Assembly: GCA_965116485.1 (NCBI GenBank)
Contig: OZ220692.1
Span: 2,459,152 to 2,523,151, forward strand
Direction of reading: 5' to 3'
Length of the DNA stretch: 64,000 nucleotides
Source: Acidimicrobiales bacterium
GTDB lineage: Bacteria; Actinomycetota; Acidimicrobiia; Acidimicrobiales; Aldehydirespiratoraceae
Shown here: piece after piece, positions 1 to 64,000 of the stretch
How positions within the stretch are numbered: the stretch's first letter is position 1
How the letters are laid out: the number at the start of each line of letters is the position of its first letter
Made by a program: the position numbers and the translations under genes
The notes under the pieces: model-generated
What the model saw: the letters and a program-made list of their open reading frames with translations, nothing else
Database searches by the model: none
What the model was told of the DNA's origin: nothing

Positions 1-236
1 CGTAAGATCGGGCCGACTAGAAAAGCAAACTCCATGGAGACGGACTTGGAGGATTGGATCCGTCAGAGCGACTGATCCCACGAAGCGGAAAGGCTCTCGC
101 GTCTTGGTCGTTGCCCACCAAGCATCAACCGAAAAACCAAAATTATCGGATCTCTGAGACCATCGGTTCGTCTTCGCTCATGAATTGATGGTGCATTCAA
201 GGAGGTCTTCAGAATCCACCGGGAGGAGCACGGGCT

Positions 237-1888
237 GTGCCAAACTGCAACCAAATGTCGCTGATTCACCACCACGAAGCTGGAGGGACGCTTACAGACG
301 TCCGGTCAGAGCAGGAACTGGCGGGGTTGGCGTGGGCTATCGCTCAGACCGGGTCCATCGCAAAGCTAACGGACCCCGAAGCCGCGGTCGTCGAGACGGC
401 GCCAGATATGCCACACCATGATCTTGACGGCATCATCGCCTCAATTCGCGACGGGCACGACCCGTTGGGGGACGCACTCGTGCGACTCAGGTCACCGAGC
501 CAACGGCGCCCGATGGGAGCCGTATACACACCACCGGAGATCGTGGACGCGATGGTGCGATGGATCGCTGCGAAGGAGCAGTCTGCTCGAGTGGTAGACC
601 CGGGTGCTGGATCGGGACGGTTCGTCATGGAGGCTGGGAGGCGACTGCCGGATGCGTCGCTCGTGGCAGTCGAACTCGATCCTTTGGCAGCATTGCTCTG
701 CCGCGCCAATCTCACCGCAACAGGATTCGACGACCGCGCCCGGCTAATCGTCGATGACTACCGTAACGTGACGCTCGACAAGTGCTCCGGGACGACGGCG
801 TTCGTAGGCAATCCGCCATATGTGCGTCACCATCAGATCGATTCAGCCTGGAAAAACTGGCTTACCTCCACTGCCTCAGCAAACGGACTGCCCGTGAGTG
901 CCCTTGCAGGACTGCATATTCATTTTTGGCCACTCTGTTGTTGGCCAATCCAGGAGACATCGGAGCGTTCATCACGTCGGCAGAGTGGATGGACGTCAAC
1001 TATGGGCGACTGCTGCGTGAGATGTTGACCAACGGACTGGGTGGCGAATCGATCCAGGTTGTTGCCCCAGAGGCTATGCCCTTCGAGAACACGGCCGTCA
1101 CCGCGGCGGTCACCTGCTTTCGTGTTGGTTCTACAGCTTCCTCGCTCAAACTGCGCCGAGTCGACAAGGTTGAGGAGCTTGCAGATCTAACGGTCGGGCG
1201 CAAGGTGGGCAAGCAGCAGTTGAAACAGGAAAAGCGGTGGTCACAACTACTGACTCCGGTCCAACCTATGCCAGAGGGCTATATCGAACTGGGAGAACTC
1301 TGCCGTGTGCATCGGGGATCTGTCACCGGTGCCAATGCCATCTGGATCACTAGAGCCGACGATCCAGCCTTGCCTGAACGGACGTTGTTCCCATCAATCA
1401 CCAAGGCCCGGGAACTGTTCGACACTGCCGATGGTGTGCTGTTGAATCTATGCGATCTTCGTGCCGTTATCGACCTGCCTGAGGACTTGAACGAGCTAGG
1501 TGACGAAGACCGAGATCTTGTCGAGCGCTTCTTGCGGCTTGCAAGAACCAACGGCGCCCACTCATCGTATGTCGCGCGTCATCGCAATCCTTGGTGGTCG
1601 GTCGGTCTCCGATCGCCCGCGCCGATCTTGGCCACCTACATGGCGCGACGACCGCCGGCGTTTGTTCGCAACCCCCTCGGTGCCCGATGCGTCAACGTCG
1701 CCCACGGGATCTACCCGAGGCAACCCTTGACCGACGCAGTCTTGGATGCCCTAACCACATCACTGAGAACCAGCGTTTCGATCACTCAAGGGCGCACATA
1801 CGCGGGTGGGTTGACGAAGTTCGAACCTTCGGAGATGGAACGCATTCCGGTCCCAAGTCTTGCCCTTCTCGAAGAGATAGCGGCGTGA
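237..1888 (+). pseudogene. N6-adenine DNA methyltransferase (Eco57I/TaqI-like), split by a frameshift
   Basis: ORF 237-1028 carries the SAM motif VVDPGAGSGRF and catalytic GNPPYV. Its natural continuation (LATLLLANPGDIGAFITSAEW... plus the C-terminal part) is in the frame of ORF 782-1888. The frames meet at the T5 run 923-927 (cat ttt tgg versus ttt ttg gcc). Confidence 0.75.
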
Positions 1889-2039
1889 GCTTGGTCAGCC
1901 CACCCCGCTGAAACGCGAAGCGCCGTCAAAAGGCTGAACAACGACGCTGCCGCAAAGGCGTCCGCTTGGATTGAGGAACTCGGTAGCAGGGCCACTGTCC
2001 GAGGGCCACACGACGGGCGCTTCGGGACAGGATCCTTGC

Positions 2040-3287
2040 TCAGCTGGTGCAGCCGAAGCCGTCTCCGTCTCGGTCCAGGCGGTAGGGATCAACACCGATC
2101 GTGCGCACCTGAACGGGTTTCTGGGCACTCGACAGGTCGCCGCAGTTCAGAGCGTCGCCCGGCAAGTTGGGCAAACACGGGATGTAGGCGGGATGGCACA
2201 GATCTTCCGCTGCCGCGAGCGTCGTTGTAGTCGTCGGCGCTGGAACTGTCGTCGCCGCGGCCAGGACCGGCGATGCCTGAACAGGCGCACTGCCCAGTTC
2301 CGAGTCCCCGCATTGCGAAAGCACAGAACGCAAAGCCTGCAACTCGGCTGTGTCGACCGAAAGCTCCCAACGGGTCTTCACCGCGATCCACGCCTCGGCA
2401 TACCAGCACCGCGCCGATACCAGCGGCGGCAGCCAATCAGCGGGGTCGTCGGCGCCCTTCTGACGATTCGACGAACTCGACACGGCCACCAACGAGTGCT
2501 CATAACCCAGGTCGTTCGCGTAACGACGACGAGTGTCGCTGTCCCAGTTGTAGGCGCCCGAATCCCAAGCCTCGGCCAACGGCACAAGATGATCCACATC
2601 GAAGCCGGAGCCGGAGCCCGACTCGGTGATGCCGTCATAGACGCTGTACCACTCACCGCCCGACAGCGAACAGGAAGATCCGACACGCGGAGCTATCACA
2701 GCTTCGGCGATCAGCACCTCACGGCGCGCGTCGCAACGGTCGCCGTCTGCGTCGACCCAATGGTCGAAGAGATCGCGGTCATAACCCGAACGCCGCTCGG
2801 GTTGGACTTCCAGCGCTTCGAGTCGACCCTGCAACACCGCGACCGCCGATTCCGGACGGTCAGCGACCTGAAGGTTCTCAGACACCGAACTGTCGCTGTC
2901 GCCTTCTGTTTCCTCGACCGAACCCAGCGATGGGTCGACAACCTCGGGCAGCTCAGCGACAACCGTCGTGGTCGTCACCGGATCAACCGGTGGGTCGACA
3001 ACCTCGGGCAGCTCAGCGACAACCGTCGTGGTCGTCACCGGACCAACCGGCTGGGGTTCCGCCGGAGTCGCAGACTCAACCGGTTCCAGATCACCGCCGT
3101 CTTGCTCAAGCTGGTCGTCACCGCTCGAAGGGGGCTGACTCGTCTCGACAGCCTGAGTGCTTTGTGTCGCTACAGCGCTTGAGGTCGTTGGTGAAGTCGT
3201 TTCTTCGGCTGCCGCGCAACCGGTGGCAAGCAGAACGGCAAGGGCTGCCAGGACGTGGCGGGGATCCACGGCATCAAGTATACTCAA
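2040..3287 (-). CDS. Secreted/lipoprotein nuclease-like protein: DUF1524-type His-Me finger domain plus C-terminal Excalibur Ca-binding domain
   Basis: N-terminal signal with lipobox LLATGC. FDVDHLVPLAEAW and SSSSNRQKGADDPADWLPP match the DUF1524/GmrSD C-terminal motif as I recall it. C-terminal NCGDL...DRDGDGFGC is Excalibur-like (DxDxDGxxC). Confidence 0.65.
   Translation of the reverse strand: MSILDAVDPRHVLAALAVLLATGCAAAEETTSPTTSSAVATQSTQAVETSQPPSSGDDQLEQDGGDLEPVESATPAEPQPVGPVTTTTVVAELPEVVDPPVDPVTTTTVVAELPEVVDPSLGSVEETEGDSDSSVSENLQVADRPESAVAVLQGRLEALEVQPERRSGYDRDLFDHWVDADGDRCDARREVLIAEAVIAPRVGSSCSLSGGEWYSVYDGITESGSGSGFDVDHLVPLAEAWDSGAYNWDSDTRRRYANDLGYEHSLVAVSSSSNRQKGADDPADWLPPLVSARCWYAEAWIAVKTRWELSVDTAELQALRSVLSQCGDSELGSAPVQASPVLAAATTVPAPTTTTTLAAAEDLCHPAYIPCLPNLPGDALNCGDLSSAQKPVQVRTIGVDPYRLDRDGDGFGCTS
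2931..3050. repeat. 2 x 60-bp tandem direct repeat inside the nuclease-like lipoprotein gene
   Basis: tgggtcgacaacctcgggcagctcagcgacaaccgtcgtggtcgtcaccgga(t/c)caaccgg occurs twice back to back (2931-2990, 2991-3050) with one mismatch. It encodes VTTTTVVAELPEVVDP twice. Confidence 0.9.
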
Positions 3288-3554
3288 CGCCGAGGCTTCG
3301 ACGAGGAATCAACGACCGTGGCGAAGCGCTGCGATCCCCGATCAGCGGTCAGTGCTCCACGCGCTCCGCATACTCGACCACACCGACGAGTGCATCGTCG
3401 GACGTCTCGGCTAGCGCCGAGATCTGCACCTGCCTCGATGGTCTTTGGTGAGCACGCAACGAGCTCGCGCTACAGGCATGAGTTTCCCGCTCGGAACGGG
3501 CCGGTCCACTGGGTTCGCGGCCGGCTTCCGCGGGATCGAGCGATGCGGAGGCCC

Positions 3555-4817
3555 CTATCGCCCAGTTCGAGGGACGTCTCGGAAAGGCCGACCACGGTCC
3601 TCGGTGCGTTCGCGGGGCATGCCCAGCAGGCGTTCGCTGATGATGTTGCGCTGCATTTCGGTGCTGCCGCCGCCCAGACAGTGAGCTTGGCGCAACAGGT
3701 AGTCGTTGCCGTATTCGCTTGTCGGATCGTCCGTTCGCCAGCCGACCGACAAAGATCCCGCCAGTTCCATGCCGATGGTGGCCCGTCTCGCACCGAGCAA
3801 CCCGACCGACATTCGCAGCAACGCCCCAGCGGTGGCCGGATAATACCCAGTCTGTATTCCCGCAGAAACCCTTGCCGACACCTGACGATGGACCGTTCTC
3901 AACGTGTGGGCCTCGCCGAGCAGATCCAGATTGTGCGCATCGGTCGGGTCCAACTTCCGGGCCAAGTCGACCAGATTGTCTTCGGCGACATCAACTCGGG
4001 CCCCTCCCCCGTCATGCGCGAACCAAGAACCCCCGCCCGACTCCCGCTCATGGTTCAACATGCCCGACGCCACTGCCCAACCGCCGTTCACCTCACCGAT
4101 GACGCTGTCGCCGTCGAGGCAAACGTCGGTGAAGAACTCTTGACAGAAATCACGGACGCCGTTGGACTGTTTGATCCAGTCGACATCAACTCCGGGCTGA
4201 TCGATCTTCATCAAGAACATGGTCAGTCCACCATGTTTGGGGGCGTCCCAATCAGTGCGGGCCAAGCACATCGCATAATCGCAGAAGACCGCGAATGTGC
4301 TCCAAGTCTTTGCTCCGTTGAGCACCCACATGTCGCCGTCGCGCTCGGCTCGAGTGACCGCGCCGGCAAGGTCTGAACCGCCGGTCGGCTCGGAAAGGAA
4401 CTGCACCCACAGTTCATCGCCACGCAAGATGCCCTCGACATGGCGCCGCTTCTGGTCCTCAGTACCGAACTCGAGCAGGGTGGGAGCGATGATCGACAGG
4501 GTCGGAATGTTGAAGAAGGTCGGCATCTCATAACCGACGGTCTCTTCATTGAACGCATATTGATGAGCGGGCGTGAGGCCCTGCCCCCCGTACTCCTTCG
4601 GAAAAACCAGACCGGCGAAGCCGCCGTCGAACAGGCGACGCTGCAGCACGCGGGCCCGGTCGACCACCCGCTGGTCAAGCTCCGACGACGACACCTGGGG
4701 CGCATCCGCGCTGAGAAGCGGCATATTGCCCGCCAACCAGGCACGGGCTCGCAGCCTGAAGGACTCGACGTCGGTAGACTCCGGCGAGTCGGGATGCGGA
4801 TGCTCGTTCACAGTCAT
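3555..4817 (-). CDS. Acyl-CoA dehydrogenase family protein
   Basis: 420-aa ORF with SEPTGGSDLAG and C-terminal GGGSTEMQRNIISERLLGMP, typical ACAD motifs. 4-bp overlap with the next ACAD gene. Confidence 0.85.
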   Translation of the reverse strand: MTVNEHPHPDSPESTDVESFRLRARAWLAGNMPLLSADAPQVSSSELDQRVVDRARVLQRRLFDGGFAGLVFPKEYGGQGLTPAHQYAFNEETVGYEMPTFFNIPTLSIIAPTLLEFGTEDQKRRHVEGILRGDELWVQFLSEPTGGSDLAGAVTRAERDGDMWVLNGAKTWSTFAVFCDYAMCLARTDWDAPKHGGLTMFLMKIDQPGVDVDWIKQSNGVRDFCQEFFTDVCLDGDSVIGEVNGGWAVASGMLNHERESGGGSWFAHDGGGARVDVAEDNLVDLARKLDPTDAHNLDLLGEAHTLRTVHRQVSARVSAGIQTGYYPATAGALLRMSVGLLGARRATIGMELAGSLSVGWRTDDPTSEYGNDYLLRQAHCLGGGSTEMQRNIISERLLGMPRERTEDRGRPFRDVPRTGR

Positions 4818-5947
4818 GACGCTTCGCCGCCCTCAGCCAACAGTACCGAAGCCAAGGCGATGCGATGTTCACGGGGAGTCCCGTAGAGATTGCGATTCAC
4901 TGTCGCCCGACGCAGGTAGAGGTGCAGATCGTGCTCCCAGGTCACGCCCATGCCTCCGTGAACTTGAACACAGTCCTGGATCAATTCGAGCGCCCGGTCG
5001 CCGGCATAGGACTTCGCAACACGGGCCAGATGACCAGCATCAGCAGCTTTGTTCGCAACTGCGACCGCCGCAGCTTGGGTGACCGCCTGGATCGACTCGG
5101 ACCAGAGCTTCATATCGGCGAAACGATGCTTGAGCGCTTGATAGGAAGCCAAGGGCCTCCCGAACGTATAGCGATCAAAGGCCCAATCGATGGTGAACTC
5201 CAAGACACGTTCGGCGATTCCGGCGGTCTCCGCACACTGCAGCACCAGCGCGAGCTGGATCTGCGATTCGATGGCATCGGCGGCTTGGTTGAGGGCGCCA
5301 AGCAGCTGATGCGGGCCGAGCCTCACCTCGTCAAGACTGACTTCAGCGAAGCGTCGCACCAAGTCCAAGCCTTCGAGAGCCGTTATCGCCAGGCCCGGAG
5401 TGCCTGCCGGAATCAAGAACTGGCTCGACTCCTCCGGCCCGTCACAACTCACCAACAACCACTGCGCCTGCGCCGCAGCTTCCACGACAAGACACGTTCC
5501 AGAAAGCACAAACCCGCCATCGCTGGAATCCGCTTGGATCGTGGACCCCGAGCCGAATGCCGGCGGGCACCAGGTCGCCACAACCTCGCCCTTGCCGAGA
5601 CCATCGAGAACCGCGAGGCGCTGCTCGTCTGAACCGGCCGCCGCGACCGCCGAAGCCACGACGTTGCACGGCAGAAAAGGACCCGGCGCCACCAAGCGGC
5701 CCAGCTGCTCCGCGATGGTCGCGAGCTCAACCACTCCGACGCAACTGCCGGCCGAGCCGCCGAATTCGTCGGGAACCAGCAACGAGGTCCAGCCGAGCTG
5801 CGCGCCCCGGTGCCACCAGTCCGCAGAAAAACCGTCCGGATCGTCCGCCAACTCCCGCACAACCGACAGATCGCAGGTGTCAGCCAGAAAGCGCGCAGTG
5901 GTCTCACGCAGCAACTCGACATCATCTGTCGGTGCAAGGTTCAACAC
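4814..5947 (-). CDS. Acyl-CoA dehydrogenase family protein (partner subunit candidate)
   Basis: 377-aa ORF with YTFGRPLASYQALKHRFADM and VQVHGGMGVTWEHDLHLYLRRA. Translationally coupled to 3555-4817. Confidence 0.8.
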   Translation of the reverse strand: MLNLAPTDDVELLRETTARFLADTCDLSVVRELADDPDGFSADWWHRGAQLGWTSLLVPDEFGGSAGSCVGVVELATIAEQLGRLVAPGPFLPCNVVASAVAAAGSDEQRLAVLDGLGKGEVVATWCPPAFGSGSTIQADSSDGGFVLSGTCLVVEAAAQAQWLLVSCDGPEESSQFLIPAGTPGLAITALEGLDLVRRFAEVSLDEVRLGPHQLLGALNQAADAIESQIQLALVLQCAETAGIAERVLEFTIDWAFDRYTFGRPLASYQALKHRFADMKLWSESIQAVTQAAAVAVANKAADAGHLARVAKSYAGDRALELIQDCVQVHGGMGVTWEHDLHLYLRRATVNRNLYGTPREHRIALASVLLAEGGEAS

Positions 5948-6093
5948 ACTTTCAGTCTCGCACGAGAACCAGAAGCGAAAGCCGAATCACCGAAACAATC
6001 TCCCAGGCCGACCTGCCTACGAACCGGCGGAATCGCAGCGAACGCCCATACACAGGTAGGTTTGTCGCGAACCGGCCCACTCGGGGAGAACCA

Positions 6094-7320
6094 ATGTCGA
6101 CAGACACAGTCGCTGAAGATGAACTAGCCCAGTTTGCCGAGCGTTGCCGGGCATTCCTCGACGAACACGCCGTCGGAATCCACTCCGACGGCACGCCCGA
6201 CCCCCGAGGGGTCAAGCGGCTCGCCGCCAACAAAGAGTTCCAGCAGGCATTGGCCGAAGCAGGCCTCGCCGGCATCGTCTACCCGACCGAGTACGGAGGA
6301 GCCGGGCTCACCCGCGCACACGACCGGGTCTGGCGCGACATATACGCTCAGTACCCGAACATGAGCTTCGAGTTCACGATCTCCCACGGCATGTGCCTGC
6401 CGATGCTGGCCGAGTACGGCACTCACGAACAAAAGACCAGGTTCTTGGCCGACAACATCAGCGGGCGCACCGTGTGGTGCCAGATGTTCTCAGAACCGGG
6501 GGCAGGATCCGACGTGGCCAGCCTTCAAACAAGGGCCGAACGCGATGGCGACACATGGATCATCAACGGCCAGAAAGTATGGACGACCCTCGCCCATGTC
6601 AGCGACTACGGCGTGATCATCGCCCGCACCGATCCGAACGTTCCCAAACACGCCGGCATCTCCATGTTCATCGTGCCGATGGACGCGGCCGGAGTGGAGG
6701 TTCGCCCGATCAACCAGATCGACGGCGGCACCCACTTCAACGAGGTGTTCTTCACCGATGTTGAGATCCCCGCGGACAACCTCCTCGGCGATCTCAACAA
6801 CGGCTGGAACATGGCCACCGCCATGCTGATGTACGAACGCGTCGCCATCGGCACCGGCGCCACTGGAGGCGTCCGCCACGATCGCGCCGACCTGCTCATC
6901 GACGAAGCCACTGAACGCGGGATCATCGACCACCCGGTGCTGCGCCAGAAACTCATGCGGATCTACACCATGGAAACCTGCCAGTCACTCGTCTCGATGC
7001 GCACCCGCGCCGAGATGAAAGCCGGCAAAACCCCTGGACCCGGCGGTTCCATCAGCAAACTCGCCACCACCATCATCATGAACGAGGTACGCGACGTCTC
7101 GATGGAGATCGTCGGCGCCGGCGGTGTCGCCTGGGAGGATGAATCCGACGGTCGCTGGCAACGCGGGGCCCTGACCAGCCTGCAAGGCGGGATCGCCGGC
7201 GGCACCAACGAGATCCAGCGCAACATCATCGGCGACCGGGTGTTGGGCCTGCCTCGCGACATAAGCGTCGACAAGGGCGTCGCGTTCAAGGACCTCAAGG
7301 TCGGGACGCAGGGAGGTTAG
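6094..7320 (+). CDS. Acyl-CoA dehydrogenase family protein
   Basis: In ORF 5557-7320 the ACAD similarity starts at MSTDTVAEDELAQFAERCRAF (ATG 6094). Motifs FSEPGAGSDVASL and GGTNEIQRNIIGDRVLGLP. The upstream Pro/Arg-rich part is antisense to 4814-5947. Confidence 0.85.
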   Translation: MSTDTVAEDELAQFAERCRAFLDEHAVGIHSDGTPDPRGVKRLAANKEFQQALAEAGLAGIVYPTEYGGAGLTRAHDRVWRDIYAQYPNMSFEFTISHGMCLPMLAEYGTHEQKTRFLADNISGRTVWCQMFSEPGAGSDVASLQTRAERDGDTWIINGQKVWTTLAHVSDYGVIIARTDPNVPKHAGISMFIVPMDAAGVEVRPINQIDGGTHFNEVFFTDVEIPADNLLGDLNNGWNMATAMLMYERVAIGTGATGGVRHDRADLLIDEATERGIIDHPVLRQKLMRIYTMETCQSLVSMRTRAEMKAGKTPGPGGSISKLATTIIMNEVRDVSMEIVGAGGVAWEDESDGRWQRGALTSLQGGIAGGTNEIQRNIIGDRVLGLPRDISVDKGVAFKDLKVGTQGG

Positions 7321-7884
7321 CGGGTTCTTACCCGATTCTGGAGGATCCCGCCCAACCGACCGCGGACACCCCACAACACCCAACCAGCCACCACAACCAC
7401 ACCGCCACGGTGGATTCAGGCTTAGAGGCCCCGCGAATAGGCAGAGGATTTCCGAGTGCGAACGGCTTGATTTGCGGGGCCGTGGCCCGAGCGGCCCGGT
7501 GAGCGAAGCGAGCCAAGAGCGGGAAACAACGGGCTGCAACTCGAGGGCTTGCCTATTTGCGCGCGCTCTTATTCTCGGTCTGGTGTCGTAGGCGTGTGTT
7601 ATTGTCGTCTTTGAGATCGACTCAACCGTCGAGGAGTTTGCATGTGGCCAAGACAATCGAAACTTAGGTAGGCGAGCCAACTGGACATAGGTTGCTTGCC
7701 TCAGATGTCGCTCCTGCAGCGTGACGCAGGGCGCCGAGACTCAGTGAGCAACCCTCACAGAAAACCCGAGTACGCGTCGGGGGTCGAAGCGCAGTACAGA
7801 GCCGGATGGTGCATGGAGAGCGTGAGACAGACACGCGAAGGTCTCTCCGAAGAGTCAGCCAGCCGGAAGATATAGCCACAAATC

Positions 7885-7956
7885 GCGGTTGTAGTTCAAC
7901 TGGTAGAACGTCTGCTTGCCTAGCAGAGGGTTCGGGTTCAAGTCCCGGCAACCGCT
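7885..7956 (+). tRNA. tRNA-Gly(GCC)
   Basis: 72-nt hand-folded cloverleaf: acceptor gcggttg/caaccgc, D gttc/gaac, anticodon loop ttGCCta (unusual U37), T-arm tcggg-ttcaagt-cccgg, discriminator U. No encoded CCA. Confidence 0.85.
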
Positions 7957-8210
7957 CAACGGTCTCGACTTCAGACAGGATGAGGCTTGGATCGAGCCGA
8001 CGGTGAGGTTTCTGACGGACCACGGCATCTATCACAAGGTCGAAGTTCAGCAGGTCGCCCAGTGGGAAGCCGAGCACGCCGAGATACATCGGATCAAAGA
8101 CGAACAGGAGACCGAGGAACGCTCTAGGCGCGGCCATCCGGTCCCACACCGCGTGAAGCTCGGCAACGGACGTGAGGGCATCCGCTGGTCGTGACCGCTC
8201 GCAGCACCTA

Positions 8211-8282
8211 TCGGGGATGGTGTAATTGGCAACACATCGGGTTTTGGTCCCGAAATTGAAGGTTCAAGTCCTTCTCTCCGAT
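8211..8282 (+). tRNA. tRNA-Gln(TTG)
   Basis: 72 nt: acceptor tcgggga/tctccga (U1-A72 as in bacterial tRNA-Gln), loop ttTTGgt, T-arm gaagg-ttcaagt-ccttc. CCA encoded at 8283-8285. Confidence 0.9.
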
Positions 8283-8287
8283 CCAAT

Positions 8288-8360
8288 CCGCCTGTAGCTC
8301 AACGGATAGAGCACCTGACTTCGGATCAGGTGGTTGGAGGTTCGACTCCTCTCAGGCGGT
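8288..8360 (+). tRNA. tRNA-Arg(TCG)
   Basis: 73 nt: acceptor ccgcctg/caggcgg, D gctc/gagc, loop ctTCGga, T-arm ggagg-ttcgact-cctct. No CCA. Confidence 0.85.
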
Positions 8361-8371
8361 CGAAGAAACCC

Positions 8372-8458
8372 GGAAGCGTGGCAGAGTCTGGCTTATTGCG
8401 TCGGTCTTGAAAACCGGAGGGCTTCACGGTCCCGTGGGTTCAAATCCCACCGCTTCCT
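8372..8458 (+). tRNA. tRNA-Ser(TGA)
   Basis: 87-nt class II tRNA: acceptor ggaagcg/cgcttcc, loop ctTGAaa, long variable arm gggcttcacggtccc, T-arm gtggg-ttcaaat-cccac. Confidence 0.9.
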
Positions 8459-8629
8459 CGCTGAGTTGTGTGGCGATCTCAAATCGTCGTCTGCGTGCAG
8501 CGCTGCGCCGTTCGACGATGGGCTTGGCTCCCAATAGGAGTCTGTCCGAGGAGGACCACACACCGTCTTTGGGATTGATCCCCCGAAGGCGGCTCCCGAG
8601 TATCGACGGCTCGGGGGCTCAAAGTCTCT

Positions 8630-8702
8630 GGGGATGTAGTTCAATTGGAAGAACGCCGGTCTCCAAAACCGGAAGTTGCAGGTTCGAGTCCTGTCAGCCC
8701 CG
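8630..8702 (+). tRNA. tRNA-Trp(CCA)
   Basis: 73 nt: acceptor ggggatg/cagcccc (A5xG68 mismatch), loop ctCCAaa, T-arm gcagg-ttcgagt-cctgt. CCA encoded. Confidence 0.85.
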
Positions 8703-8706
8703 CCAA

Positions 8707-8779
8707 ACGCATGTAGCTCAGTGGATAGAGCATCTGGTTGCGGACCAGAAGGCCGGAGGTTCGACTCCTCTCATGCGTG
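8707..8779 (+). tRNA. tRNA-Arg(GCG)
   Basis: 73 nt: perfect acceptor acgcatg/catgcgt, loop ttGCGga, T-arm ggagg-ttcgact-cctct. No CCA. The anticodon has G34 rather than the usual bacterial A34. Confidence 0.85.
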
Positions 8780-8967
8780 CCGTTCCTGTGTTGACTGTGG
8801 CGTGCAGATCGACACAGACCCCCTAATAGGCTCTCAGGGGGTTGGCCTTGCGTGGAATCGAGACACCGCGCAAGGCGTGACTCGATGGCGTGTCCGCCAA
8901 CACGTCAACGAAGACCGAAGTCTCCGGTCAGAAGCCGCTCGGTATGAGGCCGTCGAGCGGCTCACTA

Positions 8968-9040
8968 TGGCGCGTAGCTCAGTTGGAAGAGCGTCTCGTT
9001 TACACCGAGAGGGCCGCGGGTTCGACCCCTGCCGCGCCAA
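8968..9040 (+). tRNA. tRNA-Val(TAC)
   Basis: 73 nt: acceptor tggcgcg/cgcgcca, loop ttTACac, T-arm gcggg-ttcgacc-cctgc. CCA encoded at 9041-9043. Confidence 0.9.
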
Positions 9041-9200
9041 CCAAAGCGACCACAGTCGCTTCACATTGCTAGCCGCTGGTGTCGGCCAGCGTGGTTCCCG
9101 GACCGCCCGACAGGGGGCACCGACCGAAGACAGAGTTCGATTCTCGGGTCCGGCCTATCCGACTTCTCCTCGCTTCTTCCGTACGGGGAGAAGTCGGCTC

Positions 9201-9273
9201 GGGGGTGTAGCTCAGTAGGTAGAGCGTCTGCTTTGCAAGCAGAAAGTCACGGGTTCGATTCCCGTCTCCTCCA
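9201..9273 (+). tRNA. tRNA-Ala(TGC)
   Basis: 73 nt: acceptor gggggtg/ctcctcc with the G3-U70 Ala identity pair and a U6xU67 mismatch, loop ttTGCaa, T-arm acggg-ttcgatt-cccgt. CCA encoded. Confidence 0.9.
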
Positions 9274-9280
9274 CCATCTC

Positions 9281-9352
9281 GCCCGAGTAGCTCAATTGGC
9301 AGAGCACCTGTCTTGTAAACAGGCGGTAGGAGTTCGACTCTCCTCTTGGGCT
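9281..9352 (+). tRNA. tRNA-Thr(TGT)
   Basis: 72 nt: acceptor gcccgag/cttgggc, loop ctTGTaa, T-arm aggag-ttcgact-ctcct. CCA encoded. Confidence 0.9.
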
Positions 9353-9566
9353 CCAAACCTGAAGGTCCGATTTGTCCGCTTCGGGTCTGATTTGCCGTGA
9401 CTAGTCCTGATCGTAAGATCAGCGGCAGACGCGGAGCACCCCAAGAAGGCTGGGTCCGGGGATCAAGCGGGGACGATGCTCTCGTTTGCGCTCGCCGATC
9501 CCCCGCCCGAGACTAAGCCGGAAGCGAGGTTGGATTCCTCGGGTTTCTGCGGGCCGCTTCGTGCTA

Positions 9567-9640
9567 CGGGTTGTGGCGCAGGCTGGCAGCGCGCCTCGTT
9601 CGGGACGACGAGGTCGACGGTTCAAATCCGTCCAACTCGA
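9567..9640 (+). tRNA. tRNA-Pro(CGG)
   Basis: 74 nt: acceptor cgggttg/caactcg (C1-G72 typical of tRNA-Pro), loop ttCGGga, one CxC mismatch in the anticodon stem, variable aggtc, T-arm gacgg-ttcaaat-ccgtc. No CCA. Confidence 0.8.
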
Positions 9641-9646
9641 CGTCTA

Positions 9647-9720
<74 letters not shown>

Positions 9721-9726
9721 CCACTA

Positions 9727-9799
9727 TCCGGGGTAGCTCAATTGGCAGAGCGGTCGGCTGTTAACCGACATGTTGGAGGTTCGAGTCCTCCCCTCGGAG
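9727..9799 (+). tRNA. tRNA-Asn(GTT)
   Basis: 73 nt: acceptor tccgggg/cctcgga (U1-A72), loop ctGTTaa, T-arm ggagg-ttcgagt-cctcc. No CCA. Confidence 0.9.
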
Positions 9800-9824
9800 C
9801 TTGCACGAAGCGAGTTCAGTTCAT

Positions 9825-9897
9825 GCGCCTCTAGCTCATCTGGAAGAGCGTCGGACTCTTAATCCGAAGGCACTGGGTTCGAGTCCCAGGAGGCGTG
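9825..9897 (+). tRNA. tRNA-Lys(CTT)
   Basis: 73 nt: acceptor gcgcctc/gaggcgt, loop ctCTTaa, T-arm ctggg-ttcgagt-cccag. CCA encoded. Confidence 0.9.
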
Positions 9898-9901
9898 CCA
9901 A

Positions 9902-9973
9902 GCCCCGGCGGTCTACCGGATGGACACCTGGTTTTCACCCAGGAGGCAGCGGGTTCGACTCCCGTCCGGGGTA
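9902..9973 (+). tRNA. tRNA-Glu(TTC)
   Basis: 72 nt: acceptor gccccgg/ccggggt, 3-bp D stem gtc/gac as in tRNA-Glu, loop ttTTCac, T-arm gcggg-ttcgact-cccgt. No CCA. Confidence 0.85.
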
Positions 9974-10002
9974 CGGATGGCTCGTGTGAGCCGACAATTT
10001 TT

Positions 10003-10077
10003 GGCTTCATAGCTCAGTCTGGTTAGAGCGTTGCCCTGTCAAGGCAGAGGTCGCCGGTTCAAATCCGGTTGGAGCCG
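10003..10077 (+). tRNA. tRNA-Asp(GTC)
   Basis: 75 nt: acceptor ggcttca/tggagcc, D gctc/gagc, loop ctGTCaa, T-arm gccgg-ttcaaat-ccggt, G73. CCA encoded. Confidence 0.9.
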
Positions 10078-10089
10078 CCAAAACACCGA

Positions 10090-10163
10090 CGAGGTGTAGC
10101 TCAATTTGGAAGAGCGCCTGGTTCTGACCCAGAAGGTCGCGAGTTCGATCCTCGCCGCCCCTG
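10090..10163 (+). tRNA. tRNA-like gene with Gln(CTG) anticodon; weak acceptor stem, possible pseudogene
   Basis: 74 nt: good D arm (gctc-aatttggaa-gagc) and T-arm gcgag-ttcgatc-ctcgc, loop ttCTGac. Acceptor cgaggtg/cgcccct has two mismatches (1-72, 3-70), plus a C27xA43 mismatch. The 5' half is nearly identical to tRNA-Pro(TGG) at 9647. Confidence 0.5.
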
Positions 10164-10247
10164 CCAACTCGTACCACTGCACCGCGTCCGCACTAGCAAC
10201 CCGCACATTCGTCAGCAATTTCATAGTTAGTGTGGTAGATTGCAGAC

Positions 10248-11078
10248 ATGGTGAACTCCATTGAGCCACGGGAACTGCGCGACATGATGGTCGAGCGCGG
10301 CATCGAGTTCGCTAGCGCTTCGGAGATCGCTGGATGGATCGGCTGCAACCTTCAGGAGGTTCCGCATCGACTGCGCGGAGCGCGACAAGCACGAGAGATG
10401 GTGTGCGTGACGCGTCACGGCTGGGTGCCGACTATTGGTGGACGTGTTGCTCCGAGCACGTTTATGGAACCGATGATGAAACATCTCGGGCACCGGTACT
10501 ACATGGCTGGGTTGTCTGCTGCTGCCCGCCACGGGGCCTCGCACCAAGCGCTGATGGTGGACCACTACGCCACCGACGGGCACCTCTCCAGTCGGAGCAT
10601 CCGAGGGTCGAAGCGTGTTGTGATGTTCCACCGACCGCATATTACAGAGTTCCCGACTGTCGAAATACAAATCAGGAACAGAGCGGGACATGCGTGCCCC
10701 CTCAGAATCTCAACACCGGAAGTATCGTTGTTCGACTTGTTCGCGTTGCACCCGTTCTACGGACAGGATTCCAACCTGAACGTTGCCTGCGAGCTTCTCG
10801 ACCCAGGCCCGCACTTGGAGCCGGTGCTTGATCCCGAAGCGTTGGCTTCTGTGGCAATGCTCTACAGTGTGCCGACCAGACAACGCGTCGGCTTTCTGCT
10901 AGAGGAGATGGCAGAACATGTTGGACGCGACTTCGACCTTGACCCGTTGGAATCGACGTTGGGTGCCGCGGCTAGGACCGTCGAGTATGAGTACGACCCA
11001 GATCGCAGCGAACCACCTATCAAGCATCACGACCGATGGCGAGTGCGCCAGTGGTACGAGATGTGGCCTGACCTGTGA
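10248..11078 (+). CDS. AbiEi-like antitoxin/transcriptional regulator (type IV toxin-antitoxin)
   Basis: 276-aa ORF. Its size, N-terminal wHTH-like region and GTGA overlap with a downstream AbiEii-like fragment fit AbiEi. The family assignment is recollection-level and was not searched. Confidence 0.5.
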   Translation: MVNSIEPRELRDMMVERGIEFASASEIAGWIGCNLQEVPHRLRGARQAREMVCVTRHGWVPTIGGRVAPSTFMEPMMKHLGHRYYMAGLSAAARHGASHQALMVDHYATDGHLSSRSIRGSKRVVMFHRPHITEFPTVEIQIRNRAGHACPLRISTPEVSLFDLFALHPFYGQDSNLNVACELLDPGPHLEPVLDPEALASVAMLYSVPTRQRVGFLLEEMAEHVGRDFDLDPLESTLGAAARTVEYEYDPDRSEPPIKHHDRWRVRQWYEMWPDL

Positions 11079-11308
11079 TCCATCTAAGCGCAATCCAACA
11101 GTGGGAAGAGAATCACCCTTGGCAAGATGATTCCCAAATCGAGCAGGACTTACTTCTTGAAGCAGTGTTGCACCGTGCCGCGAGTACGGGCAGGTTCGGA
11201 GAACTGGTCTTCATAGGCGGGCACGGCGCTACCCCATGTCGACGACGGGTCGCTCCGGGAAAGACATGCCCGATTCACCGTCAACGGCCACAAGGCGCTC
11301 CTTCGTAG
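11075..11308 (+). pseudogene. AbiEii/DUF1814-type nucleotidyltransferase toxin, N-terminal fragment only
   Basis: 77-aa ORF. IEQDLLLEAVLHRAAS...LVFIGG resembles the N-terminus of AbiEii toxins (normally about 250-300 aa). The reading frame decays after FIGG and the gene abuts tRNA-Thr at 11334. Confidence 0.5.
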
Positions 11309-11333
11309 AAGCAAGCCGCCGGGTCTTCCTCTA

Positions 11334-11406
11334 GCCGTTGTAGCTCAGTTGGCAGAGCGCCGTCATGGTAAGACGGAGGTCGCCGGTTCGATCCCGGCCT
11401 TCGGCT
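11334..11406 (+). tRNA. tRNA-Thr(GGT), acceptor stem with two UxU mismatches
   Basis: 73 nt: acceptor gccgttg/cttcggc (5-68 and 6-67 are UxU), loop atGGTaa (A32), T-arm gccgg-ttcgatc-ccggc. No CCA. Confidence 0.7.
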
Positions 11407-11426
11407 CAACGAGCATCGAATATCTA

Positions 11427-11502
11427 GCCCCGTTGGTCTAGTTTGGCTTAGGACACCGCCCTTTCAAGGCGAAGATCACGGGTTCAAATCCCGTACGGGG
11501 TA
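11427..11502 (+). tRNA. tRNA-Glu(TTC)
   Basis: 76 nt: acceptor gccccgt/acggggt, 3-bp D stem gtc/gac with a 13-nt loop, loop ctTTCaa, T-arm acggg-ttcaaat-cccgt, A73. No CCA. Confidence 0.8.
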
Positions 11503-11562
11503 CTGTGCGCCGTAGTGCATCTGTTTGGACAGCGGACGTGTACGGTTTTTGTGGCGCATCAC

Positions 11563-11638
11563 GCTGCGTTGGTCTAGTCAGGTTCAGGACGCCGCCCTGT
11601 CAAGGCGGAGGACACGGGTTCAAATCCCGTACGTGGCG
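11563..11638 (+). tRNA. tRNA-Asp(GTC) built on a Glu-type body
   Basis: 76 nt: acceptor gctgcgt/acgtggc, the same 3-bp D stem gtc/gac with 13-nt loop and the identical T-arm acggg-ttcaaat-cccgt as the Glu gene at 11427, loop ctGTCaa, G73. Confidence 0.8.
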
Positions 11639-11646
11639 CTCATTGC

Positions 11647-11720
11647 AGGCGCGTAGCTCAGTTGGTTAGAGCGCTCCCCTGATAAGGGAGAGGCCGATGG
11701 TTCAACTCCATCCGTGCCTA
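11647..11720 (+). tRNA. tRNA-Ile(GAT)
   Basis: 74 nt: acceptor aggcgcg/cgtgcct, loop ctGATaa, T-arm gatgg-ttcaact-ccatc. No CCA. Confidence 0.9.
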
Positions 11721-11725
11721 CAAGA

Positions 11726-11815
11726 GGAACGGTGGCGGAGTCCGGTTGATCGCACCGCCCTGCTAAGGCGGAGACGCACGACGTGTGTCCGTGGGTTCAA
11801 ATCCCACCCGTTCCG
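11726..11815 (+). tRNA. tRNA-Ser(GCT)
   Basis: 90-nt class II tRNA: acceptor ggaacgg/ccgttcc, loop ctGCTaa, long variable arm, T-arm gtggg-ttcaaat-cccac. CCA encoded. Confidence 0.9.
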
Positions 11816-11822
11816 CCAACAT

Positions 11823-11896
11823 GTCGGCGTGCCCGAGCGGACTAAGGGAGCTGCCTGCAAAGCAGCGATTCACGGGTTCAAATCCCGTCGCCGACT
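11823..11896 (+). tRNA. tRNA-Cys(GCA)
   Basis: 74 nt: acceptor gtcggcg/cgccgac, anticodon arm gctgc-ctGCAaa-gcagc, T-arm acggg-ttcaaat-cccgt, U73 (Cys identity). CCA encoded. Confidence 0.85.
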
Positions 11897-11900
11897 CCAG

Positions 11901-11975
11901 GGTTCGGTAGCTCAGATTTGGAAGAGCGCCTGTCTGAAAAGCAGGAGGCCGGCGGTTCGATTCCTGCTCGAACCA
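11901..11975 (+). tRNA. tRNA-Phe(GAA) with a defective T stem
   Basis: 75 nt: acceptor ggttcgg/tcgaacc, loop ctGAAaa. The T-arm ggcgg-ttcgatt-cctgc has two mismatched pairs (50-64, 51-63). No CCA. Confidence 0.65.
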
Positions 11976-11984
11976 CATCAACAC

Positions 11985-12071
11985 GTCAGTATGGCGCGAG
12001 CGGCGAAGGCACTCGGCTGTAAACCGAGCGAGGCGAAAGCCTCTTCCCCGGTTCAAGTCCTGGTGCTGCCA
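11985..12071 (+). tRNA. tRNA-Tyr(GTA), class II, several imperfect pairs
   Basis: 87 nt: perfect anticodon arm ctcgg-ctGTAaa-ccgag and variable arm gaggc-gaaa-gcctc. Acceptor gtcagta/tgctgcc (one mismatch), weak 3-bp D stem, T-arm cccgg-ttcaagt-cctgg (one mismatch). Confidence 0.6.
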
Positions 12072-12084
12072 CACAGTCTCATAA

Positions 12085-12170
12085 GCGGGCGTGGCGAAGC
12101 TGGTAGACGCGCCGGGCTTAGGACCCGGTGGGGTGGAAGCCCCGTGTGAGTTCGACTCTCACCGCCCGCA
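12085..12170 (+). tRNA. tRNA-Leu(TAG)
   Basis: 86-nt class II tRNA: acceptor gcgggcg/cgcccgc, loop ctTAGga, T-arm gtgag-ttcgact-ctcac, A73. Confidence 0.9.
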
Positions 12171-12175
12171 CTCAC

Positions 12176-12249
12176 GGTGATATAGCTCAGTTGGTTAGAG
12201 CGGCGCGCTCATAACGCGTAGGCCCCTGGTTCGATTCCAGGTATCACCA
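12176..12249 (+). tRNA. tRNA with CAT anticodon (elongator Met or lysidine-type Ile2; not an initiator)
   Basis: 74 nt: acceptor ggtgata/tatcacc with G1-C72, loop ctCATaa, anticodon stem gcgcg/cgcgt (no GGG/CCC initiator signature), T-arm cctgg-ttcgatt-ccagg. Confidence 0.85.
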
Positions 12250-12259
12250 CCGAACACTC

Positions 12260-12345
12260 GCGGGAGTGGTGAAGCTGGTAGACACGCCAGATTCAAAATC
12301 TGGTGGGCTGAGAGGCCCGTGTGGGTTCGACCCCCACCTCCCGCA
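12260..12345 (+). tRNA. tRNA-Leu(CAA)
   Basis: 86-nt class II tRNA: acceptor gcgggag/ctcccgc, loop ttCAAaa, T-arm gtggg-ttcgacc-cccac. CCA encoded. Confidence 0.9.
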
Positions 12346-12356
12346 CCATCAGAATT

Positions 12357-12429
12357 GCCTCTGTAGCTCAATTGGATGAGCGTCCGGTTTCTACCCGGAG
12401 GGCTGCGGGTTCGAGTCCTGCCAGGGGCG
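12357..12429 (+). tRNA. tRNA-Arg(TCT)
   Basis: 73 nt: acceptor gcctctg/caggggc, loop ttTCTac, T-arm gcggg-ttcgagt-cctgc. No CCA. Confidence 0.9.
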
Positions 12430-12621
12430 CTGTTAGCTGACGATCTCCGCGTTGTTCACGGTGTGACCGACGCGTACGCGGCTTTGGTCAACGCGGCGAC
12501 AGCTTCGTAACGGTCGTCATGCCGAGCGCACGGCTCGATCCAAACCTGTTTCTGATCCACAACGTCGATGGTAACCACCCTGCCAGACGCCATTACGACG
12601 ATCTACAGTTCCCACCATCTT

Positions 12622-12694
12622 GCGTCTCTAGCTCAACTGGTAGAGCAGCGGACTTTTAATCCGACGGTTCTGGGTTCGAGTCCCAGGAGACGTT
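12622..12694 (+). tRNA. tRNA-Lys(TTT)
   Basis: 73 nt: acceptor gcgtctc/gagacgt, loop ctTTTaa, T-arm ctggg-ttcgagt-cccag. No CCA. Confidence 0.85.
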
Positions 12695-12736
12695 CTGCAA
12701 ACCGACACACACCAGAACACAGAGAGGACAACCGCG

Positions 12737-13279
12737 ATGTCGAAAGCGCTTCTGCTCAACGCCTCATACGAGCCGTTGCACGTCGTTTCAACGCGCCGCG
12801 CCCTGGGTCTGATCCTCGCCGGGAAAGCCGACCTCGTGGAAGCCGGTGACGGTGAGTGGCGTTCAGCGTCGCACACGTTCCCGGTTCCGTTGGTGCTGCG
12901 TCTGCGCTACATGGTGCGGATTCCGTTCACGGCGCGTGTCCCGTTGAACCGCAAGACGTTGAAGGTCCGTGACGACGGGAAGTGCCAGGTCGCATCGTGC
13001 CGCGCTAGTGGAACGACCATAGATCACGTCGTGCCGCGTTCGCGTGGTGGTGACCACTCTTGGACGAACGTCGTGTTGATGTGCTCAGACCACAACCTCC
13101 AGAAAGCCGACCGGCTGCTCAGCGAACTCGGCTGGCGGCTCAAAGCAGTCCCGCGCGCGCCGAGACAGCATCAACTCGTGCTCGCAACATCGAACACGAA
13201 ACCGGACCCAGCTTGGCAGCCGTACCTCGCCGGGGGATCACGGTTCTCTGGCTGCGTTGAACCAGGTTCGCTATGCTGA
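12737..13279 (+). CDS. HNH endonuclease
   Basis: 180-aa ORF with DHVVPRSRGGDHSWTNVVLMCSDHNLQK (H-N-H motif). Starts 43 nt after tRNA-Lys(TTT). Confidence 0.8.
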   Translation: MSKALLLNASYEPLHVVSTRRALGLILAGKADLVEAGDGEWRSASHTFPVPLVLRLRYMVRIPFTARVPLNRKTLKVRDDGKCQVASCRASGTTIDHVVPRSRGGDHSWTNVVLMCSDHNLQKADRLLSELGWRLKAVPRAPRQHQLVLATSNTKPDPAWQPYLAGGSRFSGCVEPGSLC

Positions 13280-13282
13280 GCT

Positions 13283-13489
13283 ATGAGCCGACGGGATGAT
13301 GTGCTGGTGAAGCACCGTGAAGCGATAGTCGCTGCTGCGAAACGAGAGAGGGCGCTCTCTTTCGCGTTCGTGGGTTCCACTGCCCGTGGTGAAGATATCC
13401 CCGACAGCGACCTGGACTTCCTAGTCGAGTTCAAGAAGGGCATCACCTTGTGCGGGATCGGTCGACTTGAAGCTGACCTTCAAGACATG
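13283..13489 (+). pseudogene. MNT-type nucleotidyltransferase (HEPN/MNT antitoxin-like), 3'-truncated
   Basis: FVGSTARGEDIPDSDLDFLVEF is the GSxxRG...SDxDLLV minimal-nucleotidyltransferase motif. Similarity ends near LEADLQD (about aa 68), and the rest of ORF 13283-13735 runs into the antisense of a tRNA. No HEPN partner is present. Confidence 0.55.
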
Positions 13490-13696
13490 CGTCGGATGGG
13501 ATGGGAACGGCGGCAAGGGTCAACAGCCGTCGAAAGCCGCTCGGCCCGGAGGGAAACCAGGCCAGCGCATACGCTCCCAAGACCAGCACAAACAAACCCG
13601 GACAGAGCCCCCACGGGCACCATCCGATATAAAGCCCCTAATTTGCCCTGTTCAGAAAGGGTGCTCGGCACCGGCCACGCCCGGCAACCAGCACAG

Positions 13697-13770
13697 CACC
13701 TCCGACAGGACTCGAACCTGCAACCTGCGAGGTAGAAGCTCGCTGCTCTATCCAGTTGAGCTACGGAGGC
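13697..13770 (-). tRNA. tRNA-Arg(TCT)
   Basis: 74 nt on the minus strand: acceptor gcctccg/cggaggt, loop ctTCTac, T-arm gcagg-ttcgagt-cctgt. Confidence 0.85.
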
Positions 13771-13854
13771 ACAATAATCGTACGCCGAGTGCCGCAACTC
13801 GGTACACTCAATGCCTGACTCCGCTCCGGGTCAACGCTCGGAACGGGGCAACAT

Positions 13855-13929
13855 GGTGGGCGTAGCTCAGTTGGTTAGAGCGCCTGGTTGTGGTCCAGGA
13901 GGTCGGGGGTTCGAGTCCCCTCGTTCACC
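13855..13929 (+). tRNA. tRNA-His(GTG) with encoded G-1
   Basis: 75 nt including G-1 (13855) opposite C73: acceptor gtgggcg/cgttcac, loop ttGTGgt, T-arm ggggg-ttcgagt-cccct. Confidence 0.9.
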
Positions 13930-13955
13930 CGTAGAATCGCCTTCGGTCGATACGC

Positions 13956-14028
13956 GCACCTCTAGCTCAATTGGCAGAGCAACGGACTCTTAATCCGCAG
14001 GTTCTGGGTTCGAGTCCCAGGGGGTGTA
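13956..14028 (+). tRNA. tRNA-Lys(CTT)
   Basis: 73 nt: acceptor gcacctc/ggggtgt, loop ctCTTaa, T-arm ctggg-ttcgagt-cccag. CCA encoded at 14029-14031. Confidence 0.85.
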
Positions 14029-14102
14029 CCACAGGCTCCAGATCTTGCACTGCCTCAGCGGAGCCACAACAGCGAATCGAGCAGTTTCACGAAGCTGGCT
14101 CC

Positions 14103-14534
14103 CTAGTGCGGATTCAGAACCTCGACGCGCCGCGGGTCAGCAGAGATCGCTGCCATAGCCTGGTCGAAAGTGGCAACGCAACCGTCGTAGCGCTCGGCCA
14201 AGGACAACAGGTGGAGATCGGTGACCTGTCGATGACCGGTGACCCCCGCTCGGTGCCAAGCCTGCGAGCGTGCCGGAACGATGTCGTCCACCCAGAATCG
14301 GTGCCCGGTGAATTCGGTGAGTGATCGCAGCACCGCCGCTGCCTCCCGCGGTGGGCGAGCATCAGCGAGTACACGCGAGTTCGAGGAAACACGGATAAAG
14401 CCCAACTGCACCACGGCCGACGTAGCCCATGATTCAACCCTTCGGGAGAGAAACCAGTCGACGGCTGCGCCGTGGTGAAGATGAGTAGGCCATGCCAAGG
14501 CAACGAGTACGTTGACGTCTAGAAGTGGTGTCAC
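14103..14534 (-). CDS. vapC: PIN-domain toxin VapC
   Basis: 143 aa: LLDVNVLVAL N-terminal acidic motif, later VTDLHLLSLA and ATFD acidic positions typical of PIN. 4-bp overlap with the upstream antitoxin gene. Confidence 0.8.
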   Translation of the reverse strand: MTPLLDVNVLVALAWPTHLHHGAAVDWFLSRRVESWATSAVVQLGFIRVSSNSRVLADARPPREAAAVLRSLTEFTGHRFWVDDIVPARSQAWHRAGVTGHRQVTDLHLLSLAERYDGCVATFDQAMAAISADPRRVEVLNPH

Positions 14535-14752
14535 CAGTCTTCGCTCGCTGAACGGACCATCTCAGGGGTGATTGGTTGACTGGCTGGTTCGACGGTGAAT
14601 CCCGGAACAGCACGCCTCGTGTCCACAGGCCGGTCTTGCAGTCCTTTGCGAGCCAAGTCCGAAACTGCGGTACCGACCGATACACCACGTTCGCGAGCGA
14701 GCGAGCGCGCCACCGCAAGAACATCATCAGCCAAATTCAGTGTTGTGCGCAT
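14531..14752 (-). CDS. vapB: VapB-type antitoxin
   Basis: About 73 aa: MRTTLNLADDVLAVARSLARERGVSVGTAVSDLARKGL is typical of VapB-like antitoxins. The ORF track starts at GTG 14755; ATG 14752 is the likelier start. Confidence 0.7.
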   Translation of the reverse strand: MRTTLNLADDVLAVARSLARERGVSVGTAVSDLARKGLQDRPVDTRRAVPGFTVEPASQPITPEMVRSASEDW

Positions 14753-14758
14753 CACAAC

Positions 14759-14787
14759 ATCATAGCATCATATTGCGGTTTTGACAC
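14759..14787 (-). promoter_or_regulatory. Candidate vapBC promoter giving a leaderless mRNA
   Basis: Minus strand reads gtgtca-N17-TATGAT-gttgtg-ATG. The -10 TATGAT (14759-14764) ends 6 nt before ATG 14752. A direct repeat atcata-gc-atcata overlaps the -10. Confidence 0.35.
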
Positions 14788-14813
14788 TACGGATTACCTT
14801 GCGGTGGGGAACC

Positions 14814-14925
14814 AACCCGCGGGCGATCGACAAAGTGACCGGGTCACCGGCGTGGATCGAGGCGAACAGCACCGCGACCATGGCGACCGCTGCTGCCAGC
14901 AAGTCCAGGAGCGGAGGAAACTCCG
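14814..14925 (-). pseudogene. 112-bp fragment homologous to the membrane-protein gene at 32276-33130
   Basis: 14814-14925 aligns without gaps to 32661-32772 (about 15 mismatches by eye). It translates to PPLLDLLAAAVAMVAVLFASIHAGDPVTLSIARGLV versus PPSLDLAAAAVAMVAVLFASINAGDPVALSIARGLV. Confidence 0.8.
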
Positions 14926-14939
14926 ACGTCTGCGTCGAG

Positions 14940-15236
14940 ATCGTGCTCAACAACGTGCCCACCCTGGGTGAATCGCATCAGGCATGGCAGCTCAACGAGA
15001 TCAGCTCGCTGATCTGGCCGTCCCCGCTCGGAGCGGGCGTGATGGACCCGGACCTGTGGGCCCAGACGGTCGACGTCGCCACCAGCGAGGGCATTCTCGG
15101 CGCAGCTCCGGACGACGGCGCCGATCGCACCGACATCGCCGAAGAGGCGCTCGAGAACCTGCGCGATCAGGGCATCGACGTGGTCGGCTCCGATTTCGAA
15201 CGGATTGTCGTCGAGCTTCGCGAAGGCGGCGAGTAG
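14940..15236 (+). pseudogene. 3' fragment of a solute-binding-protein-like gene
   Basis: Only the tail ...NNVPTLGESHQAWQLNEISSLIWPSPLGAGVMDPDLWAQTVDV...VVGSDFERIVVELREGGE reads like a real protein. It resembles the C-terminus of NMT1/THI5-type ABC substrate-binding proteins, which is weak recollection-level similarity. No N-terminal part is present. Confidence 0.3.
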
Positions 15237-15263
15237 CGCACGCGCCCGGCAGAACCTGATCCG

Positions 15264-15644
15264 CTAAAGCGGATCCGACTGGAAGACGCCCAGGACGTTG
15301 CCGCTCGGGTCCAAGAAGTGGAACCGCCGTCCCCCCGGGTAGGGGTAGATCGCTGAGATGATCTCCCCTCCCGCGGCGACCACTTCAGTCTGTTTGGCTT
15401 CGATGTCGGAGCAGCTGACCAGCACGAACGGACCGATCGGGTCCTCTGATCCCGGCGCATGGGCCGGGGCGGCCGTACCCGCGCCGTTGAGTCCGACCTC
15501 GACCGCGCCGCCTTCGTGGGCGACATAGCTGGGCCCGTATTCGGTCCAGTCCCAGCCGAACACCCGGCTGTAGAACTGCTTGGTCTGCTCCAACTGCGGC
15601 GCAGGAAGCTCAACGTAGTCGATCTGCAATCTGTCGCTCGCCAT
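15264..15644 (-). CDS. VOC (glyoxalase/bleomycin-resistance) family protein
   Basis: 126 aa: IDYVELPAPQLEQTKQFYSRVFGW ... RRFHFLDPSGNVLGVF is a typical VOC-fold pattern. Confidence 0.75.
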   Translation of the reverse strand: MASDRLQIDYVELPAPQLEQTKQFYSRVFGWDWTEYGPSYVAHEGGAVEVGLNGAGTAAPAHAPGSEDPIGPFVLVSCSDIEAKQTEVVAAGGEIISAIYPYPGGRRFHFLDPSGNVLGVFQSDPL

Positions 15645-15719
15645 CGCCCGACTCTACCCGGCCACACAGCCGACCACATAAGCAACCGGGGCTCCGGCTA
15701 CGCCCGGCGACCAGCAACG

Positions 15720-15793
15720 CACCTCCGACAGGACTCGACCCTGCAACCCGCGAGGTAGAAGCTCGCTGCTCTGTCCAGTCGAGCTACGGTGGC
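15720..15793 (-). tRNA. tRNA-Arg(TCT) copy 2, probably degenerate
   Basis: Same frame as 13697-13770, but acceptor gccaccg/cggaggt has an A4xA69 mismatch and the T-loop reads gtcgagt (T54 replaced by G). Confidence 0.55.
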
Positions 15794-15877
15794 GGAATAA
15801 TCGTACGCCGAGTGCCGCAACTCGGCACCCCCAATGCCTGACTCCGCTCCGGGTCAACGCCCGGGACGGGGCAACAT

Positions 15878-15952
15878 GGTGGGCGTAGCTCAGTTGGTTA
15901 GAGCGCCTGGTTGTGGTCCAGGAGGTCGGGGCTTCGAATCCCCTCGTTCACC
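15878..15952 (+). tRNA. tRNA-His(GTG) copy 2, T-arm altered
   Basis: Identical acceptor, G-1 and anticodon arm to copy 1. The T-arm is ggggc-ttcgaat-cccct, which breaks the near-invariant G53-C61 pair. Confidence 0.65.
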
Positions 15953-15978
15953 CGTAGAATCGCCTTCGGTCGATTCGC

Positions 15979-16051
15979 GCACCTCTAGCTCAATTGGCAG
16001 AGCAACGGACTCTTAATCCGCAGGTTCTGGGTTCGAGACCCAGGGGGTGTA
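15979..16051 (+). tRNA. tRNA-Lys(CTT) copy 2
   Basis: Same cloverleaf as 13956-14028. T-loop is ttcgaga, and the 3' trailer is caa instead of cca. Confidence 0.75.
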
Positions 16052-16128
16052 CAACGCAAAACCCCTAGTCAGTACAAGTTCTGTGCCGACCTGGGGTTCT
16101 GTCGTCCAGGTACGGGACACGTCCGTGG

Positions 16129-16887
16129 TTACACGGTGGCCCCAACAGATCCGCGCCCTGGCCCCTCCTCACGCCCTGAAGCGGCCCAGACCATGCCGCG
16201 GCGCATGATCTCGGTAACCTCAGGCTTGCGGAGGTCGTCGATCTCATGGCCGATCGAGCAGTAGAAGACTCGGCCCTGGTCCCACCGTCGCTTCCACACG
16301 ACCGGGATCGTGGACCCTTCGATCCACCAGAGATGGTCGCCGGAGAAGGTCGTCGTCGCGAGAACGTCGTTCGAAGGGTCGACGAGCATGTAGTACTGCT
16401 CCGACAGCAGCCGGAAGCTTCCGATCCCCGCAACGATCGGGTCGGCCGGTTTGGTGATCGTGACGTCGTAGTCGACATAGTCATCGGATGGGACGGGGTT
16501 GTCGGGCCACCCGGGCGGATGGGCAACGAACTGGCCACCGATGAGGAAGTGGTACGTGGGCCGATCCCGGAACGCGTCCCCCATGTGACCGTGCCAACCC
16601 GCAATCCCACAGCCGTTAGCGATCAATTCGAGCAGGCCATCTTCTTCGGCCTTGTTCATGTTGCCGAATTCGGGCTGGTGAGCCGAGCGTGCGCTCGACC
16701 AGATCGGCACGATCAGGTCGACGTCGGCCATGGAACCCGGGGTAGCCAGCGGCGCCAAGGTGTCATAGGAGAAGACGTTGAAGCCCTCCGCTTCCAGAAG
16801 GTCGGTGGCCCAGTCGCAGAATGCCTGCGGTCTGTGCCCCTCCCAACCTCCGACGAACAAGGCCGCGGTCTTGGTGGCTCTGGTCAC
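16129..16887 (-). CDS. ThuA-domain protein
   Basis: 252 aa. Resembles ThuA (trehalose-utilisation) family proteins: GWHGHMGDAF, FVAHPPGW, VFYCSIGH. Confidence 0.7.
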   Translation of the reverse strand: MTRATKTAALFVGGWEGHRPQAFCDWATDLLEAEGFNVFSYDTLAPLATPGSMADVDLIVPIWSSARSAHQPEFGNMNKAEEDGLLELIANGCGIAGWHGHMGDAFRDRPTYHFLIGGQFVAHPPGWPDNPVPSDDYVDYDVTITKPADPIVAGIGSFRLLSEQYYMLVDPSNDVLATTTFSGDHLWWIEGSTIPVVWKRRWDQGRVFYCSIGHEIDDLRKPEVTEIMRRGMVWAASGREEGPGRGSVGATV

Positions 16888-17750
16888 GAGTTGCTCCTGA
16901 GATGTGAGAGAACGGCCGCCATGTCGCGCTCACCGAAGCCGTCAGCTTCCGCCGAGCGGAGCTGGGCCAGGTTGAGTTCGGTCTGCGGCAGCGCGACATC
17001 GGTCGCTGCCGCGAGCTCGACGGCGAGTTCCAGGTCTTTGCGCGCCAAAGAAAGGGCGAAAGACACCGGGTTGTCAGCTTCTGCGAGATACTGGGGCTTT
17101 CGGTAGCCGATCATCGGCGCGGCAGCCGCGGAGTTCTCGATCACCTCGTACGCGAGCGCCGGTTCGACACCATTCGTTTCGGCCAGCGTCAGCGCTTCAC
17201 TCAGCGATTGGTTGACGCTGTGGATCATGAGGTTGACGGCCAGCTTCATGGTTGCGGCGGTGCCAGGCTGACCGAGCCAGATGATCTGTCGGCTCATGGC
17301 CTCGAGTGTCGGCCGGATCACCTCGCCGGTCTCTGCGTCGGCTCCGACCATGATGAGGAGTCGGGCTGAGCTCGCCGCGTCGATCGAACCCGACACCGGA
17401 GCGTCGATCACGAGCCGTTGGCCGCTCGACGCCTGCAACTCACGAACATGCTCCACGCTCAGCGTGCCCATCTCTACGAACACCTGCGCACCGCGGGCGG
17501 CCGCAAAGAGGCCGTCATCTCCGAAGTGCACAGCGCGCGATGCGTCATCGTCGGCCAGCATCGTGATCACGATGTCGCAGCCTTCGGCCACTACGCGAGG
17601 CGTGTCGGCAATCTCAGCGCCGATTTCGTCGGCCAGCGCGGTCGCCTTCGGGCGGCTCCGGTTCCACAGCATCAGTGAAAACCCGGCCTGAGCCAGGTTG
17701 ACCGCCATCGGTGCGCCCATTCGCCCGAGACCGATGACGCCGACTCGCAT
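16884..17750 (-). CDS. NAD(P)-dependent oxidoreductase, 3-hydroxyisobutyrate dehydrogenase family
   Basis: Real start MRVGVIGLGRMGAPMAVNL (ATG 17750, overlapping the upstream TGA by 1 nt). The remainder of ORF 16884-18410 is antisense to the SDR gene. Confidence 0.8.
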   Translation of the reverse strand: MRVGVIGLGRMGAPMAVNLAQAGFSLMLWNRSRPKATALADEIGAEIADTPRVVAEGCDIVITMLADDDASRAVHFGDDGLFAAARGAQVFVEMGTLSVEHVRELQASSGQRLVIDAPVSGSIDAASSARLLIMVGADAETGEVIRPTLEAMSRQIIWLGQPGTAATMKLAVNLMIHSVNQSLSEALTLAETNGVEPALAYEVIENSAAAAPMIGYRKPQYLAEADNPVSFALSLARKDLELAVELAAATDVALPQTELNLAQLRSAEADGFGERDMAAVLSHLRSNS

Positions 17751-18565
17751 CACACGAGCTCCATCCCGCCATCGATCATGACGATCTGGCCGGTCATATA
17801 ATCGCTGGCCGGCGATGCCAGGAAGGTCGTGGTGCCGACGATGTCGGCAGGTGTGGCAACACGCCCCTTCAAGATCTCCGACGAGAACTCCTCCATCGCC
17901 TGCCCCGGCCGCTCCGCCGCCCCGATCTCCATGAGGTCTCTGTCGACCTCTTCCCACATCTCGGTCGCAACCACCCCGGGAGCGAACCCCGTCACCGTGA
18001 TGTCGTGCTTGGCGAGGTCTCGCGCTGCGGACTGGGTGAGCGAGACGGCGGCCCACTTCGACGCGCAGTACGGGGCGACATTGTCGAACCCCTGACGGCT
18101 TGCGATCGACGCGGTGTTGATGATCTTGCCTCCGGTTCCTTGGGCGATCATCTGTTTGGCCGCCTCCTGCGTTCCGATCAGGACCCCGAGTCCGTTCACC
18201 CGCATGATGAAGTCCCAGTTCTCCTCGGTGACGTCCAAGAAGTTCATGGGCTTGTTGACACCCGCATTGTTGAACTTCACATCGAGCCGTCCGAACGCAT
18301 CGACGGTCTGCGCGATCATCGCCTGGACCTGGCTGCGGTCGGTGACGTCGACCGCGACCCCGAGGACCTTCACACCCAGCGCTGCAGCCCGCGGCTCGTT
18401 CGCAGCGCATACCTCGGCGACAAGATCGGCGTTGAGATCAGCGAAGCACACGTGGGCGCCCTCGGCGACGAGGGCCTCGCCGATCGCACGACCGATCCCG
18501 CGCGCCGCACCGGTGACGATGCAGGCGCGGCCGTTCATAACTCCCATCGGACAACTCCTCTTCAC
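17750..18565 (-). CDS. Short-chain dehydrogenase/reductase (SDR)
   Basis: CIVTGAARGIGRAIGEAL (TGxxxGxG), NNAG, YCASKWA catalytic YxxxK. The start could be an internal ATG a few codons in. Confidence 0.85.
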   Translation of the reverse strand: MKRSCPMGVMNGRACIVTGAARGIGRAIGEALVAEGAHVCFADLNADLVAEVCAANEPRAAALGVKVLGVAVDVTDRSQVQAMIAQTVDAFGRLDVKFNNAGVNKPMNFLDVTEENWDFIMRVNGLGVLIGTQEAAKQMIAQGTGGKIINTASIASRQGFDNVAPYCASKWAAVSLTQSAARDLAKHDITVTGFAPGVVATEMWEEVDRDLMEIGAAERPGQAMEEFSSEILKGRVATPADIVGTTTFLASPASDYMTGQIVMIDGGMELV

Positions 18566-19605
18566 GAGCGGCTCGGCGCCGGCTCGACTGAATGTTCTCT
18601 CGGCTGAGCGGTCGACTCGCGAACGACCAACTCGGGAGCCAGCATCACCTCGGTGTCGGCTCGGTTCCCCTGATGTCGGACAAAACCCAGTTCGGCGGCC
18701 AAGCGCCCGAGTTCATAGCCCGGGAGCCGGATGGTGGTCAGTGGCACCCGAAGCCGGTCGCTGAGAGGAACGTCGTTGAACCCGACCACGGAGATTTCGC
18801 TTGGGCACTCAAGTCCGCTCGCTCGCATCGTCTCGATCGCCCCGACGGCGATGCTGTCGTTGTGAGCGAAGAGCGCGGTGGGCAAGTCCTCGGGACGGTT
18901 CAAAAGGACGGTCGCGAGTTGCTCACCGGCCTCGAGGGTCGGCAGGTGAACGGCGGCATCGATATTGATGCATTCCCCACCCCCCGCCTCGATGACATCG
19001 CGGAAGCCGCGACCCCGAGCCTCGAACGATGAGATGTCCTGGGGTCCGATGAGTTGCGCGACGCGTTTGTGGCCGAGGGAGAGCAAGTGCTCAGCCGCGA
19101 GCCGGCCACCGGCCACGTCATCGTGGGCCACCGTACAGATGCCGGACCCGGGCAGTTCACGAACCGCCAGCACCAACGGGACCTCGTCGGCCACCCGTCG
19201 CAGGAGGGCGCGGTCCTGGCATCTCGCGGCCGCCACGATCAGCCCGTCGACTCGCTGGGCGAGCAACTTGTCGCAGATCCTTGCCAACTCCTCGGACGAG
19301 TCGCGTGACTCGATCATGATGGGAAGGAGATCTCTGCTGCTCAGGGCGTTTGCAATGCCGCGCAGGACGGGTCCCACGAAGGGGTTGCTGAGGTCAGCGA
19401 CGACCACTCCGATCGTTCCCGTGCGTCCACGGCGCAGGGCCGATGCCTGCAGGTTGCCTCGATAGCCCAACGCGTTGGCGGCCTCGAGGACCCGCAGACG
19501 GGTCGCAGGTTTCACTAGCGCCTGCTTGTCGGCACTCAGCGCCCGCGACGCTGTCGCCACGTTCACTCCGGCCTGGTCGGCAACGTCTTTGAGGGTGACA
19601 CGCAT
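18562..19605 (-). CDS. LacI-family transcriptional regulator
   Basis: N-terminal HTH MRVTLKDVADQAGVNVATASRAL followed by a periplasmic-binding-fold effector domain. Confidence 0.85.
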   Translation of the reverse strand: MRVTLKDVADQAGVNVATASRALSADKQALVKPATRLRVLEAANALGYRGNLQASALRRGRTGTIGVVVADLSNPFVGPVLRGIANALSSRDLLPIMIESRDSSEELARICDKLLAQRVDGLIVAAARCQDRALLRRVADEVPLVLAVRELPGSGICTVAHDDVAGGRLAAEHLLSLGHKRVAQLIGPQDISSFEARGRGFRDVIEAGGGECINIDAAVHLPTLEAGEQLATVLLNRPEDLPTALFAHNDSIAVGAIETMRASGLECPSEISVVGFNDVPLSDRLRVPLTTIRLPGYELGRLAAELGFVRHQGNRADTEVMLAPELVVRESTAQPREHSVEPAPSRS

Positions 19606-19709
19606 CAGGCAATTATTCCCGATTCCGGCGTTAAGTCGCGGAACCCAGAGCTTCCTGGAGGAGGGATCCGTCCCTCCGGGTCCCGCGACTTCACGCCATC
19701 AATCGACTC

Positions 19710-20798
19710 CTACCACTCTGGAGCGACAGACGGGTCGTCGGCGTTTTCGGCGGTGACCTTCACCGAGGGCATGAACTTCACGACACGCTCACCGGAGCCG
19801 CCGCCGGTCAGTACCTCGTGGGCGGTGACCGCAGCGTTCTCTCCATCCCAGCTCGACGACTGGAACACGGTGCCGTCGATCTGCCCGTCGATCACGAGCG
19901 GGTTGCCGAGGAAGGTGTTGCCGATCGAGGTGATGATGAGATCGGCCGGATCGATGTCGCGGGCGATGAGCGCATCGACCACACCGGCGACCATCGTGTC
20001 GTCAGCGGCGTACACGCCACCGATGTTCTCAGCGCCGACCGCGGTGATCATCTCCGACGCCGCGAGCTGCGAGTCGTCCTTGTTCCAGTTGCCCGGCTGA
20101 TCAGCGAGAATCGTCACGTTCGGGCAGTTCGCCGCGACCGTGTCCTCGAAGCCGGCCTTGCGGTCGATCGCCGTGGAGTTGCCCGCCGCGCCGTTCACCA
20201 TGATGATGCCGACTTCGTCGTCGCCGGCAAACTCACAGAACATCTCGGCCGAGGACACGCCCTGGCCGTACGTGTCGGGACCCGAGTACGCCGCTGACAG
20301 CGCCTGGTCGTCCGGGATCAGGTCGGAGTTGGTGACCGTCACCGGGATGCCGGCATCGGCCGCTGCCTCGAGACATGGACGCACTTGGTCGCCCACCGCC
20401 GGCCACAGGATGATGAGGTCCGGATCAGCTGCGACGGCGACCTCGCAGTCGCTGGCCTGCTGTTCACCGTCATAGCCGGAGTTGACGATGTTGAGGTTCA
20501 AGCCGAGTTCGTCAGCCTTCGCCCGGAAGGGCGGCAGGTAGGTCGTGCCGTACGGCTGATCGTTGCCCTGCGGAAGCAGCGCGAACACCTCGAACGTCTC
20601 GCTGTCATCGGACGAAGCAGTGTCATCGGACGAAGCGCTGTCATCGGACGAAGCAGTGTCATCGGACGAAGCAGTGTCATCGGACGAACCGCTGTCATCG
20701 TCGCCGCATGCAGCAGCCACGAGCGTGAACGCGACGAGCACGCTCACAAGCAGCCTCCACCGCTTGGTCGGGTTGGGGTTCTCTCTCATTGGATTCAC
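19710..20798 (-). CDS. Sugar-type ABC transporter substrate-binding lipoprotein
   Basis: Signal peptide with lipobox LVAAACGDD, an acidic SSDDTA repeat linker, then a periplasmic sugar-binding fold. Confidence 0.8.
   Translation of the reverse strand: MNPMRENPNPTKRWRLLVSVLVAFTLVAAACGDDDSGSSDDTASSDDTASSDDSASSDDTASSDDSETFEVFALLPQGNDQPYGTTYLPPFRAKADELGLNLNIVNSGYDGEQQASDCEVAVAADPDLIILWPAVGDQVRPCLEAAADAGIPVTVTNSDLIPDDQALSAAYSGPDTYGQGVSSAEMFCEFAGDDEVGIIMVNGAAGNSTAIDRKAGFEDTVAANCPNVTILADQPGNWNKDDSQLAASEMITAVGAENIGGVYAADDTMVAGVVDALIARDIDPADLIITSIGNTFLGNPLVIDGQIDGTVFQSSSWDGENAAVTAHEVLTGGGSGERVVKFMPSVKVTAENADDPSVAPEW
20601..20700. repeat. 18-bp tandem repeat (about 5.5 copies) in the SBP linker
   Basis: The unit (g/a)(c/g)tgtcatcggacgaagc is repeated head to tail and encodes SSDD(T/S)A repeats on the minus strand. 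Confidence 0.85.
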
Positions 20799-20870
20799 TG
20801 GATCCTTTCTTGGTGTCGAGATCTCGACATTGTGGTTTTCACTGGTTTTCAGCGATTGGGTTGGGGAGCC

Positions 20871-21893
20871 TCAGCCGACGTTGCGGACCCACCGCGCCGA
20901 GCGGGCACGGGCCATCACCGCGCGCATGGTGGCCGGGTCAGTGACCACGGCGACGAAGAGCACGAGGCCGATGATGATGTTCTGGACGTCGTTCTCGACG
21001 CCATCGAAGGTCATGCCGATCTGCAAGATGGCGAGCGACGCCGCGCCGAGCAGTGTTCCGAAGACTGAGCCCCGGCCACCGTTGAGAAGAATGCCGCCGA
21101 CGATCGCTGCCGCGAAGCTCGTGAGCAGCGCGTTGCTCCCTGCGGTGGGATCAGCCGTCGTGAGCTGGAGGGTGACGATTATGCCGGCGCCGGCGGCGAC
21201 GAAACCCGAGATCATGAAGCCGGTGAACACTCGACGACGCACGGGGATACCAGCATCGCGGGCGGCCTCCCGGTTGCCGCCGACCGCGTAGAACTCGCGC
21301 CCTACGCGCACACGGGTCACGAAGATCGAGATGGCGATGAACGTGAGGAAGAATATGAGCACGCGAGGAGTGATCTCACCGAAGAGCGGCTTCCCGAAGT
21401 CGAGCGCGAAATCCTTGTTCGCCATCACGACCGGTTCCTCGTCGGAGATGACGAACGCCATTCCTCGCAGGAAGAACAGCATCCCGAGCGTGGCGATGAA
21501 GGAGTTGATACCCACCGCCACGACGAAGAACGCATTCACGGCGCCAATGAGGAGACCCAACGCCAGCGCGACGATGATCCCGAGCAGGACGCTGTCGAAG
21601 CTGGCCATTACGACACCCGAAACCGCCAGGATGCTGGCGATACTGAGGTCGAGCTCGCCCATCAGGATCACTGCGGTCAACCCGACCGCGGTCAGGCCGA
21701 GGATGGCGAGACGTCCGAGCGTCACCTCATAGGCGGTGAAGACCCTCGACTCCACGAGGAGGGCCCAGATCGAGACCGCGACGAGCAGAATGACCGCTCG
21801 TCCCTCGGTGCGCCGAGCAAAGGTCGCCTTGATCCGACCGATCAGGTCGGGCTTCTCGTCGTTGCCAAGGTCGAGGGTTGCGGCCTGCGTCAT
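20871..21893 (-). CDS. ABC transporter permease (ribose/xylose-type)
   Basis: 340-aa polytopic membrane ORF. 4-bp overlap with the upstream permease gene. Confidence 0.8.
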   Translation of the reverse strand: MTQAATLDLGNDEKPDLIGRIKATFARRTEGRAVILLVAVSIWALLVESRVFTAYEVTLGRLAILGLTAVGLTAVILMGELDLSIASILAVSGVVMASFDSVLLGIIVALALGLLIGAVNAFFVVAVGINSFIATLGMLFFLRGMAFVISDEEPVVMANKDFALDFGKPLFGEITPRVLIFFLTFIAISIFVTRVRVGREFYAVGGNREAARDAGIPVRRRVFTGFMISGFVAAGAGIIVTLQLTTADPTAGSNALLTSFAAAIVGGILLNGGRGSVFGTLLGAASLAILQIGMTFDGVENDVQNIIIGLVLFVAVVTDPATMRAVMARARSARWVRNVG

Positions 21894-22891
21894 GAGCTTC
21901 CCAGCTTTCGGGCAAGGGCATCGACCGAGACCGCTAACACGATAAGGGCACCGATCGCCATCTGCTGGTAACCGAAGCCGAATCCGGACAGGACCATGAT
22001 GTTGGTGAGCACACTCACGAACACCACACCGAGCAGGGTGCGAAGCACGCTTCCCTTGCCGCCGAACACACTTGTGCCACCCACGATGATGGCGGCGAGC
22101 GCCTCGAAGTCGAAGCCCGAGGACATCGACGAGACCGCAGTATTGGAGAAGGCAGCCAGGACCCAGCCACCGAGCATGGCGCCGAGGGCGGAGAAGGTGA
22201 AGGCGCCGATAACGACGAGCGGCGTGTTGACACCAGCCAGGCGGGTCGCCTCCCGGTTGGACCCGAAGGATTTGACGAGGAAGCCGAACGTCGTGTTCGT
22301 CAGCACAAAATGCAGTGCCAACGCCACGATGATCAGGACCAACATCGCTAACGGGAACGGGCCGAGCTCGGTCTTCCCGAAGGTCGCGATGACCCCGTCG
22401 GGGTCACCGAAGTAGATACTGCCGCCACTCGCCCACCGCAGGACGCCGAGACCGATGAAGGTGGTTGAGAGGGTGACGATCACTGCGTTGGCCCCAAACA
22501 CGCCAACCGCCACGCCGTTGACGGTTCCGTAGACGATGGCCACCAACAGCCCCAGCGCCATCCCGAGGAGCATGTTGTTGGTGTTGCTCACCGCGATCAG
22601 CAGCACGGCCGAGGTCGCGACCTGCGAGACCACGGAAAGATCGAGGTAGTTGGCACTGATCACGACGAAGGTCATGCCGACGGCGACGATGCCGATCGGG
22701 GCCGCCCGGTTGAAGACGTCGGTGATGTTGTCGACGCTGGCGAACCCGTCAATGAAGATCGCGGAAAAGAGGACGAGCAAGGTGGTGAAGACGAAGATGC
22801 CGCGATCGGCCACCCAGTCGAGCACCGACGACGCTTTCTCCTCCTCTTCGGCGGACGCCGCTGCCACCGCGACCGTGCCGACGTTGTCCAC
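21890..22891 (-). CDS. ABC transporter permease
   Basis: The membrane part of ORF 21890-23053. Start placed at GTG 22891 (preceded by gggagggggcagc) because the longer ORF would cover the operator at 22940-22953. Confidence 0.7.
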   Translation of the reverse strand: MDNVGTVAVAAASAEEEEKASSVLDWVADRGIFVFTTLLVLFSAIFIDGFASVDNITDVFNRAAPIGIVAVGMTFVVISANYLDLSVVSQVATSAVLLIAVSNTNNMLLGMALGLLVAIVYGTVNGVAVGVFGANAVIVTLSTTFIGLGVLRWASGGSIYFGDPDGVIATFGKTELGPFPLAMLVLIIVALALHFVLTNTTFGFLVKSFGSNREATRLAGVNTPLVVIGAFTFSALGAMLGGWVLAAFSNTAVSSMSSGFDFEALAAIIVGGTSVFGGKGSVLRTLLGVVFVSVLTNIMVLSGFGFGYQQMAIGALIVLAVSVDALARKLGSS

Positions 22892-22939
22892 GCTGCCCCC
22901 TCCCACGTTGGCTTGCGTAACACGAACCGTAGCGATATG

Positions 22940-22953
22940 TGCAATCGATTGCA
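22940..22953. promoter_or_regulatory. LacI-type operator, perfect palindrome tgcaatcgattgca
   Basis: 14-bp perfect inverted repeat in the divergent region between the permease operon and the M24 gene. Confidence 0.6.
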
Positions 22954-23038
22954 AACCGAACTTGAACACCATGCTTCGACGATCGCACTCTCCTAGCGAA
23001 AAATAGGGTTCTCCGCTCTTCAAACACCAGTGATCGTT

Positions 23039-23052
23039 TGCAATCGTTTGCA
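23039..23052. promoter_or_regulatory. LacI-type operator tgcaatcgtttgca
   Basis: Second site in the same intergenic region. One position off a perfect palindrome. Confidence 0.6.
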
Positions 23053-23143
23053 CGCAGTCGTACGATTCGGCCCAGCTACCGTCCCCTGCTCAGGGGACCG
23101 GCGGCGCCCGAAGCGGCGTAGGAACAAAGAAGGAGACGACGGG

Positions 23144-24496
23144 ATGTGCACAGGTGGAAAGGCGATGAGCTCTCAGTTCTCCCTCGCGGGCGACGCTAAC
23201 ACCCACAAGCCACAGCAGAAGTACGGAATGCTCGACCCGGACGTGACGCAGGAGTTTCCCGTCGGACGGATTCCGGCGCCGGGGTCGATGGCGGTCGACT
23301 ACGAGAAGCGGGTCGACTTCGATCGTCTGCGCGACTACCGCCTCAACCGGGTCCGTGAGGCGCTCGACGCGTCCTCGGTCGGCGCGCTCTTGTGCTTCGA
23401 CACGAACAACATCCGCTACACCACCAGCACGCAGATCGGTGAGTGGGCCCGCGACAAGATGCACCGCTTCTCGCTGTTCGCCCGCGACGGTCGACCCATG
23501 GTGTGGGACTTCGGGTCGGCGGCGGCGCACCACCGCTTGCATTGCCCCTGGCTCGAGCCCGAAGACTGTCGTGCCGGGCTCAACGGACTTCGCGGCGCCA
23601 TTCCTCCCGACAACGGCCTGTTCGAGCGGACGGCGAAAGAAATCGCGAGCATGCTGCGCGAACAGGGGGTCGCCGATATGCCCCTCGGCGTCGACGTCGC
23701 TGAACCGCCGATGCTGTTCGCGCTCCAAGAGGAAGGCATCACGGTCGTCGACGGACAGCAGATCATGCTCGACGCGCGCGAGATCAAGTCGCAAGACGAG
23801 ATCATGCTGTTGACCACGGCCGCCTCGATGGTCGACGGCGCCTACCAGACGATCTCGGAGATCCTTAAGCCGGGAGTTCGCGAGAGCGAAATCGTCGCTG
23901 CGGTCAACAAGCGGCTGTACGAAATGGGCTCCGATGACGTCGAGGCGGTGAATGCTGTGTCAGGCGAACGCTGCAGCCCGCATCCCCACAACTTCTCCGA
24001 CCGCCTCCTTCGCCCTGGCGACCAGGCCTTCTTCGACATCATTCAGTCGTTCAACGGCTACCGCACCTGCTACTACCGGACGCTGAACGTGGGCCGAGCG
24101 ACCACCGCGCAAAAGGATGCGTACGCCCAGGCTCGCGAGTGGATCGACATGGCAATCCAGACGATCAAGCCCGGCGTCAGCACCAAGACGGTAGCCGAAG
24201 GCTTCCCGGCGGCTGAGGAGTTCGGCTTCGACAGCGAGTTCGAAGCCTTCGGACTCCAGTTCGGCCACGGACTCGGACTCGGGCTCCACGAACGCCCGAT
24301 AATCAGCCGGGTCAACTCCCTCGATCACCCCATGGAGATCGAGCAGAACATGGTGTTCGCGCTCGAGACCTATTGCCCCGCGAGCGACGGTGTCTCTGCG
24401 GCGCGGATCGAAGAGGAAGTCGTCGTCACCGCTGACGGTTGCGAAGTCATCACCCTCTTCCCCGCCGAAGAGCTGTTCATCGCCAACGAGTACTGA
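23144..24496 (+). CDS. M24-family metallopeptidase-fold protein (creatinase/prolidase-like)
   Basis: Start ATG 23144 preceded by gaaggagacgacggg. HGLGLGLHERP and EEVVVTADGCEVIT are typical pita-bread-fold motifs. Confidence 0.7.
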   Translation: MCTGGKAMSSQFSLAGDANTHKPQQKYGMLDPDVTQEFPVGRIPAPGSMAVDYEKRVDFDRLRDYRLNRVREALDASSVGALLCFDTNNIRYTTSTQIGEWARDKMHRFSLFARDGRPMVWDFGSAAAHHRLHCPWLEPEDCRAGLNGLRGAIPPDNGLFERTAKEIASMLREQGVADMPLGVDVAEPPMLFALQEEGITVVDGQQIMLDAREIKSQDEIMLLTTAASMVDGAYQTISEILKPGVRESEIVAAVNKRLYEMGSDDVEAVNAVSGERCSPHPHNFSDRLLRPGDQAFFDIIQSFNGYRTCYYRTLNVGRATTAQKDAYAQAREWIDMAIQTIKPGVSTKTVAEGFPAAEEFGFDSEFEAFGLQFGHGLGLGLHERPIISRVNSLDHPMEIEQNMVFALETYCPASDGVSAARIEEEVVVTADGCEVITLFPAEELFIANEY

Positions 24497-24504
24497 TTGC
24501 CACG

Positions 24505-25569
24505 ATGACGACCATGCCGTCGTACGAAGAGTACGGCAACCACGACCCCGTCTTCCCGGAGCCGGTCGATCACAGCAATTCCGAACTCCCCATTGAGCCC
24601 GAAGTGCGGCTGGAGCTGTACCGACTCCAGCAGGAGATCCGGCAATTCGAGAAGCGTGCCTACGACCTCTTCCTCAAGGGCTTGGTGAAGGGCACCAGCC
24701 ACCTCTCACTCGGGATGGAGGCCATCGCCGCCGGCTTCGGCGCCGCGATGAAGCCCGGAGACTGGACGTTCGCGACCTACCGCGGCCATGCCCACACCCT
24801 GGCGCGGGGCGTCCCGATGACCCCGATCATGGCTGAGTTGCTCGGCCGCGAGAACGGCCTTCTTGGCGGGAAAGGCGGCTCGATGCACCTGACCAGCGTC
24901 GAACACGGTGTCATGGGCAGTTACGCGATCATCGGCGCCCACCTCTGTGTGGCCAACGGCGCAGCCTGGAGTGCTCAGTATCGAGGAACCGATCAGGTTG
25001 CCGTGGCCTTCTTCGGTGACGGCACGACAAACATCGGAGCCTTCCACGAGGCGATCAACTTCGCCAAGGTCTGGAATCTCCCGACCGTGTTCGTCTGCGA
25101 GAACAACCTCTACATGGAGTACACCGCCATCGGTGACGTCGCCGCCGTTCCCAATCCGGCCGCCGACCGCGCCGCCGCCTATGGACTAGAGTCGGTCATC
25201 GTCGACGGGAACGACGCCGACGACGTGTACATGGCAGCGACACGAGCACTCGAGGTTGCGCGCGCCGGAAACGGACCTTCGCTCATCGAAGCGAAGACCT
25301 ATCGGCACGGCGGACACAGCCGCGCCGACCCCGGGAAGTATCGACCACAACAAGAGGTCGATGCCTGGCTGGAGCGCGACCCGATCCCGATGTACCACCA
25401 ACGCCTCCTCGGCCTGGGCGTCGAGGAGGGCATGCTCTCCACGATCGCGACCACGACCGGAGCCGCCGTCGATGTGGCGACCGAAGGAGCGATCGCCGGT
25501 CGCATCCCCACTCTAGACACGATCTACACCGATGTCTGGGCCGACGGAGGTTCCGAATGGCGCAACTGA
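24505..25569 (+). CDS. Thiamine-diphosphate-dependent 2-oxoacid dehydrogenase E1 alpha subunit
   Basis: Start MTTMPSYEEY (ATG 24505). GTSHLSLGMEAIAAGF and FFGDGTTNIGAFHEAINFAKVWNLP (TPP motif). Confidence 0.85.
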   Translation: MTTMPSYEEYGNHDPVFPEPVDHSNSELPIEPEVRLELYRLQQEIRQFEKRAYDLFLKGLVKGTSHLSLGMEAIAAGFGAAMKPGDWTFATYRGHAHTLARGVPMTPIMAELLGRENGLLGGKGGSMHLTSVEHGVMGSYAIIGAHLCVANGAAWSAQYRGTDQVAVAFFGDGTTNIGAFHEAINFAKVWNLPTVFVCENNLYMEYTAIGDVAAVPNPAADRAAAYGLESVIVDGNDADDVYMAATRALEVARAGNGPSLIEAKTYRHGGHSRADPGKYRPQQEVDAWLERDPIPMYHQRLLGLGVEEGMLSTIATTTGAAVDVATEGAIAGRIPTLDTIYTDVWADGGSEWRN

Positions 25570-26540
25570 CCTACCGAGACGCGGTGAGCCGCGCAATCGC
25601 CCAGGAACTCGCGCACGATCCGAACGTGGTGTTCCTCGGCGAAGACGTCGCGGGCGCCGGCGGCGTGTTCAAGGCCACCACGGGACTGCTCGAGCGCTTC
25701 GGCCCCGAACGAGTCCGCGACGCCCCCATCTCCGAGCAGGCGATCCTCGGCGCAGCGATGGGCTCGGCGATGACCGGGCTCCGCCCGATCGCAGAGATCA
25801 TGTTCAGCGACTTCCTCGCCGTGTGCTGGGACATCGTCGCCAACGAGATTGCCAAGAGCCGGTACATGACGGCCGGTCAGCTGAGCTTCCCTCTCGTGAT
25901 CCGCACCGCCAACGGCGGCGGCTCACGCTTTGGCGCCCAGCACTCCCAGAGTGTCGAGAATTGGGCGATGATGATCCCAGGCATCAAGGTCGTCGCCCCC
26001 TCCACCGCCGAGGACCTGATCGGCCTCTTCGCGGCTGCCGTCCGAGACGACGACCCGGTGATGTTCTTCGAACACAAGTCGATTTACCCGATGAAATTCG
26101 ACCTCACCGACCGCGAGGGCGACATCGTCGACGAACTCGGCACCGCCAAGATCGTGCGACCTGGGAAAGACATCACGATCGTCGCCTTGGGGCTCATGGT
26201 CCACCGGGCGCTCGACGCCGCCGAACAGCTCTCCGCCGAAGGCGTCGATGCCGAGGTGATCGATGTTCGTTCACTCGTACCGCTAGACACCAAGACGATC
26301 CTCAGCTCGGTCGCCAAGACCAGCCGTATCGTCACCGTCGAGGAGAATCCTCGACTCTGCGGCTGGGGCGCTGAAATCGCTTCGATTGTCGCTGATGAGG
26401 CGTTCTGGGATCTTGACGCTCCAGTGGTGCGGATCTCGACGCCACACGTCCCATTGCCCGCCGCCGATACCTTGGAGGACGCGACGATCCCGTCCGTGGA
26501 ACGGATCGTCGAGACCGTCACAAGGAGCGCCCACCGATGA
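25557..26540 (+). CDS. 2-oxoacid dehydrogenase E1 beta subunit
   Basis: 327 aa with FLGEDVAGAGGVFKATTGL. Overlaps the alpha-subunit gene. Confidence 0.9.
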   Translation: MAQLTYRDAVSRAIAQELAHDPNVVFLGEDVAGAGGVFKATTGLLERFGPERVRDAPISEQAILGAAMGSAMTGLRPIAEIMFSDFLAVCWDIVANEIAKSRYMTAGQLSFPLVIRTANGGGSRFGAQHSQSVENWAMMIPGIKVVAPSTAEDLIGLFAAAVRDDDPVMFFEHKSIYPMKFDLTDREGDIVDELGTAKIVRPGKDITIVALGLMVHRALDAAEQLSAEGVDAEVIDVRSLVPLDTKTILSSVAKTSRIVTVEENPRLCGWGAEIASIVADEAFWDLDAPVVRISTPHVPLPAADTLEDATIPSVERIVETVTRSAHR

Positions 26541-28027
26541 CCACCGAACCCCGCACAATGCCCACCGAACCCCGCACAATGCCCACCGAACTCCGCACAA
26601 TGCCCACTGACTGTCTCATCGGCGGCGTCTGGCGCGCCGGGTCCGACGGTGATCGCTTCGACATCCACGATCCATCTACGGGCGAGACTATCGCCAGCGT
26701 CGCCAGTGCAACCGTTGAGGACGGCCTTGCCGCCGTCGACGCCGCGCATGACGCCCTTGCCGGTTGGGCCGCCACGCCACCTCGGGAGCGGGCTGAGATC
26801 CTGCGCCGGGCGTTCGACATGATGACCGAGCGCCGCGACGAGATTGCTGAGCTGATCGTGCGCGAGAACGGCAAGACCCTCGCCGACGCTCGAGGCGAAA
26901 CGGCCTACGCAGCCGAGTTCTTTCGTTGGTACGCCGAGGAGGCGGTCCGGGCGCTCGGATCGATCGGATCGTCGCCGACGGGTGACAAGAGGATGCTCGT
27001 GGTTCACCAGCCGGTCGGCGTCGCGGTGCTCGTCACCCCGTGGAACTTCCCAGCGGCCATGGCGACCCGCAAGATCGGCCCAGCGCTCGCTGCCGGCTGC
27101 TCCATCGTGCTCAAGCCAGCCTCCGACACACCTCTCACCGCCCTTCTCGTCGGGGAGATCCTCGAGGAGGCGGACGTGCCCGCCGGGGTCGTGAATATCG
27201 TTCCCTCGCGGCGGTCCGGGGCGATCGTGAGCGCCATGCTGCACGACCCCCGAGTCCGGAAGCTGTCCTTCACCGGCTCGACCGAAGTAGGCCGCAAACT
27301 GCTGCACGAGGCCGCCGACTGCGTCGTCAACACATCGATGGAACTCGGCGGAAACGCCCCGTTCCTCGTCTTCGACGATGCCGACCTCGACGCGGCGATC
27401 GATGGCGCAATGGTCGCCAAGATGCGCAACGGTGGCGAAGCCTGCACCGCGGCAAACCGGTTCTACGTCCAGCGCGGTATAGCGGGCGAATTCACCCGCA
27501 GGCTCGCCGAACGCATGCGAGCCCTAAAGGTCTGCCCGGGGCTCGAAGCCGGTGCTGAGCTGGGTCCATTGGTCAACGAGGCCGCGGTGACCGAGGTCCA
27601 CGACCTCGTCGAATCTGCAGTGGCGAACGGAGCCGCCATCGAAACGGGCGGTGCCCCGATCGACGGTCCCGGACACTTCTACCCGGCGACGGTCATCAGC
27701 TCGGTCCCGCCCGATGCAGACATCCTCAACCACGAGATCTTCGGTCCGGTCGCTCCGGTCGTCGAGTTCGACGAGGAAGCCGAAGCGATCGCGCTCGCAA
27801 ACGACACAGAATACGGCCTCGTAGCGTACCTGTACACGGGGGACCTGGCCCGGGGTCTTCGCGTCAGCGAGGTGCTCGAGGCCGGCATGATCGGGCTCAA
27901 CCGCGGCTTGGTCTCCGATCCCGCCGCGCCTTTCGGCGGGGTGAAGCAGAGCGGCATCGGACGTGAAGGGGGCCACGAGGGCCTGCTCGACTACACCGAA
28001 CAGAAGTACATCGCCACCAATTGGTAG
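26537..28027 (+). CDS. NAD(P)-dependent aldehyde dehydrogenase (succinate-semialdehyde dehydrogenase-like)
   Basis: ELGGNAPFLVFDDADLD and NGGEACTAANRFYV (catalytic Cys). Four in-frame ATGs (26537, 26558, 26579, 26600) precede the conserved LIGGVW region. Confidence 0.85.
   Translation: MTTEPRTMPTEPRTMPTELRTMPTDCLIGGVWRAGSDGDRFDIHDPSTGETIASVASATVEDGLAAVDAAHDALAGWAATPPRERAEILRRAFDMMTERRDEIAELIVRENGKTLADARGETAYAAEFFRWYAEEAVRALGSIGSSPTGDKRMLVVHQPVGVAVLVTPWNFPAAMATRKIGPALAAGCSIVLKPASDTPLTALLVGEILEEADVPAGVVNIVPSRRSGAIVSAMLHDPRVRKLSFTGSTEVGRKLLHEAADCVVNTSMELGGNAPFLVFDDADLDAAIDGAMVAKMRNGGEACTAANRFYVQRGIAGEFTRRLAERMRALKVCPGLEAGAELGPLVNEAAVTEVHDLVESAVANGAAIETGGAPIDGPGHFYPATVISSVPPDADILNHEIFGPVAPVVEFDEEAEAIALANDTEYGLVAYLYTGDLARGLRVSEVLEAGMIGLNRGLVSDPAAPFGGVKQSGIGREGGHEGLLDYTEQKYIATNW
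26541..26603. repeat. 3 x 21-bp tandem repeat at the 5' end of the aldehyde dehydrogenase gene
   Basis: ccaccgaac(c/t)ccgcacaatgc occurs three times. Each unit carries an in-frame ATG (TEPRTMP repeats). Confidence 0.9.
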
Positions 28028-28105
28028 CGTCCGAGCACCAAGGACCCGCACCGTTCGAGCTCTGACCGTCGCCGCTGGTCGGCCCAGCCGCTGAACCGCG
28101 CTCCC

Positions 28106-29623
28106 TCAGGCACTCACCGCTGCTTGACCGGCGGCCAAGGACATCACCGACGTCTCGGTCGCCTCTTCGCCGTTGAGCGTCCCGACGATGCGGCCATCAC
28201 GCATCACATGGATCACATCTGACAGCTCGAGCAGCTCGGGCAGGTCCGAGCTCACGACGAGGACGGCGGCACCGTTGTCGGCGAGGTCCCGAACCAACCG
28301 GTGGATCTCGGCCTTGGCTCCGACGTCGACCCCTCGGGTCGGCTCGTCGAGCACGATCACGCGTGGGTCGCGGCCGAGCCACTTGGCGAGCACCAGCTTC
28401 TGTTGGTTTCCTCCGCTGAAGTCACCGCCGTCGCGGTCGATTTCCGGGGGCCGGAGACCGACCCGGTCCGCCAAATCCTTGGAGAACCGAGCGATCTTGC
28501 GGAAGGCCAGAAGCGTGCCCCGAGACAGCGCACGCCGGTTCGGGAGCGTGATGTTCTCCGCGACCGTCATGGTGAGCGCCAGACCATCGGCGCGGCGCTC
28601 CTCGGGGATGTAGGCCAGCCCGTTGGCGACGGCCATTCCGTAGCTTGTGATGGGAACCATCTGCTCGCCGTCGAACAACATGGTGCTGCCCCCCGTGCGC
28701 GGGTCGGCGCCGATCATCGCTCGCACCAATTCGGTCCGTCCCGCGCCGACAAGGCCCCCGAGCCCCACGATCTGCCCGGCGCGAACGTCGAGGTCGACGT
28801 CGTCGACCCCGTTGCCAACAATTCCGCGGGCGCTCAGGAGCGGGTCGCCGATCACGCCGGCAACATGATGATCAGCGAGAACTTCCGAAAGCTCGCGACC
28901 GACCATCATCTCGATCAAGGCGTCCGGTTCCGTTTCGTCGATCGTGACAGTGTCGACGTGCTTCCCGTCGCGAAGCACGGTCACGCGATCGCAGATCCTG
29001 AAGATCTCCGGGATCCGGTGGGAGATGTAGATGATGGCCAGGCCTTGAGCGGCCAGCCGCTGCAACATGTCGAGGAGATAGTCCGTCTCCGCCGGCGTCA
29101 GCGTGGCGGTCGGCTCGTCGAGGATCAGCACCTGAGGGCTGCGGGCGACAGCCCGGGCGATCTCGACGAACTGACGAAGCGCGACCGACAGCCGCACGAC
29201 AGGCTCGTCGAGGTTGACCTTGACATTGATCTCGGCGAGGGCTTGCGCAGCAATCCGGCGCTGTTCGGCGCGACTGATGAACCCGGCGTTGGTCGGCATC
29301 GACCCGAGCATGATGTTCTCGGCGACCGTCATCTCCGGAACCAGGCTCAGTTCTTGGTGCACCAAAGAGATGCCGGCATCGATTGCCTCGCCCGCTCCGC
29401 CCTCCAGTTCCACGCCATCGACCAAGACCCGTCCCCGGTCGGGCTGAAGAATGCCGGCGAGCACGCGCATGAGTGTCGACTTACCGGCTCCGTTCTCGCC
29501 CACCAGCCCATGGATCTCGCCCCGGGGGACCGCCAAGCTGACATCGTCGACGGCGAAGACGCCACCGAAGTGCTTGGCGATACCGTGCGCCTCAATGATG
29601 TGCTCGATGAATTGATCGGTCAT
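28106..29623 (-). CDS. Sugar ABC transporter ATP-binding protein (two nucleotide-binding domains)
   Basis: Start MTDQFIEHI (ATG 29623). GLVGENGAGKSTL and a second Walker A GLVGAGRTEL. Signature FSGGNQQKLVLAKWL. Confidence 0.85.
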   Translation of the reverse strand: MTDQFIEHIIEAHGIAKHFGGVFAVDDVSLAVPRGEIHGLVGENGAGKSTLMRVLAGILQPDRGRVLVDGVELEGGAGEAIDAGISLVHQELSLVPEMTVAENIMLGSMPTNAGFISRAEQRRIAAQALAEINVKVNLDEPVVRLSVALRQFVEIARAVARSPQVLILDEPTATLTPAETDYLLDMLQRLAAQGLAIIYISHRIPEIFRICDRVTVLRDGKHVDTVTIDETEPDALIEMMVGRELSEVLADHHVAGVIGDPLLSARGIVGNGVDDVDLDVRAGQIVGLGGLVGAGRTELVRAMIGADPRTGGSTMLFDGEQMVPITSYGMAVANGLAYIPEERRADGLALTMTVAENITLPNRRALSRGTLLAFRKIARFSKDLADRVGLRPPEIDRDGGDFSGGNQQKLVLAKWLGRDPRVIVLDEPTRGVDVGAKAEIHRLVRDLADNGAAVLVVSSDLPELLELSDVIHVMRDGRIVGTLNGEEATETSVMSLAAGQAAVSA

Positions 29624-29684
29624 GATGCTCTCCCTCGACGCCGCTCCAGACCTGCGCCCAACGCGATGCAACCGCAGACGGTGA

Positions 29685-29698
29685 TGCAATCGTTTGCA
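29685..29698. promoter_or_regulatory. LacI-type operator tgcaatcgtttgca
   Basis: Same 14-mer as at 23039, located between the ABC ATPase gene and the divergent SDR gene. Confidence 0.6.
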
Positions 29699-29749
29699 CT
29701 GGCGAACATCTTAGTTGAATGGGAACACGGCGCGCCAGATGCTCCATGA

Positions 29750-29763
29750 TGCAATCGTTTGCA
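29750..29763. promoter_or_regulatory. LacI-type operator tgcaatcgtttgca
   Basis: Second identical 14-mer in the same intergenic region, 65 bp from the first. Confidence 0.6.
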
Positions 29764-29825
29764 GTTTCTCTGGCCCAGAACCTAGTATCCCCCTCAACCA
29801 GGATCGACCACAGGGAGATGCCGTC

Positions 29826-30629
29826 ATGGATCCAAATCGCCTCAAGCACAAGAACATTCTCATCACGGGGGCCGCCCGAGGGATGGGCGCCAAGAACGCC
29901 GAGCACTTCGCCGAGCAGGGCGCGAACGTATGCTTGGCTGACGTCGACGTCGGCACCGCGCAGGCCGTCGCCGACGGCATCAACGCGAAGGGCAACGGGT
30001 CGGCCGTCGCGGTCCGCTCCGATGTGACCAAACGTGAGGAGAATGCCGCGGCCGTCGCTGCCACCGTGGAAGCCTTCGGCTCCATCAACGTCGGTGTGTT
30101 CAACGCTGGACTCAACAAGCCCCGGTTCTTCATGGACATCGATGAGGACAACTGGAACCTCATCATGGACGTCAACACCAAGGGCATGTGGCTGGGCATG
30201 CAGGAGACCGCCCGGCAGATGATCGCCCAAGGCCCCGAGGAGCATCCCTACAAGATGATCTGCGTCGGCTCGGTCGCGTCTCGCAAACCGCTCGAGGACG
30301 TCACCGTCTACTGCACTTCGAAGTACGGCTGCCTTGCGCTGACCCATTGCGGCGCCGTTGCGCTCGCCGAGCACAACATCACCGTCAACGGCTACGCCCC
30401 GGGCGTCGTCGACACTCCACTCTGGGAGCAACTCGACAAGGACCTCGTCGAGATTGGCTTCAAGGAGCGCGAGGGGCAGGCCTTCGAGGACATTTCCGAG
30501 ATCCTTGCCCTCAAGCGGGTCTCCTACCCTGACGACATCAAGGGCACCGCGGCGTTTCTCGTCAGCGACGACAGCGACTACATGACTGGCCAGATGATCC
30601 ACATCGACGGCGGTTGGGTCATCCAGTAG
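29826..30629 (+). CDS. Short-chain dehydrogenase/reductase (SDR)
   Basis: Start MDPNRLKHKNILITGAARGMG (ATG 29826 after cagggagatgccgtc). YCTSKYG catalytic motif. Confidence 0.85.
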   Translation: MDPNRLKHKNILITGAARGMGAKNAEHFAEQGANVCLADVDVGTAQAVADGINAKGNGSAVAVRSDVTKREENAAAVAATVEAFGSINVGVFNAGLNKPRFFMDIDEDNWNLIMDVNTKGMWLGMQETARQMIAQGPEEHPYKMICVGSVASRKPLEDVTVYCTSKYGCLALTHCGAVALAEHNITVNGYAPGVVDTPLWEQLDKDLVEIGFKEREGQAFEDISEILALKRVSYPDDIKGTAAFLVSDDSDYMTGQMIHIDGGWVIQ

Positions 30630-30690
30630 CTGCAACCTCCGAACCGGCTCGAGTCCACTACGGCCGAGCCGGCAGAACCACGGTACTGTG

Positions 30691-31620
30691 TCACGCGCCG
30701 GAAGTGGGCAGCTGTTGTTGAACGGTGAGGGTGTCGGCGAAGAGGTCACCGAGCTCGGCTGTCCGATCAAGCGCCTCGCCGGCTTCAAAGACCAGGGGTT
30801 CACCGTCGGCACCGTCTGATACCTCATCCCAACTCAACGGAGTCGACACCGTCGGTCGGTCCCTGCCGCGCAGCGAATAGGGGGCGATCGTCGTCTTGTG
30901 GCGGGAGTTCTGGCTCCAGTCGACAAAGACCTTGTTGGCGCGACGCTTGCGGTTCATGTCGGACAAAACCAACTCCGGGGAGTTCTGTTCAAGCAACTGA
31001 GCTACCGCCAGCGCAAAATCAGAAGCATCGGTATGCTTGTGCGGGGAGTTCAGCGGCACGTAGAGCTGCAAGCCCTTGTTGCCCGATGTCTTGGCGCACG
31101 ACTGCAAACCGACGCTCTCCAATACGCCGCAGATTGCCAGCGCCACTCGGCAGCACTCGATTATCGAGGCCGGGTCACCGGGATCCAGGTCGAAAACGAC
31201 CATCGACGGCGAGTCGGTCTCACCGCAACGGGCCATCGGCGGGTGAATCTCGAGCGCCGCGAGGTTCGCGGTCCACGCGATCGCGGCCACCGAATCCATA
31301 CGGCAGTAGTCGATGCCGCCTCGACGGTCTCCAGGCCCCACACAGGTGCTGACCCAACCAGGGCGATGGGAAGGACAGCGCTTCTCAAAGAAGGATTCGC
31401 TGGTGATCCCGTCGGGCCAGCGTCGCAGGGTGATCCCACGATCAGCTATATGGGGCAACAGCGTCGGCGCGACCCGGACGTAGTAGCCGATCACCTGGGC
31501 CTTCGTGAACCCGACCAGCGGATACGGCAACTTGTCTAGGTTGCTGACCGACAACCGTCGGCCATCGACTGTCACTTCGACTCGCTCTGGTTCGATTCGC
31601 TCTGCCTCAGCCATCAGCAC
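30691..31620 (-). CDS. NHEJ polymerase/primase domain protein (LigD Pol domain, stand-alone)
   Basis: 309 aa. LSVSNLDKLPYP and RRWPDGITSESFFEKR match LigD primase-polymerase domains. Confidence 0.75.
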   Translation of the reverse strand: MLMAEAERIEPERVEVTVDGRRLSVSNLDKLPYPLVGFTKAQVIGYYVRVAPTLLPHIADRGITLRRWPDGITSESFFEKRCPSHRPGWVSTCVGPGDRRGGIDYCRMDSVAAIAWTANLAALEIHPPMARCGETDSPSMVVFDLDPGDPASIIECCRVALAICGVLESVGLQSCAKTSGNKGLQLYVPLNSPHKHTDASDFALAVAQLLEQNSPELVLSDMNRKRRANKVFVDWSQNSRHKTTIAPYSLRGRDRPTVSTPLSWDEVSDGADGEPLVFEAGEALDRTAELGDLFADTLTVQQQLPTSGA

Positions 31621-31623
31621 CGA

Positions 31624-32058
31624 TCACGCCGCGCGCTCGGCCTGCTCGGGCTGCTCGGGCTGCTCGGCAGCCTTCGAGCGCCCGCCGGTGCGACCCCCTG
31701 ACGGGTGTCGCTTGCGGGCTTTCTTGGCCTCCTTCACCGACGCCTCAAGAGCAGCCATGAGGTCGATCACCTTGTCGGAGGACGGCGCCGGGGCACGCAT
31801 CAGATCATCGCTGCGTTCCCCCGCCGCCTTCCGCTCGATCAACTCGAGAACCGCCTCTCGGTGGGTGTCGCTGTGACGGGTCGGATCGAAGGTCGAATCG
31901 AGTGTGGCAATCAACTGCTGCGCCATCGCCTGCTCACGCTCATCGATCTCAATGTCGGCCAGCGTTTCGAATCCGTGAACCGCGGTGAACAGACGCACCG
32001 GAATGTTGACCAGTCCGAAGCTGATGCTTCCGCTCCAAATCGCTCTGGGCACGCCCAC
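31624..32058 (-). CDS. ku: Ku-like protein lacking the core domain (in-frame internal deletion)
   Basis: 144 aa. RAIWSGSISFGLVNIPVRLFTAV is the Ku N-terminus, joined directly to EIDEREQAMAQQLIATLDSTFDPTRHSDTHREAVLELIERK, the C-terminal region of bacterial Ku (normally about 270 aa). Confidence 0.65.
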   Translation of the reverse strand: MGVPRAIWSGSISFGLVNIPVRLFTAVHGFETLADIEIDEREQAMAQQLIATLDSTFDPTRHSDTHREAVLELIERKAAGERSDDLMRAPAPSSDKVIDLMAALEASVKEAKKARKRHPSGGRTGGRSKAAEQPEQPEQAERAA

Positions 32059-32100
32059 GAGTGTAGTTGAGCGCTGGATTGGGGTTGCTTTCGGCGTTGC

Positions 32101-32263
32101 TGTTGCCGGGCGCAGCCGGAGCCGCGGTGGCGTCGCCGGGCGCAGCCGGAGCCGCGGGGGCGTCGCCGGGCGCAGCCGGAGCCGCGGGGGCGTCGCCGGG
32201 CGCAGCCGGAGCCGCGGGGGCGTCGCCGGGCGCAGCCGGAGCCGCGGGGGCGTTGCCGGAGCC
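32101..32263. repeat. 30-bp tandem repeat, 5 full copies plus a partial
   Basis: The unit cgt(c/t)gccgggcgcagccggagccgcgg(g/t)gg is repeated head to tail between the ku remnant and the membrane-protein gene. Confidence 0.9.
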
Positions 32264-32275
32264 CGGCTGGTCCGG

Positions 32276-33130
32276 TCAGGGGGCGAGCAGGATTCGGGCT
32301 ACGAGATCCTGGCCGAAGGCCGTGAGGATGGCCAGGTACATCAAACCCGTCGCGGCCATGACCGCGGAATAGGCACGTTCCCGCAGGGCGGCCCGCGTGA
32401 CGACGACCAGGCCGATCGTGGTCACCACGCAGGCGACCCAGAACCAACCGAGGAGGCCGTTGTAGGCATCGTCGATAGTGCCGTTCAGCACCGACACCAT
32501 CCCTGTGGGCCACAGCAACAGGATCGTCTCAGGGACCCAGACGACACCCGTCCATTTCACCAGCTCGAGGATCGGACCTCTGGCCAGACCCGGCTGCACC
32601 AGATACCAGTGACCCAGAAGCATTGCGTCGGACACGACACCCAGGAACAGGGCGCTGACCAATCCGCGGGCGATCGACAAGGCGACCGGGTCACCGGCAT
32701 TGATCGAGGCGAAGAGCACTGCGACCATGGCTACCGCTGCTGCAGCCAAGTCCAGAGACGGCGGAAACTCCGGCGCCGAGTCGTCGAAACGTGGTTCATC
32801 ACGGTCGATACCGGTCATCTCCGCCACCCGTGCGGAGCGCCGCTCAACAACCGACCTCTGACCCGAAACGCCCGCTGACCTGCGAGCTATCGAAACGACC
32901 AGCGCGATCCCGCCGACCACTAGGAATCCGATTGTGGTCAGATCGCGCGTCCAGACCACGCCGGTCGCCAACGCCACGGCCACCGAACCTGCAGCCAGAG
33001 CAAGGAACACGATTCGCTGCAGCCAGCCGTACCCGAGTCCCACCTCACGACGCCGAGTCGTGACCCACAAGAAGACCCAACCGCCCGCCGCCCATTGCAC
33101 CAGAACCGTGGCGGCATCAACGCGAATCAC
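32276..33130 (-). CDS. Polytopic membrane protein of unknown function
   Basis: 284-aa ORF with multiple hydrophobic segments. No family recognised. Flanked by related tandem-repeat arrays, and a fragment copy lies at 14814-14925. Confidence 0.5.
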   Translation of the reverse strand: MIRVDAATVLVQWAAGGWVFLWVTTRRREVGLGYGWLQRIVFLALAAGSVAVALATGVVWTRDLTTIGFLVVGGIALVVSIARRSAGVSGQRSVVERRSARVAEMTGIDRDEPRFDDSAPEFPPSLDLAAAAVAMVAVLFASINAGDPVALSIARGLVSALFLGVVSDAMLLGHWYLVQPGLARGPILELVKWTGVVWVPETILLLWPTGMVSVLNGTIDDAYNGLLGWFWVACVVTTIGLVVVTRAALRERAYSAVMAATGLMYLAILTAFGQDLVARILLAP

Positions 33131-33198
33131 CGCGTCAAACTACCGACAAACGGATCGCCTACGCCGCTCGAACCGGACTCGACGACCTCGTTGCCGTC

Positions 33199-33330
33199 GC
33201 CGGGCGCAACCGGAACCGCAGGGCACTGTGCTCGCCGGGCACTGTGCTCGCCGGGCGCAACCGGAACCGCAGGGCACTGTGCTCGCCGGGCGCAACCGGA
33301 ACCGCAGGGCACTGTGCTCGCCGGGCCCTG
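33199..33330. repeat. 35-bp tandem repeat array (3 full copies plus one internally deleted copy)
   Basis: Unit gccgggcgcaaccggaaccgcagggcactgtgctc. It shares the gccgggcgca(a/g)ccgga(a/g)ccgc core with the 32101 array. Confidence 0.85.
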
Positions 33331-33344
33331 CTCGGGCCGACTCG

Positions 33345-34454
33345 TCATGCCTCCACAACGACTAGATGATGGTCGACGAGGTTCAACGAATCAGGGCCTG
33401 CCTCGGTCGCGACCACAATGTCCTCAAGACGCATCCCCCAGCGGCCCGGCATGTAGATCCCAGGCTCGATCGAGAAGGCGTTCCCCGCCACCAGCGGCGC
33501 CTCGTTGCCCTCGACGATGTAGGGGTCCTCATGTTCCTCAACCCCGATCCCGTGACCCGTCCGGTGGATGAAGTAACTGCCGAAACCCGCCGCGGCGATC
33601 CGCTCCCGAGAGGTCCGGTCGACATCCTGCGCCGGCGTCCCGACCCTGGCCGCGGCGACCGCTGCCGCCTGCGCCTCGTGCAGAACCGCGTACGCCTCCA
33701 GATACTCGCGGTCGGGTCGAGGCCCCACCCAGACACAGCGGGTCACGTCCGAGCAGTAGCCGACGCCGTCATCTCCGATCATTGTCCCACCGAAGTCGCA
33801 CAGGAGCGCCTCGCCCGCAGAAATCACCCGGGAACCGGCCTCGTGGTGAGGGCTGGCAGCGTTGGGTCCGGTCGCCACGATCGCGAAGTTCACCCGGTCG
33901 TGGCCCTCGGCGATGATCTGACGGCCGAGTTCAGCCGACACCTCGGCCTCGGTCCTGCCGATCAGCGGGATCTCCCCTTGCTGCAAGCGCGCCGCGATCG
34001 CGTCCACGGCCCGGCTCGCGGCTCGCAAACGTTCGATTTCGGCAGCGTCCTTCACCGAGCGAATGCCGCTGGTTATCGAACTGGCCCGGCGAAACTTCGT
34101 CTTCGGTCGAGCAGACATCAGATCGACGAGGAACCCCGACCACATGTGATCGCCCACCGCAGCGGTCGACACAGGTCCCATCAGAGTCGCGATCAGCGCA
34201 ATCGGGTCTTCGGTCTCGGACCACGGACGCAGCGTGAACAGTTCGGGACGCGGCGTGACCCGTGAGGCTTCCAGCGCCGGCACGACCAGCGCGGCATCGC
34301 CGTCGCGGGGCACCACGAGCATGGTGATCCGCTCCAGCGGCATCGCCTCGTAACCGCAGAAGTACGGCAGATCAGCGCCGACCGACAACAGCAGCACATC
34401 CACCCCGTCGGCAGTCATCTTCTCTCGTGCCCGTTTCAGGCGTTCAGCGAACAT
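33345..34454 (-). CDS. M24-family Xaa-Pro aminopeptidase
   Basis: Start MFAERLKRAREKM (ATG 34454). HRTGHGIGVEEHEDPY and SIEPGIYMPGRWGMRLEDIV. Confidence 0.8.
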   Translation of the reverse strand: MFAERLKRAREKMTADGVDVLLLSVGADLPYFCGYEAMPLERITMLVVPRDGDAALVVPALEASRVTPRPELFTLRPWSETEDPIALIATLMGPVSTAAVGDHMWSGFLVDLMSARPKTKFRRASSITSGIRSVKDAAEIERLRAASRAVDAIAARLQQGEIPLIGRTEAEVSAELGRQIIAEGHDRVNFAIVATGPNAASPHHEAGSRVISAGEALLCDFGGTMIGDDGVGYCSDVTRCVWVGPRPDREYLEAYAVLHEAQAAAVAAARVGTPAQDVDRTSRERIAAAGFGSYFIHRTGHGIGVEEHEDPYIVEGNEAPLVAGNAFSIEPGIYMPGRWGMRLEDIVVATEAGPDSLNLVDHHLVVVEA

Positions 34455-34530
34455 GAGCACCACGCTAGCGGCCCGACCCATCCGAAATCTGCGCGTTCGG
34501 CCACACAAATTGTCGCTTAACGCGCAGATT

Positions 34531-36381
34531 TCAGGAGTGAAGGGAATCTGCGGACTGGCGGGCGTGGTAGCTCGAACGGGTCAGCGGGGAGGACTCCACA
34601 TGTGCGATTCCCACCGACTCGCCGAACTCTTTCCATTCGTCGAACACCTCAGGCTGCCACCACCGGGCCACCGGCAGATGATGCGACGTCGGGCGCAGAT
34701 ACTGGCCGATCGTGACGATGTCGACGCGGAGCGCCGCGAGGTCGATGAGGGTCTGGCGAATCTCTAGGTCACTCTCCCCCATCCCCGCGATTATCGACGA
34801 CTTGGTCGTCAGGCCGGCCGCTTTGGCACGACCCAACACCGAAAGACTGCGCGCATAACCGGCCGACGGGCGTACCGCACGCTGCAGCCGCGCCACCGTC
34901 TCGATGTTGTGGCTGAACACATCGGGACGCGCGTCGAACACCGTCTTCAGCGAACGATCGCATCCTTTGAAGTCCGAAACCAGAGTCTCCACCCGGCACT
35001 CAGGCGAGCGCCCGCGGATCGCGGCAATGACCTCGGCCACCGCTCCCACTCCGCCGTCTGCGAGATCGTCGCGGGCGACCATGGTGACGACCGCGTACGC
35101 CAGCCCCATCGACTCGACCGCCAGGGCGACCCGCGCCGCCTCGCCGGGATCGGGCGGGCCGGGGAGGCGCGTGTCGACCAAGCAGAACCCGCACGCCCTG
35201 GTGCAGCGGTCCCCGAGGATCATGAAGGTCGCGGTACCGTCGTTCCAGCATTCGGAGATGTTGGGGCATCCTGCCTCCTCGCACACGGTCACGAGTCCGA
35301 GTTCTTTGATCGTTGCGCGGACCTGACGGAACTTCGGCGCCGGATCGAAGCGGACCCGCATCCAGTCGGGCTTGCGGGCACGCAGCCGCACCGGGTCGTG
35401 GTCCGTGGCGCCTGCCTGGGCGAGCCGACCCAGCAGCCGCACCGAGGCGCCGTCCGCTTTGGCCGCGAAGTCCAAGGCAGCCGGCCCGCCCGGCCCGCCC
35501 GATACGCCCAGGCCCTCCGACCCGCCCGATACGCCCAGGCCCTCCGGCCCGCCCGATGCGCCCAGGCCCTCCGACCCGCCCGACGCGCCCAGGCCGCCCG
35601 ACCCCTCCGTCACGGACCCGGAAGCCGCGAGCGCGTCGGTGTGGCCGACCCCGTCGCGCCCGACCGGGTTTCCAAGACCCTCACCAAGAGAGAAGGGCGC
35701 CAGATCCGTGCGTCTGGTTCTGAACCCGACCCCGGCGCGGTCGACTGAGGTGTGCGGAGCGAACAGAGCCGACGCCCGTTGCGTGAACACCTCGACCATC
35801 TCCGGCATCGAAACGTCGACGCCGAGCGCTGCCAGCGAGGTGACGCCCTTGTCGCGGATCCCGCACGGCACGATCCGCTCGTACCAGCTCAAGTCGGGAT
35901 CGACGTTGAGCGCCACCCCGTGCATGGAGCGTCCCCGCGTTATCCGCACCCCAATCGCCGCGATCTTGCGGGGCTGTTGCCCCTGAAAATCAACCCAGAC
36001 ACCGGTGCAGCCGGCGATTCGCCCCGACTCGACACCGACATCTCGCAGCGAATCGATCAACAGCTGTTCAAGCGATGACACATACGCGGCGGTGTCGGCC
36101 ATTCCGCCGCCTCGGCGTCCCAGAACTTCAACAATGGGGTACGCGACCAGCTGCCCCGGACCGTGGTAGGTCACGTCACCTCCCCGATCCGTCTCAACCA
36201 ACTCGGCGCCGAGCGACTCGATGTCGGCGAGCAGATGATCCACCGGCGTGCGGCGAGTCACAGTCACCACATTCGGATGCTCCAACAGGAGCAGATAGTC
36301 GTATAGACGATTGCCGGCCAACGACCGTTGCAGAGCGAGCGCATCCGTGTAGGCGACCCTTCCCAACCAGCGGATGCGCAA
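34531..36381 (-). CDS. Fused octanoyltransferase LipB / lipoyl synthase LipA
   Basis: One 616-aa ORF: N-terminal TDRGGDVTYHGPGQLVAYPI (LipB), a Gly/Ser 9-aa repeat linker, then C-terminal CEEAGCPNISECW and LGDRCTRACGFCLVDT (LipA radical-SAM and auxiliary cluster motifs). Confidence 0.8.
   Translation of the reverse strand: MRIRWLGRVAYTDALALQRSLAGNRLYDYLLLLEHPNVVTVTRRTPVDHLLADIESLGAELVETDRGGDVTYHGPGQLVAYPIVEVLGRRGGGMADTAAYVSSLEQLLIDSLRDVGVESGRIAGCTGVWVDFQGQQPRKIAAIGVRITRGRSMHGVALNVDPDLSWYERIVPCGIRDKGVTSLAALGVDVSMPEMVEVFTQRASALFAPHTSVDRAGVGFRTRRTDLAPFSLGEGLGNPVGRDGVGHTDALAASGSVTEGSGGLGASGGSEGLGASGGPEGLGVSGGSEGLGVSGGPGGPAALDFAAKADGASVRLLGRLAQAGATDHDPVRLRARKPDWMRVRFDPAPKFRQVRATIKELGLVTVCEEAGCPNISECWNDGTATFMILGDRCTRACGFCLVDTRLPGPPDPGEAARVALAVESMGLAYAVVTMVARDDLADGGVGAVAEVIAAIRGRSPECRVETLVSDFKGCDRSLKTVFDARPDVFSHNIETVARLQRAVRPSAGYARSLSVLGRAKAAGLTTKSSIIAGMGESDLEIRQTLIDLAALRVDIVTIGQYLRPTSHHLPVARWWQPEVFDEWKEFGESVGIAHVESSPLTRSSYHARQSADSLHS
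35494..35601. repeat. 27-bp tandem repeat x4 in the LipB-LipA linker
   Basis: The unit cccgcccgatacgcccaggccctccga is repeated with a few substitutions and encodes SGG(S/P)EGLG(A/V) on the minus strand. Confidence 0.85.
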
Positions 36382-36407
36382 TGTCCGCTCAGGCGCGACC
36401 AGCGTGC

Positions 36408-38126
36408 TCAGCGGACCTCCGCCTCCCAGTCGCGAGTCTCGATGATCTCTTTGACCCGATGCAGGAACGCGGCAGCGTAGGCCCCGTCGAAAGCGCGGTG
36501 GTCCCAGGCCATCGCCAACACTCCCATCGAGTGGATTGCGATCGACTCGTTACCGAACGAATCAGTGACCACGACCGGTTTTCGAGCCACACCGTCAGTC
36601 GACAGGATCGCCACCTGAGGCTGGTTGATGATCGGGAACTGCATCATCGTGCCGTACTGTCCGGCGTTGGTCAGCGTGAAAGTGCCGCCCGAGAGCTCAT
36701 CGGGCATCAGCTGCTTGGTTCGCGCGCGGGCGGCGACATCCACGATGTCGCGAGCGATCTGTCGCAGCCTCTTGCCCTCGGTGCCCTTGAGCACCGGCGC
36801 CAGCAGCCCGTTGAAGTCGATGTCGACGGCGATGGCAAGGTTGACCTCGTCGTGGACGACTAGGTGGTCACCCCCGAAACTGGCATTGAGGTGCGGGTAT
36901 TCGCGCAGCGCATCAACGACCGCGCGGGCAATGAACGGCAGGTAGGTGAGGCTGAACCCCTCCTCTGCCTTCCATCCTGACTTGACCGCCTTGCGCACTT
37001 TCTCGACACCCTCATAGTCGATCTCCATCGCTGTGAGCACGTGCGGCGAAGCGCTCTTGGACATGACCATGTGCTCTGCGGTGCGCTTGCGAATGTTGTT
37101 GAGAGCCACGACCTTGTCACGCGTCCCGACTTCGGGGGATGGAATCGCAGGAGCCACGGGAGGCGTGTCGGCCACTGCCGCCGCGGGCTCCGATGGTCGC
37201 TCGGCGAACGGCGGAGGAGGAACCGGTTCTTGAGCCGACGGTGTGGAGGCTGTGGAGGGTGTGGACGGCACGGAGGGCACGGAGGGCACGGACGGTGTGG
37301 ACGGCGCGGCCGATGCTCTCGATCTGATCGCAGCTTCGACATCGGCTCGCGTGATTCGCCCACCGATACCTGTACCGACGATCGTCGACGGATCAAGCCC
37401 GTTGTCGGCAATCAATCGACGCACAACCGGGGACAAGAGCGCACTCGACACTCCACGCTTCGGCAACCCAGCAGCCGCCTCCGGCGACGCCGTTGAATCC
37501 GAAGAAACAGCCGCGGCAGCCTTCGGCGGCAACGGCGGGGGCGGCAGCGTCGACGACGGGGGCGCCGTTTCGCTCAGCGTCGGCGCCGGCTCAGGCAGCG
37601 GCGACTCGGACACAGGCCCCGGCGTCGGATCAGCCGAAACCTGTGCCGGTTCCGGCTCAGGCAGCGGCGACTCGGGGGCGGGCGCCGGTTCGATCACCGG
37701 CACGGGCTGCGGATCGGGTGCAGGCGCGGCGAACACGTCGGGCTGCGGATCAGGTGCAGGCGCGGCGAACACGTCGGGCTGCGGATCAGGTGCAGGCGCG
37801 GCCAACACGTCGGAATCCGGATCAGGTGCAGGCGCGGCCAACACGTCGGATTCCGCAGGGGCCGCGGCCGGGGCAGCAGAAGCTTCAGAAGCTTCGCCGA
37901 TCTGTGCCAGAACCTGCCCGACCTCCACGAGGTCTCCCTCGTTGGCGAATATCTCAAGCAGCGTTCCGGCAATGGGCGACGGCACTTCCGAGTCGACCTT
38001 GTCGGTGGAAACCTCGAAGAGGATCTCATCCATCTCCACATGGTCACCGACCTGCTTGAACCAGCGGGTGATCGTCCCCTCGGTGACTGTCTCCCCCAAC
38101 TGCGGCATGGTCACGTCAGCCATCAA
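36408..38126 (-). CDS. 2-oxoacid dehydrogenase E2 (dihydrolipoamide acyltransferase)
   Basis: Lipoyl domain FEVSTDKVDSEVPSPIAG, long Pro/Ala linker, catalytic DHRAFDGAYAAAFL. Confidence 0.85.
   Translation of the reverse strand: MMADVTMPQLGETVTEGTITRWFKQVGDHVEMDEILFEVSTDKVDSEVPSPIAGTLLEIFANEGDLVEVGQVLAQIGEASEASAAPAAAPAESDVLAAPAPDPDSDVLAAPAPDPQPDVFAAPAPDPQPDVFAAPAPDPQPVPVIEPAPAPESPLPEPEPAQVSADPTPGPVSESPLPEPAPTLSETAPPSSTLPPPPLPPKAAAAVSSDSTASPEAAAGLPKRGVSSALLSPVVRRLIADNGLDPSTIVGTGIGGRITRADVEAAIRSRASAAPSTPSVPSVPSVPSTPSTASTPSAQEPVPPPPFAERPSEPAAAVADTPPVAPAIPSPEVGTRDKVVALNNIRKRTAEHMVMSKSASPHVLTAMEIDYEGVEKVRKAVKSGWKAEEGFSLTYLPFIARAVVDALREYPHLNASFGGDHLVVHDEVNLAIAVDIDFNGLLAPVLKGTEGKRLRQIARDIVDVAARARTKQLMPDELSGGTFTLTNAGQYGTMMQFPIINQPQVAILSTDGVARKPVVVTDSFGNESIAIHSMGVLAMAWDHRAFDGAYAAAFLHRVKEIIETRDWEAEVR
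37705..37848. repeat. 36-bp tandem repeat x4 in the E2 linker
   Basis: Unit ggctgcggatc(a/g)ggtgcaggcgcggc(g/c)aacacgtcg. It encodes 12-aa repeats (roughly PDVFAAPAPDPQ) in the Pro/Ala linker. Confidence 0.85.
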
Positions 38127-38233
38127 GTCCTCTTCCTGTCGATTTTCTTCCTGCTCGGTTTCTTCCTGCTGGATTTCTTCCGGCCCGGTTCATTCCTGTT
38201 CGTTCTCTGTGGCTCACCGGCGCCAAGTCTGCA

Positions 38234-39679
38234 TCAACCATGGAGCGAACGCCCGGTCAAAGACAACACCGATTCTCCAAAAAGCTCGCTCATGGTCGGA
38301 TGCGGCTGAATGAAAGCCGCCACATCGTCGACCGTCGCCTCCCAGTTGACCGCAAGGTAGGCCTGGCCTAGCTGTTCGGTCACCCAGGGCCCGACCATGT
38401 GGACGCCCAGAATCTGACCGCCCGTGCCGTCGGGACGCTTCTGGGCGATGACCTTCACGATTCCGTCGGTGTCACCGACGATCTTGGCTCTGCCGTTGCC
38501 GATGAAACGCAACGACGAGGTCACAACTTCGTGACCGGCCTTGATCGCTGAATCCTCGGTGTGCCCGGCGAACGCCACCTCAGGATGGCAATATATGCAC
38601 CACGGCGTTCGGTGGTAGTCCAACGGAGCTGGTTCTTCGCCCAACGAATCGGTGACGGCCAGCATTCCCTCGGCGAAGGCCACATGGGCGAGCTGTGGGG
38701 TGTCGATCAGGTCGCCCACAGCCCAAACACCGGGTTCCGCGGTGCGACAGCGGCCGTCCACCTCAACGAAACCGCGCTCATCAACAACCACCGACGTGCC
38801 GCTGAGGCCCAACAGGTCGGCATTGGGTCGCCGACCGACCGAGACCACCACCAGCTCGACGTCCACGGACTGACCGTCGCCGAACGACACCGACGTGTGC
38901 GAACCGGAGGGATCGGGAGTGTGTCCGCGAACCGGGGCCGAAGTGTACACAGTGATGCCGCGCTTCTTGAAGCTGCGCGCCACAACTTTGGTCGCGTCGC
39001 GGTCGCATCCGGTGAGGATCTGGTCCAGCGCTTCAATCACTGTGACCTCCGCCCCGAGGTCGGCCATCATCGAGGCGAACTCACAACCGATGGCGCCGCC
39101 GCCGATCACTGCGGCACTCTTCGGGAGTGCTTCGATCGACAACAGCTCGTCGGAGGTCATCACGAATTTCTGATCGACTTCAAAGCCCGGGATCGTGCGC
39201 GGCAGCGACCCCGTCGCCAGAATCACCGACGGGGCGGTGAGCGCCTGCGTCTCGCCCCCTCCGCTGACCGTCACCACCCGGTCGGCGCCGAGCGAGCCGA
39301 CCCCGTTGTAAACGGTGACCTTTCGGCCCTTCATCATCGAGCCGAGGCCGGCAACGAGTTGATCGATGATGGTCTGCTTGCGCTGCATCGTGACATCCCA
39401 GTCGAGCGCCGGCGCCGAGGTCGTCACGCCGAAGTCGCCTGCATGGGAGACAGTGCGAAAGACATGCGCCGTCTCCAACAACTCCTTGGCGGGGATGCAC
39501 CCGACATGCAGGCAAGTGCCACCGAGAGCGCCCTTCTCCACGAGCCCTGTGTTCAACCCGACGCCCGCGGCATACAGTGCGGCTGCATAGCCGGCGGGAC
39601 CACCCCCGACAACGATCAAATCGTGTTGCGTCACATCGTTCTGCGTGTCTATGGGACTTCCTCCCCGTGCGAGCCTCAT
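38234..39679 (-). CDS. lpd: Dihydrolipoyl dehydrogenase (E3)
   Basis: DLIVVGGGPAGY FAD motif and redox disulfide GGTCLHVGCIPAK. The true start may be the GTG before TQHDLIVVGGG. Confidence 0.9.
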   Translation of the reverse strand: MRLARGGSPIDTQNDVTQHDLIVVGGGPAGYAAALYAAGVGLNTGLVEKGALGGTCLHVGCIPAKELLETAHVFRTVSHAGDFGVTTSAPALDWDVTMQRKQTIIDQLVAGLGSMMKGRKVTVYNGVGSLGADRVVTVSGGGETQALTAPSVILATGSLPRTIPGFEVDQKFVMTSDELLSIEALPKSAAVIGGGAIGCEFASMMADLGAEVTVIEALDQILTGCDRDATKVVARSFKKRGITVYTSAPVRGHTPDPSGSHTSVSFGDGQSVDVELVVVSVGRRPNADLLGLSGTSVVVDERGFVEVDGRCRTAEPGVWAVGDLIDTPQLAHVAFAEGMLAVTDSLGEEPAPLDYHRTPWCIYCHPEVAFAGHTEDSAIKAGHEVVTSSLRFIGNGRAKIVGDTDGIVKVIAQKRPDGTGGQILGVHMVGPWVTEQLGQAYLAVNWEATVDDVAAFIQPHPTMSELFGESVLSLTGRSLHG

Positions 39680-39954
39680 GCTACCGGAGCCGATCCCTTA
39701 CCGGAGCGGGCTCAGCTGACAATCATCAACAACTGAACAGCTCCGGCAACAAGAATCGCCAACCCGACCAGAAGCGAGACTCCGATCAACATTCGGGTAC
39801 TCATCGTGACCTCTTCTTCTGACCTCTTCTTCGCTTCTCCCGGCCCAGCAAGGCTACCTGAGAGTTCGCTCGCCAGTCCCGCTCACCGAAGACGCCCGCG
39901 GTCATGCCCGACCCCGACCGACTCTGCGACCGAAAAAGTCTGCGAAAGTCTAGG

Positions 39955-40557
39955 ATGGCAGCGGTGAGGCGAACAGCTCTTTCTCGGATCACTGCTGCGC
40001 TGACGGTTGCGGCGCTGCTGGGCGGCGCATGCAGCGATGGCGCCGATGACCAGGCCGCCCCGACACAGCCGGATTCGACACCCGCGACCCCGACTACGAC
40101 CACGGCCGCGGAGTCGTCACCTGTGACAACAGCGAGCGATCAGAGCGCAGTGTCCTGGCCTCACGACTGGACCGAGGAACGCGTCGGTGGAGGCCAATTC
40201 GATGCCGGTGACTACGAGGGTCAAGACCTCGTGTTGTGGTTCTGGGCGCCGTGGTGACCGGCTTGTCAACGGGAAGCCGGTGCGGTCGCATCGGTTCAGC
40301 AACAATTCGCCGGTCGGATCGACATCATCGGCGTCGGCGGCAGCACCAGCTCACAAGCCGATCTCGAGCGCTTCGTGGGCGGTTACGGAGTCATCGACCT
40401 CATCAACCTGTCCGACACCGACAACTCCGTATGGGAACGCTACGGCGTCTTCAGCCAGCCGATCTATGCGTTCATCAACGACGACGGCACCACCGAGGTG
40501 ACGAGACTCCCTGTGGCCGAACTCGCCGACCGGATTGAACAGCTGCTAGCCGCCTAG
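39955..40557 (+). CDS. TlpA/ResA-like thiol-disulfide oxidoreductase lipoprotein with in-frame TGA (candidate selenocysteine, motif W-U-P-A-C)
   Basis: ORFs 39904-40257 and 40375-40557 are in the same frame, with no other stop between them. TGA 40255-40257 sits where the first Cys of WCxxC is expected (LVLWFWAPW-TGA-PACQREA...). Lipoprotein-like signal AALLGGAC. Start ATG 39955 chosen. Confidence 0.6.
40277..40294 (+). promoter_or_regulatory. Candidate SECIS hairpin with GGUC apical loop
   Basis: ccggtgc-GGTC-gcatcgg: 7-bp stem with the loop starting 30 nt from the U of TGA. An alternative hairpin ccggctt-gtcaacggg-aagccgg (40258-40280) shares the ccgg. Confidence 0.45.
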
Positions 40558-40609
40558 CCCCACGATCCCAAGCCGGCCGGCCCGCCCGATCACTTGCTTT
40601 CGACGATGA

Positions 40610-40897
40610 CTACTTTCTACGGCGAATCATCCACCCCAGAATCTCGCTGAGAATCGCTCCCGCGACAGCGGAAATCACAATTATCAACCACAACGGCGCG
40701 CTGCGATCAATGAAGAACCATTGGACCGGAGTGCTGTCGGTGTTCTGCACGACGAAAGCGATCAGCGCCAGGGCCACGAGTGCAGCCCCGATGAATTTGC
40801 CGATACCGGTTCTGGCCGGTGGTTGACTCGTCCCGTTGTCTGACATCCTTGGTCCTTTGTTCGTCCCGGTTCGCGTGTACTCGACTGTTCGCGACAC
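40610..40897 (-). CDS. Small membrane protein (LapA/DUF1049-like)
   Basis: 95 aa with two hydrophobic helices and a basic C-terminus (WMIRRRK). The family call is recollection-level. Confidence 0.45.
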   Translation of the reverse strand: MSRTVEYTRTGTNKGPRMSDNGTSQPPARTGIGKFIGAALVALALIAFVVQNTDSTPVQWFFIDRSAPLWLIIVISAVAGAILSEILGWMIRRRK

Positions 40898-40930
40898 TCT
40901 ATGATTTGCAGCATAGGACGCGGCTCGCTC

Positions 40931-40990
40931 TCACACGAGGGACAGGCACACGAGAGACAGGCACACGAGAGACAGGCACACGAGAGGCAG
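40931..40990. repeat. 15-bp tandem repeat (about 4 copies) in a divergent promoter region
   Basis: acaggcacacgagag occurs three times with partial copies on both sides. The array ends 16 nt before ATG 41006. Confidence 0.85.
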
Positions 40991-41005
40991 GACCGGAGCA
41001 GAGCA

Positions 41006-41908
41006 ATGCGAGTACTGATCAGCGGCTCGACAGGCTTGATCGGAACCTCGTTGGTCGCCGCGCTCAAAACCACGGTTCACACGCCGGTCCGTCTGCTGCG
41101 GTCGCAGAACGTCGATGACGCCGAGAGTATTCTCTGGAACCCGGCGGCGGGCGAATTACCCGACGACGCGCTCAACAACATCGACGCGGTGGTTCACCTC
41201 GCCGGCGCTTCAATAGCCGAGCGACGCTGGAGCGACGCCCAGAAGGCCCGGATTCTTGACAGCCGAACCACGACCACCACTCTGTTGGCGAACGCGGTCG
41301 CGGCGGCCGAGAATCCGCCGGCGGTGTTCCTGTCGGGTTCGGCCATCGGCTTCTACGGAGACCGCGGCGACGAAGAACTCAATGAGATCAGTTCCGGTGG
41401 CGACGGTTTTCTTGCCGACGTGGTGCGAGCCTGGGAACATGCCGCGAGCCCGGCAGGAGATTCCACACGGCTGGCGTATCTGCGCACCGGCGTGGTGCTG
41501 GCGGCCGCCGGAGGAGCCCTCAAAGCGCAGCTTCCGTTCTTCAGGCTCGGGATCGGCGGGCGCATCGGCGACGGACGCCAGTGGTTGAGTTGGATATCTA
41601 TCCAAGACATGGTTCAGGCCATCATCTGGCTCCTCGACAACGAGGTCTCAGGCCCCGTCAATATGACGGCGCCCAATCCCGTGACCAACGCCGAGTTCAC
41701 CACGACGCTCGGCCGGGCACTGGGTAGGCCGACGATTCTGCCGACCCCCAAAGTCGTGATGTGGGCCACTCTCGGACGGGAGCTGACCGAACAACTGCTG
41801 TACGCCAGCCAGAAGGTCGAGCCCTCAGCGCTTCTGGAAAGCGGCTACCAGTTCCGTCAACCAGACCTGGCCCCCGCACTTCACAGTGTTCTCAACAAGC
41901 CGCAGTAG
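41006..41908 (+). CDS. TIGR01777-type NAD-dependent epimerase-family protein (YfcH-like)
   Basis: Start MRVLISGSTGLIGTSL (ATG 41006). C-terminal DUF1731-like region. Confidence 0.8.
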   Translation: MRVLISGSTGLIGTSLVAALKTTVHTPVRLLRSQNVDDAESILWNPAAGELPDDALNNIDAVVHLAGASIAERRWSDAQKARILDSRTTTTTLLANAVAAAENPPAVFLSGSAIGFYGDRGDEELNEISSGGDGFLADVVRAWEHAASPAGDSTRLAYLRTGVVLAAAGGALKAQLPFFRLGIGGRIGDGRQWLSWISIQDMVQAIIWLLDNEVSGPVNMTAPNPVTNAEFTTTLGRALGRPTILPTPKVVMWATLGRELTEQLLYASQKVEPSALLESGYQFRQPDLAPALHSVLNKPQ

Positions 41909-41917
41909 CGGGTCTCG

Positions 41918-43036
41918 CTAGGCGTCGACAATCCAGACGTCGTCCGGCATTTCCCGTTCGAACTCACGCACGACTCGGCCGACCCGGCGATCGTCGCCGT
42001 CCCACACGATCAACGCTTCATCGGCGACTGTTCTCAGCCATGCGTTCCGTCGCTTGAGTGCTTCGCCCGCGTTTTTCGGGTTTGCCGGAACCCTTCGTTG
42101 CAAGCACACGACTTTGGCAGCCCCTTCCAACATCGATGCAAAGTGATTCCTGTCGACCGCAGGCCACCTGACGGCGGGGTTGGGATAGGGCAGCACCACC
42201 ACGTAAGGCAGACCGGACGCTACCGCCGCCTCTGCGCCGAGAGTCTCCGCACCGCGGCGCAACCCCGTCAGCACCACCAAGTCGTCGTCGAGTTCCTTCT
42301 TCGCCTTCAAGATCTCCGCGAGTCGTCGACGCGTAGCGCTTGTTCCGATGTCTTGAGAGCTGTCTTGGGCACTGCCTGAACCGGCACTGCCTGAACCGGG
42401 CTGCATCCCGAGGACCGCCACGCAACGGCCCGTCGGACGCCACGAACCTGCATCGGCGCGGCCGCCCGCGCTTCGACCACCGGCCCCCGCCGTCTCGGGA
42501 CTGTCAGCCTCGCCGAGATCAGCGGGCATCCCGACACCGTCGCGCCCCACCTGCGTGCGCGCAGCTTCAGCCGCCAAGCGGTCGGCGACGTCGTTCCATT
42601 CATTTCCGGCGTGGCCTTTCACCCAGGTGAACGTGATCTCAATGGGCGACGTGCGGTACAGCTCGATCAGCGGGTCCCAGACGTCGCGGTTGGCGACCGG
42701 CGCCTTGTTGGAGTTGCGCCAGTCCCGTTCGAGCCAACCGGCCCACCAGCGGTCGCGAAAACAGTTGACGACATAGGTGGAGTCCGAAACAACCTCGACG
42801 GCGCCCTCCGTCGGACCGACCAGGGTCCGCAGCGCCTCGAGCACCGCGGTGAGCTCCATCCGTTGATTGGTAGATTCCGCGTCAGCGCCGCTGGCCCAGC
42901 GGCCGTCGGGCACAACCCAGCCCCAGCCTCCGGGCCCAGGATTCCCCAGACAGGCGCCGTCTGTGTAGACAGTCGTTGTACCAGTTGCACTGCTAATGCG
43001 CTCATTCTGTGATCTCCGCTGACAACTTCCACCCAT
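41918..43036 (-). CDS. RNase HI fused to an uncharacterised C-terminal domain
   Basis: YTDGACLGNPGPGGWGW ... WVKGHAGNEWNDVADRLA is the RNase H domain, followed by a low-complexity linker and a domain of about 170 aa (VVLTGLRRGAETLGAEAAVASGLPYVVVLPYP). Start set at ATG 43036 to avoid overlapping aceE. Confidence 0.7.
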   Translation of the reverse strand: MGGSCQRRSQNERISSATGTTTVYTDGACLGNPGPGGWGWVVPDGRWASGADAESTNQRMELTAVLEALRTLVGPTEGAVEVVSDSTYVVNCFRDRWWAGWLERDWRNSNKAPVANRDVWDPLIELYRTSPIEITFTWVKGHAGNEWNDVADRLAAEAARTQVGRDGVGMPADLGEADSPETAGAGGRSAGGRADAGSWRPTGRCVAVLGMQPGSGSAGSGSAQDSSQDIGTSATRRRLAEILKAKKELDDDLVVLTGLRRGAETLGAEAAVASGLPYVVVLPYPNPAVRWPAVDRNHFASMLEGAAKVVCLQRRVPANPKNAGEALKRRNAWLRTVADEALIVWDGDDRRVGRVVREFEREMPDDVWIVDA

Positions 43037-43082
43037 CGCCCGGACCCCAAAGCAAAAAAGTTCTGCGAGAATAGAGACACAT

Positions 43083-45800
43083 ATGGCTGACCACTTCTCT
43101 CGCCAACTGCCCGACATCGACCCCGCCGAAACGACCGAATGGATCGATTCCCTCGACGCAGTCCACGCAAGTCAAGGCCAGGCTCGGGCCCGCTACCTGC
43201 TCGCCAAGCTGCTCGAGCGCTCCAACGAGCTCCAGATCGGGGTTCCCCCCACCACCAGCACGCCATACATCAACACCATCCCCGCCGAATCGCAGCCCTT
43301 CTTTCCCGGCGACGAGAACATCGAGAGGCGCATCCGCGCGATCATCCGTTGGAACGCAGCCGCCATGGTGATCCGCGCCAACAAGACCGCTGACGGCATC
43401 GGCGGCCACCTGTCGACGTTCGCCTCCAGCGCGGCTCTCTACGAAGTCGGCTTCAACCACTTCTTCCGCGGCAAAGAAGACGGACTCCCAGGGGACCACG
43501 TGTACTTCCAGGGGCATGCCGCCCCGGGCGTCTACGCACGCGCCTTCCTCGAGGGAAGGCTCAACGAGCAACAGCTCGACAATTTTCGCATGGAAGTCGG
43601 CGGGAACGGCCTTTCGAGCTACCCGCACCCTCGCTTGATGCCGGAGTTCTGGGAGTACCCCACCGTCTCGATGGGTCTGGGCCCGATCAATTCGATCTAC
43701 CACGCTCGTTTCAACCGCTACATGCATCAACGCAAGATCGACGACACCTCCCAGAGCAACGTCTGGAGCTTTCTCGGCGACGGAGAATGCGACGAACCAG
43801 AAACCCTCGGCGCGATCGCTCTCGCAGGCCGATCCGACCTCGACAACTTGAAATGGATCGTCAACTGCAACCTGCAGCGGCTCGACGGCCCCGTCAGAGG
43901 CAACGGAAAGATCATCCAGGAACTCGAAGGCGTGTTCCGCGGCGCCGGCTGGAACGTCATCAAGGTAATCTGGGGCAGCCGCTGGGACGAGCTCCTGCAT
44001 CGCGACGTCGACGGAGTGCTGCTCAACAAGATGGCCGAGACAGTCGACGGCGAATACCAGCGTTTCGCAGTCGAAGACGGTGCCTACATCCGCGAGAAGT
44101 TCTTCGGACCGGACCCCCGGCTGCGCAAACTCGTAGAACACCTGAGCGACGACTACCTCAAAGCGCTCCCCCGCGGCGGCCACGACTACCAGAAGGTCTA
44201 CGCCGCGTTCAAAGCCGCAGCTCAGACCACTGGGCAGCCGACCGTGATCCTCGCCAAGACCATCAAAGGCTGGACCCTCGGCGAGGGATTCGAAGGGCGC
44301 AACGCCACCCACCAGATCAAGAAGATGACCAAGGCGCAGCTTCTGGAACTGAGGGCCAGGCTCCACATGGAGGATGAGATCTCCGAGGAGTCCCTCGAAG
44401 ACGGCATCCCGCCGTACTACCGGCCCTCACCCGACTCAGAGGAACGCGCCTACCTTATGGAGCGGCGCCGGGCCCTCGACGGGCCACTGCCCAGCCGCAT
44501 CGTGCGGGATCGCCGACCGCTCAAGCTGCCCAGCGAAGCCCCGTTCCTGGACCTTCAGAAAGGCTCGTCGGGGCGCGCGGTGTCGACCACGATGGCGTTC
44601 ACCGCGGTGCTTCGAGACCTGCTGAGAGACAAGCGGTTCGGCGAGCGTGTCGTTCCGATCGTTCCGGACGAGGCCCGAACCTTCGGCATGGACTCACTGT
44701 TTCGCGAGTTCCGGATCTACGCGCCGCAGGGGCAGCTCTATGAGCCCGTCGACCACGACCTGCTGCTCTCCTATGCCGAATCCGAGGACGGACAGATCCT
44801 CGAAGAGGGCATCACCGAATGCGGTTCGACCGCCGAATGGATCGCCGCGGGAACCGCTTACGCCAACAGCGGTGTTCCGATGGTTCCGTTCTACACGTTC
44901 TACTCGATGTTCGGGTTTCAACGGGTCGGCGACTCGCTGTGGGCGGCAGCCGATGCACGCACCCGAGGCTTCCTCATGGGCGCCACCGCCGGGCGCACCA
45001 CGCTGCTAGGCGAAGGACTCCAGCATCAAGACGGTCACAGCTTGCTGTTGGCCTCAACAGTCCCCTCCTGTGAAGCCTACGACCCCGCCTTCGCCTACGA
45101 GCTCGGCACGATCCTGCGCGAAGGCCTGCATCGGATGTACCCCGACGGGCGCTCCGCCGAAGGCGAAGACGTGTTCTACTACATCACGATCTACAACGAG
45201 AACTACGAGCAGCCCCCGCGCCCCGACCACGTGCAGGACCGCGACATCACCGACGGGATCTACAAATTCGACGACGGCCCGGACGGCACCGAGCGCCGTG
45301 CGACCATCCTCTTCTCCGGCACTCTGAACCTGGCAGCGCGCGAGGCCCAGCAGATCCTTGCGGACGACTACGGCATCGGCGCCGAACTCTGGAGCGTCAC
45401 CTCCTACAAGCGACTCCGTGCAGACGCGCTGGACGTGGAGCGCCGCAACCGGTTGTCACCGGACCGTCCCGCCGAAGTGGCCAACGTGACGCGCAGACTG
45501 AGCGACAGCGAGGGGCCGATCGTCGCCGTGTCCGACTGGATGACGCTGGTACCCGATCAGATAGCGCGATGGACACCCCGACCGCTGCATGTGCTGGGGA
45601 CCGACGGTTTCGGCCGATCCGACACCAGGGAGGCGTTGCGCCGATTCTTCGAGGTCGACGCCGGCAACATCGTGGTGGCAGTGCTGTCGGCCATGCTCGA
45701 AGAGGGCACCGCGAGCCGCGAGGAAGTCAGCCGTGCCATCGCCAAGGCCGGTATCGACCCGTACCGGCCCGACCCGGCCCATCCCGAGACCGGTGCCTGA
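43083..45800 (+). CDS. aceE: Pyruvate dehydrogenase E1 component, homodimeric type
   Basis: 905 aa with GGHLSTFASSAALYEVGFNHFFRG. Length and motifs are typical of AceE. Confidence 0.9.
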   Translation: MADHFSRQLPDIDPAETTEWIDSLDAVHASQGQARARYLLAKLLERSNELQIGVPPTTSTPYINTIPAESQPFFPGDENIERRIRAIIRWNAAAMVIRANKTADGIGGHLSTFASSAALYEVGFNHFFRGKEDGLPGDHVYFQGHAAPGVYARAFLEGRLNEQQLDNFRMEVGGNGLSSYPHPRLMPEFWEYPTVSMGLGPINSIYHARFNRYMHQRKIDDTSQSNVWSFLGDGECDEPETLGAIALAGRSDLDNLKWIVNCNLQRLDGPVRGNGKIIQELEGVFRGAGWNVIKVIWGSRWDELLHRDVDGVLLNKMAETVDGEYQRFAVEDGAYIREKFFGPDPRLRKLVEHLSDDYLKALPRGGHDYQKVYAAFKAAAQTTGQPTVILAKTIKGWTLGEGFEGRNATHQIKKMTKAQLLELRARLHMEDEISEESLEDGIPPYYRPSPDSEERAYLMERRRALDGPLPSRIVRDRRPLKLPSEAPFLDLQKGSSGRAVSTTMAFTAVLRDLLRDKRFGERVVPIVPDEARTFGMDSLFREFRIYAPQGQLYEPVDHDLLLSYAESEDGQILEEGITECGSTAEWIAAGTAYANSGVPMVPFYTFYSMFGFQRVGDSLWAAADARTRGFLMGATAGRTTLLGEGLQHQDGHSLLLASTVPSCEAYDPAFAYELGTILREGLHRMYPDGRSAEGEDVFYYITIYNENYEQPPRPDHVQDRDITDGIYKFDDGPDGTERRATILFSGTLNLAAREAQQILADDYGIGAELWSVTSYKRLRADALDVERRNRLSPDRPAEVANVTRRLSDSEGPIVAVSDWMTLVPDQIARWTPRPLHVLGTDGFGRSDTREALRRFFEVDAGNIVVAVLSAMLEEGTASREEVSRAIAKAGIDPYRPDPAHPETGA

Positions 45801-46371
45801 GAAGCCACGGCCCACCGAGGGCACACTCGTCGTCACCGGAGACCCCGAAGCGGACCACCTGCTCAACACCAACCCGCTCGCACTGTTGATCGGCATGCTG
45901 CTCGACCAGCAGGTCCCGATCGAATGGGCCTTCGCGGGGCCCTTCCGACTGGCCCAACGACTCGGTGGCACCCTCGACGCCGCCCAGATCGCCGCCATGG
46001 ACCCGGAGGAATTGGTTTCGGTCGCCGCACAGAAACCCGCAGTCCACCGCTTCCCGGCCATGATGGGCCGGCGCATCCACAAGCTGTGCGAGCATCTCGT
46101 CGACACATGGGACAGCAACCCGGAATCGCTGTGGGCAGGCACCGATGATGCTGAAGTGGTTTACAAGCGACTCTTGGCGTTGCCCGGCTACGGCCCGGTG
46201 AAAGCCCAGATCTTCATGGCCATTCTCGCCAAACGCTTCGACTGCCGGCCATCAGGCTGGGAGACGATCGCCGGCGTGTTCGCTTCAGAAGATCTCCGCA
46301 GCGTCGCCGACCTCGGCGAGCAGGGCGCTCTCAGCCGGCTCCGCGAGAAACGCCGATCTGAGAAAAGCTAG
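45793..46371 (+). CDS. HhH-GPD-type base-excision-repair-like protein
   Basis: In ORF 45589-46371 the plausible start is GTG 45793, overlapping the aceE stop. LLIGMLLDQQVPIEWAF and PAVHRFPAMMGRRIHKLCEHL. Confidence 0.6.
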   Translation: MPEKPRPTEGTLVVTGDPEADHLLNTNPLALLIGMLLDQQVPIEWAFAGPFRLAQRLGGTLDAAQIAAMDPEELVSVAAQKPAVHRFPAMMGRRIHKLCEHLVDTWDSNPESLWAGTDDAEVVYKRLLALPGYGPVKAQIFMAILAKRFDCRPSGWETIAGVFASEDLRSVADLGEQGALSRLREKRRSEKS

Positions 46372-46422
46372 AGCCGAAAGATCCCGAGACTCAGGCGCCG
46401 GCTGATCCGCAGGGTTTGGGCC

Positions 46423-47307
46423 TCAGGCAACCTCTGACAGCAGTCGGTTGCGTTGTCTGTCCAACCAACCGAGAACAACCGCTACAGCCCGAGGATCATG
46501 GCGCAAGTGATGGCTCGCCCCGTCGATGATCCGCAAGTCGGCCTCACCGTGCGAGTCAGCAACAGCGCGGGCATCCAACACGGGCACCACCTCGTCATCG
46601 CTGCCATGGATCAGCAGCAGCTCGCGAGGGGACAGAACAACCGCAGCCTTGCTGGCATCAACGGAACGCAGCTGCTGCGACCAATCACCGAAGTCCTCCG
46701 GAAAGTCGCGGTCGCGGATCGCTCCCATCTCGCGTGCGAGTACAAGCAACTTACGGGGACTGCGGGCCCAGTCGCTGAAATCGGCCGGTAGCGAAATCGC
46801 GCAGACACCCCGGATCGATTCGTCCGCCGCGCCGGCTTCGACCGCCAGTGCACCACCAGTGCCGAACCCCAGCAGCCAAACACCGTCGCAGTGAACCGAC
46901 TCACGCAGAAAGGCGATCGCACCTTGAAGGTCCCGCAGCCAACCCTCGAGCGAAAAGTCACCGCCAGACTGTGCGATCCCCCTGCTCGAATATGTCAGCG
47001 CAGCCCAGCCGCACTCCGTAGCCACGCGATCGGCCAGACCCGGAAAGCTCGAAGTCGAGTTGATCCCGCCGCCGGCCTCTGCCGGGAAACCGTGAGCGAT
47101 CACCAGCCCCGGTTGGGCCGCACCGCGATTCTGGCGAGGTCGAGCGAGATGGGCTTCCAACTCGATCCCGTCGACAAAAAACCGGCTGTCCACGAAAGCG
47201 CCGCTTCGCCACTCAGGTTGAACGCAACCGGTAGCCGCGGTTGCGGGCTTCGGCCAGCGTGTCTGGTCCGAAAGCCAACCCATGGGGGCCCTCGGCAAGC
47301 TCCGCAA
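46423..47307 (-). CDS. Alpha/beta-fold protein (dienelactone-hydrolase-like); start uncertain
   Basis: VIAHGFPAE and LLGFGTGGALAV (nucleophile elbow with Gly where Ser is expected). The 5' 95 nt overlap ORF 47213-47569, so the true start is probably internal (for example GTG near 47193). Confidence 0.5.
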   Translation of the reverse strand: MRSLPRAPMGWLSDQTRWPKPATAATGCVQPEWRSGAFVDSRFFVDGIELEAHLARPRQNRGAAQPGLVIAHGFPAEAGGGINSTSSFPGLADRVATECGWAALTYSSRGIAQSGGDFSLEGWLRDLQGAIAFLRESVHCDGVWLLGFGTGGALAVEAGAADESIRGVCAISLPADFSDWARSPRKLLVLAREMGAIRDRDFPEDFGDWSQQLRSVDASKAAVVLSPRELLLIHGSDDEVVPVLDARAVADSHGEADLRIIDGASHHLRHDPRAVAVVLGWLDRQRNRLLSEVA

Positions 47308-47569
47308 TGACAGACTCGTCTGTCACGTCGTCAAGGTCATAAACCACTTGGACTCGCTTATCGCCCAGATAGCGGCTGTTCTCGTATCGAGCCGGTCGTT
47401 CCATCCACGCAACATAGCGGCGAACGAGACCAAAAGGAGAACCGCCCCAAGGCCGCGAAAGCCCTGAGACGGTTCTCGAGTATTGCTTGAAAAACAATGT
47501 TTGCTGGAAAGCCCAGGGAGTGGTGGCACCTTGCGATGCCGCACCAGGCGTGACATATTCCCGGTCCAC
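47213..47569 (-). CDS. Hypothetical protein
   Basis: 118-aa ORF. No family recognised with confidence. Confidence 0.3.
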   Translation of the reverse strand: MDREYVTPGAASQGATTPWAFQQTLFFKQYSRTVSGLSRPWGGSPFGLVRRYVAWMERPARYENSRYLGDKRVQVVYDLDDVTDESVIAELAEGPHGLAFGPDTLAEARNRGYRLRST

Positions 47570-47752
47570 CTAGCCCCAGGGGTGGAGCTGGCTTGGTTTG
47601 CGCCAGTGGTCCAGCAGCTGTTCTAGCGGCCAGCCACCTCCAAGGTCACAGATCTTCTACACACTGCGGGACCACCTCCTTTCTTTGGTGCCAATAGTGA
47701 AGCACAAAAGCGCGTGGGAGTGTGGGATATTTTCTCGGTCCGGGAAACGTGC

Positions 47753-48208
47753 TTACGAATCCGCCAGTTCATCGCCGACCTCGTCGCCCACTGCGCCGAT
47801 CGCGGCCAAGTACCTGTACTGAAGTTCGAGCACACACACCACGTCGACCGCTTCCGGACCAGCCGAAGCCATCGAGCGGGCAACGATCGCGTCTATCGCC
47901 GCTTCGTCCGCGGCGACCGCCCCATCGATGCGGACGCGCTCAGTCGCCAGTTCTTGACCGTGGCGCGAGGCGACCCCGACGTCTTGGAACCAGTCCAGGT
48001 GCCACTTGAGGACTTGGGTGACATCGTCATATGAGATCCGAGCTGTCACTTCCTCGGGCAGCCTCTGCGCGATCCACAACACCGCGTCGTTGAGGTCGTA
48101 GACCGCGGGGTTGCGCTCGACCTCCAACCGCCCGACTGCCTGCCCGACAGCGACGAAGGCGATCACCACAACGACTAAGGCACCGACACCGAAGAAGATC
48201 CACTCCAA
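47753..48208 (-). CDS. Hypothetical N-terminally membrane-anchored protein
   Basis: 151 aa with one N-terminal hydrophobic helix (WIFFGVGALVVVVIAFVAV). Confidence 0.4.
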   Translation of the reverse strand: MEWIFFGVGALVVVVIAFVAVGQAVGRLEVERNPAVYDLNDAVLWIAQRLPEEVTARISYDDVTQVLKWHLDWFQDVGVASRHGQELATERVRIDGAVAADEAAIDAIVARSMASAGPEAVDVVCVLELQYRYLAAIGAVGDEVGDELADS

Positions 48209-48231
48209 GCCGCGTCACCCCTGCGAGGCCG

Positions 48232-49347
48232 TTAGATCCCGATGCGCTGGGCGAGCAGTTCGCGATGGTAGGTCGGATCGCCGAACAGCAGCTCGGAACT
48301 CTTGGCTCGCTTGAAGTAGAGGTGAGCGGGATGCTCCCACGTGAAGCCGATACCGCCATGGATCTGGATGTTCTCCGCGGCGGCATGAAAATAGGCCTCT
48401 GAGCAGTAGCTCTTGGCCAACGACGCAACCTGGCCCAACTCGTCGTTCATTTCCGCGGCACACCAACCCGCGTAGTAGGCGGCGGACTTCGCCGACTCGA
48501 CCTCCAGAAGCATGTCGGCACACTTGTGCTTGATGGCTTGGAAGGAACCGATCGGACGGCCGAACTGGACACGGACCTTGGCGTACTCGACCGACATGTC
48601 CAGACACATCTGCGCACCGCCCACCTGTTCAGCCGCCAGCGCCACCGCTGCCAGGTCGAGCACCGTCTCCAAGGCTTCCCAACCGGCGCCGTCTCGGCCT
48701 ATCAACTCGGCGGACACACCCGAGAACTCCAACTTGGCCTGCTTGCGGGTCTGGTCCATTGTCGACAGCGCAGTGCGGGTCAGGCCTTCCGCGTCGGCTG
48801 CAACACTGAACAACGACACTCCCGCGTCGCTTCGAGCAGCCACCAGGATCAGATTGGCGGTGTGACCGTCGAGCACATACATCTTCGTGCCGTCGAGCGT
48901 CCAGGAGTCGCCGTCGGCTGAGGCCTGCATGGTGATCCCGCCTTCGTCCCAACGGCCGTTCTCCTCGGTGAAGGCGAGAGTTGCTCGGGTCTCCCCCGCG
49001 GCGATTCCCGGAAGGTGGGCGTTCTTGGCATCCTCATCGCCGCTTTGCAGAAGCGTGTTGGCGGCGAGCACGCACGACGAGAAGTACGGAGCGCACAGCA
49101 GGGCCCGACCCATCTCCTCGAGCACCACGATCTGCTCGACGAATCCGAAACCCTGACCTCCGTACTCTTCGGGAATCGCCAGCGCTTGCAGACCCATTTG
49201 TTCGGCCATCTGGTTCCAGACGGCGTCATCGTATCCAACCTCAGTGTCCATCTGCTCACGCACTGACGTTTCGGGCGACTTGTCTTCCAAGAAGCTGCGG
49301 ACGAACTCACGCAACTGTTCCTGCTCTTCTGAGAATGCAAAGTTCAT
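48232..49347 (-). CDS. Acyl-CoA dehydrogenase
   Basis: Start MNFAFSEEQEQLREFV (ATG 49347). RVQFGRPIGSFQAIKHKCADM and IQIHGGIGFTWEHPAHLYFKRA. Confidence 0.85.
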   Translation of the reverse strand: MNFAFSEEQEQLREFVRSFLEDKSPETSVREQMDTEVGYDDAVWNQMAEQMGLQALAIPEEYGGQGFGFVEQIVVLEEMGRALLCAPYFSSCVLAANTLLQSGDEDAKNAHLPGIAAGETRATLAFTEENGRWDEGGITMQASADGDSWTLDGTKMYVLDGHTANLILVAARSDAGVSLFSVAADAEGLTRTALSTMDQTRKQAKLEFSGVSAELIGRDGAGWEALETVLDLAAVALAAEQVGGAQMCLDMSVEYAKVRVQFGRPIGSFQAIKHKCADMLLEVESAKSAAYYAGWCAAEMNDELGQVASLAKSYCSEAYFHAAAENIQIHGGIGFTWEHPAHLYFKRAKSSELLFGDPTYHRELLAQRIGI

Positions 49348-49497
49348 GCGCTGCACTCTACGACGCAGGCACCACAAGTCCAATTGAATGCATATCCCCG
49401 CTGACCGCTGCGACGTACGACGGGTCCGCTGAACGAGAGGGCGTAATTTCTCCTATGGCCGTAGTGCGAAACAGGTGGTGCTCGTAAACTGGAGGAC

Positions 49498-50256
49498 ATG
49501 ACGGAACCGCTGTTCGAGATCGACGGTCTGCACGCCTCCACCGTCGAAGGCGACATCGAAATCCTCAAGGGCGTCGACCTGCAGGTAGGAGTCGGCGAGG
49601 TGCACGCCCTCATGGGGCCCAACGGCTCAGGCAAGAGCACACTCGCCAACGTGATCCTAGGGAGCCCCGAATACCAGGTCACCGCCGGTTCAATTCGGTT
49701 CCGCGGCGAGGACATCACGCAGTGGCCCACCGATGTGCGAGGCAAAACCGGGCTGTTCCTGGCCTTCCAGTATCCCCAGGAGATCCCCGGCGTCTCGGTC
49801 CTCAATTTCCTGCGACAGTCGCTGTCGGCGCGCAAGGGCATCGACATGTCCGTGCTCGAACTCCGCCTGGCGATCATGGAATGGATGGACCGCCTCAACA
49901 TGGACGCGTCCTTCGCTGAGCGGTACGTCAACGAAGGCTTCTCCGGCGGCGAGAAGAAACGCAACGAGATACTGCAGATGGCAATACTCGAACCAGAGAT
50001 GGCGATCCTCGACGAGACCGACTCCGGGCTCGACATCGACGCGCTGCGTGTGGTGGCCACCGGAGTGCAGGAGGTGCGCACAGAGCGGCCAGAACTCGGC
50101 GTGCTGGCCATCACCCACTACCAGCGGCTGCTCTCTGAACTGCATCCCGATCAGATCCATGTGATCATCGACGGGCGCATCGTGGAGTCCGGGGGCCTGG
50201 AGTTGGTCCAACGACTGGAAGCCGAAGGCTACGAGAGGTTCGGAGTGAAACCATGA
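49498..50256 (+). CDS. sufC: Fe-S cluster assembly ATPase SufC (copy 1)
   Basis: MGPNGSGKSTLANV and FSGGEKKRNEILQM. Followed by sufS and sufU. Confidence 0.9.
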   Translation: MTEPLFEIDGLHASTVEGDIEILKGVDLQVGVGEVHALMGPNGSGKSTLANVILGSPEYQVTAGSIRFRGEDITQWPTDVRGKTGLFLAFQYPQEIPGVSVLNFLRQSLSARKGIDMSVLELRLAIMEWMDRLNMDASFAERYVNEGFSGGEKKRNEILQMAILEPEMAILDETDSGLDIDALRVVATGVQEVRTERPELGVLAITHYQRLLSELHPDQIHVIIDGRIVESGGLELVQRLEAEGYERFGVKP

Positions 50257-51482
50257 CCCTCCCCGCCGCCATCAAATCCGACTTTCCGCTGTTGGACCAA
50301 CAGTTCCACGGTCATCAACTCGTCTACCTCGACTCCGCCAACACCTCGCAGAAACCACAGGTCGTCATTGATGCGATGGCCGACTACTACGAAACCACCA
50401 ACGCCAACGTCCATCGCGGCAGCTACGAACTCGCCGTTCGTGCAACCGACGCTCTTGAAGGCGCCCGAGCCAAGATCGCCTCGTTCATCAACGCCCCCTC
50501 GGTCGCCGAGGTCGTCTTCACCAAGAACGCAACCGAGTCGATGAACCTCCTGGCCCGCTCCTGGGCCGAAACGAATCTCAACGCAGGCGACGCAGTGGTC
50601 ATCAGCGAGATGGAGCACCATGCCAACATCGTTCCCTGGCACATCCTGCGAGCCCAAAAGGACATAGAACTGCGCTGGATCCCGGTCGACGAGTCCGGCC
50701 ACCTCGATCTCAGCGACATAGACCGGCTCCTCGACGGCGCCAAGCTTCTCTCGGTGACAGCGATGAGCAACGTGCTCGGCACCCTCAACCCGATCGCCCA
50801 GCTTTCCGAACGTGCCCACGCGGCGGGAGCGCTCATGGCTGTGGACGCAAGTCAGTACGTCCCCCACGTGCCCACCGACGTGCAAGCACTCGGAGCGGAC
50901 TTTCTGGTCTTCACCGGTCACAAAATGCTCGCCCCGATGGGAATCGGCGTGCTTTGGGCCAAAGCCGAGCTGCTAGACGCCATGCCGCCCTTCCTCGGAG
51001 GCGGAGAGATGATCCTCAACGTCACCAAAGACGGTTTCACCACCAATGAGATCCCGTGGAAATTCGAGGCCGGCACACCGATGGTCGCTGAAGCCGTGGG
51101 GCTCGGCCGTGCCGTCGACTACCTGAGCGATCTGGGCATGGACAATGTCCGCCAACACGAAATCGAACTCACCGCCTATGCCCTGCGGACGCTCACCGAA
51201 CGCCACGGTGACAAGATCACCGTTCACGGCCCGACGGAACCGGCTGAACGCGGCGGGGTCATGTCGTTCATCTACGGCGATGTGCACCCCCATGACGTCG
51301 CCCAGGTGCTCGACCAGTCCGGGATCGCGGTGCGCGCGGGCCACCACTGCGCGAAGCCGCTCATGGACGTGCTCGGCACCAATGCCACCTCTCGTGCGTC
51401 CCTCTACGTGTACAACGACAGATCCGACCTCGACAAGCTCGCCGATGCCCTCAGCGCAGTCGACGACATCTTCTCTTTCTAG
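50253..51482 (+). CDS. sufS: Cysteine desulfurase SufS
   Basis: HANIVPW, FTGHKMLAPMGIGVL (PLP Lys), RAGHHCAKPL (catalytic Cys). Confidence 0.9.
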   Translation: MTLPAAIKSDFPLLDQQFHGHQLVYLDSANTSQKPQVVIDAMADYYETTNANVHRGSYELAVRATDALEGARAKIASFINAPSVAEVVFTKNATESMNLLARSWAETNLNAGDAVVISEMEHHANIVPWHILRAQKDIELRWIPVDESGHLDLSDIDRLLDGAKLLSVTAMSNVLGTLNPIAQLSERAHAAGALMAVDASQYVPHVPTDVQALGADFLVFTGHKMLAPMGIGVLWAKAELLDAMPPFLGGGEMILNVTKDGFTTNEIPWKFEAGTPMVAEAVGLGRAVDYLSDLGMDNVRQHEIELTAYALRTLTERHGDKITVHGPTEPAERGGVMSFIYGDVHPHDVAQVLDQSGIAVRAGHHCAKPLMDVLGTNATSRASLYVYNDRSDLDKLADALSAVDDIFSF

Positions 51483-51493
51483 GAGACCACAAG

Positions 51494-52003
51494 ATGATTG
51501 GACTCGAAGACCTGTACCGCGAGATCATCCTCGACCACTACCGGACGCCCCGCAACCGAGGTGAGCTCGAAACCCCGCCGGCGCGTCGGGTCGAAGGCTT
51601 CAACCCGCTGTGCGGCGACGAGATCATCGTCTACCTGCAGGTCGACGATTCAGGGGTGATCGACGATGTCGCAATAGGCGGTCAGGGCTGTTCCATCAGC
51701 CAATCCTCAGCCTCGATGATGTCGGTGGCGATAAAGGGCAAGACGGTTGAAGACGCTCGCAAGCTGATCGTGGCCTTCAAGGGACTCATGTCGATCCATG
51801 AGACCGAAATCGGCGGCGACGGCAGCGAAGCAGCCCTGGGCATCGAGCTCGAAGGATCAGCACTCGAAGGAACAGCCGAGGACATGAAGCTCGGTGATCT
51901 CGAAGCCCTGCGCGGTGTGGTGAAATTCCCGATCCGGATCAAGTGCGCCACGCTGAGCTGGAACACACTCGCCCAAGCGCTCGACGAAGCCGCCGCAGCC
52001 TGA
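51494..52003 (+). CDS. sufU: SUF-system NifU/SufU-type scaffold or sulfur-transfer protein
   Basis: LYREIILDHYRTPRNRGEL, NPLCGDEI, GQGCSISQSSASMM, KCATLSW. Confidence 0.85.
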   Translation: MIGLEDLYREIILDHYRTPRNRGELETPPARRVEGFNPLCGDEIIVYLQVDDSGVIDDVAIGGQGCSISQSSASMMSVAIKGKTVEDARKLIVAFKGLMSIHETEIGGDGSEAALGIELEGSALEGTAEDMKLGDLEALRGVVKFPIRIKCATLSWNTLAQALDEAAAA

Positions 52004-52011
52004 GAACCGAC

Positions 52012-52059
52012 GCTGTTCAGCCAGTCCGCTGTTCAGCCGGTCAGCTGGTCAGCCGGTCA
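52012..52059. repeat. 3 x 16-bp tandem repeat between sufU and the convergent pterin dehydratase gene
   Basis: gctgttcagccagtcc / gctgttcagccggtca / gctggtcagccggtca. The last unit overlaps the stop of 52049-52357. Confidence 0.8.
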
Positions 52060-52357
52060 GCTTCTCGACCCGTTCTATCCAGGCTCGATCGTTGTTTGAT
52101 ATACCGCCTGCGGCGTGGTCGGTGATGGCGATGTCGACCCGGTTGTAGACATTGCTCCACTCGGGATGGTGAAACAACCTCTCCGAAACCACAGCAACCT
52201 TTGCCATGAAGCCGAAGGCGTCGACGAAATCAGCGAATTCGTAGCTGCGACAGAGTCGGTCCCCTTCACGTCGCCATTCGCCGAACTCCGCCAGCAGTTC
52301 GGCAATCTCATCTTCAGTCAGCAGAGTCCTAGCCATGGCAACAGTCTGCCCCGGCAA
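52049..52357 (-). CDS. 4a-hydroxytetrahydrobiopterin (pterin-4-alpha-carbinolamine) dehydratase
   Basis: 102 aa with FMAKVAVVSERLFHHPEWSNVYNRVDI. Confidence 0.85.
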   Translation of the reverse strand: MPGQTVAMARTLLTEDEIAELLAEFGEWRREGDRLCRSYEFADFVDAFGFMAKVAVVSERLFHHPEWSNVYNRVDIAITDHAAGGISNNDRAWIERVEKLTG

Positions 52358-52363
52358 TCCGTC

Positions 52364-53170
52364 TCAGGCGAGCGGATCGGCAAAAGGATCCACAAATGGG
52401 TCTTCTAGGAGCTTTGACCCAGACGTGGTCGGTGGCGGCGAATCACTCCAGCGCTCATAACCGGTGTCTTCCAACTCTTGGGCCAACTCCGCGCCACCGG
52501 TCTGTTGGATTCGACCCCCCGCGAACACATGCACCGTGTCGGGCCGCAGCTGCTCGAACAGGCGGCTGTAGTGGGTGATGGCGAGAACTCCCACGGCGTC
52601 CTCCTCGGTGGCCGCCTCCACCCGAGCGCTCACCAGCCGCAACGCATCGAAGTCAAGGCCCGAATCGAGTTCGTCGAGGATCGCGAAGCGCGGACGCAAC
52701 ACCCCGAGCTGCAACGTCTCATTGCGCTTCTTCTCACCGCCGGAGAGATCGACGTTGAGCGGCCGCTCCAGGAACTTCTCGTCGAAACCGATGCGCTCAG
52801 CCTCGGCTCGCATCAACGATCCGATCTCTTCGGCATTGTCGCTGGTGCTAACGGATGCTCGCAGCAGATCCCGCAACGCCACTCCGGGGACCTCCGTCGG
52901 ATACTGCATGGCCAAGAACAAACCGGCTTTGGCTCGCTCCCAGACCGGCAGATCCAGCAGTTCAACGCCATCAAGACGCACGGAACCACCCAGCACTTCG
53001 AGACCGGGGCGACCGACCAGGGCATGGGCGAGGGTCGACTTTCCCGAACCGTTGGGGCCCATGACCGCATGGACCTCACCCGAAGCCATCGTCAGGTCGA
53101 CGCCCTTGAGGATCTCCTGTCCCGCAACACGAGCCCGCAGACCCTCGATCACCAGCTCACTCATCGCCAC
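52364..53170 (-). CDS. sufC: Fe-S cluster assembly ATPase SufC (copy 2, divergent paralogue)
   Basis: MGPNGSGKSTLAHA and LSGGEKKRNETLQL. Last gene of the minus-strand sufB...sufD-Rieske-sufC operon. Confidence 0.85.
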   Translation of the reverse strand: MAMSELVIEGLRARVAGQEILKGVDLTMASGEVHAVMGPNGSGKSTLAHALVGRPGLEVLGGSVRLDGVELLDLPVWERAKAGLFLAMQYPTEVPGVALRDLLRASVSTSDNAEEIGSLMRAEAERIGFDEKFLERPLNVDLSGGEKKRNETLQLGVLRPRFAILDELDSGLDFDALRLVSARVEAATEEDAVGVLAITHYSRLFEQLRPDTVHVFAGGRIQQTGGAELAQELEDTGYERWSDSPPPTTSGSKLLEDPFVDPFADPLA

Positions 53171-53531
53171 TCCCCCGAGTCGGTGAACCCCGGCCGGCGC
53201 CGGGAGGTTCGGCGCCTTCGGAGATCAGGATCCGGATCATTCCGTCCACCACCGACACGTCATAGACGGGCACAGGACGAACCGCTGGAAGAGTCTCCGG
53301 CTCGCCGGTCTTTAGATCGAACATCGCCCCGTGGCGCCAGCACTCGAGCAGGCAGTCCTCGGTGTCGACGTAGCCCTCCGACAAAGAGACATCCTCATGA
53401 CTGCAGATGTCGCCGATGGCATACACGTCGTCATCGATGCGGACCAGCGAAATCTGGTGTCCTTCCAGTTCCACCTTGCGCGCCGTGCCGGATTCAAGCT
53501 CCTCGAGCGCGAACAGCTCGTGGAGGCTCAC
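53157..53531 (-). CDS. Rieske [2Fe-2S] ferredoxin-like protein
   Basis: CSHEDVSLSEG and CWRHGAMFD (CxH...CxxH). Confidence 0.8.
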   Translation of the reverse strand: MSLHELFALEELESGTARKVELEGHQISLVRIDDDVYAIGDICSHEDVSLSEGYVDTEDCLLECWRHGAMFDLKTGEPETLPAVRPVPVYDVSVVDGMIRILISEGAEPPGAGRGSPTRGSGDE

Positions 53532-54859
53532 GACGAACCTCCCACAGCCTCGGCTCGGTGCTGTTGCGCCTGGCGGTGCTGTTGCGCTTGGCGGTGCTGT
53601 TGCGCCTGGCGGTTCAGTTTGGCGTCGACGGCGGACCGCAGATTCTCGCGCACGGCTGTCACGGGCAACGACTCAAGCACCTCATCAAGAAAACCCGCCA
53701 CTATCAGACGTTCAGCCTCGCCGGTCGGAACACCGCGGCTCTCCAGGTAGAACTGCTGCTCGGCATCCACCGGACCGACGGCCGAAGCATGGCTGCAGCG
53801 CACATCGTTGTTCTCGATCTCAAGGTTGGGAACCGACTCGACCCAGGCGTCCTCGCCGAGTTTCAGATTCCGGTTGGTCTGGAAGGCGTTGGTCCCCCGG
53901 GCGTCGGGACGGACTCGAATCAAGCCCGTGTAGATGCTGCGCGACTCATCGCTCACCACACCCTTGTAGAGCAGGTTGGACGTCGTGTCCGCAGCGACAT
54001 GGTCCTGATAGGTGCGAAAGTCGAGTCCCTGCCGACCATCCCCGAAATACAGCGCCAAGAGATCACAGTTCGCACCGCGGCCCACCAGGCGGACATCGGA
54101 TCGGGTACGGGCATAGCCGCCACCGAAAGCCGCGGTGGAAGCGGCGAGCGATGCGTCGCGGCCGGCCCTCGACAACTGCGACGAGAACTGCCACGTTCCC
54201 GAGCCGAGGCTCTGAACGTTGAGATAACCGAGCCGACCGGCAGCGGCCACATCAAGTTCGGTCACCGGACAAACCAGCGAGGGGCCGCTGTCAGAGGTGT
54301 GGTAATCGAGAACTTCCGCCTGGGCATTGGCGCCGACCTCGACGACGATCCGAGGGAACGCGGCGACCCGCTCACCGCAGACGTGGTGGGTCACCACGAT
54401 CGGTCGCTCCACCACAACACCGGACGGCACTCGAATCAGCAGAGGCTCAGCCGCGAAGGCGTCATTGAGAACCGTGAAGTAGTCCGAAGCTTCAGCCGAC
54501 ACCGCACCCAGCAGGACGGATCCGGCATCAGCGCCAGTGAGCGGGCCGACGAACACACCGGCAGCGACAAGCTCGTCAGCGACGTCGACCGAGGTGATCC
54601 GCCCGTTGAGTGTGCGTACCACGGCCGCTGCGTCTATGCCCAAGTCAAGTGTCGGGGCATCGCAAGTCTTAGACGACGGCGCATAGTCGGACAGGTTGAA
54701 TTCCCGAATTGCGCTGTAGCGCCACTCCTCGTCGGCCACGTCCGGCGGCGGCGCCTCCGCAAAAGCCTCGGCTGCGCTGACCCGGCGTTCAACGAGCCAT
54801 GCCGGGCCAGCCAAAGCCCTCGCGGCATCGGTTGAGAATTCAGTCATGGCCCTGCCCAA
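53528..54859 (-). CDS. sufD: Fe-S cluster assembly protein SufD
   Basis: 443-aa ORF between sufB and the Rieske/sufC genes with SufD-like beta-helix sequence. The likelier start is MTEF (ATG 54847). C-terminal QAQQHR x3 extension. Confidence 0.85.
   Translation of the reverse strand: MGRAMTEFSTDAARALAGPAWLVERRVSAAEAFAEAPPPDVADEEWRYSAIREFNLSDYAPSSKTCDAPTLDLGIDAAAVVRTLNGRITSVDVADELVAAGVFVGPLTGADAGSVLLGAVSAEASDYFTVLNDAFAAEPLLIRVPSGVVVERPIVVTHHVCGERVAAFPRIVVEVGANAQAEVLDYHTSDSGPSLVCPVTELDVAAAGRLGYLNVQSLGSGTWQFSSQLSRAGRDASLAASTAAFGGGYARTRSDVRLVGRGANCDLLALYFGDGRQGLDFRTYQDHVAADTTSNLLYKGVVSDESRSIYTGLIRVRPDARGTNAFQTNRNLKLGEDAWVESVPNLEIENNDVRCSHASAVGPVDAEQQFYLESRGVPTGEAERLIVAGFLDEVLESLPVTAVRENLRSAVDAKLNRQAQQHRQAQQHRQAQQHRAEAVGGSS
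53557..53610. repeat. 3 x 18-bp tandem repeat at the 3' end of sufD
   Basis: ggtgctgttgcgc(c/t)tggc occurs three times and encodes RQAQQH repeats. Confidence 0.85.
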
Positions 54860-54969
54860 TACTTCCGGTATTCCGGCCCGAGGGCCTTTAAAACACCGCC
54901 AATGCTACCGCCCACCCACGCGGCTCCCCCTACGCCCGCCTACAACAAAGCACAGGCGCCCGGCAGTCT

Positions 54970-55110
54970 CCGGCCACGCCCGGCAACAACACCGCACAAC
55001 CAACCACGGCCCCGGCCACGCCCGGCAACAAGCAACGCGCCCGACAACACCACACAACCAACCACGGCCCCGGCCACGCCCGGCGACAAGCAACGCGCCC
55101 GGCAACAAGC
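54970..55110. repeat. Complex tandem repeat (about 2.5 copies of a 43-58-bp unit) between sufD and ORF 55115-55492
   Basis: Each unit starts ccggccacgcccggc(a/g)acaa and ends caaccaaccacggcc. Confidence 0.8.
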
Positions 55111-55114
55111 AGAG

Positions 55115-55492
55115 TCAGCGCGGGCGTCGGCGGAGAAAGCGGCCCAGTCCGCGGCGCGCGGCTTTCTGCCGCTCAGCTTCGATCTCCTCCAACACCTCCG
55201 GGGCAGCATCGTTGATGATGTCTTCAGCCGCATCCAGCAACGCTGCGATGCTGTCGTCGGTGCCGAGGCTGGCGGGCTCCTCAGGAGTTGCCGGGGTGAT
55301 CAGCGAACCGTGGCTCCAGTTCACGTCCGCCATGCGCCGGGTGTACTTCGGGCAGTCTTCAGGGCAGCGCCAAGGCGCTTCCGGTGCAAGATCCAGGTCG
55401 CACTTGCGCACCGTGTCGCCGTTGGCATACGTGCGCGACTCGAAGTACTTGCAATCCTGGCGCATTGGCATCCCTCCATTGTCGCGCAGCAA
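55115..55492 (-). CDS. Cys-rich hypothetical protein inserted between sufB and sufD
   Basis: 125-aa ORF: four Cys in CKYFESRTYANGDTVRKCDLDLAPEAPWRCPEDCPKY, an acidic middle and a basic tail. No family recognised. Confidence 0.45.
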   Translation of the reverse strand: MLRDNGGMPMRQDCKYFESRTYANGDTVRKCDLDLAPEAPWRCPEDCPKYTRRMADVNWSHGSLITPATPEEPASLGTDDSIAALLDAAEDIINDAAPEVLEEIEAERQKAARRGLGRFLRRRPR

Positions 55493-55538
55493 TCACGCCG
55501 CGTCACTAACCCGCGCGATCAAACCTGCAGGCAGAGCG

Positions 55539-56960
<1,422 letters not shown>

Positions 56961-57052
56961 GTCGCTCCCAGAGGCGCTGCGGTCTGTATCGGCGGAGAAG
57001 GCTATTTCTCCTATCTAGATAGTAACAACTAAGACCGCGGATACCAAGGTTT

Positions 57053-57571
57053 TCAGTCGATCCGGCGAAGCTGCTCCGGGTAGTACTTGGCGCGCCGCAT
57101 GTAGCTCTCAGAGTTGAGATCGTTGGCCCCCTCCTGGAGTGCGTTCTCGCGAATGCGGGCCGGCACGCCCAGCGCCATAGCCAGAGACGGGACCACCATC
57201 TTGGCGGGAACCAGGGCAGCGGCACCGACCAGCGCCTCCGGGCCGACCACCGCGTCGTGCAACACGACCGAGCCCGTGCCGATCAGTGAGCGGTCGAGGA
57301 CTCGGCAGCCTTCAAGATGAGCCAGATGCCCGATCGTCACATAGTCGCCGACTATCGTCTCGTGGACCTCGGTGCAGTGCAGAACCGCACCGTCTTGGAC
57401 CGATGTACCTCGTCCGATGCTGATCAGGTTGTCGTCGGCGCGGATCACCGCCTGGGCCCAGACAGAACTCCCCTCGCCGATCACCACACTCCCGATGAGC
57501 GTGGCATCCGGATGAATGTAGGCGTCGGGATGTATCTCAGGAACACGGTCACCGAGCGCATAGACAGCCAT
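57053..57571 (-). CDS. Gamma-class carbonic anhydrase family (hexapeptide-repeat) protein
   Basis: 172 aa with a left-handed beta-helix repeat pattern: IHPDATLIGSVVIGEGSSVWAQAVIRADDN. Confidence 0.85.
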   Translation of the reverse strand: MAVYALGDRVPEIHPDAYIHPDATLIGSVVIGEGSSVWAQAVIRADDNLISIGRGTSVQDGAVLHCTEVHETIVGDYVTIGHLAHLEGCRVLDRSLIGTGSVVLHDAVVGPEALVGAAALVPAKMVVPSLAMALGVPARIRENALQEGANDLNSESYMRRAKYYPEQLRRID

Positions 57572-58050
57572 CAGAGCCTCTCGAAACGACCGTAGCCGCC
57601 GCGGAAGAACAGCAGCGGACCCGTGTCGTTCTCGGTCGAGAGCGCTTTCACGAGACCGACCACGATGTGGTGGTCACCTCCGTCGTGGACGGCGTGGACC
57701 TCACAGTCGATCCAGGCGATCGATCCGCTGATGACCGGCGAGCCCGTGACCCTGGTGCTCCATTCGATACCGGCGAACTTGTCTTCTGACTTGCTCGCGA
57801 AGACGCCGCACACCTCGGCCTGGTCGTCGCCGAGCACGTTCACGCAGAACCTGTCCGTGGTGGACATCCGCTCCCAGGTCGAAGACTCCTTGCCGGGGCA
57901 GAACATCACCAGAGGCGGCTCCAGCGACACGCTCGCGAACGATCCGATCGCCATGCCCACGGGACCCTCGCCGGTGGGTGCTGTCACTACGGTGACGCCC
58001 GTGGGAAAGTGGCCGAGCACCCGTCGGAACTCACTCGGGTCGATGGACAT
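57571..58050 (-). CDS. Flavin reductase family protein
   Basis: 159 aa with FRRVLGHFPTGVTVVTA. Confidence 0.8.
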   Translation of the reverse strand: MSIDPSEFRRVLGHFPTGVTVVTAPTGEGPVGMAIGSFASVSLEPPLVMFCPGKESSTWERMSTTDRFCVNVLGDDQAEVCGVFASKSEDKFAGIEWSTRVTGSPVISGSIAWIDCEVHAVHDGGDHHIVVGLVKALSTENDTGPLLFFRGGYGRFERL

Positions 58051-58060
58051 CAGACGCCTT

Positions 58061-58981
58061 CTATGTCCGGACGGACTGCTCGAACAGGCCGGCGAAGGAC
58101 TCGCACGCAGCGGGGAGGGTCAAGCTGGTTCCCTCGGTGGCCGCCAGTACCGTGTCCACCCCCACCTCAGAGCCCCGTTCGCGCAGGCGGGCGCTCATCT
58201 CATCAACCGAGGCGTCGTCGTGCGCGGGGTCGTGGTGAAACAACACCAAGGTTTTGGCACCGGACTGACGGGCGACTTCCAGCGCATACTCGGGCGTGCT
58301 GTGACCCCAGGCCTGTTTCATCTCTAATTCGTCGGGCCACAGTTGGCCGTCGTGAATCAACAGGTCGGCGCCGGCGCACAGTTCAAGAACGGCCTCATCG
58401 ACATGTGTCGGGTCACCGATCGGCTCCTGGTGATCAGGAATGTAGGCGATCGACAGACCAAGGAGATCGAGCCGGTAGCCGTTGGTAGTGCCGACATGGG
58501 GCACCGGCCTCGACATCACCGAGGCAGGACCCACAGCAAAGTCGCTGTCGCAGACGTCGTGGAACTTGATGGTCGCAGGCAGGTCGGCGGTCCGGATCGG
58601 GAAGAACGGCGGGGCGATGAACCGGCCGAACGCCTCGGCCAGGGACTCGCCGCGTTCAGCGCAGCCGTAGATGTTGAGCGTGGTGTCCCCGCACAGCAAA
58701 GGCGCGAAGAACGGCAGGCCCTGAATGTGGTCCCAGTGCAGATGAGTGACCAGGGCGTGCAGCGTCAATCCGCTCTGCTGCGACATCGAACAGCCCCACG
58801 GGCGCAGGCCCGTACCCAGGTCCAAGACGATCGGGTCGTGACCGGCAGTCTCGACCGAGACACAACTCGTGTTGCCGCCGTAGCGCTGCACCGTCGGACA
58901 ACTGCACGGTGTCGAACCACGAACGCCGTGGAACGACACGACTACGGTCTCCTGCGTCTCCCCGATTGACTTTGCCCCCAT
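58061..58981 (-). CDS. MBL-fold metallo-hydrolase
   Basis: LVTHLHWDHIQGLPFF (HxHxDH motif). Confidence 0.75.
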   Translation of the reverse strand: MGAKSIGETQETVVVSFHGVRGSTPCSCPTVQRYGGNTSCVSVETAGHDPIVLDLGTGLRPWGCSMSQQSGLTLHALVTHLHWDHIQGLPFFAPLLCGDTTLNIYGCAERGESLAEAFGRFIAPPFFPIRTADLPATIKFHDVCDSDFAVGPASVMSRPVPHVGTTNGYRLDLLGLSIAYIPDHQEPIGDPTHVDEAVLELCAGADLLIHDGQLWPDELEMKQAWGHSTPEYALEVARQSGAKTLVLFHHDPAHDDASVDEMSARLRERGSEVGVDTVLAATEGTSLTLPAACESFAGLFEQSVRT

Positions 58982-59084
58982 TGACTTTGCACCGTACGCG
59001 AGCCGACCGGCGTCGCATACCGAGTGTGACAGATGTCGCTTCTGTCAGCGTGACCGCCAACTTCTGGTATGCCACAGTTGGCGG

Positions 59085-60533
59085 GTGCCCGACACCAACG
59101 CCGCTGCGCTCCCCGACGGTCTGGTGGCCGTTGTCAAAAAGGACTGCCCGACTTGTGTGCTGGTCGCGCCGGTGCTTGCCACAATCGCCGAGAGCGTCGG
59201 AGTCACCGTGATCACCCAGGACGACCCCGACTTTCCCCAGAGCGCCGACTGGGTCACCCACGACGTGGACCTCGCTCTGTCGTGGCACAACCAGATCGAG
59301 ACGGTGCCCACTCTGCTGCGCGTGAACGACGGTTCCGAAGCCGACCGCATAGTCGGCTGGTCACAGAAAGCCTGGGAAGAGTTCACCGGGCTCAGCGGGC
59401 TCGGAACCGACCTCCCGGAGTTCCGACCCGGGTGCGGATCGCTCAGCGTCGACCCCAGTATCAGCGATGAGCTCGCGGTGCGGTTCTCTGGCTCAACCCT
59501 TGCGAGTCGACGGATCCAGCTCGCCGCTCTGGAGGACGACATCGAAGCGATGTTCGACCGCGGCTTCAGTGACGGCATGCCGGTCGTGCCTCCGACCGAG
59601 GCGCGCGTGCTGCGGATGCTCGAAGGCACGAGCCGCGCGCCGGGCGAGCCAGTGGCCGTCGTGCCACCCGACCTGGTCGACTGCACCGTCGAGAAGGTGG
59701 CGATCAACGCAGTAATGGCCGGATGCAAGCCCGAGTATCTGCCCGTGGTGCTCAGCGCGGTCGAAGCGGCATGCACCGACGAGTTCAACATGCACGGACT
59801 GCTGGCCACGACCATGCCGGTGGGTCCGGTCCTCATCGTCAACGGACCGATCCGCCACGAGATCAACATGAACAGCGGTCTCAACCTGCTGGGTCAGGGG
59901 AACCGCGCCAACAGCACCATCGGTCGTGCTCTTCAGCTTGTCATTCGCAACGTCGGCGGAGGCAAGCCCGGAGGCGTCGACCGGGCCACGCAGGGCAGCC
60001 CCTCGAAGATCGGGCTGTGCTTCGCCGAGGACGAAGAGGGCAGCGCCTTCGACACCTTCGCCGAGTCCCGCGGTTTCAGCCGCGACGTCTCGGTCGTCAC
60101 CCTGTTCCCCGGAGAAGGCCCCCGGCTCATGTTCGACCAGAAGTCGCGATCGCCCGAATCACTCACCAAGCACTTCGCCGAGATGCTGCGAGCCAACGTC
60201 AGCCCGAGAATGGTCATGCAGATGGAGACCGTGATCGTGATGAGTCCCGAACACATGGCCCGCTACCGCGACGCAGGTTGGGACCGCGCCCGCTTTCTGG
60301 CCGAACTGGAAGCGCTGCTGATGATCGACGCCGACGACATCATCGCCGGCTCAGGTGGGATCGAAGAGGGAATGCCCACATTCCTGGCAGGTCATCAACT
60401 GCCGAAGTTCCCTCCCGGAGGGATTCATGTCGTTCACGGAGGCAGCCACGCCGGCTTGTTCTCCAGCACGATCGCCGGCTGGGTGAGCGGCTCAACCGGT
60501 AGCGTGACCGTAACAAAGGAGATCACTCGATGA
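59085..60533 (+). CDS. Thioredoxin-like (CPTC) N-terminal domain fused to a large domain of unknown function
   Basis: 482 aa. VKKDCPTCVLV is CxxC in a Trx-like context. The remaining 350 aa or so were not recognised. ATGA overlap with the downstream UGSC ORF. Confidence 0.5.
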   Translation: MPDTNAAALPDGLVAVVKKDCPTCVLVAPVLATIAESVGVTVITQDDPDFPQSADWVTHDVDLALSWHNQIETVPTLLRVNDGSEADRIVGWSQKAWEEFTGLSGLGTDLPEFRPGCGSLSVDPSISDELAVRFSGSTLASRRIQLAALEDDIEAMFDRGFSDGMPVVPPTEARVLRMLEGTSRAPGEPVAVVPPDLVDCTVEKVAINAVMAGCKPEYLPVVLSAVEAACTDEFNMHGLLATTMPVGPVLIVNGPIRHEINMNSGLNLLGQGNRANSTIGRALQLVIRNVGGGKPGGVDRATQGSPSKIGLCFAEDEEGSAFDTFAESRGFSRDVSVVTLFPGEGPRLMFDQKSRSPESLTKHFAEMLRANVSPRMVMQMETVIVMSPEHMARYRDAGWDRARFLAELEALLMIDADDIIAGSGGIEEGMPTFLAGHQLPKFPPGGIHVVHGGSHAGLFSSTIAGWVSGSTGSVTVTKEITR

Positions 60534-61048
60534 CCGTTGTTCTTGATCCCACGTCCGAGTTGCGGCCTACGACACGTGAGCGTGTCGCTCGACCCGAGTC
60601 TCTCAACGGGCTGACAGTCGGGCTGCTCGACATCTCCAAACCCCGCGGAGACATTTTTCTCGACCGCGTGGAGGAGAGGCTGACCGGTCTCGGCGCCAAC
60701 GTGAAGCGCTTCAAGAAGCCGACGTTCACCAAGCCCGCGCCGGTCGATCTGCGCCATGAGATCGCTGTTTCCTGCGATGCGGTGATTGAAGCACTGGCCG
60801 ATTGAGGTTCCTGCACGACGTGCAGTGTGCACGACATCAACGATCTCGAACTCCGGGGCGTTCCGGGGGTGTTCGTTGCCACCGTCGAGTTCGCCGACGG
60901 AGCAGAGCAGCAGAGCAGGAGCCTCGGAGGCGATATTGCTCATGTCTTGACCGAGCACCCCATCCAGGACCGCACCGATTCAGAGATGGTCGCAATTGCC
61001 GACCGCGCGATCGACACACTGTTGAGCTCGCTCACCGGCCCCGGCTGA
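60530..61048 (+). CDS. Candidate UGSC-motif selenoprotein (in-frame TGA at 60803)
   Basis: ORFs 60530-60805 and 60827-61048 share one frame. Read-through gives ...VIEALAD-U-GSCTTCSVHDINDLELRGVPGVFVAT..., that is a U-G-S-C motif. Confidence 0.6.
60819..60833 (+). promoter_or_regulatory. Candidate SECIS hairpin
   Basis: cgtgca-GTG-tgcacg: 6-bp perfect stem. The loop G and U fall at +23/+24 from the U of TGA, the geometry known for E. coli fdhF. A competing hairpin ctgcac-gac-gtgcag lies at 60811-60825. Confidence 0.45.
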
Positions 61049-61065
61049 CCCCCGACTCCCCGCCC

Positions 61066-61200
61066 TAGCCGCGAAGCCAGGTACCGGCCTGCAAGTCACG
61101 TACTGGCCGGCAATTCACGTAGCCGCGAAGTCTGAAACCCGCCGTAGCAGCGAAGCCAGGTACTGGCCAGAAGTCACGTACTGGCCCAGCAGGTTACGTG
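61066..61200. repeat. Two copies of an imperfect 55-bp unit with internal hairpins, in a convergent intergenic region
   Basis: tagc(c/a)gcgaagccaggtac(c/t)ggcc...gtcacgtactggcc... occurs at about 61066-61120 and 61144-61200. The units contain ccggcc...ggccgg and ggccag...ctggcc stems. Confidence 0.7.
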
Positions 61201-62960
61201 TATTCGGCGTACTTCTCCAGGTAACGGACCGGGCGGCTCAGAGCGTCCTTGCGGAAGGGGTCGCCGAGTTCCTTGGTGGTCATGACTTCGATCACGGTGG
61301 TCTGACGTTTCGTCATCTGGTCGTCGATCGCCCGTTCCAGCACCGGACCGACGTCGTCGAGAAGATCCACCCGAACGCCCTTCGCTCCCATCGCTTGAGC
61401 AATCTCCGCGTAGTTCTCTCCGCCTTCGAGCTCTCCGGCCACGAAACGGCGACCGTAGAAATCAACCTGGTTCTTCTTCTCGGCACCCCATTGGCGATTG
61501 TGGAACACCACCGCGGTGATCGGAATGTCGTGGCGCACCGCGGTCATCACCTCGACCATGCTCATCGCCCAAGCACCGTCACCGGCGTAGGCGACCGCCG
61601 GACGATCATCGGCGGCCTTCTTGGCACCGATGATGGTCGGCAGCGCATAACCGCAGTTGCCCCAGCTCATGGCTGCGAAGAACGACCGGGGCTCTTCGAA
61701 GCGCAGGTAGCTGTTGGACACCGAGTTGATGTTGCCGATGTCGGTCGACACCATCACCCGAGCCGGCATGGACTTCTCCAGTTCCCGCAGCACCTGGCGT
61801 GGGTGCAGCCAACTGCCTTCCTCGGCTGCCGCCTCCTTGATCATGTCGATGCTGAAGTCGTCGGTCTCCTCGGTCCAATCGTCGAGCTCTGCTTCCCAAG
61901 CGGTCTTCTCGGCGACCATCGTCGAGGTTCGCTCGGCACGGTTCTGGTCGGCCACAAGGGTGCGTTCGGCCAGCCGTGCGGTCAACGCGGCAGCCGCGGC
62001 AGCCGCATCGCCACAGATCCCGACATCGATCTTCTTGACCAGACCCAGCATCTTCGCGTCGGCATCAACCTGAATGATCTTGGCGTCTGTGGGCCAATAG
62101 TCGAGATCATGCTGGGGCAACGTGCCGAATGGGCCCAGCCGGGTGCCGAGCGCCAACACGACGTCGGCCTGAGCGATCAGCTTCATCGCCGCCTTCGAGC
62201 CCTGGTAGCCGAGCGGTCCACACCATTGCGGGTGGCTGGCCGGGAACGAGTCATTGTGCAGGTAGCTGTTGACCACGGGGCAGCCGAGTCTTTCGGCCAA
62301 GGCCACCGCTTCGGCCATGCCGTCTGCCATCACCACTCCGCCGCCGCTGATCATCACCGGGAACCGGGCTCCGGCGAGAAGGTCGGCCGCCTCGTTGAGC
62401 GTGCGCTCGCCTCCGGGACCCCGGTCGAGCCGCATGGGCGTCGGAATATCCACGTTTATGTCGCCGTAGAAGCGGTCGCGAGGGATGTTGAGCTGGGTGG
62501 GACCCATCTCCGACAGCGCCCGGTCGAAGCAGCGAGCCGTGATCTCAGCCATCCGGTTCTCGTTGTTGATGTGCCCCTGATACTTGGTGAACTCCTCGAA
62601 CATCGGAAGCTGGTTCGCTTCTTGAAAGCCACCGAGCCCCATACCCATCGTCCCCGCCTCGGGGGTGACGATGACAACCGGACTGTGCGCCCAGAACGCT
62701 GCGGCAACGGCGGTCACGCAGTTGGAGATGCCCGGGCCGTTCTGTCCGATGACGACGCCATGGCGGCCGCTGACCCGCGCATAGCCGTCGGCCATGTGTG
62801 CAGCACCCTGCTCGTGTACGACCGGCAGCAACTCGATGCCGGCGGGTTCAAAGATGTCCATGGCGTCCATGAACGCGCTGCCCATAATGCCGAAGACCGT
62901 CGTTACACCGTTGGCCACCATCGTCTCAACGAACGCTTCGCTGGGGGTCATCCGGGTCAT
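61194..62960 (-). CDS. xsc: Sulfoacetaldehyde acetyltransferase-like TPP enzyme (Xsc)
   Basis: Start MTRMTPSEAFVETM (ATG 62960 after ggaggaaac). IPRDRFYGDINVDIP and GPLGYQGSKAAMKLIAQADVVLALGTRLGPFGTLPQHDLDYWP closely follow the Xsc sequences I recall. A pta gene lies nearby. Confidence 0.7.
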   Translation of the reverse strand: MTRMTPSEAFVETMVANGVTTVFGIMGSAFMDAMDIFEPAGIELLPVVHEQGAAHMADGYARVSGRHGVVIGQNGPGISNCVTAVAAAFWAHSPVVIVTPEAGTMGMGLGGFQEANQLPMFEEFTKYQGHINNENRMAEITARCFDRALSEMGPTQLNIPRDRFYGDINVDIPTPMRLDRGPGGERTLNEAADLLAGARFPVMISGGGVVMADGMAEAVALAERLGCPVVNSYLHNDSFPASHPQWCGPLGYQGSKAAMKLIAQADVVLALGTRLGPFGTLPQHDLDYWPTDAKIIQVDADAKMLGLVKKIDVGICGDAAAAAAALTARLAERTLVADQNRAERTSTMVAEKTAWEAELDDWTEETDDFSIDMIKEAAAEEGSWLHPRQVLRELEKSMPARVMVSTDIGNINSVSNSYLRFEEPRSFFAAMSWGNCGYALPTIIGAKKAADDRPAVAYAGDGAWAMSMVEVMTAVRHDIPITAVVFHNRQWGAEKKNQVDFYGRRFVAGELEGGENYAEIAQAMGAKGVRVDLLDDVGPVLERAIDDQMTKRQTTVIEVMTTKELGDPFRKDALSRPVRYLEKYAEYT

Positions 62961-63014
62961 GTTTCCTCCAATCCGTACAGGTTGTAAGAGCCTATAACTG
63001 ATGTGCAAGACTGT

Positions 63015-63590
63015 CTATCGCTCCAGGCGGCGAATCCCCGCGATCAAGAGTTCCAAAAGGTGGTCGAACGTGTCATCGAGGTCATGTTCGTGGGGATGCC
63101 CGTCGCCAGACTCCAGATGGGAGAATCCGTGAAAAGAGCTCCGCAGACCACGCGCCACATGAACCCGCTCGTCCTCATCGATGCTGAAGCTCCCCAGCGC
63201 TCGAGCAATGACCGCGACGATCCGCTCGACCGCTTCTTCAAGCTCGACGTCACCCGCACAGGGGTATCGGTCGGTGGCGGCGTACAAACCGGGGTGAGTG
63301 CGCACTACCTCCCGCCAAGCCCGACCGATGGCTACGACAGCATCCTCGCCTGACACTCCGATGGCCGCCTCGGTGAGCGAACCGGCGAGTTTCTCACGGC
63401 CTCTCAAAGCGAGCAGCTTGACAAGATCGTCGTAGCCGTCGACATGCCGATACAGCGCCGGCTGGCGAACGCCGAGTTCGTCGGCCACGCGGGTGAGGGT
63501 GACCGCGTCGAACCCCTCCCTGTCCGCGATTTCTGAGGCGCATTCAATGACTTGCGCTTTGTCCAGAGTCCGCCGAAGGGGTCCGGTCAT
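63015..63590 (-). CDS. TetR-family transcriptional regulator
   Basis: LTRVADELGVRQPALYRHV is an HTH motif. 191 aa. Confidence 0.8.
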   Translation of the reverse strand: MTGPLRRTLDKAQVIECASEIADREGFDAVTLTRVADELGVRQPALYRHVDGYDDLVKLLALRGREKLAGSLTEAAIGVSGEDAVVAIGRAWREVVRTHPGLYAATDRYPCAGDVELEEAVERIVAVIARALGSFSIDEDERVHVARGLRSSFHGFSHLESGDGHPHEHDLDDTFDHLLELLIAGIRRLER

Positions 63591-63620
63591 GCGTTAGAAA
63601 CTATCACCATAACGTTAGAC

Positions 63621-64000
63621 CTAGCGCAACCTGGAGGCCTGTATCGAGGCGATGACCGCGACGTTGACGATGTCTTGGACTGAACAGCCCCGCGAGAGAT
63701 CGTGCAACACGCCGTCAAGGCCCTGCAACAAGGGCCCGAAGGCCATCGCGCCACCAAGTCGTTCTGTGATCTTGTAGGCAATGTTGCCCGAGTCAAGATC
63801 GGGAAAGACGAACACGTTGGCTCTGCCGGCAACATCGGAATCCGGAGCCTTGGTCTCCGCAACCGCCGGAACCCACGCGGCATCGAATTGCAGTTCACCG
63901 TCAATCTTGAGATGCGGGGCCAAGCGCCGAGCAATCGCGGTCGCGCTGCACACCTTGTCGACGCGCGGGTGTTGAGCGCTCCCCTTGGTCGAGAACGAGA
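63621..64000 (-). CDS. pta: Phosphate acetyltransferase, C-terminal part (gene continues beyond the window)
   Basis: [52 protein letters not shown] is the conserved Pta C-terminus. The frame stays open to the window edge. Confidence 0.8.

Follow-up and report, generated by a model that had tools for sequence, protein, structure and literature searches.

A dense cluster of 35 tRNA genes on the chromosome of an Acidimicrobiales bacterium (Acidimicrobiia), which belongs to an uncultured marine actinobacterial lineage and is not a Mycobacterium, is a tRNA array like those described before in mycobacteria and cyanobacteria. It is best explained, with a probability of roughly 60%, as an accessory, horizontally acquired array unit of the 'L-array' type, most likely used as a reserve supply of tRNAs. 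No earlier report of such an array in this Acidimicrobiales lineage was found in the literature.

Content and layout of the array

The DNA analysed, referred to here as the window, is a stretch of 64 kb. ARAGORN detected 35 tRNA genes at 7885-16052 and no other tRNAs in the window. A first-pass annotation had listed 35 tRNA(-like) genes in four blocks, with 28 anticodons and all 20 amino acids in about 8.2 kb. The same four blocks were recovered by ARAGORN (7885-10166, 11334-12695, 13696-14031 and 15719-16052), and a recount from its calls again gave 28 distinct anticodons and 20/20 amino-acid isotypes. Rfam RF00005 confirmed 34 of the genes at the gathering threshold (49-75 bits); the 35th, tRNA-Tyr at 11985-12072, scored 28.5 against a cut-off of 29. 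The set is co-oriented and tightly packed over about 8.5 kb (roughly 7.6-16.1 kb), with 33 tRNAs on the + strand and two tRNA-Arg(TCT) on the - strand. At 4.3 genes/kb (35 in 8.17 kb), it exceeds the published definition of at least 20 genes and at least 2/kb (PMC4758250, PMC5966550) and thus qualifies as a tRNA array unit, as unusually dense as had been claimed. The features of the region are as follows.

5557-7320: acyl-CoA dehydrogenase gene (FadE), left flank of the array
7786-7862, + strand: conserved leader element, 25-100 nt upstream of the first tRNA
7885-10166, + strand: tRNA block 1, 16 genes (ARAGORN and Rfam): Gly(GCC), Gln(TTG), Arg(TCG), Ser(TGA), Trp, Arg(GCG), Val(TAC), Ala(TGC), Thr(TGT), Pro(CGG), Pro(TGG), Asn, Lys(CTT), Glu(TTC), Asp, Gln(CTG)
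9392-9562, + strand: structured RNA R1, about 170 nt, in the spacer between tRNA-Thr(TGT) and tRNA-Pro(CGG)
10248-11078, + strand: AbiEi-like gene (Pfam AbiEi_1, 1.6e-10; PADLOC AbiEi, 2e-25)
11075-11308, + strand: remnant of an AbiEii toxin gene (PADLOC AbiEii profile positions 1-50 of 260)
11334-12695, + strand: tRNA block 2, 13 genes (ARAGORN and Rfam): Thr(GGT), Glu(TTC), Asp, Ile(GAT), Ser(GCT), Cys, Phe (chimeric), Tyr, Leu(TAG), Met/Ile2(CAT), Leu(CAA), Arg(TCT), Lys(TTT)
11901-11976, + strand: chimeric tRNA-Phe, 5' part from tRNA-Phe and 3' end from tRNA-Val(GAC)
12737-13279, + strand: HNH endonuclease gene (Pfam HNH, HNH_5 and HNH_4)
13283-13735, + strand: truncated MNT-type nucleotidyltransferase gene, antitoxin-like (Pfam NTP_transf_2, residues 24-53; PADLOC PDC-S09, positions 1-70 of about 100)
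13696-14031, mixed strands: tRNA triplet A, Arg(TCT) on -, His(GTG) and Lys(CTT) on + (Rfam 64-65 bits)
14103-14755, - strand: putative VapBC-type pair (PIN-domain gene 14103-14534, small upstream gene 14531-14755)
15264-15644, - strand: glyoxalase/VOC-family gene between the two tRNA triplets (Pfam Glyoxalase, 4e-14)
15719-16052, mixed strands: tRNA triplet B, a diverged duplicate of triplet A (Rfam 49, 58 and 61 bits)
16129-16887: ThuA gene, right flank of the array

Within the sub-blocks of block 1 the genes are separated by 1-28 nt, and the sub-blocks by spacers of 157-253 nt. The two triplets lie in a gapless direct repeat of 366 bp (13667-14032 and 15690-16055, 94% identical), and 77 nt separate the end of triplet B from the ThuA stop codon. 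About 21 of the tRNAs do not have an encoded CCA. Gly(GCC) is the sole Gly tRNA, and no UUA-reading anticodon occurs in the array of this strain; the array is unable to decode all codons. The first-pass annotation was also right that no initiator tRNA is present among the 35: the sole tRNA with a CAT anticodon (12176-12251) is not an initiator, because G1-C72 is paired and its anticodon stem does not carry the GGG/CCC run.

Leader element and structured RNA

The leader element is 80-81% identical to sequences (L111 1808-1882 and L112 1751-1814) lying directly upstream of the first tRNA in arrays of 42 and 54 tRNAs. RNAalifold predicts a small conserved hairpin with 18 pairs, four of them with compensatory changes. 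The element may serve the array as a promoter/operator or as a leader RNA.

Structured RNA R1 was modelled as a 5' hairpin with an invariant GACUAGUCC bulge, a 16-bp closing stem, internal hairpins and a hairpin resembling a tRNA T-arm. L091, a colinear array described below, has conserved R1 at the equivalent place, and L112 contains three copies. Compensatory double changes affect 19 of its 55 pairs, and 89.8% of cells are paired compared with 31-49% in slid controls. No Rfam family matched R1.

Protein genes and the HNH module

The array is interrupted by toxin-antitoxin genes and fragments, as had been noted before. Its profile matches place the AbiEi-like gene in the family of type IV antitoxins and DNA-binding autorepressors. 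The AbiEi protein is 71% identical to the product of a gene embedded in another array (L196), with DNA homology covering 10269-11181. Of the AbiEii toxin, a family of about 260 residues, only the N-terminal 50 or so residues are left; in L196, too, AbiEi is followed by this short remnant. Orphan AbiEi genes, without an intact toxin partner, were thus seen inside arrays. The homology of the MNT open reading frame is limited to its first 69 or so residues, after which it reads into the antisense tRNA-Arg; it is 88% identical to a 97-aa MNT protein adjoining the L091 array. The PIN gene (Pfam PIN, 1.2e-6) overlaps the small upstream open reading frame by 4 nt; the latter is a putative antitoxin by position and size only, its sole Pfam match (DUF6364) lying below threshold.

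The HNH endonuclease and the glyoxalase-family gene had not been named in the first-pass annotation. The glyoxalase gene is also present in a same-species contig (L001). The HNH endonuclease ties the array to known array families. Its gene lies 41 nt 3' of tRNA-Lys(TTT) on the same strand, and its protein, which also matches Cas9 HNH models, has close homologues with tRNAs directly upstream in all eight cases examined, seven being arrays of 11-54 tRNAs. The tRNA-Lys-HNH endonuclease unit is a conserved 3' module of this family of homologous arrays. A homologue with 39% identity (E = 2e-15) lies inside the 32-tRNA array of Mycolicibacterium pCBMA213_1. Others, at 36-39% identity, adjoin a 17-tRNA array on a Frondihabitans plasmid, lie inside a 30-tRNA array on an IMG/VR contig and are encoded on Nostoc and Acaryochloris plasmids; homologues are also present in many tRNA-rich phages. 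A T4-type RNA ligase gene was found near the L196 array. Accessory tRNA arrays with HNH genes have already been described (PMC5966550, PMC8421152, PMC12803027), including the link of mycobacterial and cyanobacterial arrays to HNH genes (PMC5966550, PMC8421152).

Strain differences and signs of decay

A same-species contig (L086) is more than 99.9% identical to the window over shared array sequence and has four more tRNAs. Compared with it, the window lacks 377 bp, a deletion in which Leu(TAA), Leu(GAG), Ser(GGA) and Val(GAC) were lost. From this comparison and a three-way alignment, the chimeric Phe/Val tRNA is read as the scar of the deletion. Between the two strains, four SNPs were counted in 5 kb of non-tRNA sequence and none in 2.5 kb of tRNA sequence.

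Five array tRNAs look impaired. The chimeric Phe (11901) has two T-stem mismatches and 50.8 bits in Rfam; in the sub-threshold Tyr, three stem pairs are mismatched; Gln(CTG) at 10090 shows three mismatched pairs and a C1/U72 mismatch; Glu at 9902 has C8; and Arg at 15719, in triplet B, has G54, triplet B also carrying T-stem mismatches. Together with the truncated AbiEii and MNT genes and the recent loss of four tRNAs, these are signs of decay in the chromosomal copy, and the array may be partly or wholly inert. A search for a sigma-70-like promoter in front of the array gave no match, and the leader element is not followed by the hairpins present in L111 and L112, which in L112 are large and terminator-like. 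All this would fit a decaying relic, brought in by a phage or plasmid and now neutral DNA being lost without a present function. Such a reading deserves serious weight but is judged unlikely, as 30 of the 35 genes have clean cloverleaves and ordinary Rfam scores. Among same-anticodon tRNAs from different arrays, moreover, 365 stem pairs are changed on both sides and still paired, against 16 that are broken; with stem changes so overwhelmingly compensated, the array tRNAs are being maintained as tRNAs. The HNH open reading frame is likewise intact, with a Shine-Dalgarno-like GAGAGGA in front of it and the catalytic D-H...N...N motif conserved, and AbiEi has kept its similarity to the gene in a distant array although the toxin is truncated in both.

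Instead of a backup against damage, the extra tRNAs might lift translation capacity or fit the codon usage of particular genes. This is the classical account of phage tRNAs, reviewed in PMC10264068, and U34 and G34 anticodons are enriched in the array (22 of 28). It is an improbable explanation here: published L-arrays add redundancy and no new decoding, and are silent in normal growth (PMC8421152); the array is linked to no rRNA or ribosomal genes in the window (Rfam); and its content varies between near-identical strains.

Locus in relatives and origin of the array

Coverage of all 20 amino acids and flanks of ordinary metabolism, FadE and ThuA having been correctly recognized as such before, might suggest a housekeeping tRNA set collected at one locus, as in Firmicutes. 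This is largely refuted. Initiator tRNA and whole codon families are missing, no rRNA operon is nearby, and an indel between strains takes away four tRNAs. Both flanks were compared in 100 related loci: no tRNAs lie downstream of FadE in 40 FadE-syntenic loci, where synteny ends with FadE, and the array is absent at 60 ThuA loci. In a relative, separate canonical Glu and Gln genes by gltX coexist with the array copies, which are only 60-71% identical to them. The array is not a conserved housekeeping set, and its earlier reading as an unusual array is therefore supported.

No 'empty site' was found at either flank, because both flanks are synteny breakpoints; colinearity with a congener (L113) extends as far as window position 16178 and is lost beyond it. 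A colinear array with 74-92% identity over several segments was found in Acidimicrobiaceae bacterium COS4_bin_1 (GCA_026706815.1; L091), where it sits between recA/msrB and gltX; the FadE locus of that genome (L012) is empty of the array. Two segments of L091, 6798-7515 and 9735-9959, run colinear with block 2 of the window and are 74-84% identical to it. Since homologous arrays occupy different loci in different genomes, the array is, on this comparative evidence, accessory and mobile as a unit, and located in what appears to be a variable spot of the Acidimicrobiales chromosome. As the alignments indicate, deletion, duplication and recombination between tRNA genes continue to alter its content. 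Its route of arrival is marked by no integrase, transposase or att-like repeat, in keeping with the earlier statement that no integrase is visible, and neither the array nor its immediate surroundings contain phage genes for structure, replication or integration.

A plasmid or phage segment misjoined into the chromosomal contig of a metagenome-assembled genome is barely credible, even though the array stands alone on a 7.9-kb contig, broken on both sides, in a short-read assembly (GCA_044628435.1): from its start at window position 7507, that contig shares 60 nt with the segment 7424-7567, a stretch with homology to the sequence downstream of FadE in a relative (L013), ThuA is joined on contig L001 to triplet B and the glyoxalase gene, and the right-hand contig breaks (L002-L005, L087-L089) lie within or directly beside the 366-bp triplet repeat, as expected because such a repeat stops short-read assemblers.

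Comparison with known tRNA arrays

The first-pass annotation had compared the array with those of Firmicutes, cyanobacteria, Mycobacterium and large phages; the likeness holds, and the host, an Acidimicrobiales bacterium nearest to MAGs of Ca. Aldehydirespiratoraceae, lies outside the taxa listed. The array units of Mycobacteriaceae, found on chromosomes and on plasmids such as pCBMA213_1 and the M. avium linear plasmids, come from the same phylum and are of similar size, with 20-39 tRNAs, 3-19 kb and about 20 amino acids (PMC5966550, PMC6515697, PMC12803027). Host-like GC content, the lack of an integrase, sporadic distribution and an embedded HNH endonuclease, in mycobacteria sometimes mis-annotated as Cas9, are common to both. 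Unlike them, the window array has a host of the class Acidimicrobiia and carries Arg(GCG) instead of Arg(ACG); it has an orphan AbiEi gene and lacks the XRE regulator often seen in mycobacterial G2 arrays. Its genes are ordered differently from those of pCBMA213_1, and identity between same-anticodon tRNAs of the two is only 53-84%. No DNA-level match to PLSDB plasmids or INPHARED phages was found beyond generic tRNA similarity.

Cyanobacterial L-arrays, such as the trn operon of Anabaena PCC 7120 with its HNH gene all8564, are likewise long, non-periodic and supernumerary (PMC8421152, PMC10272220). They share with the window array a patchy, HGT-like distribution, a conserved core around which insertions, duplications and deletions are frequent, a number of defective members and a linked HNH gene of the same family. 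This gene is upstream of the operon in cyanobacteria and at the 3' end, after tRNA-Lys, in the window. The 9-nt operator repeats and TrcR control of Anabaena are not evident in the window array on a cursory look.

The tRNA clusters of large phages (T4 SegB; cluster C/M mycobacteriophages; cyanophages S-CRM01 and S-TIM5) are also dense, multi-isotype and interleaved with HNH/homing endonucleases (PMC13096335, PMC6409571, PMC10264068), and share the proposed role of countering tRNA-cleaving defences; unlike them, the window array is flanked by core chromosomal genes. A tRNA array on an integrative-conjugative element of Acidithiobacillus is similarly accessory, chromosomal and horizontally acquired (PMC4758250), whereas the window array has neither an ICE backbone nor an integrase.

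Proposed role

In the proposed reserve supply, transcription of the array blocks would run rightwards and yield a few polycistronic precursors, and the HNH mRNA would be part of the same transcript. The precursors would be cut by RNase P and RNase Z, and the CCA-adding enzyme would complete the tRNAs encoded without CCA. The products are expected to duplicate isoacceptors encoded elsewhere in the genome, of which the 64-kb window was read. The HNH nuclease probably favours maintenance, spread or rearrangement of the array via DNA breaks and recombination. Translational stress switches on the Anabaena array, which helps the cells to survive (PMC8421152), and phage tRNAs counter tRNA-targeting defences (PMC10264068, PMC11555353, PMC11464382); on these precedents a reserve-pool role is inferred for the window array. 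Its tRNAs would sustain translation when the housekeeping tRNAs are depleted, cleaved or modified, with anticodon nucleases, PIN or MenT/AbiEii-type toxins and translational stress as examples of such threats.

Composition of the array

The tRNA genes between the acyl-CoA dehydrogenase (FadE) and ThuA genes constitute an accessory array of a mobile HNH-linked family, which has been remodelled by recombination between tRNA genes. ARAGORN detected 35 tRNA genes in 7885-16052 and none in the remainder of the 64-kb window. The Rfam tRNA model confirmed 34 of the 35 at its gathering threshold (49-75 bits), while tRNA-Tyr (11985-12072) scored 28.5 bits against a cut-off of 29. The same number had been folded by hand in the first-pass annotation, and its description of four blocks with 28 anticodons and all 20 amino-acid isotypes was recovered by ARAGORN. 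The + strand carries 33 of the genes and the - strand two, both tRNA-Arg(TCT) and each at the head of an Arg/His/Lys triplet. Intergenic gaps inside the sub-blocks are 1-28 nt, and the density over the whole array is 4.3 genes per kb (35 genes in 8168 bp). The CCA end is encoded by about 14 of the 35 genes. The cloverleaves are mostly clean, and five look impaired.

Array tRNA genes with impaired cloverleaves
11985-12072, tRNA-Tyr: three mismatched pairs
10090, Gln(CTG): C1/U72 mismatch and further mismatched pairs
11901, Phe: two T-stem mismatches
9902, Glu: C8
15719, Arg: G54

The sole tRNA with a CAT anticodon has a paired G1-C72 and an anticodon stem without GGG/CCC. It is therefore an elongator Met or Ile2 tRNA, and the array contains no initiator, as had been noted from the sequence at first reading. 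The array also has no tRNA for GGA or GGG, and UUA is unread in the window strain. Given this incomplete decoding, further tRNA genes must exist elsewhere. Bacteria usually carry Arg(ACG), and tRNA-Arg with a GCG anticodon is uncommon among them. Arg(GCG) is found in the window (8707-8781) and likewise in two related metagenomic arrays (L111 3158 and L112 5837), whereas the compared plasmid and viral arrays (L096, L097 and L109) have Arg(ACG).

Several members resemble anticodon-shifted paralogues. Asp(GTC) (11563-11639) and Glu(TTC) (11427-11503) are 83% identical with anticodons one base apart. Gln(CTG) (10090-10166) has a Pro/Phe-like body, with a 5' half like that of Pro(TGG) (9647-9723), and lacks the U1-A72 pair present in the canonical-looking Gln(TTG) at 8211. 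On these resemblances, Asp/Glu and Gln(CTG)/Pro are possible anticodon-shift pairs. Same-anticodon tRNAs of different arrays share 63-93% identity, and 365 of their stem pairs have changed at both positions yet still pair, against 16 broken, both partners having been picked by a tRNA finder. Even allowing for that selection, the array genes are being maintained as tRNAs while diverging quickly.

Recombination between tRNA genes

A draft assembly of the same species (GCA_044628435.1) carries the array on a 7.9-kb contig, L086, and the ThuA side on another, L001, at 99.9% identity. Between Phe and Tyr, L086 has four extra tRNA genes, Leu(TAA), Leu(GAG), Ser(GGA) and Val(GAC). A three-way alignment of the 'Phe' of the window (11901-11976) with L086 4395-4846 revealed a hybrid whose 5' part derives from Phe and whose 3' end derives from Val(GAC). 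A stretch of 377 bp was deleted by recombination within a shared T-arm segment, GGTTCGATTCC. Apart from the deletion, 7.5 kb of sequence holds 4 differences between the strains, so the loss of four tRNAs and damage to a fifth have been tolerated very recently; 4 differences are too few for a selection test from strain SNPs. In L086 the 5' acceptor and D-arm of Phe and Val(GAC) are identical, and Val(GAC) therefore looks like a remoulded Phe paralogue. The window strain provides a clean natural example of array remodelling, in which T-arm recombination between two tRNA genes removed four genes and created a hybrid tRNA.

Genes and repeats between the tRNA blocks

Protein-coding genes in and beside the array
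5557-7320, acyl-CoA dehydrogenase (FadE), left flank
10248-11078, AbiEi-family gene
AbiEii remnant, 77-codon ORF that matches the AbiEii toxin family over its initial ~50 residues only
12737-13279, intact HNH endonuclease gene, 41 nt after tRNA-Lys(TTT), with ribosome-binding site GAGAGGA
MNT-type nucleotidyltransferase, truncated after about 69 residues
14103-14755, - strand, PIN-domain (VapC-like) gene with a small upstream ORF, a putative antitoxin by position and size only
15264-15644, glyoxalase-family gene
16129-16887, - strand, ThuA, right flank

These assignments agree with the first-pass annotation, which had placed the array between ordinary metabolic genes (acyl-CoA dehydrogenase on the left, ThuA on the right) and described it as interrupted by toxin-antitoxin genes and gene fragments. 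It had also seen no integrase, and none was found among the tested ORFs of 7.3-16.1 kb, nor any recombinase, phage or conjugation domain. Domain screens, which covered ORFs up to 27 kb, likewise detected no integrase or transposase in or beside the array, and Rfam no rRNA gene in the 64 kb. Counts of sigma-70 promoters and intrinsic terminators were not above shuffled expectation.

The two Arg/His/Lys triplets (13696-14031 and 15719-16052) lie in a gapless 366-bp direct repeat with 94% identity (13667-14032 and 15690-16055), the array's only long internal repeat. It brackets the PIN-toxin pair, one ORF without assignment and the glyoxalase gene. The copy beside ThuA has lower Rfam scores. Strain differences number 8 in about 1 kb around this copy and 4 in the 7.5 kb of the rest of the array, a density that hints at gene conversion. 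Another idea considered was that the array grew out of the triplet beside ThuA as an ancestral cluster of housekeeping genes. This was rejected, as the triplet is absent from 60 of 60 ThuA loci and its tRNA-Lys is similar to the Lys genes found next to HNH in other arrays.

The main rival explanation sees in the chromosomal copy a relic under decay. It is supported by the truncated genes, the chimeric Phe and the weaker tRNA members. It is opposed by the fact that many tRNAs and the HNH gene are intact and that AbiEi has been retained.

Flanking regions and mobility

A Mycobacterium origin, which the GC content of 63% and the literature had suggested, was rejected, because all 80 loci retrieved by the FadE protein search belong to Acidimicrobiales MAGs, the best relatives being labelled Candidatus Aldehydirespiratoraceae or Acidimicrobiaceae (84-89% amino-acid identity). 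Several of the closest MAGs may derive from sponge samples, judging by their isolate names. On the left, the DNA is syntenic with that of relatives over about 2040-7310, up to where FadE ends. The last syntenic sequence before the array is intergenic (7424-7567, downstream of FadE); it contains an inverted repeat and is 78% identical over 169 nt to a relative's locus (L013). On the right, colinearity with a congener (L113, 89% nucleotide identity) extends over 16178-26939 and is lost beyond.

tRNA genes were found downstream of FadE at none of 40 related FadE loci, and neither the array nor the triplet at any of 60 metagenomic ThuA loci. Comparison of the flanks in relatives, which the first-pass annotation had proposed, thus finds the array missing from both flanks across 100 related loci, so it is not a conserved set. 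An array-free FadE-ThuA junction was not seen among the 100 loci (FadE side from GTDB genomes, ThuA side from JGI metagenomes); as both flanks are synteny breakpoints, the empty site is not reconstructible.

A homologous array of 21 tRNA genes (L091) occurs in assembly GCA_026706815.1 (Acidimicrobiaceae bacterium COS4_bin_1), colinear with the window array over several segments at 74-92% identity. Common to both are a Glu-Asp-Ile-Ser-Cys-Phe run followed by Leu-Met-Leu (with unlike Leu anticodons), the end module Arg(TCT)-Lys(TTT)-HNH, and an MNT gene. The L091 array lies between recA/msrB and gltX, and the FadE locus of the same genome (L012) is empty. Its Glu(CTC) and Gln(CTG) genes coexist with canonical copies by gltX, to which they are 71% and 60% identical. 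From these comparisons the array appears to be accessory and to have moved.

Wrongful joining of the array into the contig by misassembly is unlikely, because L086 starts at 7507 and so overlaps 7424-7567, the segment homologous to the FadE-downstream region of L013, and because L001 joins ThuA to the adjoining triplet. The 60-nt overlap is the one line of independent support for the left junction: an exact look-up of the FadE protein returned nothing, and the contig retrieved with the upstream gene ends inside FadE.

The HNH-linked array family

The HNH protein has 2861 homologues. Genomic context was looked up for 8 close ones (63-83% identity), and all 8 have tRNA genes directly upstream on the same strand, the last being Lys.

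tRNA genes within 10 kb upstream of the HNH gene at related loci
L091/L092: 21 / 20
L094: 12
L095: 1
L111: 42
L112: 51 (whole locus 54)
L194: 11
L195: 24
L196: 22

Gene order is partly common across the arrays: Arg(TCG)...Trp-Arg(GCG); Pro/Asn/Lys/Glu/Asp; and Phe/Leu...Arg(TCT)-Lys-HNH. More distant HNH homologues (36-39% identity) align over their full length and conserve the catalytic motif. One lies inside a 32-tRNA array of the Mycolicibacterium plasmid pCBMA213_1, another adjoins a 17-tRNA array of a Frondihabitans plasmid, and a third is inside a 30-tRNA array of an IMG/VR viral contig. Further homologues are found on plasmids of Nostoc and Acaryochloris, as well as in many phages rich in tRNA genes. 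No tRNA genes were found near the homologue at loci L098 and L099 or on 9 of 11 viral contigs.

A minimal module is present at L095 (9879-10522), where one tRNA-Lys(TTT) precedes the HNH gene directly after an ATP synthase operon, on a contig of 51% GC. The arrays may have had this tRNA-Lys-HNH pair as their seed, or have it as their mobile core. The loci L111 (on a 432-kb contig labelled '_c'), L112, L195 and L196 hold 22-54 tRNAs per retrieved locus in surroundings rich in unannotated genes; among the neighbours are a BrxC/D-like ATPase, AbiEii, TnpB, RNase T, ThyX, a T4-type RNA ligase and a 2871-aa protein. These four regions are likely plasmids or large phages, and such replicons may be the vehicles that spread the array family.

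Elements other than tRNA genes

Non-tRNA elements of the array, all on the + strand
7786-7862, leader of ~75 nt
8460-8629, 8782-8967 and 9044-9200, hairpin-rich spacers between sub-blocks
9392-9562, structured RNA (R1) of ~170 nt, between Thr(TGT) and Pro(CGG)
10248-11308, AbiEi and the first ~40-50 codons of AbiEii

Copies of R1 elsewhere
L091: 5785-5952, at the same array position
L112: 3905-4068, 4247-4409 and 6845-7026

The bulge in the 5' hairpin of R1, GACUAGUCC, is invariant; the element further has a closing stem of 16 bp and a terminal hairpin resembling a tRNA T-arm. A covariance model built from three copies recovers the other two (E = 4e-14 and 9e-10). Compensatory changes occur in 19 of 55 pairs, and 89.8% of cells are paired against 31-49% in slid controls, in an alignment of five copies in all that was fitted to the model. 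R1 matched no Rfam family, and its core motif had no match in IMG/VR. Identity as a tRNA or tmRNA was rejected, as relaxed ARAGORN calls were inconsistent for the former and absent for the latter; a Y-RNA-like identity was rejected because nothing in Rfam, YrlA included, matched. The covariance model found no copies in L094, L111 or L194-L196.

The leader is common to L111 (1808-1882) and L112 (1751-1814), sits just upstream of the first tRNA in all three arrays and contains a small covarying hairpin. It is followed by terminator-like hairpins of 10 and 20 bp in L112 and by a 15-bp hairpin in L111, which the window lacks. The leader may be a promoter/operator or an attenuator-type leader.

AbiEi with its AbiEii stump also lies inside the L196 array (2365-3311), and the two copies of this pair are 71% identical in protein and, over 921 nt, 73% identical in DNA. 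Conservation in two distant arrays suggests that the orphan AbiEi is retained for a function of its own. As an antitoxin and autorepressor without its toxin, it may have been co-opted, for example as an array regulator.

The three spacers consist of runs of perfect 7-14-bp hairpins, with folding z-scores of -4.4 (8460-8629), -4.7 (8782-8967) and -2.9 (9044-9200), and blastn found no counterparts in the other arrays. Possible identities are signals for processing or stability, U-less terminators and remnants of repeat elements.

Relation to known tRNA arrays

A tRNA array unit has been defined by Tran et al. as at least 20 tRNA genes in one region at a density of at least 2 per kb (PMC4758250, PMC5966550). 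With 35 genes (34 by Rfam) at 4.3 per kb, the window array exceeds both thresholds. It also resembles the L-array (PMC8421152), being long, non-periodic and patchily distributed among relatives, which implies horizontal origin, and having a linked HNH homing-endonuclease gene (12737-13279). HNH genes are linked to arrays in Mycobacterium (PMC5966550) and cyanobacteria (PMC8421152). The HNH gene of the window has array-linked homologues on actinobacterial plasmids, and homologues on cyanobacterial plasmids as well. L-arrays are further described as adding redundant tRNA genes to a separate housekeeping set and as being induced by translational stress but otherwise silent (PMC8421152). That the window array may likewise be redundant is supported indirectly by its incomplete decoding and missing initiator, by the four-tRNA difference from a near-identical strain, and by the canonical Glu and Gln copies present alongside the array ones in L091. 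The order and close tRNA sequences common within each of the Mycobacterium groups G1-G5 (PMC5966550) were not seen, one mycobacterial array having been compared. Relative to pCBMA213_1, the founding case of the Mycobacterium array literature, gene order differs and tRNA identity is 53-84%. Searches of PLSDB and INPHARED (distant mode) and blastn for a plasmid or phage DNA relative or synteny returned generic tRNA-level matches only.

Unlike a Firmicutes-type housekeeping tRNA operon, the array has no rRNA gene within 64 kb, is not conserved in relatives and lacks an initiator. It also differs from prophage- or ICE-borne tRNA clusters in its core metabolic flanks and in the absence of such domains from the tested ORFs of 7.3-16.1 kb; as for att repeats, the one long repeat in the window is the tRNA triplet. 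Within the literature library searched, no report joined 'tRNA array' with Acidimicrobiia. Since it fits the array-unit definition and no such report was found, the window array is a known kind of element in a new host class and not a new kind.

Proposed function and significance

The array and the HNH gene would be transcribed polycistronically, as the genes are co-oriented and tightly spaced and HNH follows tRNA-Lys by 41 nt; processing by RNases P and Z and CCA addition would then yield the mature tRNAs. These would duplicate housekeeping isoacceptors and serve as a reserve if those were depleted or damaged. PIN (VapC) toxins cleave tRNAs. AbiEii/MenT-type toxins act on tRNA (PMC7450476, PMC10435456). 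The interleaving of genes from families with tRNA-acting toxins, and the T4-type RNA ligase gene found by the L196 array, are context hints, only suggestive, for such a reserve role. The array of Anabaena is switched on only when translation is impaired, and it then promotes survival (PMC8421152). Phage tRNAs neutralize anticodon nucleases, retron effectors and PARIS (PMC10264068, PMC11555353, PMC11464382), and array units of M. avium have been discussed as anti-defence (PMC12803027). The HNH enzyme, for its part, may drive spread or rearrangement of the array. SegB has been proposed to do so in T4 (PMC13096335), and a like proposal exists for cluster M mycobacteriophages (cited in PMC5966550).

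A more ambitious and rather doubtful proposal is that the Acidimicrobiales arrays (window, L091, L094, L111, L112, L194-L196) form a distinct, undescribed lineage of mobile tRNA cassettes. Its own leader, orphan AbiEi, R1 RNA and fixed tRNA-Lys-HNH end would jointly make a self-contained, regulated 'backup translation' unit answering tRNA-targeting toxins. If this were true, the array would be a regulated unit and more than a pile of spare tRNA genes.

Accessory tRNA arrays are being reinterpreted as counter-measures to tRNA-cleaving immunity and toxins, and their described hosts are few. The present array extends these hosts to Acidimicrobiia, an abundant uncultured marine lineage. Related arrays form an entire family on metagenomic contigs; their tRNAs number as many as 54 in about 11 kb, and they have a tRNA-Lys-HNH end in common. 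The leader, the orphan AbiEi and the ~170-nt RNA provide handles on how such arrays get switched on.

What the first reader, a model, noticed from the sequence alone, without database searches (positions are those of the whole stretch)
10248..14787. Toxin-antitoxin and nuclease genes whose families are known to target tRNA are embedded inside the tRNA array
Four modules lie between the tRNA blocks: AbiEi plus an AbiEii fragment (10248-11308), an HNH endonuclease (12737-13279), an MNT fragment (13283-13489) and VapBC (14103-14752). Established knowledge links these families to tRNA. DUF1814/AbiEii-type nucleotidyltransferase toxins such as the mycobacterial MenT proteins modify tRNA 3' ends. 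VapC PIN toxins cleave tRNA anticodon loops or the 23S sarcin-ricin loop. HEPN/MNT pairs are RNase-based systems. My inference is one of two possibilities. The modules could be addiction systems stabilising an acquired tRNA island. Or the array could supply a spare or insensitive tRNA pool that buffers tRNA-directed toxins and anticodon nucleases. I do not know of a described system coupling the two.
Basis: partly seen in the sequence, partly recalled or inferred. Interest (0 to 1): 0.8.

Follow-up and report, generated by a model that had tools for sequence, protein, structure and literature searches.

The report
Decayed toxin-antitoxin cargo in tRNA array
A horizontally acquired block of 32 tRNA genes carries the HNH endonuclease gene already known to travel with such arrays, plus three toxin-antitoxin modules of which two have lost their toxin, so this looks like ordinary mobile-element cargo and not a new tRNA-toxin system.

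Summary
All four modules are at the stated coordinates and belong to the stated families. The proposed functional coupling is poorly supported.

- **HNH gene.** It is a DNA nuclease of the family already published as the hallmark of long tRNA arrays. I re-found that link: 13 of 22 viral loci and 5 of 10 sampled plasmid or phage loci with a homologue hold tRNA arrays.
- **AbiE.** AbiEi is intact. AbiEii is an in-frame stump: residues 1-49 fused to the last ~27. The nucleotidyltransferase core is absent.
- **MNT.** It stops at residue 69 of 97, and no HEPN partner exists in the window. The closest related array keeps an intact MntA-HepT pair.
- **VapBC.** It is intact, but it sits at the array's edge on the opposite strand. 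It begins about 70 nt past the 3' end of a tRNA-Lys, where a 365-bp repeat ends.
- **Homologues elsewhere.** AbiE relatives (6 distinct contexts) and VapBC relatives (3 distinct contexts) lie in mobile-element, defence-island or ordinary chromosomal settings, none in an array. BLAST found no relatives of these modules in 32 HNH loci from plasmids, phages and viral contigs.
- **Prior literature.** tRNAs as a shield against tRNA-cutting toxins, and toxin-antitoxin genes near tRNA clusters, are both published.

Verdict: a new member of a known kind of array, carrying decaying selfish cargo. Interest is low to moderate.

The parts
7885..10166 (+). tRNA array, block 1: 16 tRNA genes on one strand
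   Evidence: ARAGORN; Rfam tRNA matches of 49-75 bits
10248..11078 (+). abiEi: intact full-length antitoxin/regulator gene (276 aa), now without a working toxin partner
   Evidence: Pfam AbiEi_1 1.6e-10; PADLOC AbiEi 2e-25; same length as homologues at 58-75% identity
11075..11308 (+). abiEii remnant (77 aa): residues 1-49 fused in frame to about the last 27 residues. The nucleotidyltransferase core (about 245 residues) is deleted. The 4-nt overlap with abiEi is kept.
   Evidence: BLASTP against a 322-aa AbiEii; tblastn finds no other AbiEii piece in the window; PADLOC AbiEii hit on residues 1-49 only
11334..12695 (+). tRNA array, block 2: 13 tRNA genes ending with Arg(tct)-Lys(ttt)
   Evidence: collinear with the array of Acidimicrobiaceae MAG locus L006 at 74-85% DNA identity
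12737..13279 (+). HNH endonuclease gene, 41 nt after tRNA-Lys(ttt) on the same strand. It is the array-linked hallmark gene. Its last ~13 codons come from the region upstream of the MNT gene.
   Evidence: Same position after Arg(tct)-Lys(ttt) in L006/L007. Family found in arrays of viruses and plasmids.
13283..13489 (+). MNT (MntA-type nucleotidyltransferase antitoxin) fragment: residues 1-69 of 97, with no HEPN partner. The mechanical ORF runs on to 13735 in unrelated sequence.
13667..14031 (.). Repeat copy 1: canonical tRNA-Arg(tct) on the minus strand, then tRNA-His and tRNA-Lys(ctt). The repeat ends at the 3' end of tRNA-Lys.
14103..14534 (-). vapC: intact PIN-domain toxin gene (143 aa)
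   Evidence: NCBIfam TIGR00028 4.4e-28; every invariant column of a 19-sequence alignment is kept
14531..14755 (-). vapB: antitoxin gene (74 aa), 4-nt overlap with vapC. The only sigma-70-like site in the region lies just upstream (14787-14759).
   Evidence: 64% identity to the VapB partner in L098; promoter scan, not above chance
14781..15236 (+). 5'-truncated native gene fragment with native-like GC3 (0.83). It marks the right border of the island.
   Evidence: no family hit. The resemblance to the C-terminus of a substrate-binding protein is from memory only.
15690..16052 (.). Repeat copy 2, 93% identical to copy 1. The same three tRNA genes are present, two with lesions at universally conserved positions (Arg: A14G, U54G and an acceptor-stem mismatch; His: G53C).
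   Evidence: Rfam bits 49.0, 58.3 and 60.9 against 64.8, 64.5 and 64.4 for copy 1

Best explanation
Bases ~7400-14780 are a horizontally acquired long tRNA array of the type already described in Actinomycetota, cyanobacteria, their plasmids and phages (32 tRNA genes; three more form the duplicate trio at 15719-16052).

Its one conserved protein gene is the HNH endonuclease. It lies 41 nt after a tRNA on the same strand, so it is probably co-transcribed with the tRNAs. It most likely acts on DNA as a homing-type nuclease that promotes spread and reshuffling of the array (inferred from the literature, not tested here).

The three toxin-antitoxin modules are selfish, variable cargo. They landed in a dispensable, recombination-prone stretch and are decaying:
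- AbiEii lost its catalytic core through an in-frame deletion, which leaves AbiEi as an orphan.
- The MntA-HepT pair of the ancestral array was broken by a rearrangement. That event removed HepT, truncated MntA and moved the stub behind HNH.
- Only VapBC still works as a module. It sits about 70 nt downstream of the 3' end of tRNA-Lys, at the island border, and has its own orientation.

Shown: gene identities, the lesions, the variability among related arrays, and the contexts of homologues. Inferred: the role of HNH, and that toxin loss reflects decay and not design.
For: - HNH and arrays. The HNH is in the same position after Arg(tct)-Lys(ttt) in a related Acidimicrobiaceae array, at 83% aa identity. 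The family sits in or beside arrays in 13 of 22 viral loci and 5 of 10 sampled plasmid or phage loci. HNH is the commonest family among 132 ORFs inside 19 other arrays, with 16 hits. Published as the conserved array gene: PMC8421152, PMC5966550, PMC12803027.
- Toxins gone. AbiEii is reduced to residues 1-49 plus about 295-321. MNT stops at residue 69 of 97 and the window has no HEPN.
- Cargo varies. L006/L007 carry an intact MntA-HepT pair (HepT-like 4.7e-20) plus PP2C, but no AbiE or VapBC. L009 has 18 tRNAs and no plausible protein-coding ORF between them by my GC3 screen.
- Homologues elsewhere. AbiEi homologues in 6 distinct contexts (10 loci) all lie outside arrays, and all but one (L092) keep an AbiEii gene downstream (full-length in 3 contexts; shorter calls of 210 and 280 aa in 2). 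The contexts hold TnpB, type IV coupling protein, FtsK, VapE, rve integrase and McrBC genes. VapC homologues in 3 distinct contexts have no tRNA within 10 kb.
- BLAST finds none of these modules in 32 HNH loci from plasmids, phages and viral contigs.
- Island signature: GC3 0.53-0.72 against 0.78-0.86, and a truncated native gene at the border.
- Ongoing rearrangement: the MNT stub is transposed relative to L006 and fused to the HNH 3' end. Array-length variants exist among assemblies.
- A frameshifted methyltransferase lies about 6 kb to the left.
Against: - Two arrays of this Acidimicrobiia lineage have between them hosted three different RNA-directed toxin-antitoxin families. This may be more than chance, and I could not compute a background rate.
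- AbiEi has stayed full length after loss of its toxin, which could reflect selection.
- No toxin-antitoxin module was found among 14 small ORFs of the 48 kb of native DNA in the window, so the modules are locally concentrated in the array.
- The Pfam survey of other arrays listed only 25 of 67 families, so weak PIN or AbiE hits could have been missed.
Confidence: 0.68

Rival explanations
1. Addiction. The intact VapBC, and formerly AbiE and MntA-HepT, stabilise the acquired tRNA island by killing or arresting cells that lose it.
For: VapBC is intact. It keeps all family-invariant residues and a conserved VapB partner. It lies within the low-GC3 island next to the border. Post-segregational stabilisation is the textbook role of such modules on mobile DNA (established knowledge).
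Against: Two of the three modules are dead, yet the island persists. The array is chromosomal, on a 3.5-Mb contig, where loss by segregation does not apply. The related arrays L009 and those on plasmids and viruses carry no such modules. This reading largely overlaps the cargo explanation and does not compete with it.
Confidence: 0.15
2. Buffering. The array supplies spare or insensitive tRNAs that protect the cell, or the element, from tRNA-directed toxins such as VapC, AbiEii-type nucleotidyltransferases or HEPN RNases. The modules and the array would then form one functional unit.
For: The general idea is published for phages and array units (PMC10264068, PMC12803027). In Anabaena, VapC genes are induced and array tRNAs are cleaved under translational stress (PMC8421152). 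Three RNA-directed module families occur in two related arrays.
Against: The toxins that would need buffering are deleted here. The duplicated tRNAs visible in the window (Lys-ctt x3, Arg-tct x3, His x2, Asp x2) have the same anticodon loops, apart from position 32 in one Arg copy; the two Glu-ttc copies differ at positions 32 and 38. VapBC is on the opposite strand with its own promoter-like site. The modules are not conserved across arrays.
Confidence: 0.08
3. Anti-toxin island. Selection keeps orphan antitoxins such as AbiEi next to the tRNAs, to disarm related toxins encoded elsewhere in the genome or on competing elements.
For: AbiEi is intact and 99.6% identical in a second assembly, while its toxin is gutted. 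A second orphan AbiEi occurs in related locus L092.
Against: The MNT antitoxin is itself truncated. One intact orphan is what neutral decay after toxin loss would produce. No second AbiEii is visible in the window.
Confidence: 0.05

Closest known systems
Long tRNA arrays (L-arrays, or tRNA array units) with a linked HNH endonuclease gene: Anabaena trn operon with all8564 (PMC8421152); Mycobacterium arrays (PMC5966550, PMC12803027)
   Same: Dozens of same-strand tRNA genes covering all 20 amino acids. Patchy, horizontally transferred distribution. An HNH gene of the same family lies adjacent. Frequent insertions, duplications and deletions.
   Different: The host is an Acidimicrobiia-like chromosome; the nearest relatives come from Acidimicrobiaceae MAGs and sponge metagenomes. 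The cargo includes AbiE, MNT and VapBC modules, which were not reported as array genes in those papers.
Phage tRNAs as a counter-defence against tRNA-cleaving enzymes (PMC10264068; Azam et al. 2024, cited in PMC12803027)
   Different: There, the toxin belongs to the host and the tRNAs to the invader. Here, the modules sit in the same island as the tRNAs and are mostly dead. No anticodon-loop divergence could be shown.
Phage T4 SegB homing endonuclease in the T4 tRNA gene region (as cited in PMC8421152)
   Same: A DNA endonuclease gene embedded among tRNA genes that promotes inheritance of the neighbouring tRNA region.
   Different: SegB belongs to a different nuclease family (GIY-YIG, from my own knowledge). 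Activity of the HNH found here is untested.
AbiE / MenAT, MntA-HepT and VapBC toxin-antitoxin systems
   Same: Gene order, 4-nt overlaps and domain families all match.
   Different: The AbiEii catalytic core is deleted. MntA is truncated and HepT is absent. The target of this VapC subfamily is unknown.

Membership tests
Long tRNA array (L-array / tRNA array unit) | Many (20 or more) tRNA genes at high density on one strand | tested here: met
   32 tRNA genes in 6.1 kb (7885-14031), 31 of them on the + strand
Long tRNA array (L-array / tRNA array unit) | Linked HNH endonuclease gene | tested here: met
   HNH at 12737-13279. Homologues lie in arrays of a related MAG, of plasmids and of viruses.
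Long tRNA array (L-array / tRNA array unit) | Signs of horizontal acquisition | tested here: met
   GC3 0.53-0.72 against 0.78-0.86 for native genes; truncated native gene at the border; patchy presence among HNH loci of Actinomycetota
Long tRNA array (L-array / tRNA array unit) | tRNAs redundant with a housekeeping set elsewhere in the genome | not testable with these tools
   Only 64 kb of the genome is visible. The single visible duplicate (the trio at 15719-16052) is redundant and decaying.
AbiE (AbiEi/AbiEii, type IV toxin-antitoxin) | AbiEi antitoxin with the AbiEi C-terminal domain, directly upstream of the toxin gene and overlapping it | tested here: met
   Pfam 1.6e-10, PADLOC 2e-25; 4-nt overlap at 11075-11078
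AbiE (AbiEi/AbiEii, type IV toxin-antitoxin) | AbiEii nucleotidyltransferase domain (PF08843) present | tested here: not met
   No Pfam hit even at E<=10. Only residues 1-49 and about 295-321 of a 322-aa homologue remain.
MntA-HepT (MNT/HEPN, type VII toxin-antitoxin) | Full-length MNT nucleotidyltransferase | tested here: not met
   Homology covers residues 1-69 of 97 and stops at 13489
MntA-HepT (MNT/HEPN, type VII toxin-antitoxin) | HEPN (HepT) RNase partner downstream | tested here: not met
   The best tblastn hit of the L006 HepT anywhere in the window has E=1.8, i.e. none. The partner is intact in L006.
VapBC (type II toxin-antitoxin) | PIN-domain toxin with the family's conserved residues | tested here: met
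   TIGR00028 4.4e-28, above the 73.6-bit cut-off. All 45 invariant columns are kept, including D6, D106 and D124.
VapBC (type II toxin-antitoxin) | Small antitoxin gene upstream, overlapping the toxin gene | tested here: met
   74-aa ORF with a 4-nt overlap, 64% identical to the partner of a VapC homologue
VapBC (type II toxin-antitoxin) | Toxin cleaves tRNA or 23S rRNA | not testable with these tools
   No relative with a solved structure at E<=0.01. The target can only be inferred from the family.
HNH (His-Me finger) endonuclease | HNH motif with its Cys/His metal ligands | tested here: met
   D96, H97, N111, C116, H119 and N120, plus C83 and C88, are kept. 27 invariant columns in 36 sequences; matches the HNH domains of IscB and Cas9.

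The most novel reading that the evidence does not exclude
In this Acidimicrobiia lineage, tRNA arrays may repeatedly recruit RNA-directed toxin-antitoxin modules (MntA-HepT, AbiE, VapBC) and then shed the toxin halves. The tRNAs plus surviving antitoxins such as the orphan AbiEi would then act together as an island that neutralises tRNA-directed toxins encoded by the host or by competing elements.
Probability: 0.07. Interest if true: 0.65.

Novelty: new member of a known kind. Interest (0 to 1): 0.25.

Why it matters
If the modules were functionally tied to the array, the locus would be a natural test bed for the idea that extra tRNA genes exist to withstand tRNA-cutting toxins. The evidence points the other way. 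The conserved partner of the array is a DNA endonuclease, and the toxin genes are being lost. The locus is therefore mainly useful for two smaller points. It documents long tRNA arrays in Acidimicrobiia chromosomes. It also shows how such arrays collect and erode selfish cargo.

Tried and rejected
- **Near-identical DNA.** Megablast of the array against plasmid and phage collections found only single-tRNA matches.
- **HNH as mobile cargo specific to arrays.** Rejected in that simple form. About 70 of 80 chromosomal Actinomycetota loci with this HNH have no tRNA within 10 kb, and 5 Acidimicrobiales loci have one tRNA-Leu just upstream. The array link holds for the closest relatives, for plasmids and for viruses.
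- **AbiEii cut off by insertion of the next tRNA block.** Rejected, because its C-terminal tail is still present. The lesion is an internal deletion.
- **Repeat at 13667/15690 as an integrase att duplication.** Not supported. Both copies are full length (365 bp, three whole tRNA genes). How the duplication arose is unresolved.
- **AbiEi in viral contigs.** No relative found.
- **Structure relatives.** None for VapC or for the truncated border gene.
- **Promoter and terminator scan.** Counts are not above chance.
- **ORF 7664-8149 (161 aa).** It overlaps tRNA-Gly and is unrelated to the 161-aa ORF in L006, so I treated it as spurious.
- **Organism.** Not named. Cluster look-up returned no names.

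Full report
**What is there**

The window holds 35 tRNA genes between 7885 and 16052. Rfam's tRNA model confirms 34 of them (29-bit gathering threshold; the 34 matches score 49 bits or more; tRNA-Tyr 11985-12072 was not reported). All 20 amino acids are covered. Thirty-two genes form a dense array (7885-14031), 31 of them on the + strand. Three more (15719-16052) are a 93%-identical duplicate of the last three.

Protein genes embedded in the array have GC3 of 0.53-0.72. Genes on both sides have 0.78-0.86. The right border (about 14756-14781) cuts into a native gene whose 5' part is missing. The array with its cargo, about 7400-14780, is therefore an acquired island in a chromosome. An identical HNH protein is on record on a 3.5-Mb contig. 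An almost identical copy of the array is on a 7.9-kb contig of assembly GCA_044628435.1.

**The four modules**

*AbiE.*
- ORF 10248-11078 is an AbiEi: Pfam 1.6e-10, PADLOC 2e-25. It has the same length as its 38 database relatives.
- The next ORF (11075-11308) overlaps it by 4 nt, as in relatives, where a 210-340-aa AbiEii follows.
- Here that ORF encodes only 77 residues. Residues 1-49 match the AbiEii N-terminus at 63% identity. The rest matches about the last 27 residues of a 322-aa AbiEii.
- No other AbiEii piece exists in the window, and Pfam's AbiEii domain is not detected.
- The toxin has lost its nucleotidyltransferase core by an in-frame internal deletion.

*HNH.* ORF 12737-13279 matches three Pfam HNH models. 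It keeps all 27 invariant columns of a 36-sequence alignment.

*MNT.*
- 13283-13489 encodes residues 1-69 of a 97-residue MNT. It is 88% identical to an intact copy in a related array, and DNA homology stops at 13489.
- In that related array (L006/L007) the MNT is followed, with a 4-nt overlap, by an intact HepT toxin: Pfam HepT-like 4.7e-20.
- The window has no HEPN sequence anywhere.
- The MNT stub with 48 nt of its upstream DNA has been moved from its L006 position (before tRNA-Arg(tct)) to just behind HNH. There it supplies the last ~13 codons of the HNH ORF.

*VapBC.*
- 14103-14534 (-) is a VapC: TIGR00028 4.4e-28. It retains every invariant residue of 19 aligned homologues.
- 14531-14755 (-) is its VapB, 64% identical to the partner of a homologue.
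- The pair is intact. It lies on the opposite strand to the tRNAs, and the region's only promoter-like site is just upstream of it (the count is not above chance).
- It is not flanked by array tRNAs on both sides. It starts 71 nt after the 3' end of tRNA-Lys(ctt), where the 365-bp repeat ends.

**HNH is the known companion of such arrays**

- An HNH 83% identical to this one sits in the same place, directly after tRNA-Arg(tct)-tRNA-Lys(ttt), in a collinear array of an Acidimicrobiaceae MAG.
- A 60%-identical one follows an 18-tRNA array in a Candidatus Aldehydirespiratoraceae chromosome.
- Among viral contigs, 13 of 22 loci with a homologue hold at least 5 tRNA genes, and 12 hold at least 8.
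- Of 10 sampled plasmid or phage hits, 5 lie in or beside arrays of 7-39 tRNAs. These include Mycolicibacterium pCBMA213_1 and a Nostoc plasmid.
- Among 132 ORFs inside 19 other arrays, HNH is by far the commonest family, with 16 hits.
- About 70 of 80 chromosomal Actinomycetota loci with this HNH have no tRNA nearby. Five Acidimicrobiales loci have a single tRNA-Leu upstream. The family is therefore not restricted to arrays.
- The link is already published. HNH is conserved upstream of L-arrays and co-induced with the Anabaena trn operon, and was proposed to act as a homing endonuclease (PMC8421152). It is the most widespread coding sequence in Mycobacterium arrays (PMC5966550). It is conserved in all four M. 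avium array types (PMC12803027).
- HNH enzymes are DNA nucleases. Nothing links this one to tRNA cleavage.

**The toxin-antitoxin modules are variable cargo**

- AbiEi homologues at 49-74% identity were examined in 6 distinct genomic contexts (10 loci). None is in an array, and only one locus has tRNA genes at all (two, about 8 kb away).
- All but one context keep an AbiEii gene downstream (full-length in 3 contexts; shorter calls of 210 and 280 aa in 2). The exception is L092, where AbiEi is again an orphan.
- Their neighbours include TnpB, a type IV coupling protein, FtsK, VapE, an rve integrase and McrBC.
- VapC homologues at 62-64% identity in 3 distinct contexts have no tRNA within 10 kb.
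- BLAST finds no relative of AbiEi, AbiEii, MntA, HepT, VapB or VapC in 32 HNH loci from plasmids, phages and viral contigs, 18 of which hold arrays.
- The Pfam survey of array ORFs lists HepT-like and NTP_transf_2 once each, both from L006. Only 25 of 67 families were listed, so weak hits may be hidden.
- Within the lineage the cargo differs. L006/L007 have MntA-HepT and PP2C, L009 has no plausible protein-coding ORF between its tRNA genes (GC3 screen), and the window has AbiE, an MNT stub and VapBC.

**Signs of turnover**

- Other assemblies of the same array differ. One has four extra tRNA genes between Phe and Tyr. Another has Val in place of Phe. These are either real variants or assembly collapses.
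- The duplicate tRNA trio next to native DNA is decaying. tRNA-Arg has A14G, U54G and an acceptor-stem mismatch, and tRNA-His has G53C. The array-side copies are canonical.
- About 6 kb to the left, a type II methyltransferase is split by a frameshift.
- Fourteen small ORFs in the 48 kb of native DNA gave no toxin-antitoxin hit.

**Interpretation**

The best reading (confidence about 0.68) is a known kind of tRNA array with its usual HNH gene, plus selfish toxin-antitoxin cargo that is eroding.

- Addiction by VapBC (about 0.15) is compatible with this reading but adds little.
- A functional tRNA-buffering unit (about 0.08) is weakened in three ways. The toxins have been lost. The modules are not conserved across arrays. 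Most duplicated tRNAs in the window have identical anticodon loops (Lys-ctt x3, His x2, Asp x2); one of the three Arg-tct copies differs at position 32 and the two Glu-ttc copies at positions 32 and 38.
- An anti-toxin island built on orphan antitoxins (about 0.05) rests on a single intact orphan.

What keeps a small door open is that two related arrays have, between them, hosted three RNA-directed toxin families. I could not compute a background rate for that.

**Novelty**

- Extra tRNAs as a counter to VapC and PrrC: PMC10264068.
- Array units as putative anti-defence: PMC12803027.
- VapC induction, cleavage of array tRNAs and RtcB co-regulation: PMC8421152.
- Toxin-antitoxin genes near archaeal tRNA clusters, read as mobile-element markers: PMC6333295.

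The locus is a new member of a known kind.

Noticed in passing
window 60530-61048 (+): A single UGSC-family gene is interrupted by an in-frame TGA at 60803-60805, followed by codons for Gly-Ser-Cys (..ALAD*GSCTTC..). The two ORF halves match profile positions 2-92 and 103-171 of Pfam UGSC. This is probably a selenocysteine codon, and hairpin-capable sequence lies just downstream.
   Followed up: partly
window 237-1888 (+) and 2040-3287 (-): Two overlapping ORFs match consecutive parts (53-271 and 268-587 of 602) of one PADLOC type II methyltransferase model, so this is a frameshifted methyltransferase. Beside it is an ORF with a GmrSD C-terminal nuclease domain. Both have low GC3 (0.63-0.68).
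   Followed up: partly
window 15690-16052 versus 13667-14031: A 365-bp repeat (93% identical) carries tRNA-Arg(tct), His and Lys(ctt) and ends at the 3' end of tRNA-Lys. The copy next to native genes has lesions at universally conserved tRNA positions, while the array-side copy is canonical. The acquired copies may be replacing the older ones.
   Followed up: partly
L001 4476-4846; L004 178-330; window 11901-12072: The same array differs between assemblies. L001 has four extra tRNA genes (Leu-taa, Leu-gag, Ser-gga, Val-gac) between Phe and Tyr. L004 has Val-gac where the window has Phe. These are either real deletion variants or assembly collapse.
   Followed up: no
window 11228-11305; L094 10870-10956; L006 9580-9680; L089 11710-11799 and 2514-2603: A Cys-rich C-terminal tail of about 25 residues (roughly C-x8-C-x2-H) is shared by AbiEii toxins, by the HepT toxin of the related array and by an unannotated 314-aa protein. 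It is the part of AbiEii that survived the deletion.
   Followed up: no
L025, L050, L054, L057, L071 (Acidimicrobiales loci): In five Acidimicrobiales genomes the HNH homologue has a single tRNA-Leu(taa) roughly 150-200 nt upstream and no array. About 70 other Actinomycetota loci have no tRNA at all within 10 kb. The array may have grown next to a resident HNH-tRNA pair.
   Followed up: partly
L092 9064-14683: A related contig clusters an MNT, an orphan AbiEi (about 70% identical to the window's), a PIN/VapBC-like pair, a second AbiEi/AbiEii pair and McrBC, with no tRNA gene. The same module families therefore also gather in ordinary defence islands.
   Followed up: partly
L107 3016-3540; L106 12673-13029: Arrays on actinobacterial plasmids carry an ORF with a HAD domain of the 'Swiss Army Knife' RNA-repair type. 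One array carries RF-1/PCRF, and a tmRNA gene sits in the Pseudarthrobacter array.
   Followed up: no

What the first reader, a model, noticed from the sequence alone, without database searches (positions are those of the whole stretch)
11427..11638. Adjacent tRNA-Glu(TTC) and tRNA-Asp(GTC) share one unusual body: an apparent anticodon shift between amino-acid families
The genes at 11427 and 11563 have the same architecture. Both have a 3-bp D stem gtc/gac, a 13-nt D loop beginning tagt, an identical T-arm acggg-ttcaaat-cccgt and near-identical acceptor 3' halves. They differ in the anticodon (TTC versus GTC) and the discriminator (A versus G). The other Asp gene in the array (10003) has the standard 4-bp gctc/gagc D arm. 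This looks like duplication followed by alloacceptor remoulding. It raises the question of which synthetase charges 11563.
Basis: partly seen in the sequence, partly recalled or inferred. Interest (0 to 1): 0.6.

Follow-up and report, generated by a model that had tools for sequence, protein, structure and literature searches.

The report
Phage-type tRNA-Asp on a Glu-like scaffold
Two neighbouring tRNA genes for glutamate and aspartate in a horizontally acquired tRNA gene array really do share one body, but that body is a common phage-type scaffold used by both tRNA families elsewhere, so it is not a fresh duplication that changed amino-acid identity here.

Summary
tRNA-Glu(UUC) 11427-11502 and tRNA-Asp(GUC) 11563-11638 share the D arm GUCU/GGAC (three Watson-Crick pairs plus U13.G22) and the T arm ACGGG-UUCAAAU-CCCGU. 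They are 81.8% identical, the top cross-isotype pair of 3,089 in the genome.

The interpretation of a local duplication followed by remoulding is not supported.
- A phage-like metagenome tRNA array (L183) carries an Asp gene 94.7% identical to 11563. Its other 19 tRNAs are only 66-79% identical to anything in this genome.
- The L183 Asp gene is as similar to Glu 11427 (81-83%) as 11563 is.
- The same D arm with a GUC anticodon is the housekeeping tRNA-Asp of Lactobacillaceae and several other lineages. It also occurs in 41 viral contigs and in T5-like Vibrio phages.
- Unrelated Asp/Glu pairs on this scaffold reach 82-84% identity.
- Glu 11427 has its own relatives among phage tRNA-Glu genes.

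11563 carries the Asp states at the isotype-discriminating positions (G34, G1-C72, G73, G26). It is therefore most likely charged by the genome's single AspRS.

Within the host's order the type is unique (1 of 401 genomes), which points to import into a mobile L-array. The deep Glu/Asp relationship of the scaffold stays unresolved.

The parts
11427..11502 (+). tRNA-Glu(UUC), phage type. It has G1.U72, A73, the D arm GUCU/GGAC with an 11-nt D loop (AGTTTGGCTTA), a 5-nt variable loop (AGATC), a C27xA43 mismatch and no encoded CCA.
   Evidence: Its nearest relatives are viral-contig tRNA-Glu genes with 5-nt variable loops (L193, 84.2%) and tRNA-Glu of Streptomyces phages such as Francob (81.8%). 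Its profile score is -15.5 bits, a typical Glu value.
11503..11562 (+). 60-nt spacer between the two genes.
   Evidence: No promoter-like site was found, and only one weak terminator-like hairpin at 11500-11518, which is within chance expectation.
11563..11638 (+). tRNA-Asp(GUC), phage type. It has G1-C72, G73, G10, the D arm GUCU/GGAC with D loop AGTCAGGTTCA, variable loop AGGAC, tandem U3.G70/G4.U69 wobble pairs and no encoded CCA.
   Evidence: It is 94.7% identical to the Asp gene of metagenome array L183. The same scaffold occurs in viral contigs L156/L137 and in Vibrio phage PG07. Its profile score is +4.7 bits.
9902..9974 (+). The array's other tRNA-Glu(UUC). It has a different body and is the ortholog of the Glu(CUC) gene in the homologous array of genome G009 (85%).
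10003..10080 (+). The array's other tRNA-Asp(GUC), with the standard GCTC/GAGC D stem. It is the closest match (85.7%) of the Asp gene in the homologous G009 array.
   Evidence: Its profile score is +34.3 bits.
7885..16052 (.). Long horizontally acquired tRNA gene array (L-array) with 35 tRNA genes, interrupted by genes typical of mobile elements.
   Evidence: A homologous array is present in only 1 of 17 same-genus genomes.
10248..11078 (+). AbiEi antitoxin-like gene lying between the two tRNA blocks.
   Evidence: Pfam PF09407, E = 1.6e-10.
12737..13279 (+). HNH endonuclease gene inside the array. It is a candidate agent for movement of the array or of single tRNA cassettes.
   Evidence: Pfam HNH families, E about 3e-7. 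HNH genes also lie beside tRNA genes in Gordonia phage Sixama. A homing endonuclease next to L-arrays is discussed in PMC8421152.

Best explanation
11563 is a functional, horizontally acquired tRNA-Asp of a widespread phage-type lineage. That lineage normally uses the GUCU/GGAC D arm, which looks Glu-like. 11427 is a phage-type tRNA-Glu built on the same scaffold. The two sit side by side because this chromosome carries a mosaic, mobile L-array. The Asp gene did not arise in place from the Glu gene.

Inferred mode of action:
- The gene is transcribed with its neighbours and processed.
- CCA is added enzymatically, because the gene does not encode it.
- The tRNA is aspartylated by the genome's single bacterial-type AspRS through G73, G34-U35-C36 and G10.
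- It then reads GAC and GAU codons.
- GluRS should reject it, because it lacks U34, lacks the deletion of nucleotide 47, and lacks the G1.U72/A73 end that all Glu tRNAs of this type carry.

The roughly 82% resemblance to the neighbouring Glu gene is a property of the two lineages. Whether that reflects ancient common ancestry or shared structural constraints is unresolved.
For: Shown by tool results:
1. The L183 Asp gene is 94.7% identical to 11563, while L183's other tRNAs are only 66-79% identical to anything in this genome and its Glu gene is unrelated.
2. The L183 Asp gene is 81-83% identical to Glu 11427, the same as 11563. So 11563 shows no excess similarity to its neighbour.
3. The four differences between 11563 and L183 all preserve structure: pair 4:69 changes from U.G to G.U, pair 3:70 from U-A to U.G, and one difference is in a variable D-loop base (sequences).
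4. L183 and viral contig L151 share a syntenic Arg-Arg-Ser-Asp block at a uniform 80-85% identity, and their Asp genes share the acceptor stem GCTTCNT/ANGGAGC. The Asp gene is therefore old in that lineage.
5. The scaffold with a GUC anticodon was found in more than 119 genome loci and 41 viral contigs. It is also in Vibrio phage PG07. Among the genome loci are the housekeeping tRNA clusters of Lactobacillaceae.
6. Unrelated Asp/Glu pairs on this scaffold reach 82-84% identity.
7. At the positions that separate phage-type Asp from Glu (34, 72, 73, 26 and the AGTCAGG D loop), 11563 has the Asp state. Its profile score is on the Asp side.
8. The type is found in 1 of 401 genomes of the order. 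The homologous G009 array and two actinobacterial megaplasmid arrays carry standard Asp genes.
9. The genome has one aspS_bact, one gltX_bact and one glnS gene.

From established knowledge: the AspRS and GluRS identity sets known from E. coli.
Against: - The anticodon-masked maximum-likelihood tree places 11563 plus L183 inside a Glu-rich clade next to Glu 11427. A constraint making the three sequences sisters has slightly higher likelihood than the free tree.
- The profile score of +4.7 bits is weak, and the Asp training set is enriched for this D arm because of how it was collected.
- Among 95 loci that hold both a scaffold-type Asp and a Glu gene, only one (Rheinheimera) has a more similar co-resident pair than this window.
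- Only one close twin (L183) was found, and its host and mobile status are inferred.
- No expression or charging data exist.
- C38 and G2:C71, which are minor E. coli AspRS elements, are absent. The host's own tRNA-Asp also has A38.
Confidence: 0.65

Rival explanations
1. An older alloacceptor switch. The 11563/L183 Asp lineage arose from a phage-type tRNA-Glu like 11427 by duplication plus changes at positions 34, 72 and 73, or the reverse happened. The switch took place somewhere in the phage or array tRNA pool before the 11563/L183 split, and the gene then spread as a cassette.
For: - The maximum-likelihood tree puts 11563 plus L183 (100/99 support) in a starred clade of 22 Glu and 3 Asp sequences, nearest to Glu 11427. 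The sister constraint is not worse than the free tree.
- The isotype label needs at least 9 changes across well-supported branches.
- Other tRNAs have a body that disagrees with the anticodon: L151 Glu(CUC) scores +16.1 bits, DSS3_MAL1 Glu +8.2, Rheinheimera Asp -18.9 and Fodinibius Asp -21.7.
- A viral Asp gene (L222/L223) carries exactly the D loop of Glu 11427.
Against: - The tree uses only 74 columns, and its free search was not optimal.
- The AU test does not reject placing 11563 plus L183 with the AGTCAGG-type Asp clade (p = 0.31).
- The D loop, position 26, the variable loop and the acceptor end of 11563 match Asp lineages.
- The L183/L151 synteny suggests a long Asp history.
- Convergence on one scaffold explains the same data.
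Confidence: 0.22
2. In-situ duplication of Glu 11427 in this array followed by remoulding into Asp.
For: The genes are adjacent, 60 nt apart. They form the top cross-isotype pair in the genome and have the same D stem and T arm. Isoacceptor anticodon changes between orthologous positions of this array and the G009 array show that anticodons do drift in these arrays.
Against: - A twin at 94.7% identity exists in the unrelated array L183, which has no similar Glu gene.
- 11563 is no closer to 11427 than L183 is.
- There are 14 differences between the two genes, including all acceptor-end identity positions.
- The D loop of 11563 follows the Asp-lineage pattern.
- Glu 11427 has its own separate phage relatives.
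Confidence: 0.06
3. 11563 is a decaying or non-functional array passenger (a pseudo-tRNA), so its identity is moot.
For: L-arrays are often poorly expressed (PMC8421152). The gene has tandem G.U/U.G pairs in the acceptor stem and no encoded CCA. Earlier first-stage notes list structural defects in other array members.
Against: - The cloverleaf is clean and the universal tertiary nucleotides are intact: U8, A14, G18G19, the G15-C48 pair, U33, T54-Psi55-C56, A58 and G53-C61.
- The Rfam score of 62.9 bits is average for the array.
- All differences from L183 preserve pairing.
Confidence: 0.07

Closest known systems
Long horizontally transferred tRNA gene arrays (L-arrays, also called tRNA array units), described by Tran et al. 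2016 (PMC4758250), Morgado & Vicente 2018 (PMC5966550) and Santamaria-Gomez et al. 2021 (PMC8421152)
   Same: There are 35 tRNA genes in about 8 kb covering all amino acids. The genes are supernumerary to a complete housekeeping set. Distribution within the genus is patchy. An HNH endonuclease and toxin-antitoxin genes are embedded. The tRNAs resemble phage tRNAs.
   Different: In the passages I read, those papers do not mention an Asp member on the Glu-like scaffold, nor exchange of a single tRNA between arrays of unrelated composition.
Phage-encoded tRNA-Asp of the TG-GUCU-AGUCAGGU..-GGAY type (Vibrio phage vB_VpS_PG07 and other T5-like phages; viral contigs L156, L137, L163; metagenome array L183)
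   Same: It has the same D arm and D-loop motif, the same 5-nt AGGNC variable loop, the same ACGGG/CCCGU T stem, and the same G1-C72 plus G73 end. L183 is 94.7% identical.
   Different: Here the gene lies in an actinobacterial chromosome (63% G+C). No other genome among 401 of that order has this type.
Housekeeping tRNA-Asp of Lactobacillaceae and some uncultured Actinomycetota and Omnitrophota
   Same: These have a GUCU/GGAC D stem with a GUC anticodon and G73 in normal, vertically inherited tRNA operons. This shows that the arm is compatible with Asp identity.
   Different: Their acceptor stems and D loops differ, and identity to 11563 is only about 75-78%. They are not the source of 11563.
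Alloacceptor tRNA remolding and anticodon shifts (metazoan mitochondria, Sahyoun et al. 2015, PMC4783518; eukaryotic nuclear genomes, Rogers & Griffiths-Jones 2014, PMC3923123)
   Same: Within its own genome and order, 11563 is closer to tRNAs of another amino-acid family than to same-anticodon tRNAs. That is the operational signature of remolding.
   Different: With wider sampling the closest relative is another tRNA-Asp. No donor-recipient relationship with the adjacent Glu gene can be shown. The acceptor-end identity positions also differ, whereas classical cases differ by little more than the anticodon.

Membership tests
tRNA-Asp (substrate of bacterial AspRS) | GUC anticodon (G34, U35, C36) | tested here: met
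   The anticodon loop reads CTGTCAA.
tRNA-Asp (substrate of bacterial AspRS) | Discriminator G73 and G10 | tested here: met
   G73 follows ACGTGGC, and G10 opens the D stem. All phage-type Asp genes compared have G1-C72 plus G73.
tRNA-Asp (substrate of bacterial AspRS) | C38 and G2:C71 (minor E. coli identity elements, from established knowledge) | tested here: not met
   11563 has A38 and C2:G71. The host's own housekeeping tRNA-Asp also has A38, so C38 is evidently not required in this organism.
tRNA-Asp (substrate of bacterial AspRS) | The body scores as Asp when the anticodon is ignored | tested here: inconclusive
   The profile log-odds score is +4.7 bits, against an Asp mean of +14.6 and a Glu mean of -13.9. 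The training set is biased towards this D arm. tRNAscan-SE isotype models were not available.
tRNA-Asp (substrate of bacterial AspRS) | Actually charged with aspartate | not testable with these tools
   This needs aminoacylation assays or analysis of the charged tRNA.
Bacterial tRNA-Glu (substrate of GluRS) | U34 (modified), U35, C36, A37 | tested here: not met
   Position 34 is G.
Bacterial tRNA-Glu (substrate of GluRS) | Augmented D helix: U11-A24 and U13.G22 together with a missing nucleotide 47 (4-nt variable loop) | tested here: not met
   U11-A24 and U13.G22 are present, but the variable loop has 5 nt (AGGAC), so nucleotide 47 is not deleted. The host's housekeeping Glu tRNAs have 4-nt variable loops.
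Bacterial tRNA-Glu (substrate of GluRS) | Acceptor end of the local and phage Glu type: G1.U72 with A73 (G73 in one host gene) | tested here: not met
   11563 has G1-C72 and G73. The phage-type and host Glu genes read out at the acceptor end all have G1.U72; L151 Glu(CUC), flagged as Asp-like, has C1-G72 and G73.
Alloacceptor-remoulded tRNA (duplication plus anticodon shift) | Closer to another alloacceptor family than to same-anticodon tRNAs of related species | tested here: met
   Within the genome its best partners are Glu tRNAs. Relatives' Asp genes are 63-77% identical. No such Asp gene exists in 400 other genomes of the order.
Alloacceptor-remoulded tRNA (duplication plus anticodon shift) | No closer same-isotype relative anywhere, and an identifiable donor gene with excess similarity | tested here: not met
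   The closest relative overall is the L183 Asp gene at 94.7%. L183 is as similar to the putative donor Glu 11427 as 11563 is.
L-array / tRNA array unit | At least 20 tRNA genes at a density of at least 2 per kb, supernumerary to the housekeeping set | tested here: met
   There are 35 tRNA genes in 8.2 kb. The other 46 tRNA genes are dispersed elsewhere in the genome.
L-array / tRNA array unit | Patchy distribution and mobile-element companions, indicating horizontal transfer | tested here: met
   A homologous array is present in 1 of 17 same-genus genomes. AbiEi, HNH and nucleotidyltransferase-fragment genes lie inside the array.

The most novel reading that the evidence does not exclude
Phage and array tRNA pools maintain one interchangeable Asp/Glu scaffold (TG-GUCU-long D loop-GGAC, 5-nt variable loop, ACGGG/CCCGU T stem). 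On this scaffold identity has flipped repeatedly between Asp and Glu through changes at positions 34, 72 and 73. Single tRNA cassettes of this kind also move between otherwise unrelated arrays, possibly helped by HNH homing endonucleases. On this reading, the 11563/L183 lineage would be one such flipped and transferred cassette.
Probability: 0.25. Interest if true: 0.55.

Novelty: new member of a known kind. Interest (0 to 1): 0.3.

Why it matters
Taken at face value, the finding suggested a tRNA caught in the act of changing amino-acid family, with a risk of mistranslation. The evidence points to something more ordinary: a mobile tRNA array that has picked up a phage-type tRNA-Asp.

The case is still useful in two ways.
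- Comparison within one genome, or with close relatives only, can wrongly suggest remoulding when a tRNA is foreign.
- It documents a nearly identical single tRNA gene shared by two arrays whose other members are unrelated. This argues that arrays are assembled and edited one cassette at a time.

If the wider reading holds, meaning repeated Asp/Glu switches on one scaffold in phage tRNA pools, it would give a bacterial and phage counterpart to mitochondrial tRNA remolding. It would also provide natural test cases for how few changes separate AspRS substrates from GluRS substrates.

Tried and rejected
- Local gene conversion from Glu into Asp: rejected. The L183 Asp gene is equally Glu-like, and at the four sites where 11563 and L183 differ, 11563 matches Glu at one and L183 at two.
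- 11563 as the ortholog of the G009 array's Asp gene with altered stems: rejected. The G009 Asp gene is closest to window Asp 10003 (85.7% against 76.9%), even though the BLAST homology starts inside 11563 because the anticodon arm is shared.
- Phylogeny of 121 non-redundant Asp/Glu tRNAs with the anticodon masked: unresolved. The free search was sub-optimal, and the AU tests reject neither placement.
- Search for a closer twin among isolated phages and plasmids: none found. The best hits are 77-83% identical. In phages many are annotated tRNA-Glu; the plasmid hits carry no annotation.
- Search for relatives of Glu 11427 that have an adjacent twin Asp gene in viral contigs: none found.
- Promoter and terminator scan of the spacer: nothing above chance.
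- tRNAscan-SE isotype models were not available, so a leave-one-out profile log-odds test was used instead.
- The PF00152 search returned only the AspRS gene. No AsnRS was seen, but no class II LysRS was seen either, so the inference that AspRS is non-discriminating is tentative.

Full report
**What is there**

The window (genome positions 2,459,152-2,523,151 of a single-contig genome of 3.55 Mb and 63% G+C) holds 35 tRNA genes between 7885 and 16052. The genome has 81 tRNA genes in all, and the other 46 are dispersed elsewhere. They include one tRNA-Asp and the tRNA-Glu(UUC) and tRNA-Glu(CUC) genes. The window's block is therefore a supernumerary array.

Inside the array lie an AbiEi-like gene (10248-11078), an HNH endonuclease gene (12737-13279) and a nucleotidyltransferase fragment. 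Only one of 17 same-genus genomes (G009) has a homologous array. These are the hallmarks of the horizontally transferred L-arrays described in PMC4758250, PMC5966550 and PMC8421152.

**The observation**

The sequences, split by structural element, are:

- Glu 11427: GCCCCGT TG GTCT AGTTTGGCTTA GGAC A CCGCC CTTTCAA GGCGA AGATC ACGGG TTCAAAT CCCGT ACGGGGT A
- Asp 11563: GCTGCGT TG GTCT AGTCAGGTTCA GGAC G CCGCC CTGTCAA GGCGG AGGAC ACGGG TTCAAAT CCCGT ACGTGGC G

ARAGORN draws a 4-pair D stem whose last pair is U13.G22.

The pair is the most similar of 3,089 cross-isotype pairs in the genome (81.8%; mean 58.7%, sd 5.9). Asp 11563 is more similar to the three Glu genes of this body type (11427 and the two housekeeping genes) than to either of its other Asp tRNAs.

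**Is the Glu-like D arm unusual for tRNA-Asp?**

In this lineage it is. A pattern scan for GTCTAG..AGGAC followed by CTGTCA hit only the window's own genome among 401 genomes of the order, which span 215 genera. The homologous G009 array and two actinobacterial megaplasmid arrays carry Asp genes with GCTC/GAGC stems.

In general it is not. In Lactobacillaceae, in several uncultured Actinomycetota, in Omnitrophota and in some DPANN archaea, it is the ordinary tRNA-Asp sitting in ordinary tRNA operons.

**A near twin in an unrelated array**

A metagenome scan for the specific D arm found nine contigs, all tRNA arrays. One of them, L183, is 4,150 bp long and holds 20 tRNA genes plus a tmRNA gene. 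Its weak best match among isolated phages is roseophage-like DSS3_MAL1, which also has a tmRNA gene among its tRNA genes.

L183 carries an Asp gene 94.7% identical to 11563. Every other L183 tRNA is only 66-79% identical to anything in this genome, and its Glu gene has a different body.

The four differences between the twins all preserve structure. Pair 4:69 changes from U.G to G.U, pair 3:70 from U-A to U.G, and the fourth difference is in a variable D-loop base.

The L183 Asp gene is 81-83% identical to Glu 11427, the same as 11563. So 11563 shows no excess similarity to its neighbour, which a local duplication or gene conversion would have produced.

L183 shares a syntenic Arg(GCG)-Arg(UCG)-Ser(GCU)-Asp block with viral contig L151. 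The four genes are a uniform 80-85% identical, and the two Asp genes share their acceptor stem. This suggests that the Asp lineage is old in those elements and that 11563 is the imported copy.

**Both genes belong to phage-type lineages that share one scaffold**

Asp genes with TG-GTCT-AGTCAGGTYYA-GGAY, an AGGNC variable loop, an ACGGG/CCCGT T stem and a G1-C72 plus G73 end occur in viral contigs L156, L137 and L163 and in the T5-like Vibrio phage PG07.

Glu 11427 has its own relatives. These are viral tRNA-Glu genes with 5-nt variable loops (L193 at 84%, L190 at 83%) and the tRNA-Glu genes of Streptomyces phages of about 130 kb (Francob at 81.8%). All of them, like the host Glu tRNAs, have G1.U72, usually with A73.

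Positions 34, 72, 73 and 26, together with the AGTCAGG D-loop motif, separate the two families, and 11563 has the Asp state at each.

The scaffold itself is shared freely. A viral Asp gene (L222/L223) has exactly the D loop of Glu 11427. The DSS3_MAL1 Glu gene has the variable loop of 11563.

With the anticodon masked, unrelated scaffold-type Asp/Glu pairs reach 82-84% identity, for example a Limosilactobacillus Asp gene against a viral Glu gene. The window's pair, at 82.4% by the same measure, is therefore about what the scaffold alone produces.

Even so, among 95 loci that hold both kinds of gene, only one has a more similar co-resident pair.

**Isotype test**

tRNAscan-SE was not available. 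I used a leave-one-out profile log-odds test (Asp against Glu) with the anticodon masked and with 11563, 11427 and L183 excluded from training.

| tRNA or group | Score (bits) |
|---|---|
| Asp, mean | +14.6 |
| Glu, mean | -13.9 |
| Asp 11563 | +4.7 |
| L183 Asp | +8.6 |
| Glu 11427 | -15.5 |
| Asp 10003 | +34.3 |
| Rheinheimera Asp (Glu body) | -18.9 |
| Fodinibius Asp (Glu body) | -21.7 |

11563 falls on the Asp side but in an intermediate position. The Asp training set is enriched for this D arm, so a generic bacterial Asp model might score 11563 lower.

**Phylogeny**

A maximum-likelihood tree of 121 non-redundant Asp/Glu tRNAs joins 11563 and L183 with 100/99 support. It places them in a Glu-rich clade beside Glu 11427.

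The tree rests on only 74 columns, and some constrained trees beat the free search. The AU test does not reject grouping 11563 plus L183 with the AGTCAGG-type Asp clade (p = 0.31).

The deep relationship is therefore open. An old Glu/Asp switch in the phage tRNA pool is possible and is kept as the main rival and as the novel reading.

**Which synthetase?**

The genome encodes one bacterial-type AspRS, one GluRS and one GlnRS. No AsnRS was detected.

From the established E. coli identity sets, AspRS reads G73, G34-U35-C36, G10 and, as minor elements, C38 and G2:C71. GluRS reads modified U34, U35, C36, A37 and the augmented D helix that lacks nucleotide 47.

11563 has the major Asp elements. It has A38, as does the host's own tRNA-Asp. 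It lacks U34, lacks the nucleotide-47 deletion, and lacks the G1.U72/A73 end. Aspartylation by AspRS is the clear prediction. It is an inference, not a demonstrated result.

**Verdict**

The proposed mechanism, in-array duplication and remoulding, is not supported. The best reading is an imported phage-type tRNA-Asp on a scaffold that phage tRNA-Asp and tRNA-Glu genes share.

It is a new member of known kinds (an L-array, and phage-type tRNA-Asp). Two modest points of interest remain:
- the type is unique within the host's order;
- a nearly identical single tRNA gene is shared by two otherwise unrelated arrays, which is evidence for exchange of single tRNA cassettes.

Noticed in passing
L025 (Rheinheimera lutimaris NZ_JABSOD010000004.1), locus positions 6557-6962: Four tandem tRNA genes have an E. 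coli-type tRNA-Glu body (4-nt variable loop, GTCCCCT acceptor stem) but a GTC anticodon. They are 97-99% identical to the flanking tRNA-Glu(TTC) genes and score -18.9 bits (Glu-like) in the profile test. They are candidates for a genuine recent anticodon shift, or for an assembly or variant artefact.
   Followed up: partly
L125 (Fodinibius halophilus NZ_JAALLS010000005.1), locus positions 443-516: A tRNA with a GTC anticodon sits on a full Glu-type body (4-nt variable loop TAGC, G1.U72, A73). Its profile score is -21.7 bits, and it is 87% identical to this genome's housekeeping tRNA-Glu(CTC).
   Followed up: partly
L151 positions 7580-7656 (viral contig) and L221 positions 930-1006 (Bacteriophage DSS3_MAL1): These are the converse cases: tRNA-Glu(CTC/TTC) genes whose bodies score as Asp (+16.1 and +8.2 bits). 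L151 Glu has G73 and the same anticodon stem, including its G.U pair, as the L156 Asp gene (84% identical).
   Followed up: partly
L222 positions 1055-1131 and L223 positions 8232-8308 (viral contigs, 32% G+C): A tRNA-Asp gene has a D loop (AGTTTGGCTTA) identical to that of the window's Glu 11427. The D-loop variants are therefore not isotype-specific in phage tRNA pools.
   Followed up: no
window 12085-12348 and 9902-9974, compared with L011 (G009 array): Positional orthologs in the two homologous arrays carry different anticodons within one amino-acid family. Leu(TAG) corresponds to Leu(CAG) (83%), Leu(CAA) to Leu(GAG) (84%) and Glu(TTC) to Glu(CTC) (85%). In addition, Lys(TTT) at 12622 is the best match (89%) of the G009 Lys(CTT) gene, which lies elsewhere in that array. 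Isoacceptor anticodon shifts appear to be frequent in these arrays.
   Followed up: partly
window 11563-11638: The acceptor stem has tandem wobble pairs U3.G70 and G4.U69. The twin in L183 has U3-A70 and U4.G69, so pair 4:69 is flipped by a double change. G4:U69 is known to let some eukaryotic AlaRS enzymes mischarge tRNAs. No such effect is known to me for bacterial AlaRS.
   Followed up: no
window 10003-10166, compared with L011 12979-13063: The 3' flank of Asp 10003 (CCAAAACACCGACGAGG) resembles the 3' flank of the G009 Asp gene (CAACACGAAGG). This suggests that 10003, not 11563, is the positional ortholog. It also suggests that the block from Gln(CTG) through AbiEi, Thr and Glu to Asp (10090-11639) was inserted, or that the array was rearranged there.
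   Followed up: partly
genome position about 2,576,800 (outside the window), 5' end of the aspS open frame: The open frame upstream of the AspRS start contains six tandem copies of a 15-nt repeat that would read DLTTT. They probably lie upstream of the true start codon.
   Followed up: no
L156 and L137 (viral contigs; L137 comes from a 618-kb contig): These arrays hold tRNAs in pairs per isotype (Met-Met, Ile-Ile, Val-Val, Asp-Asp, four Thr, four Lys). Each pair has one conventional and one unconventional body. One Ile(GAT) gene also uses the GTCT/GGAC D arm.
   Followed up: no
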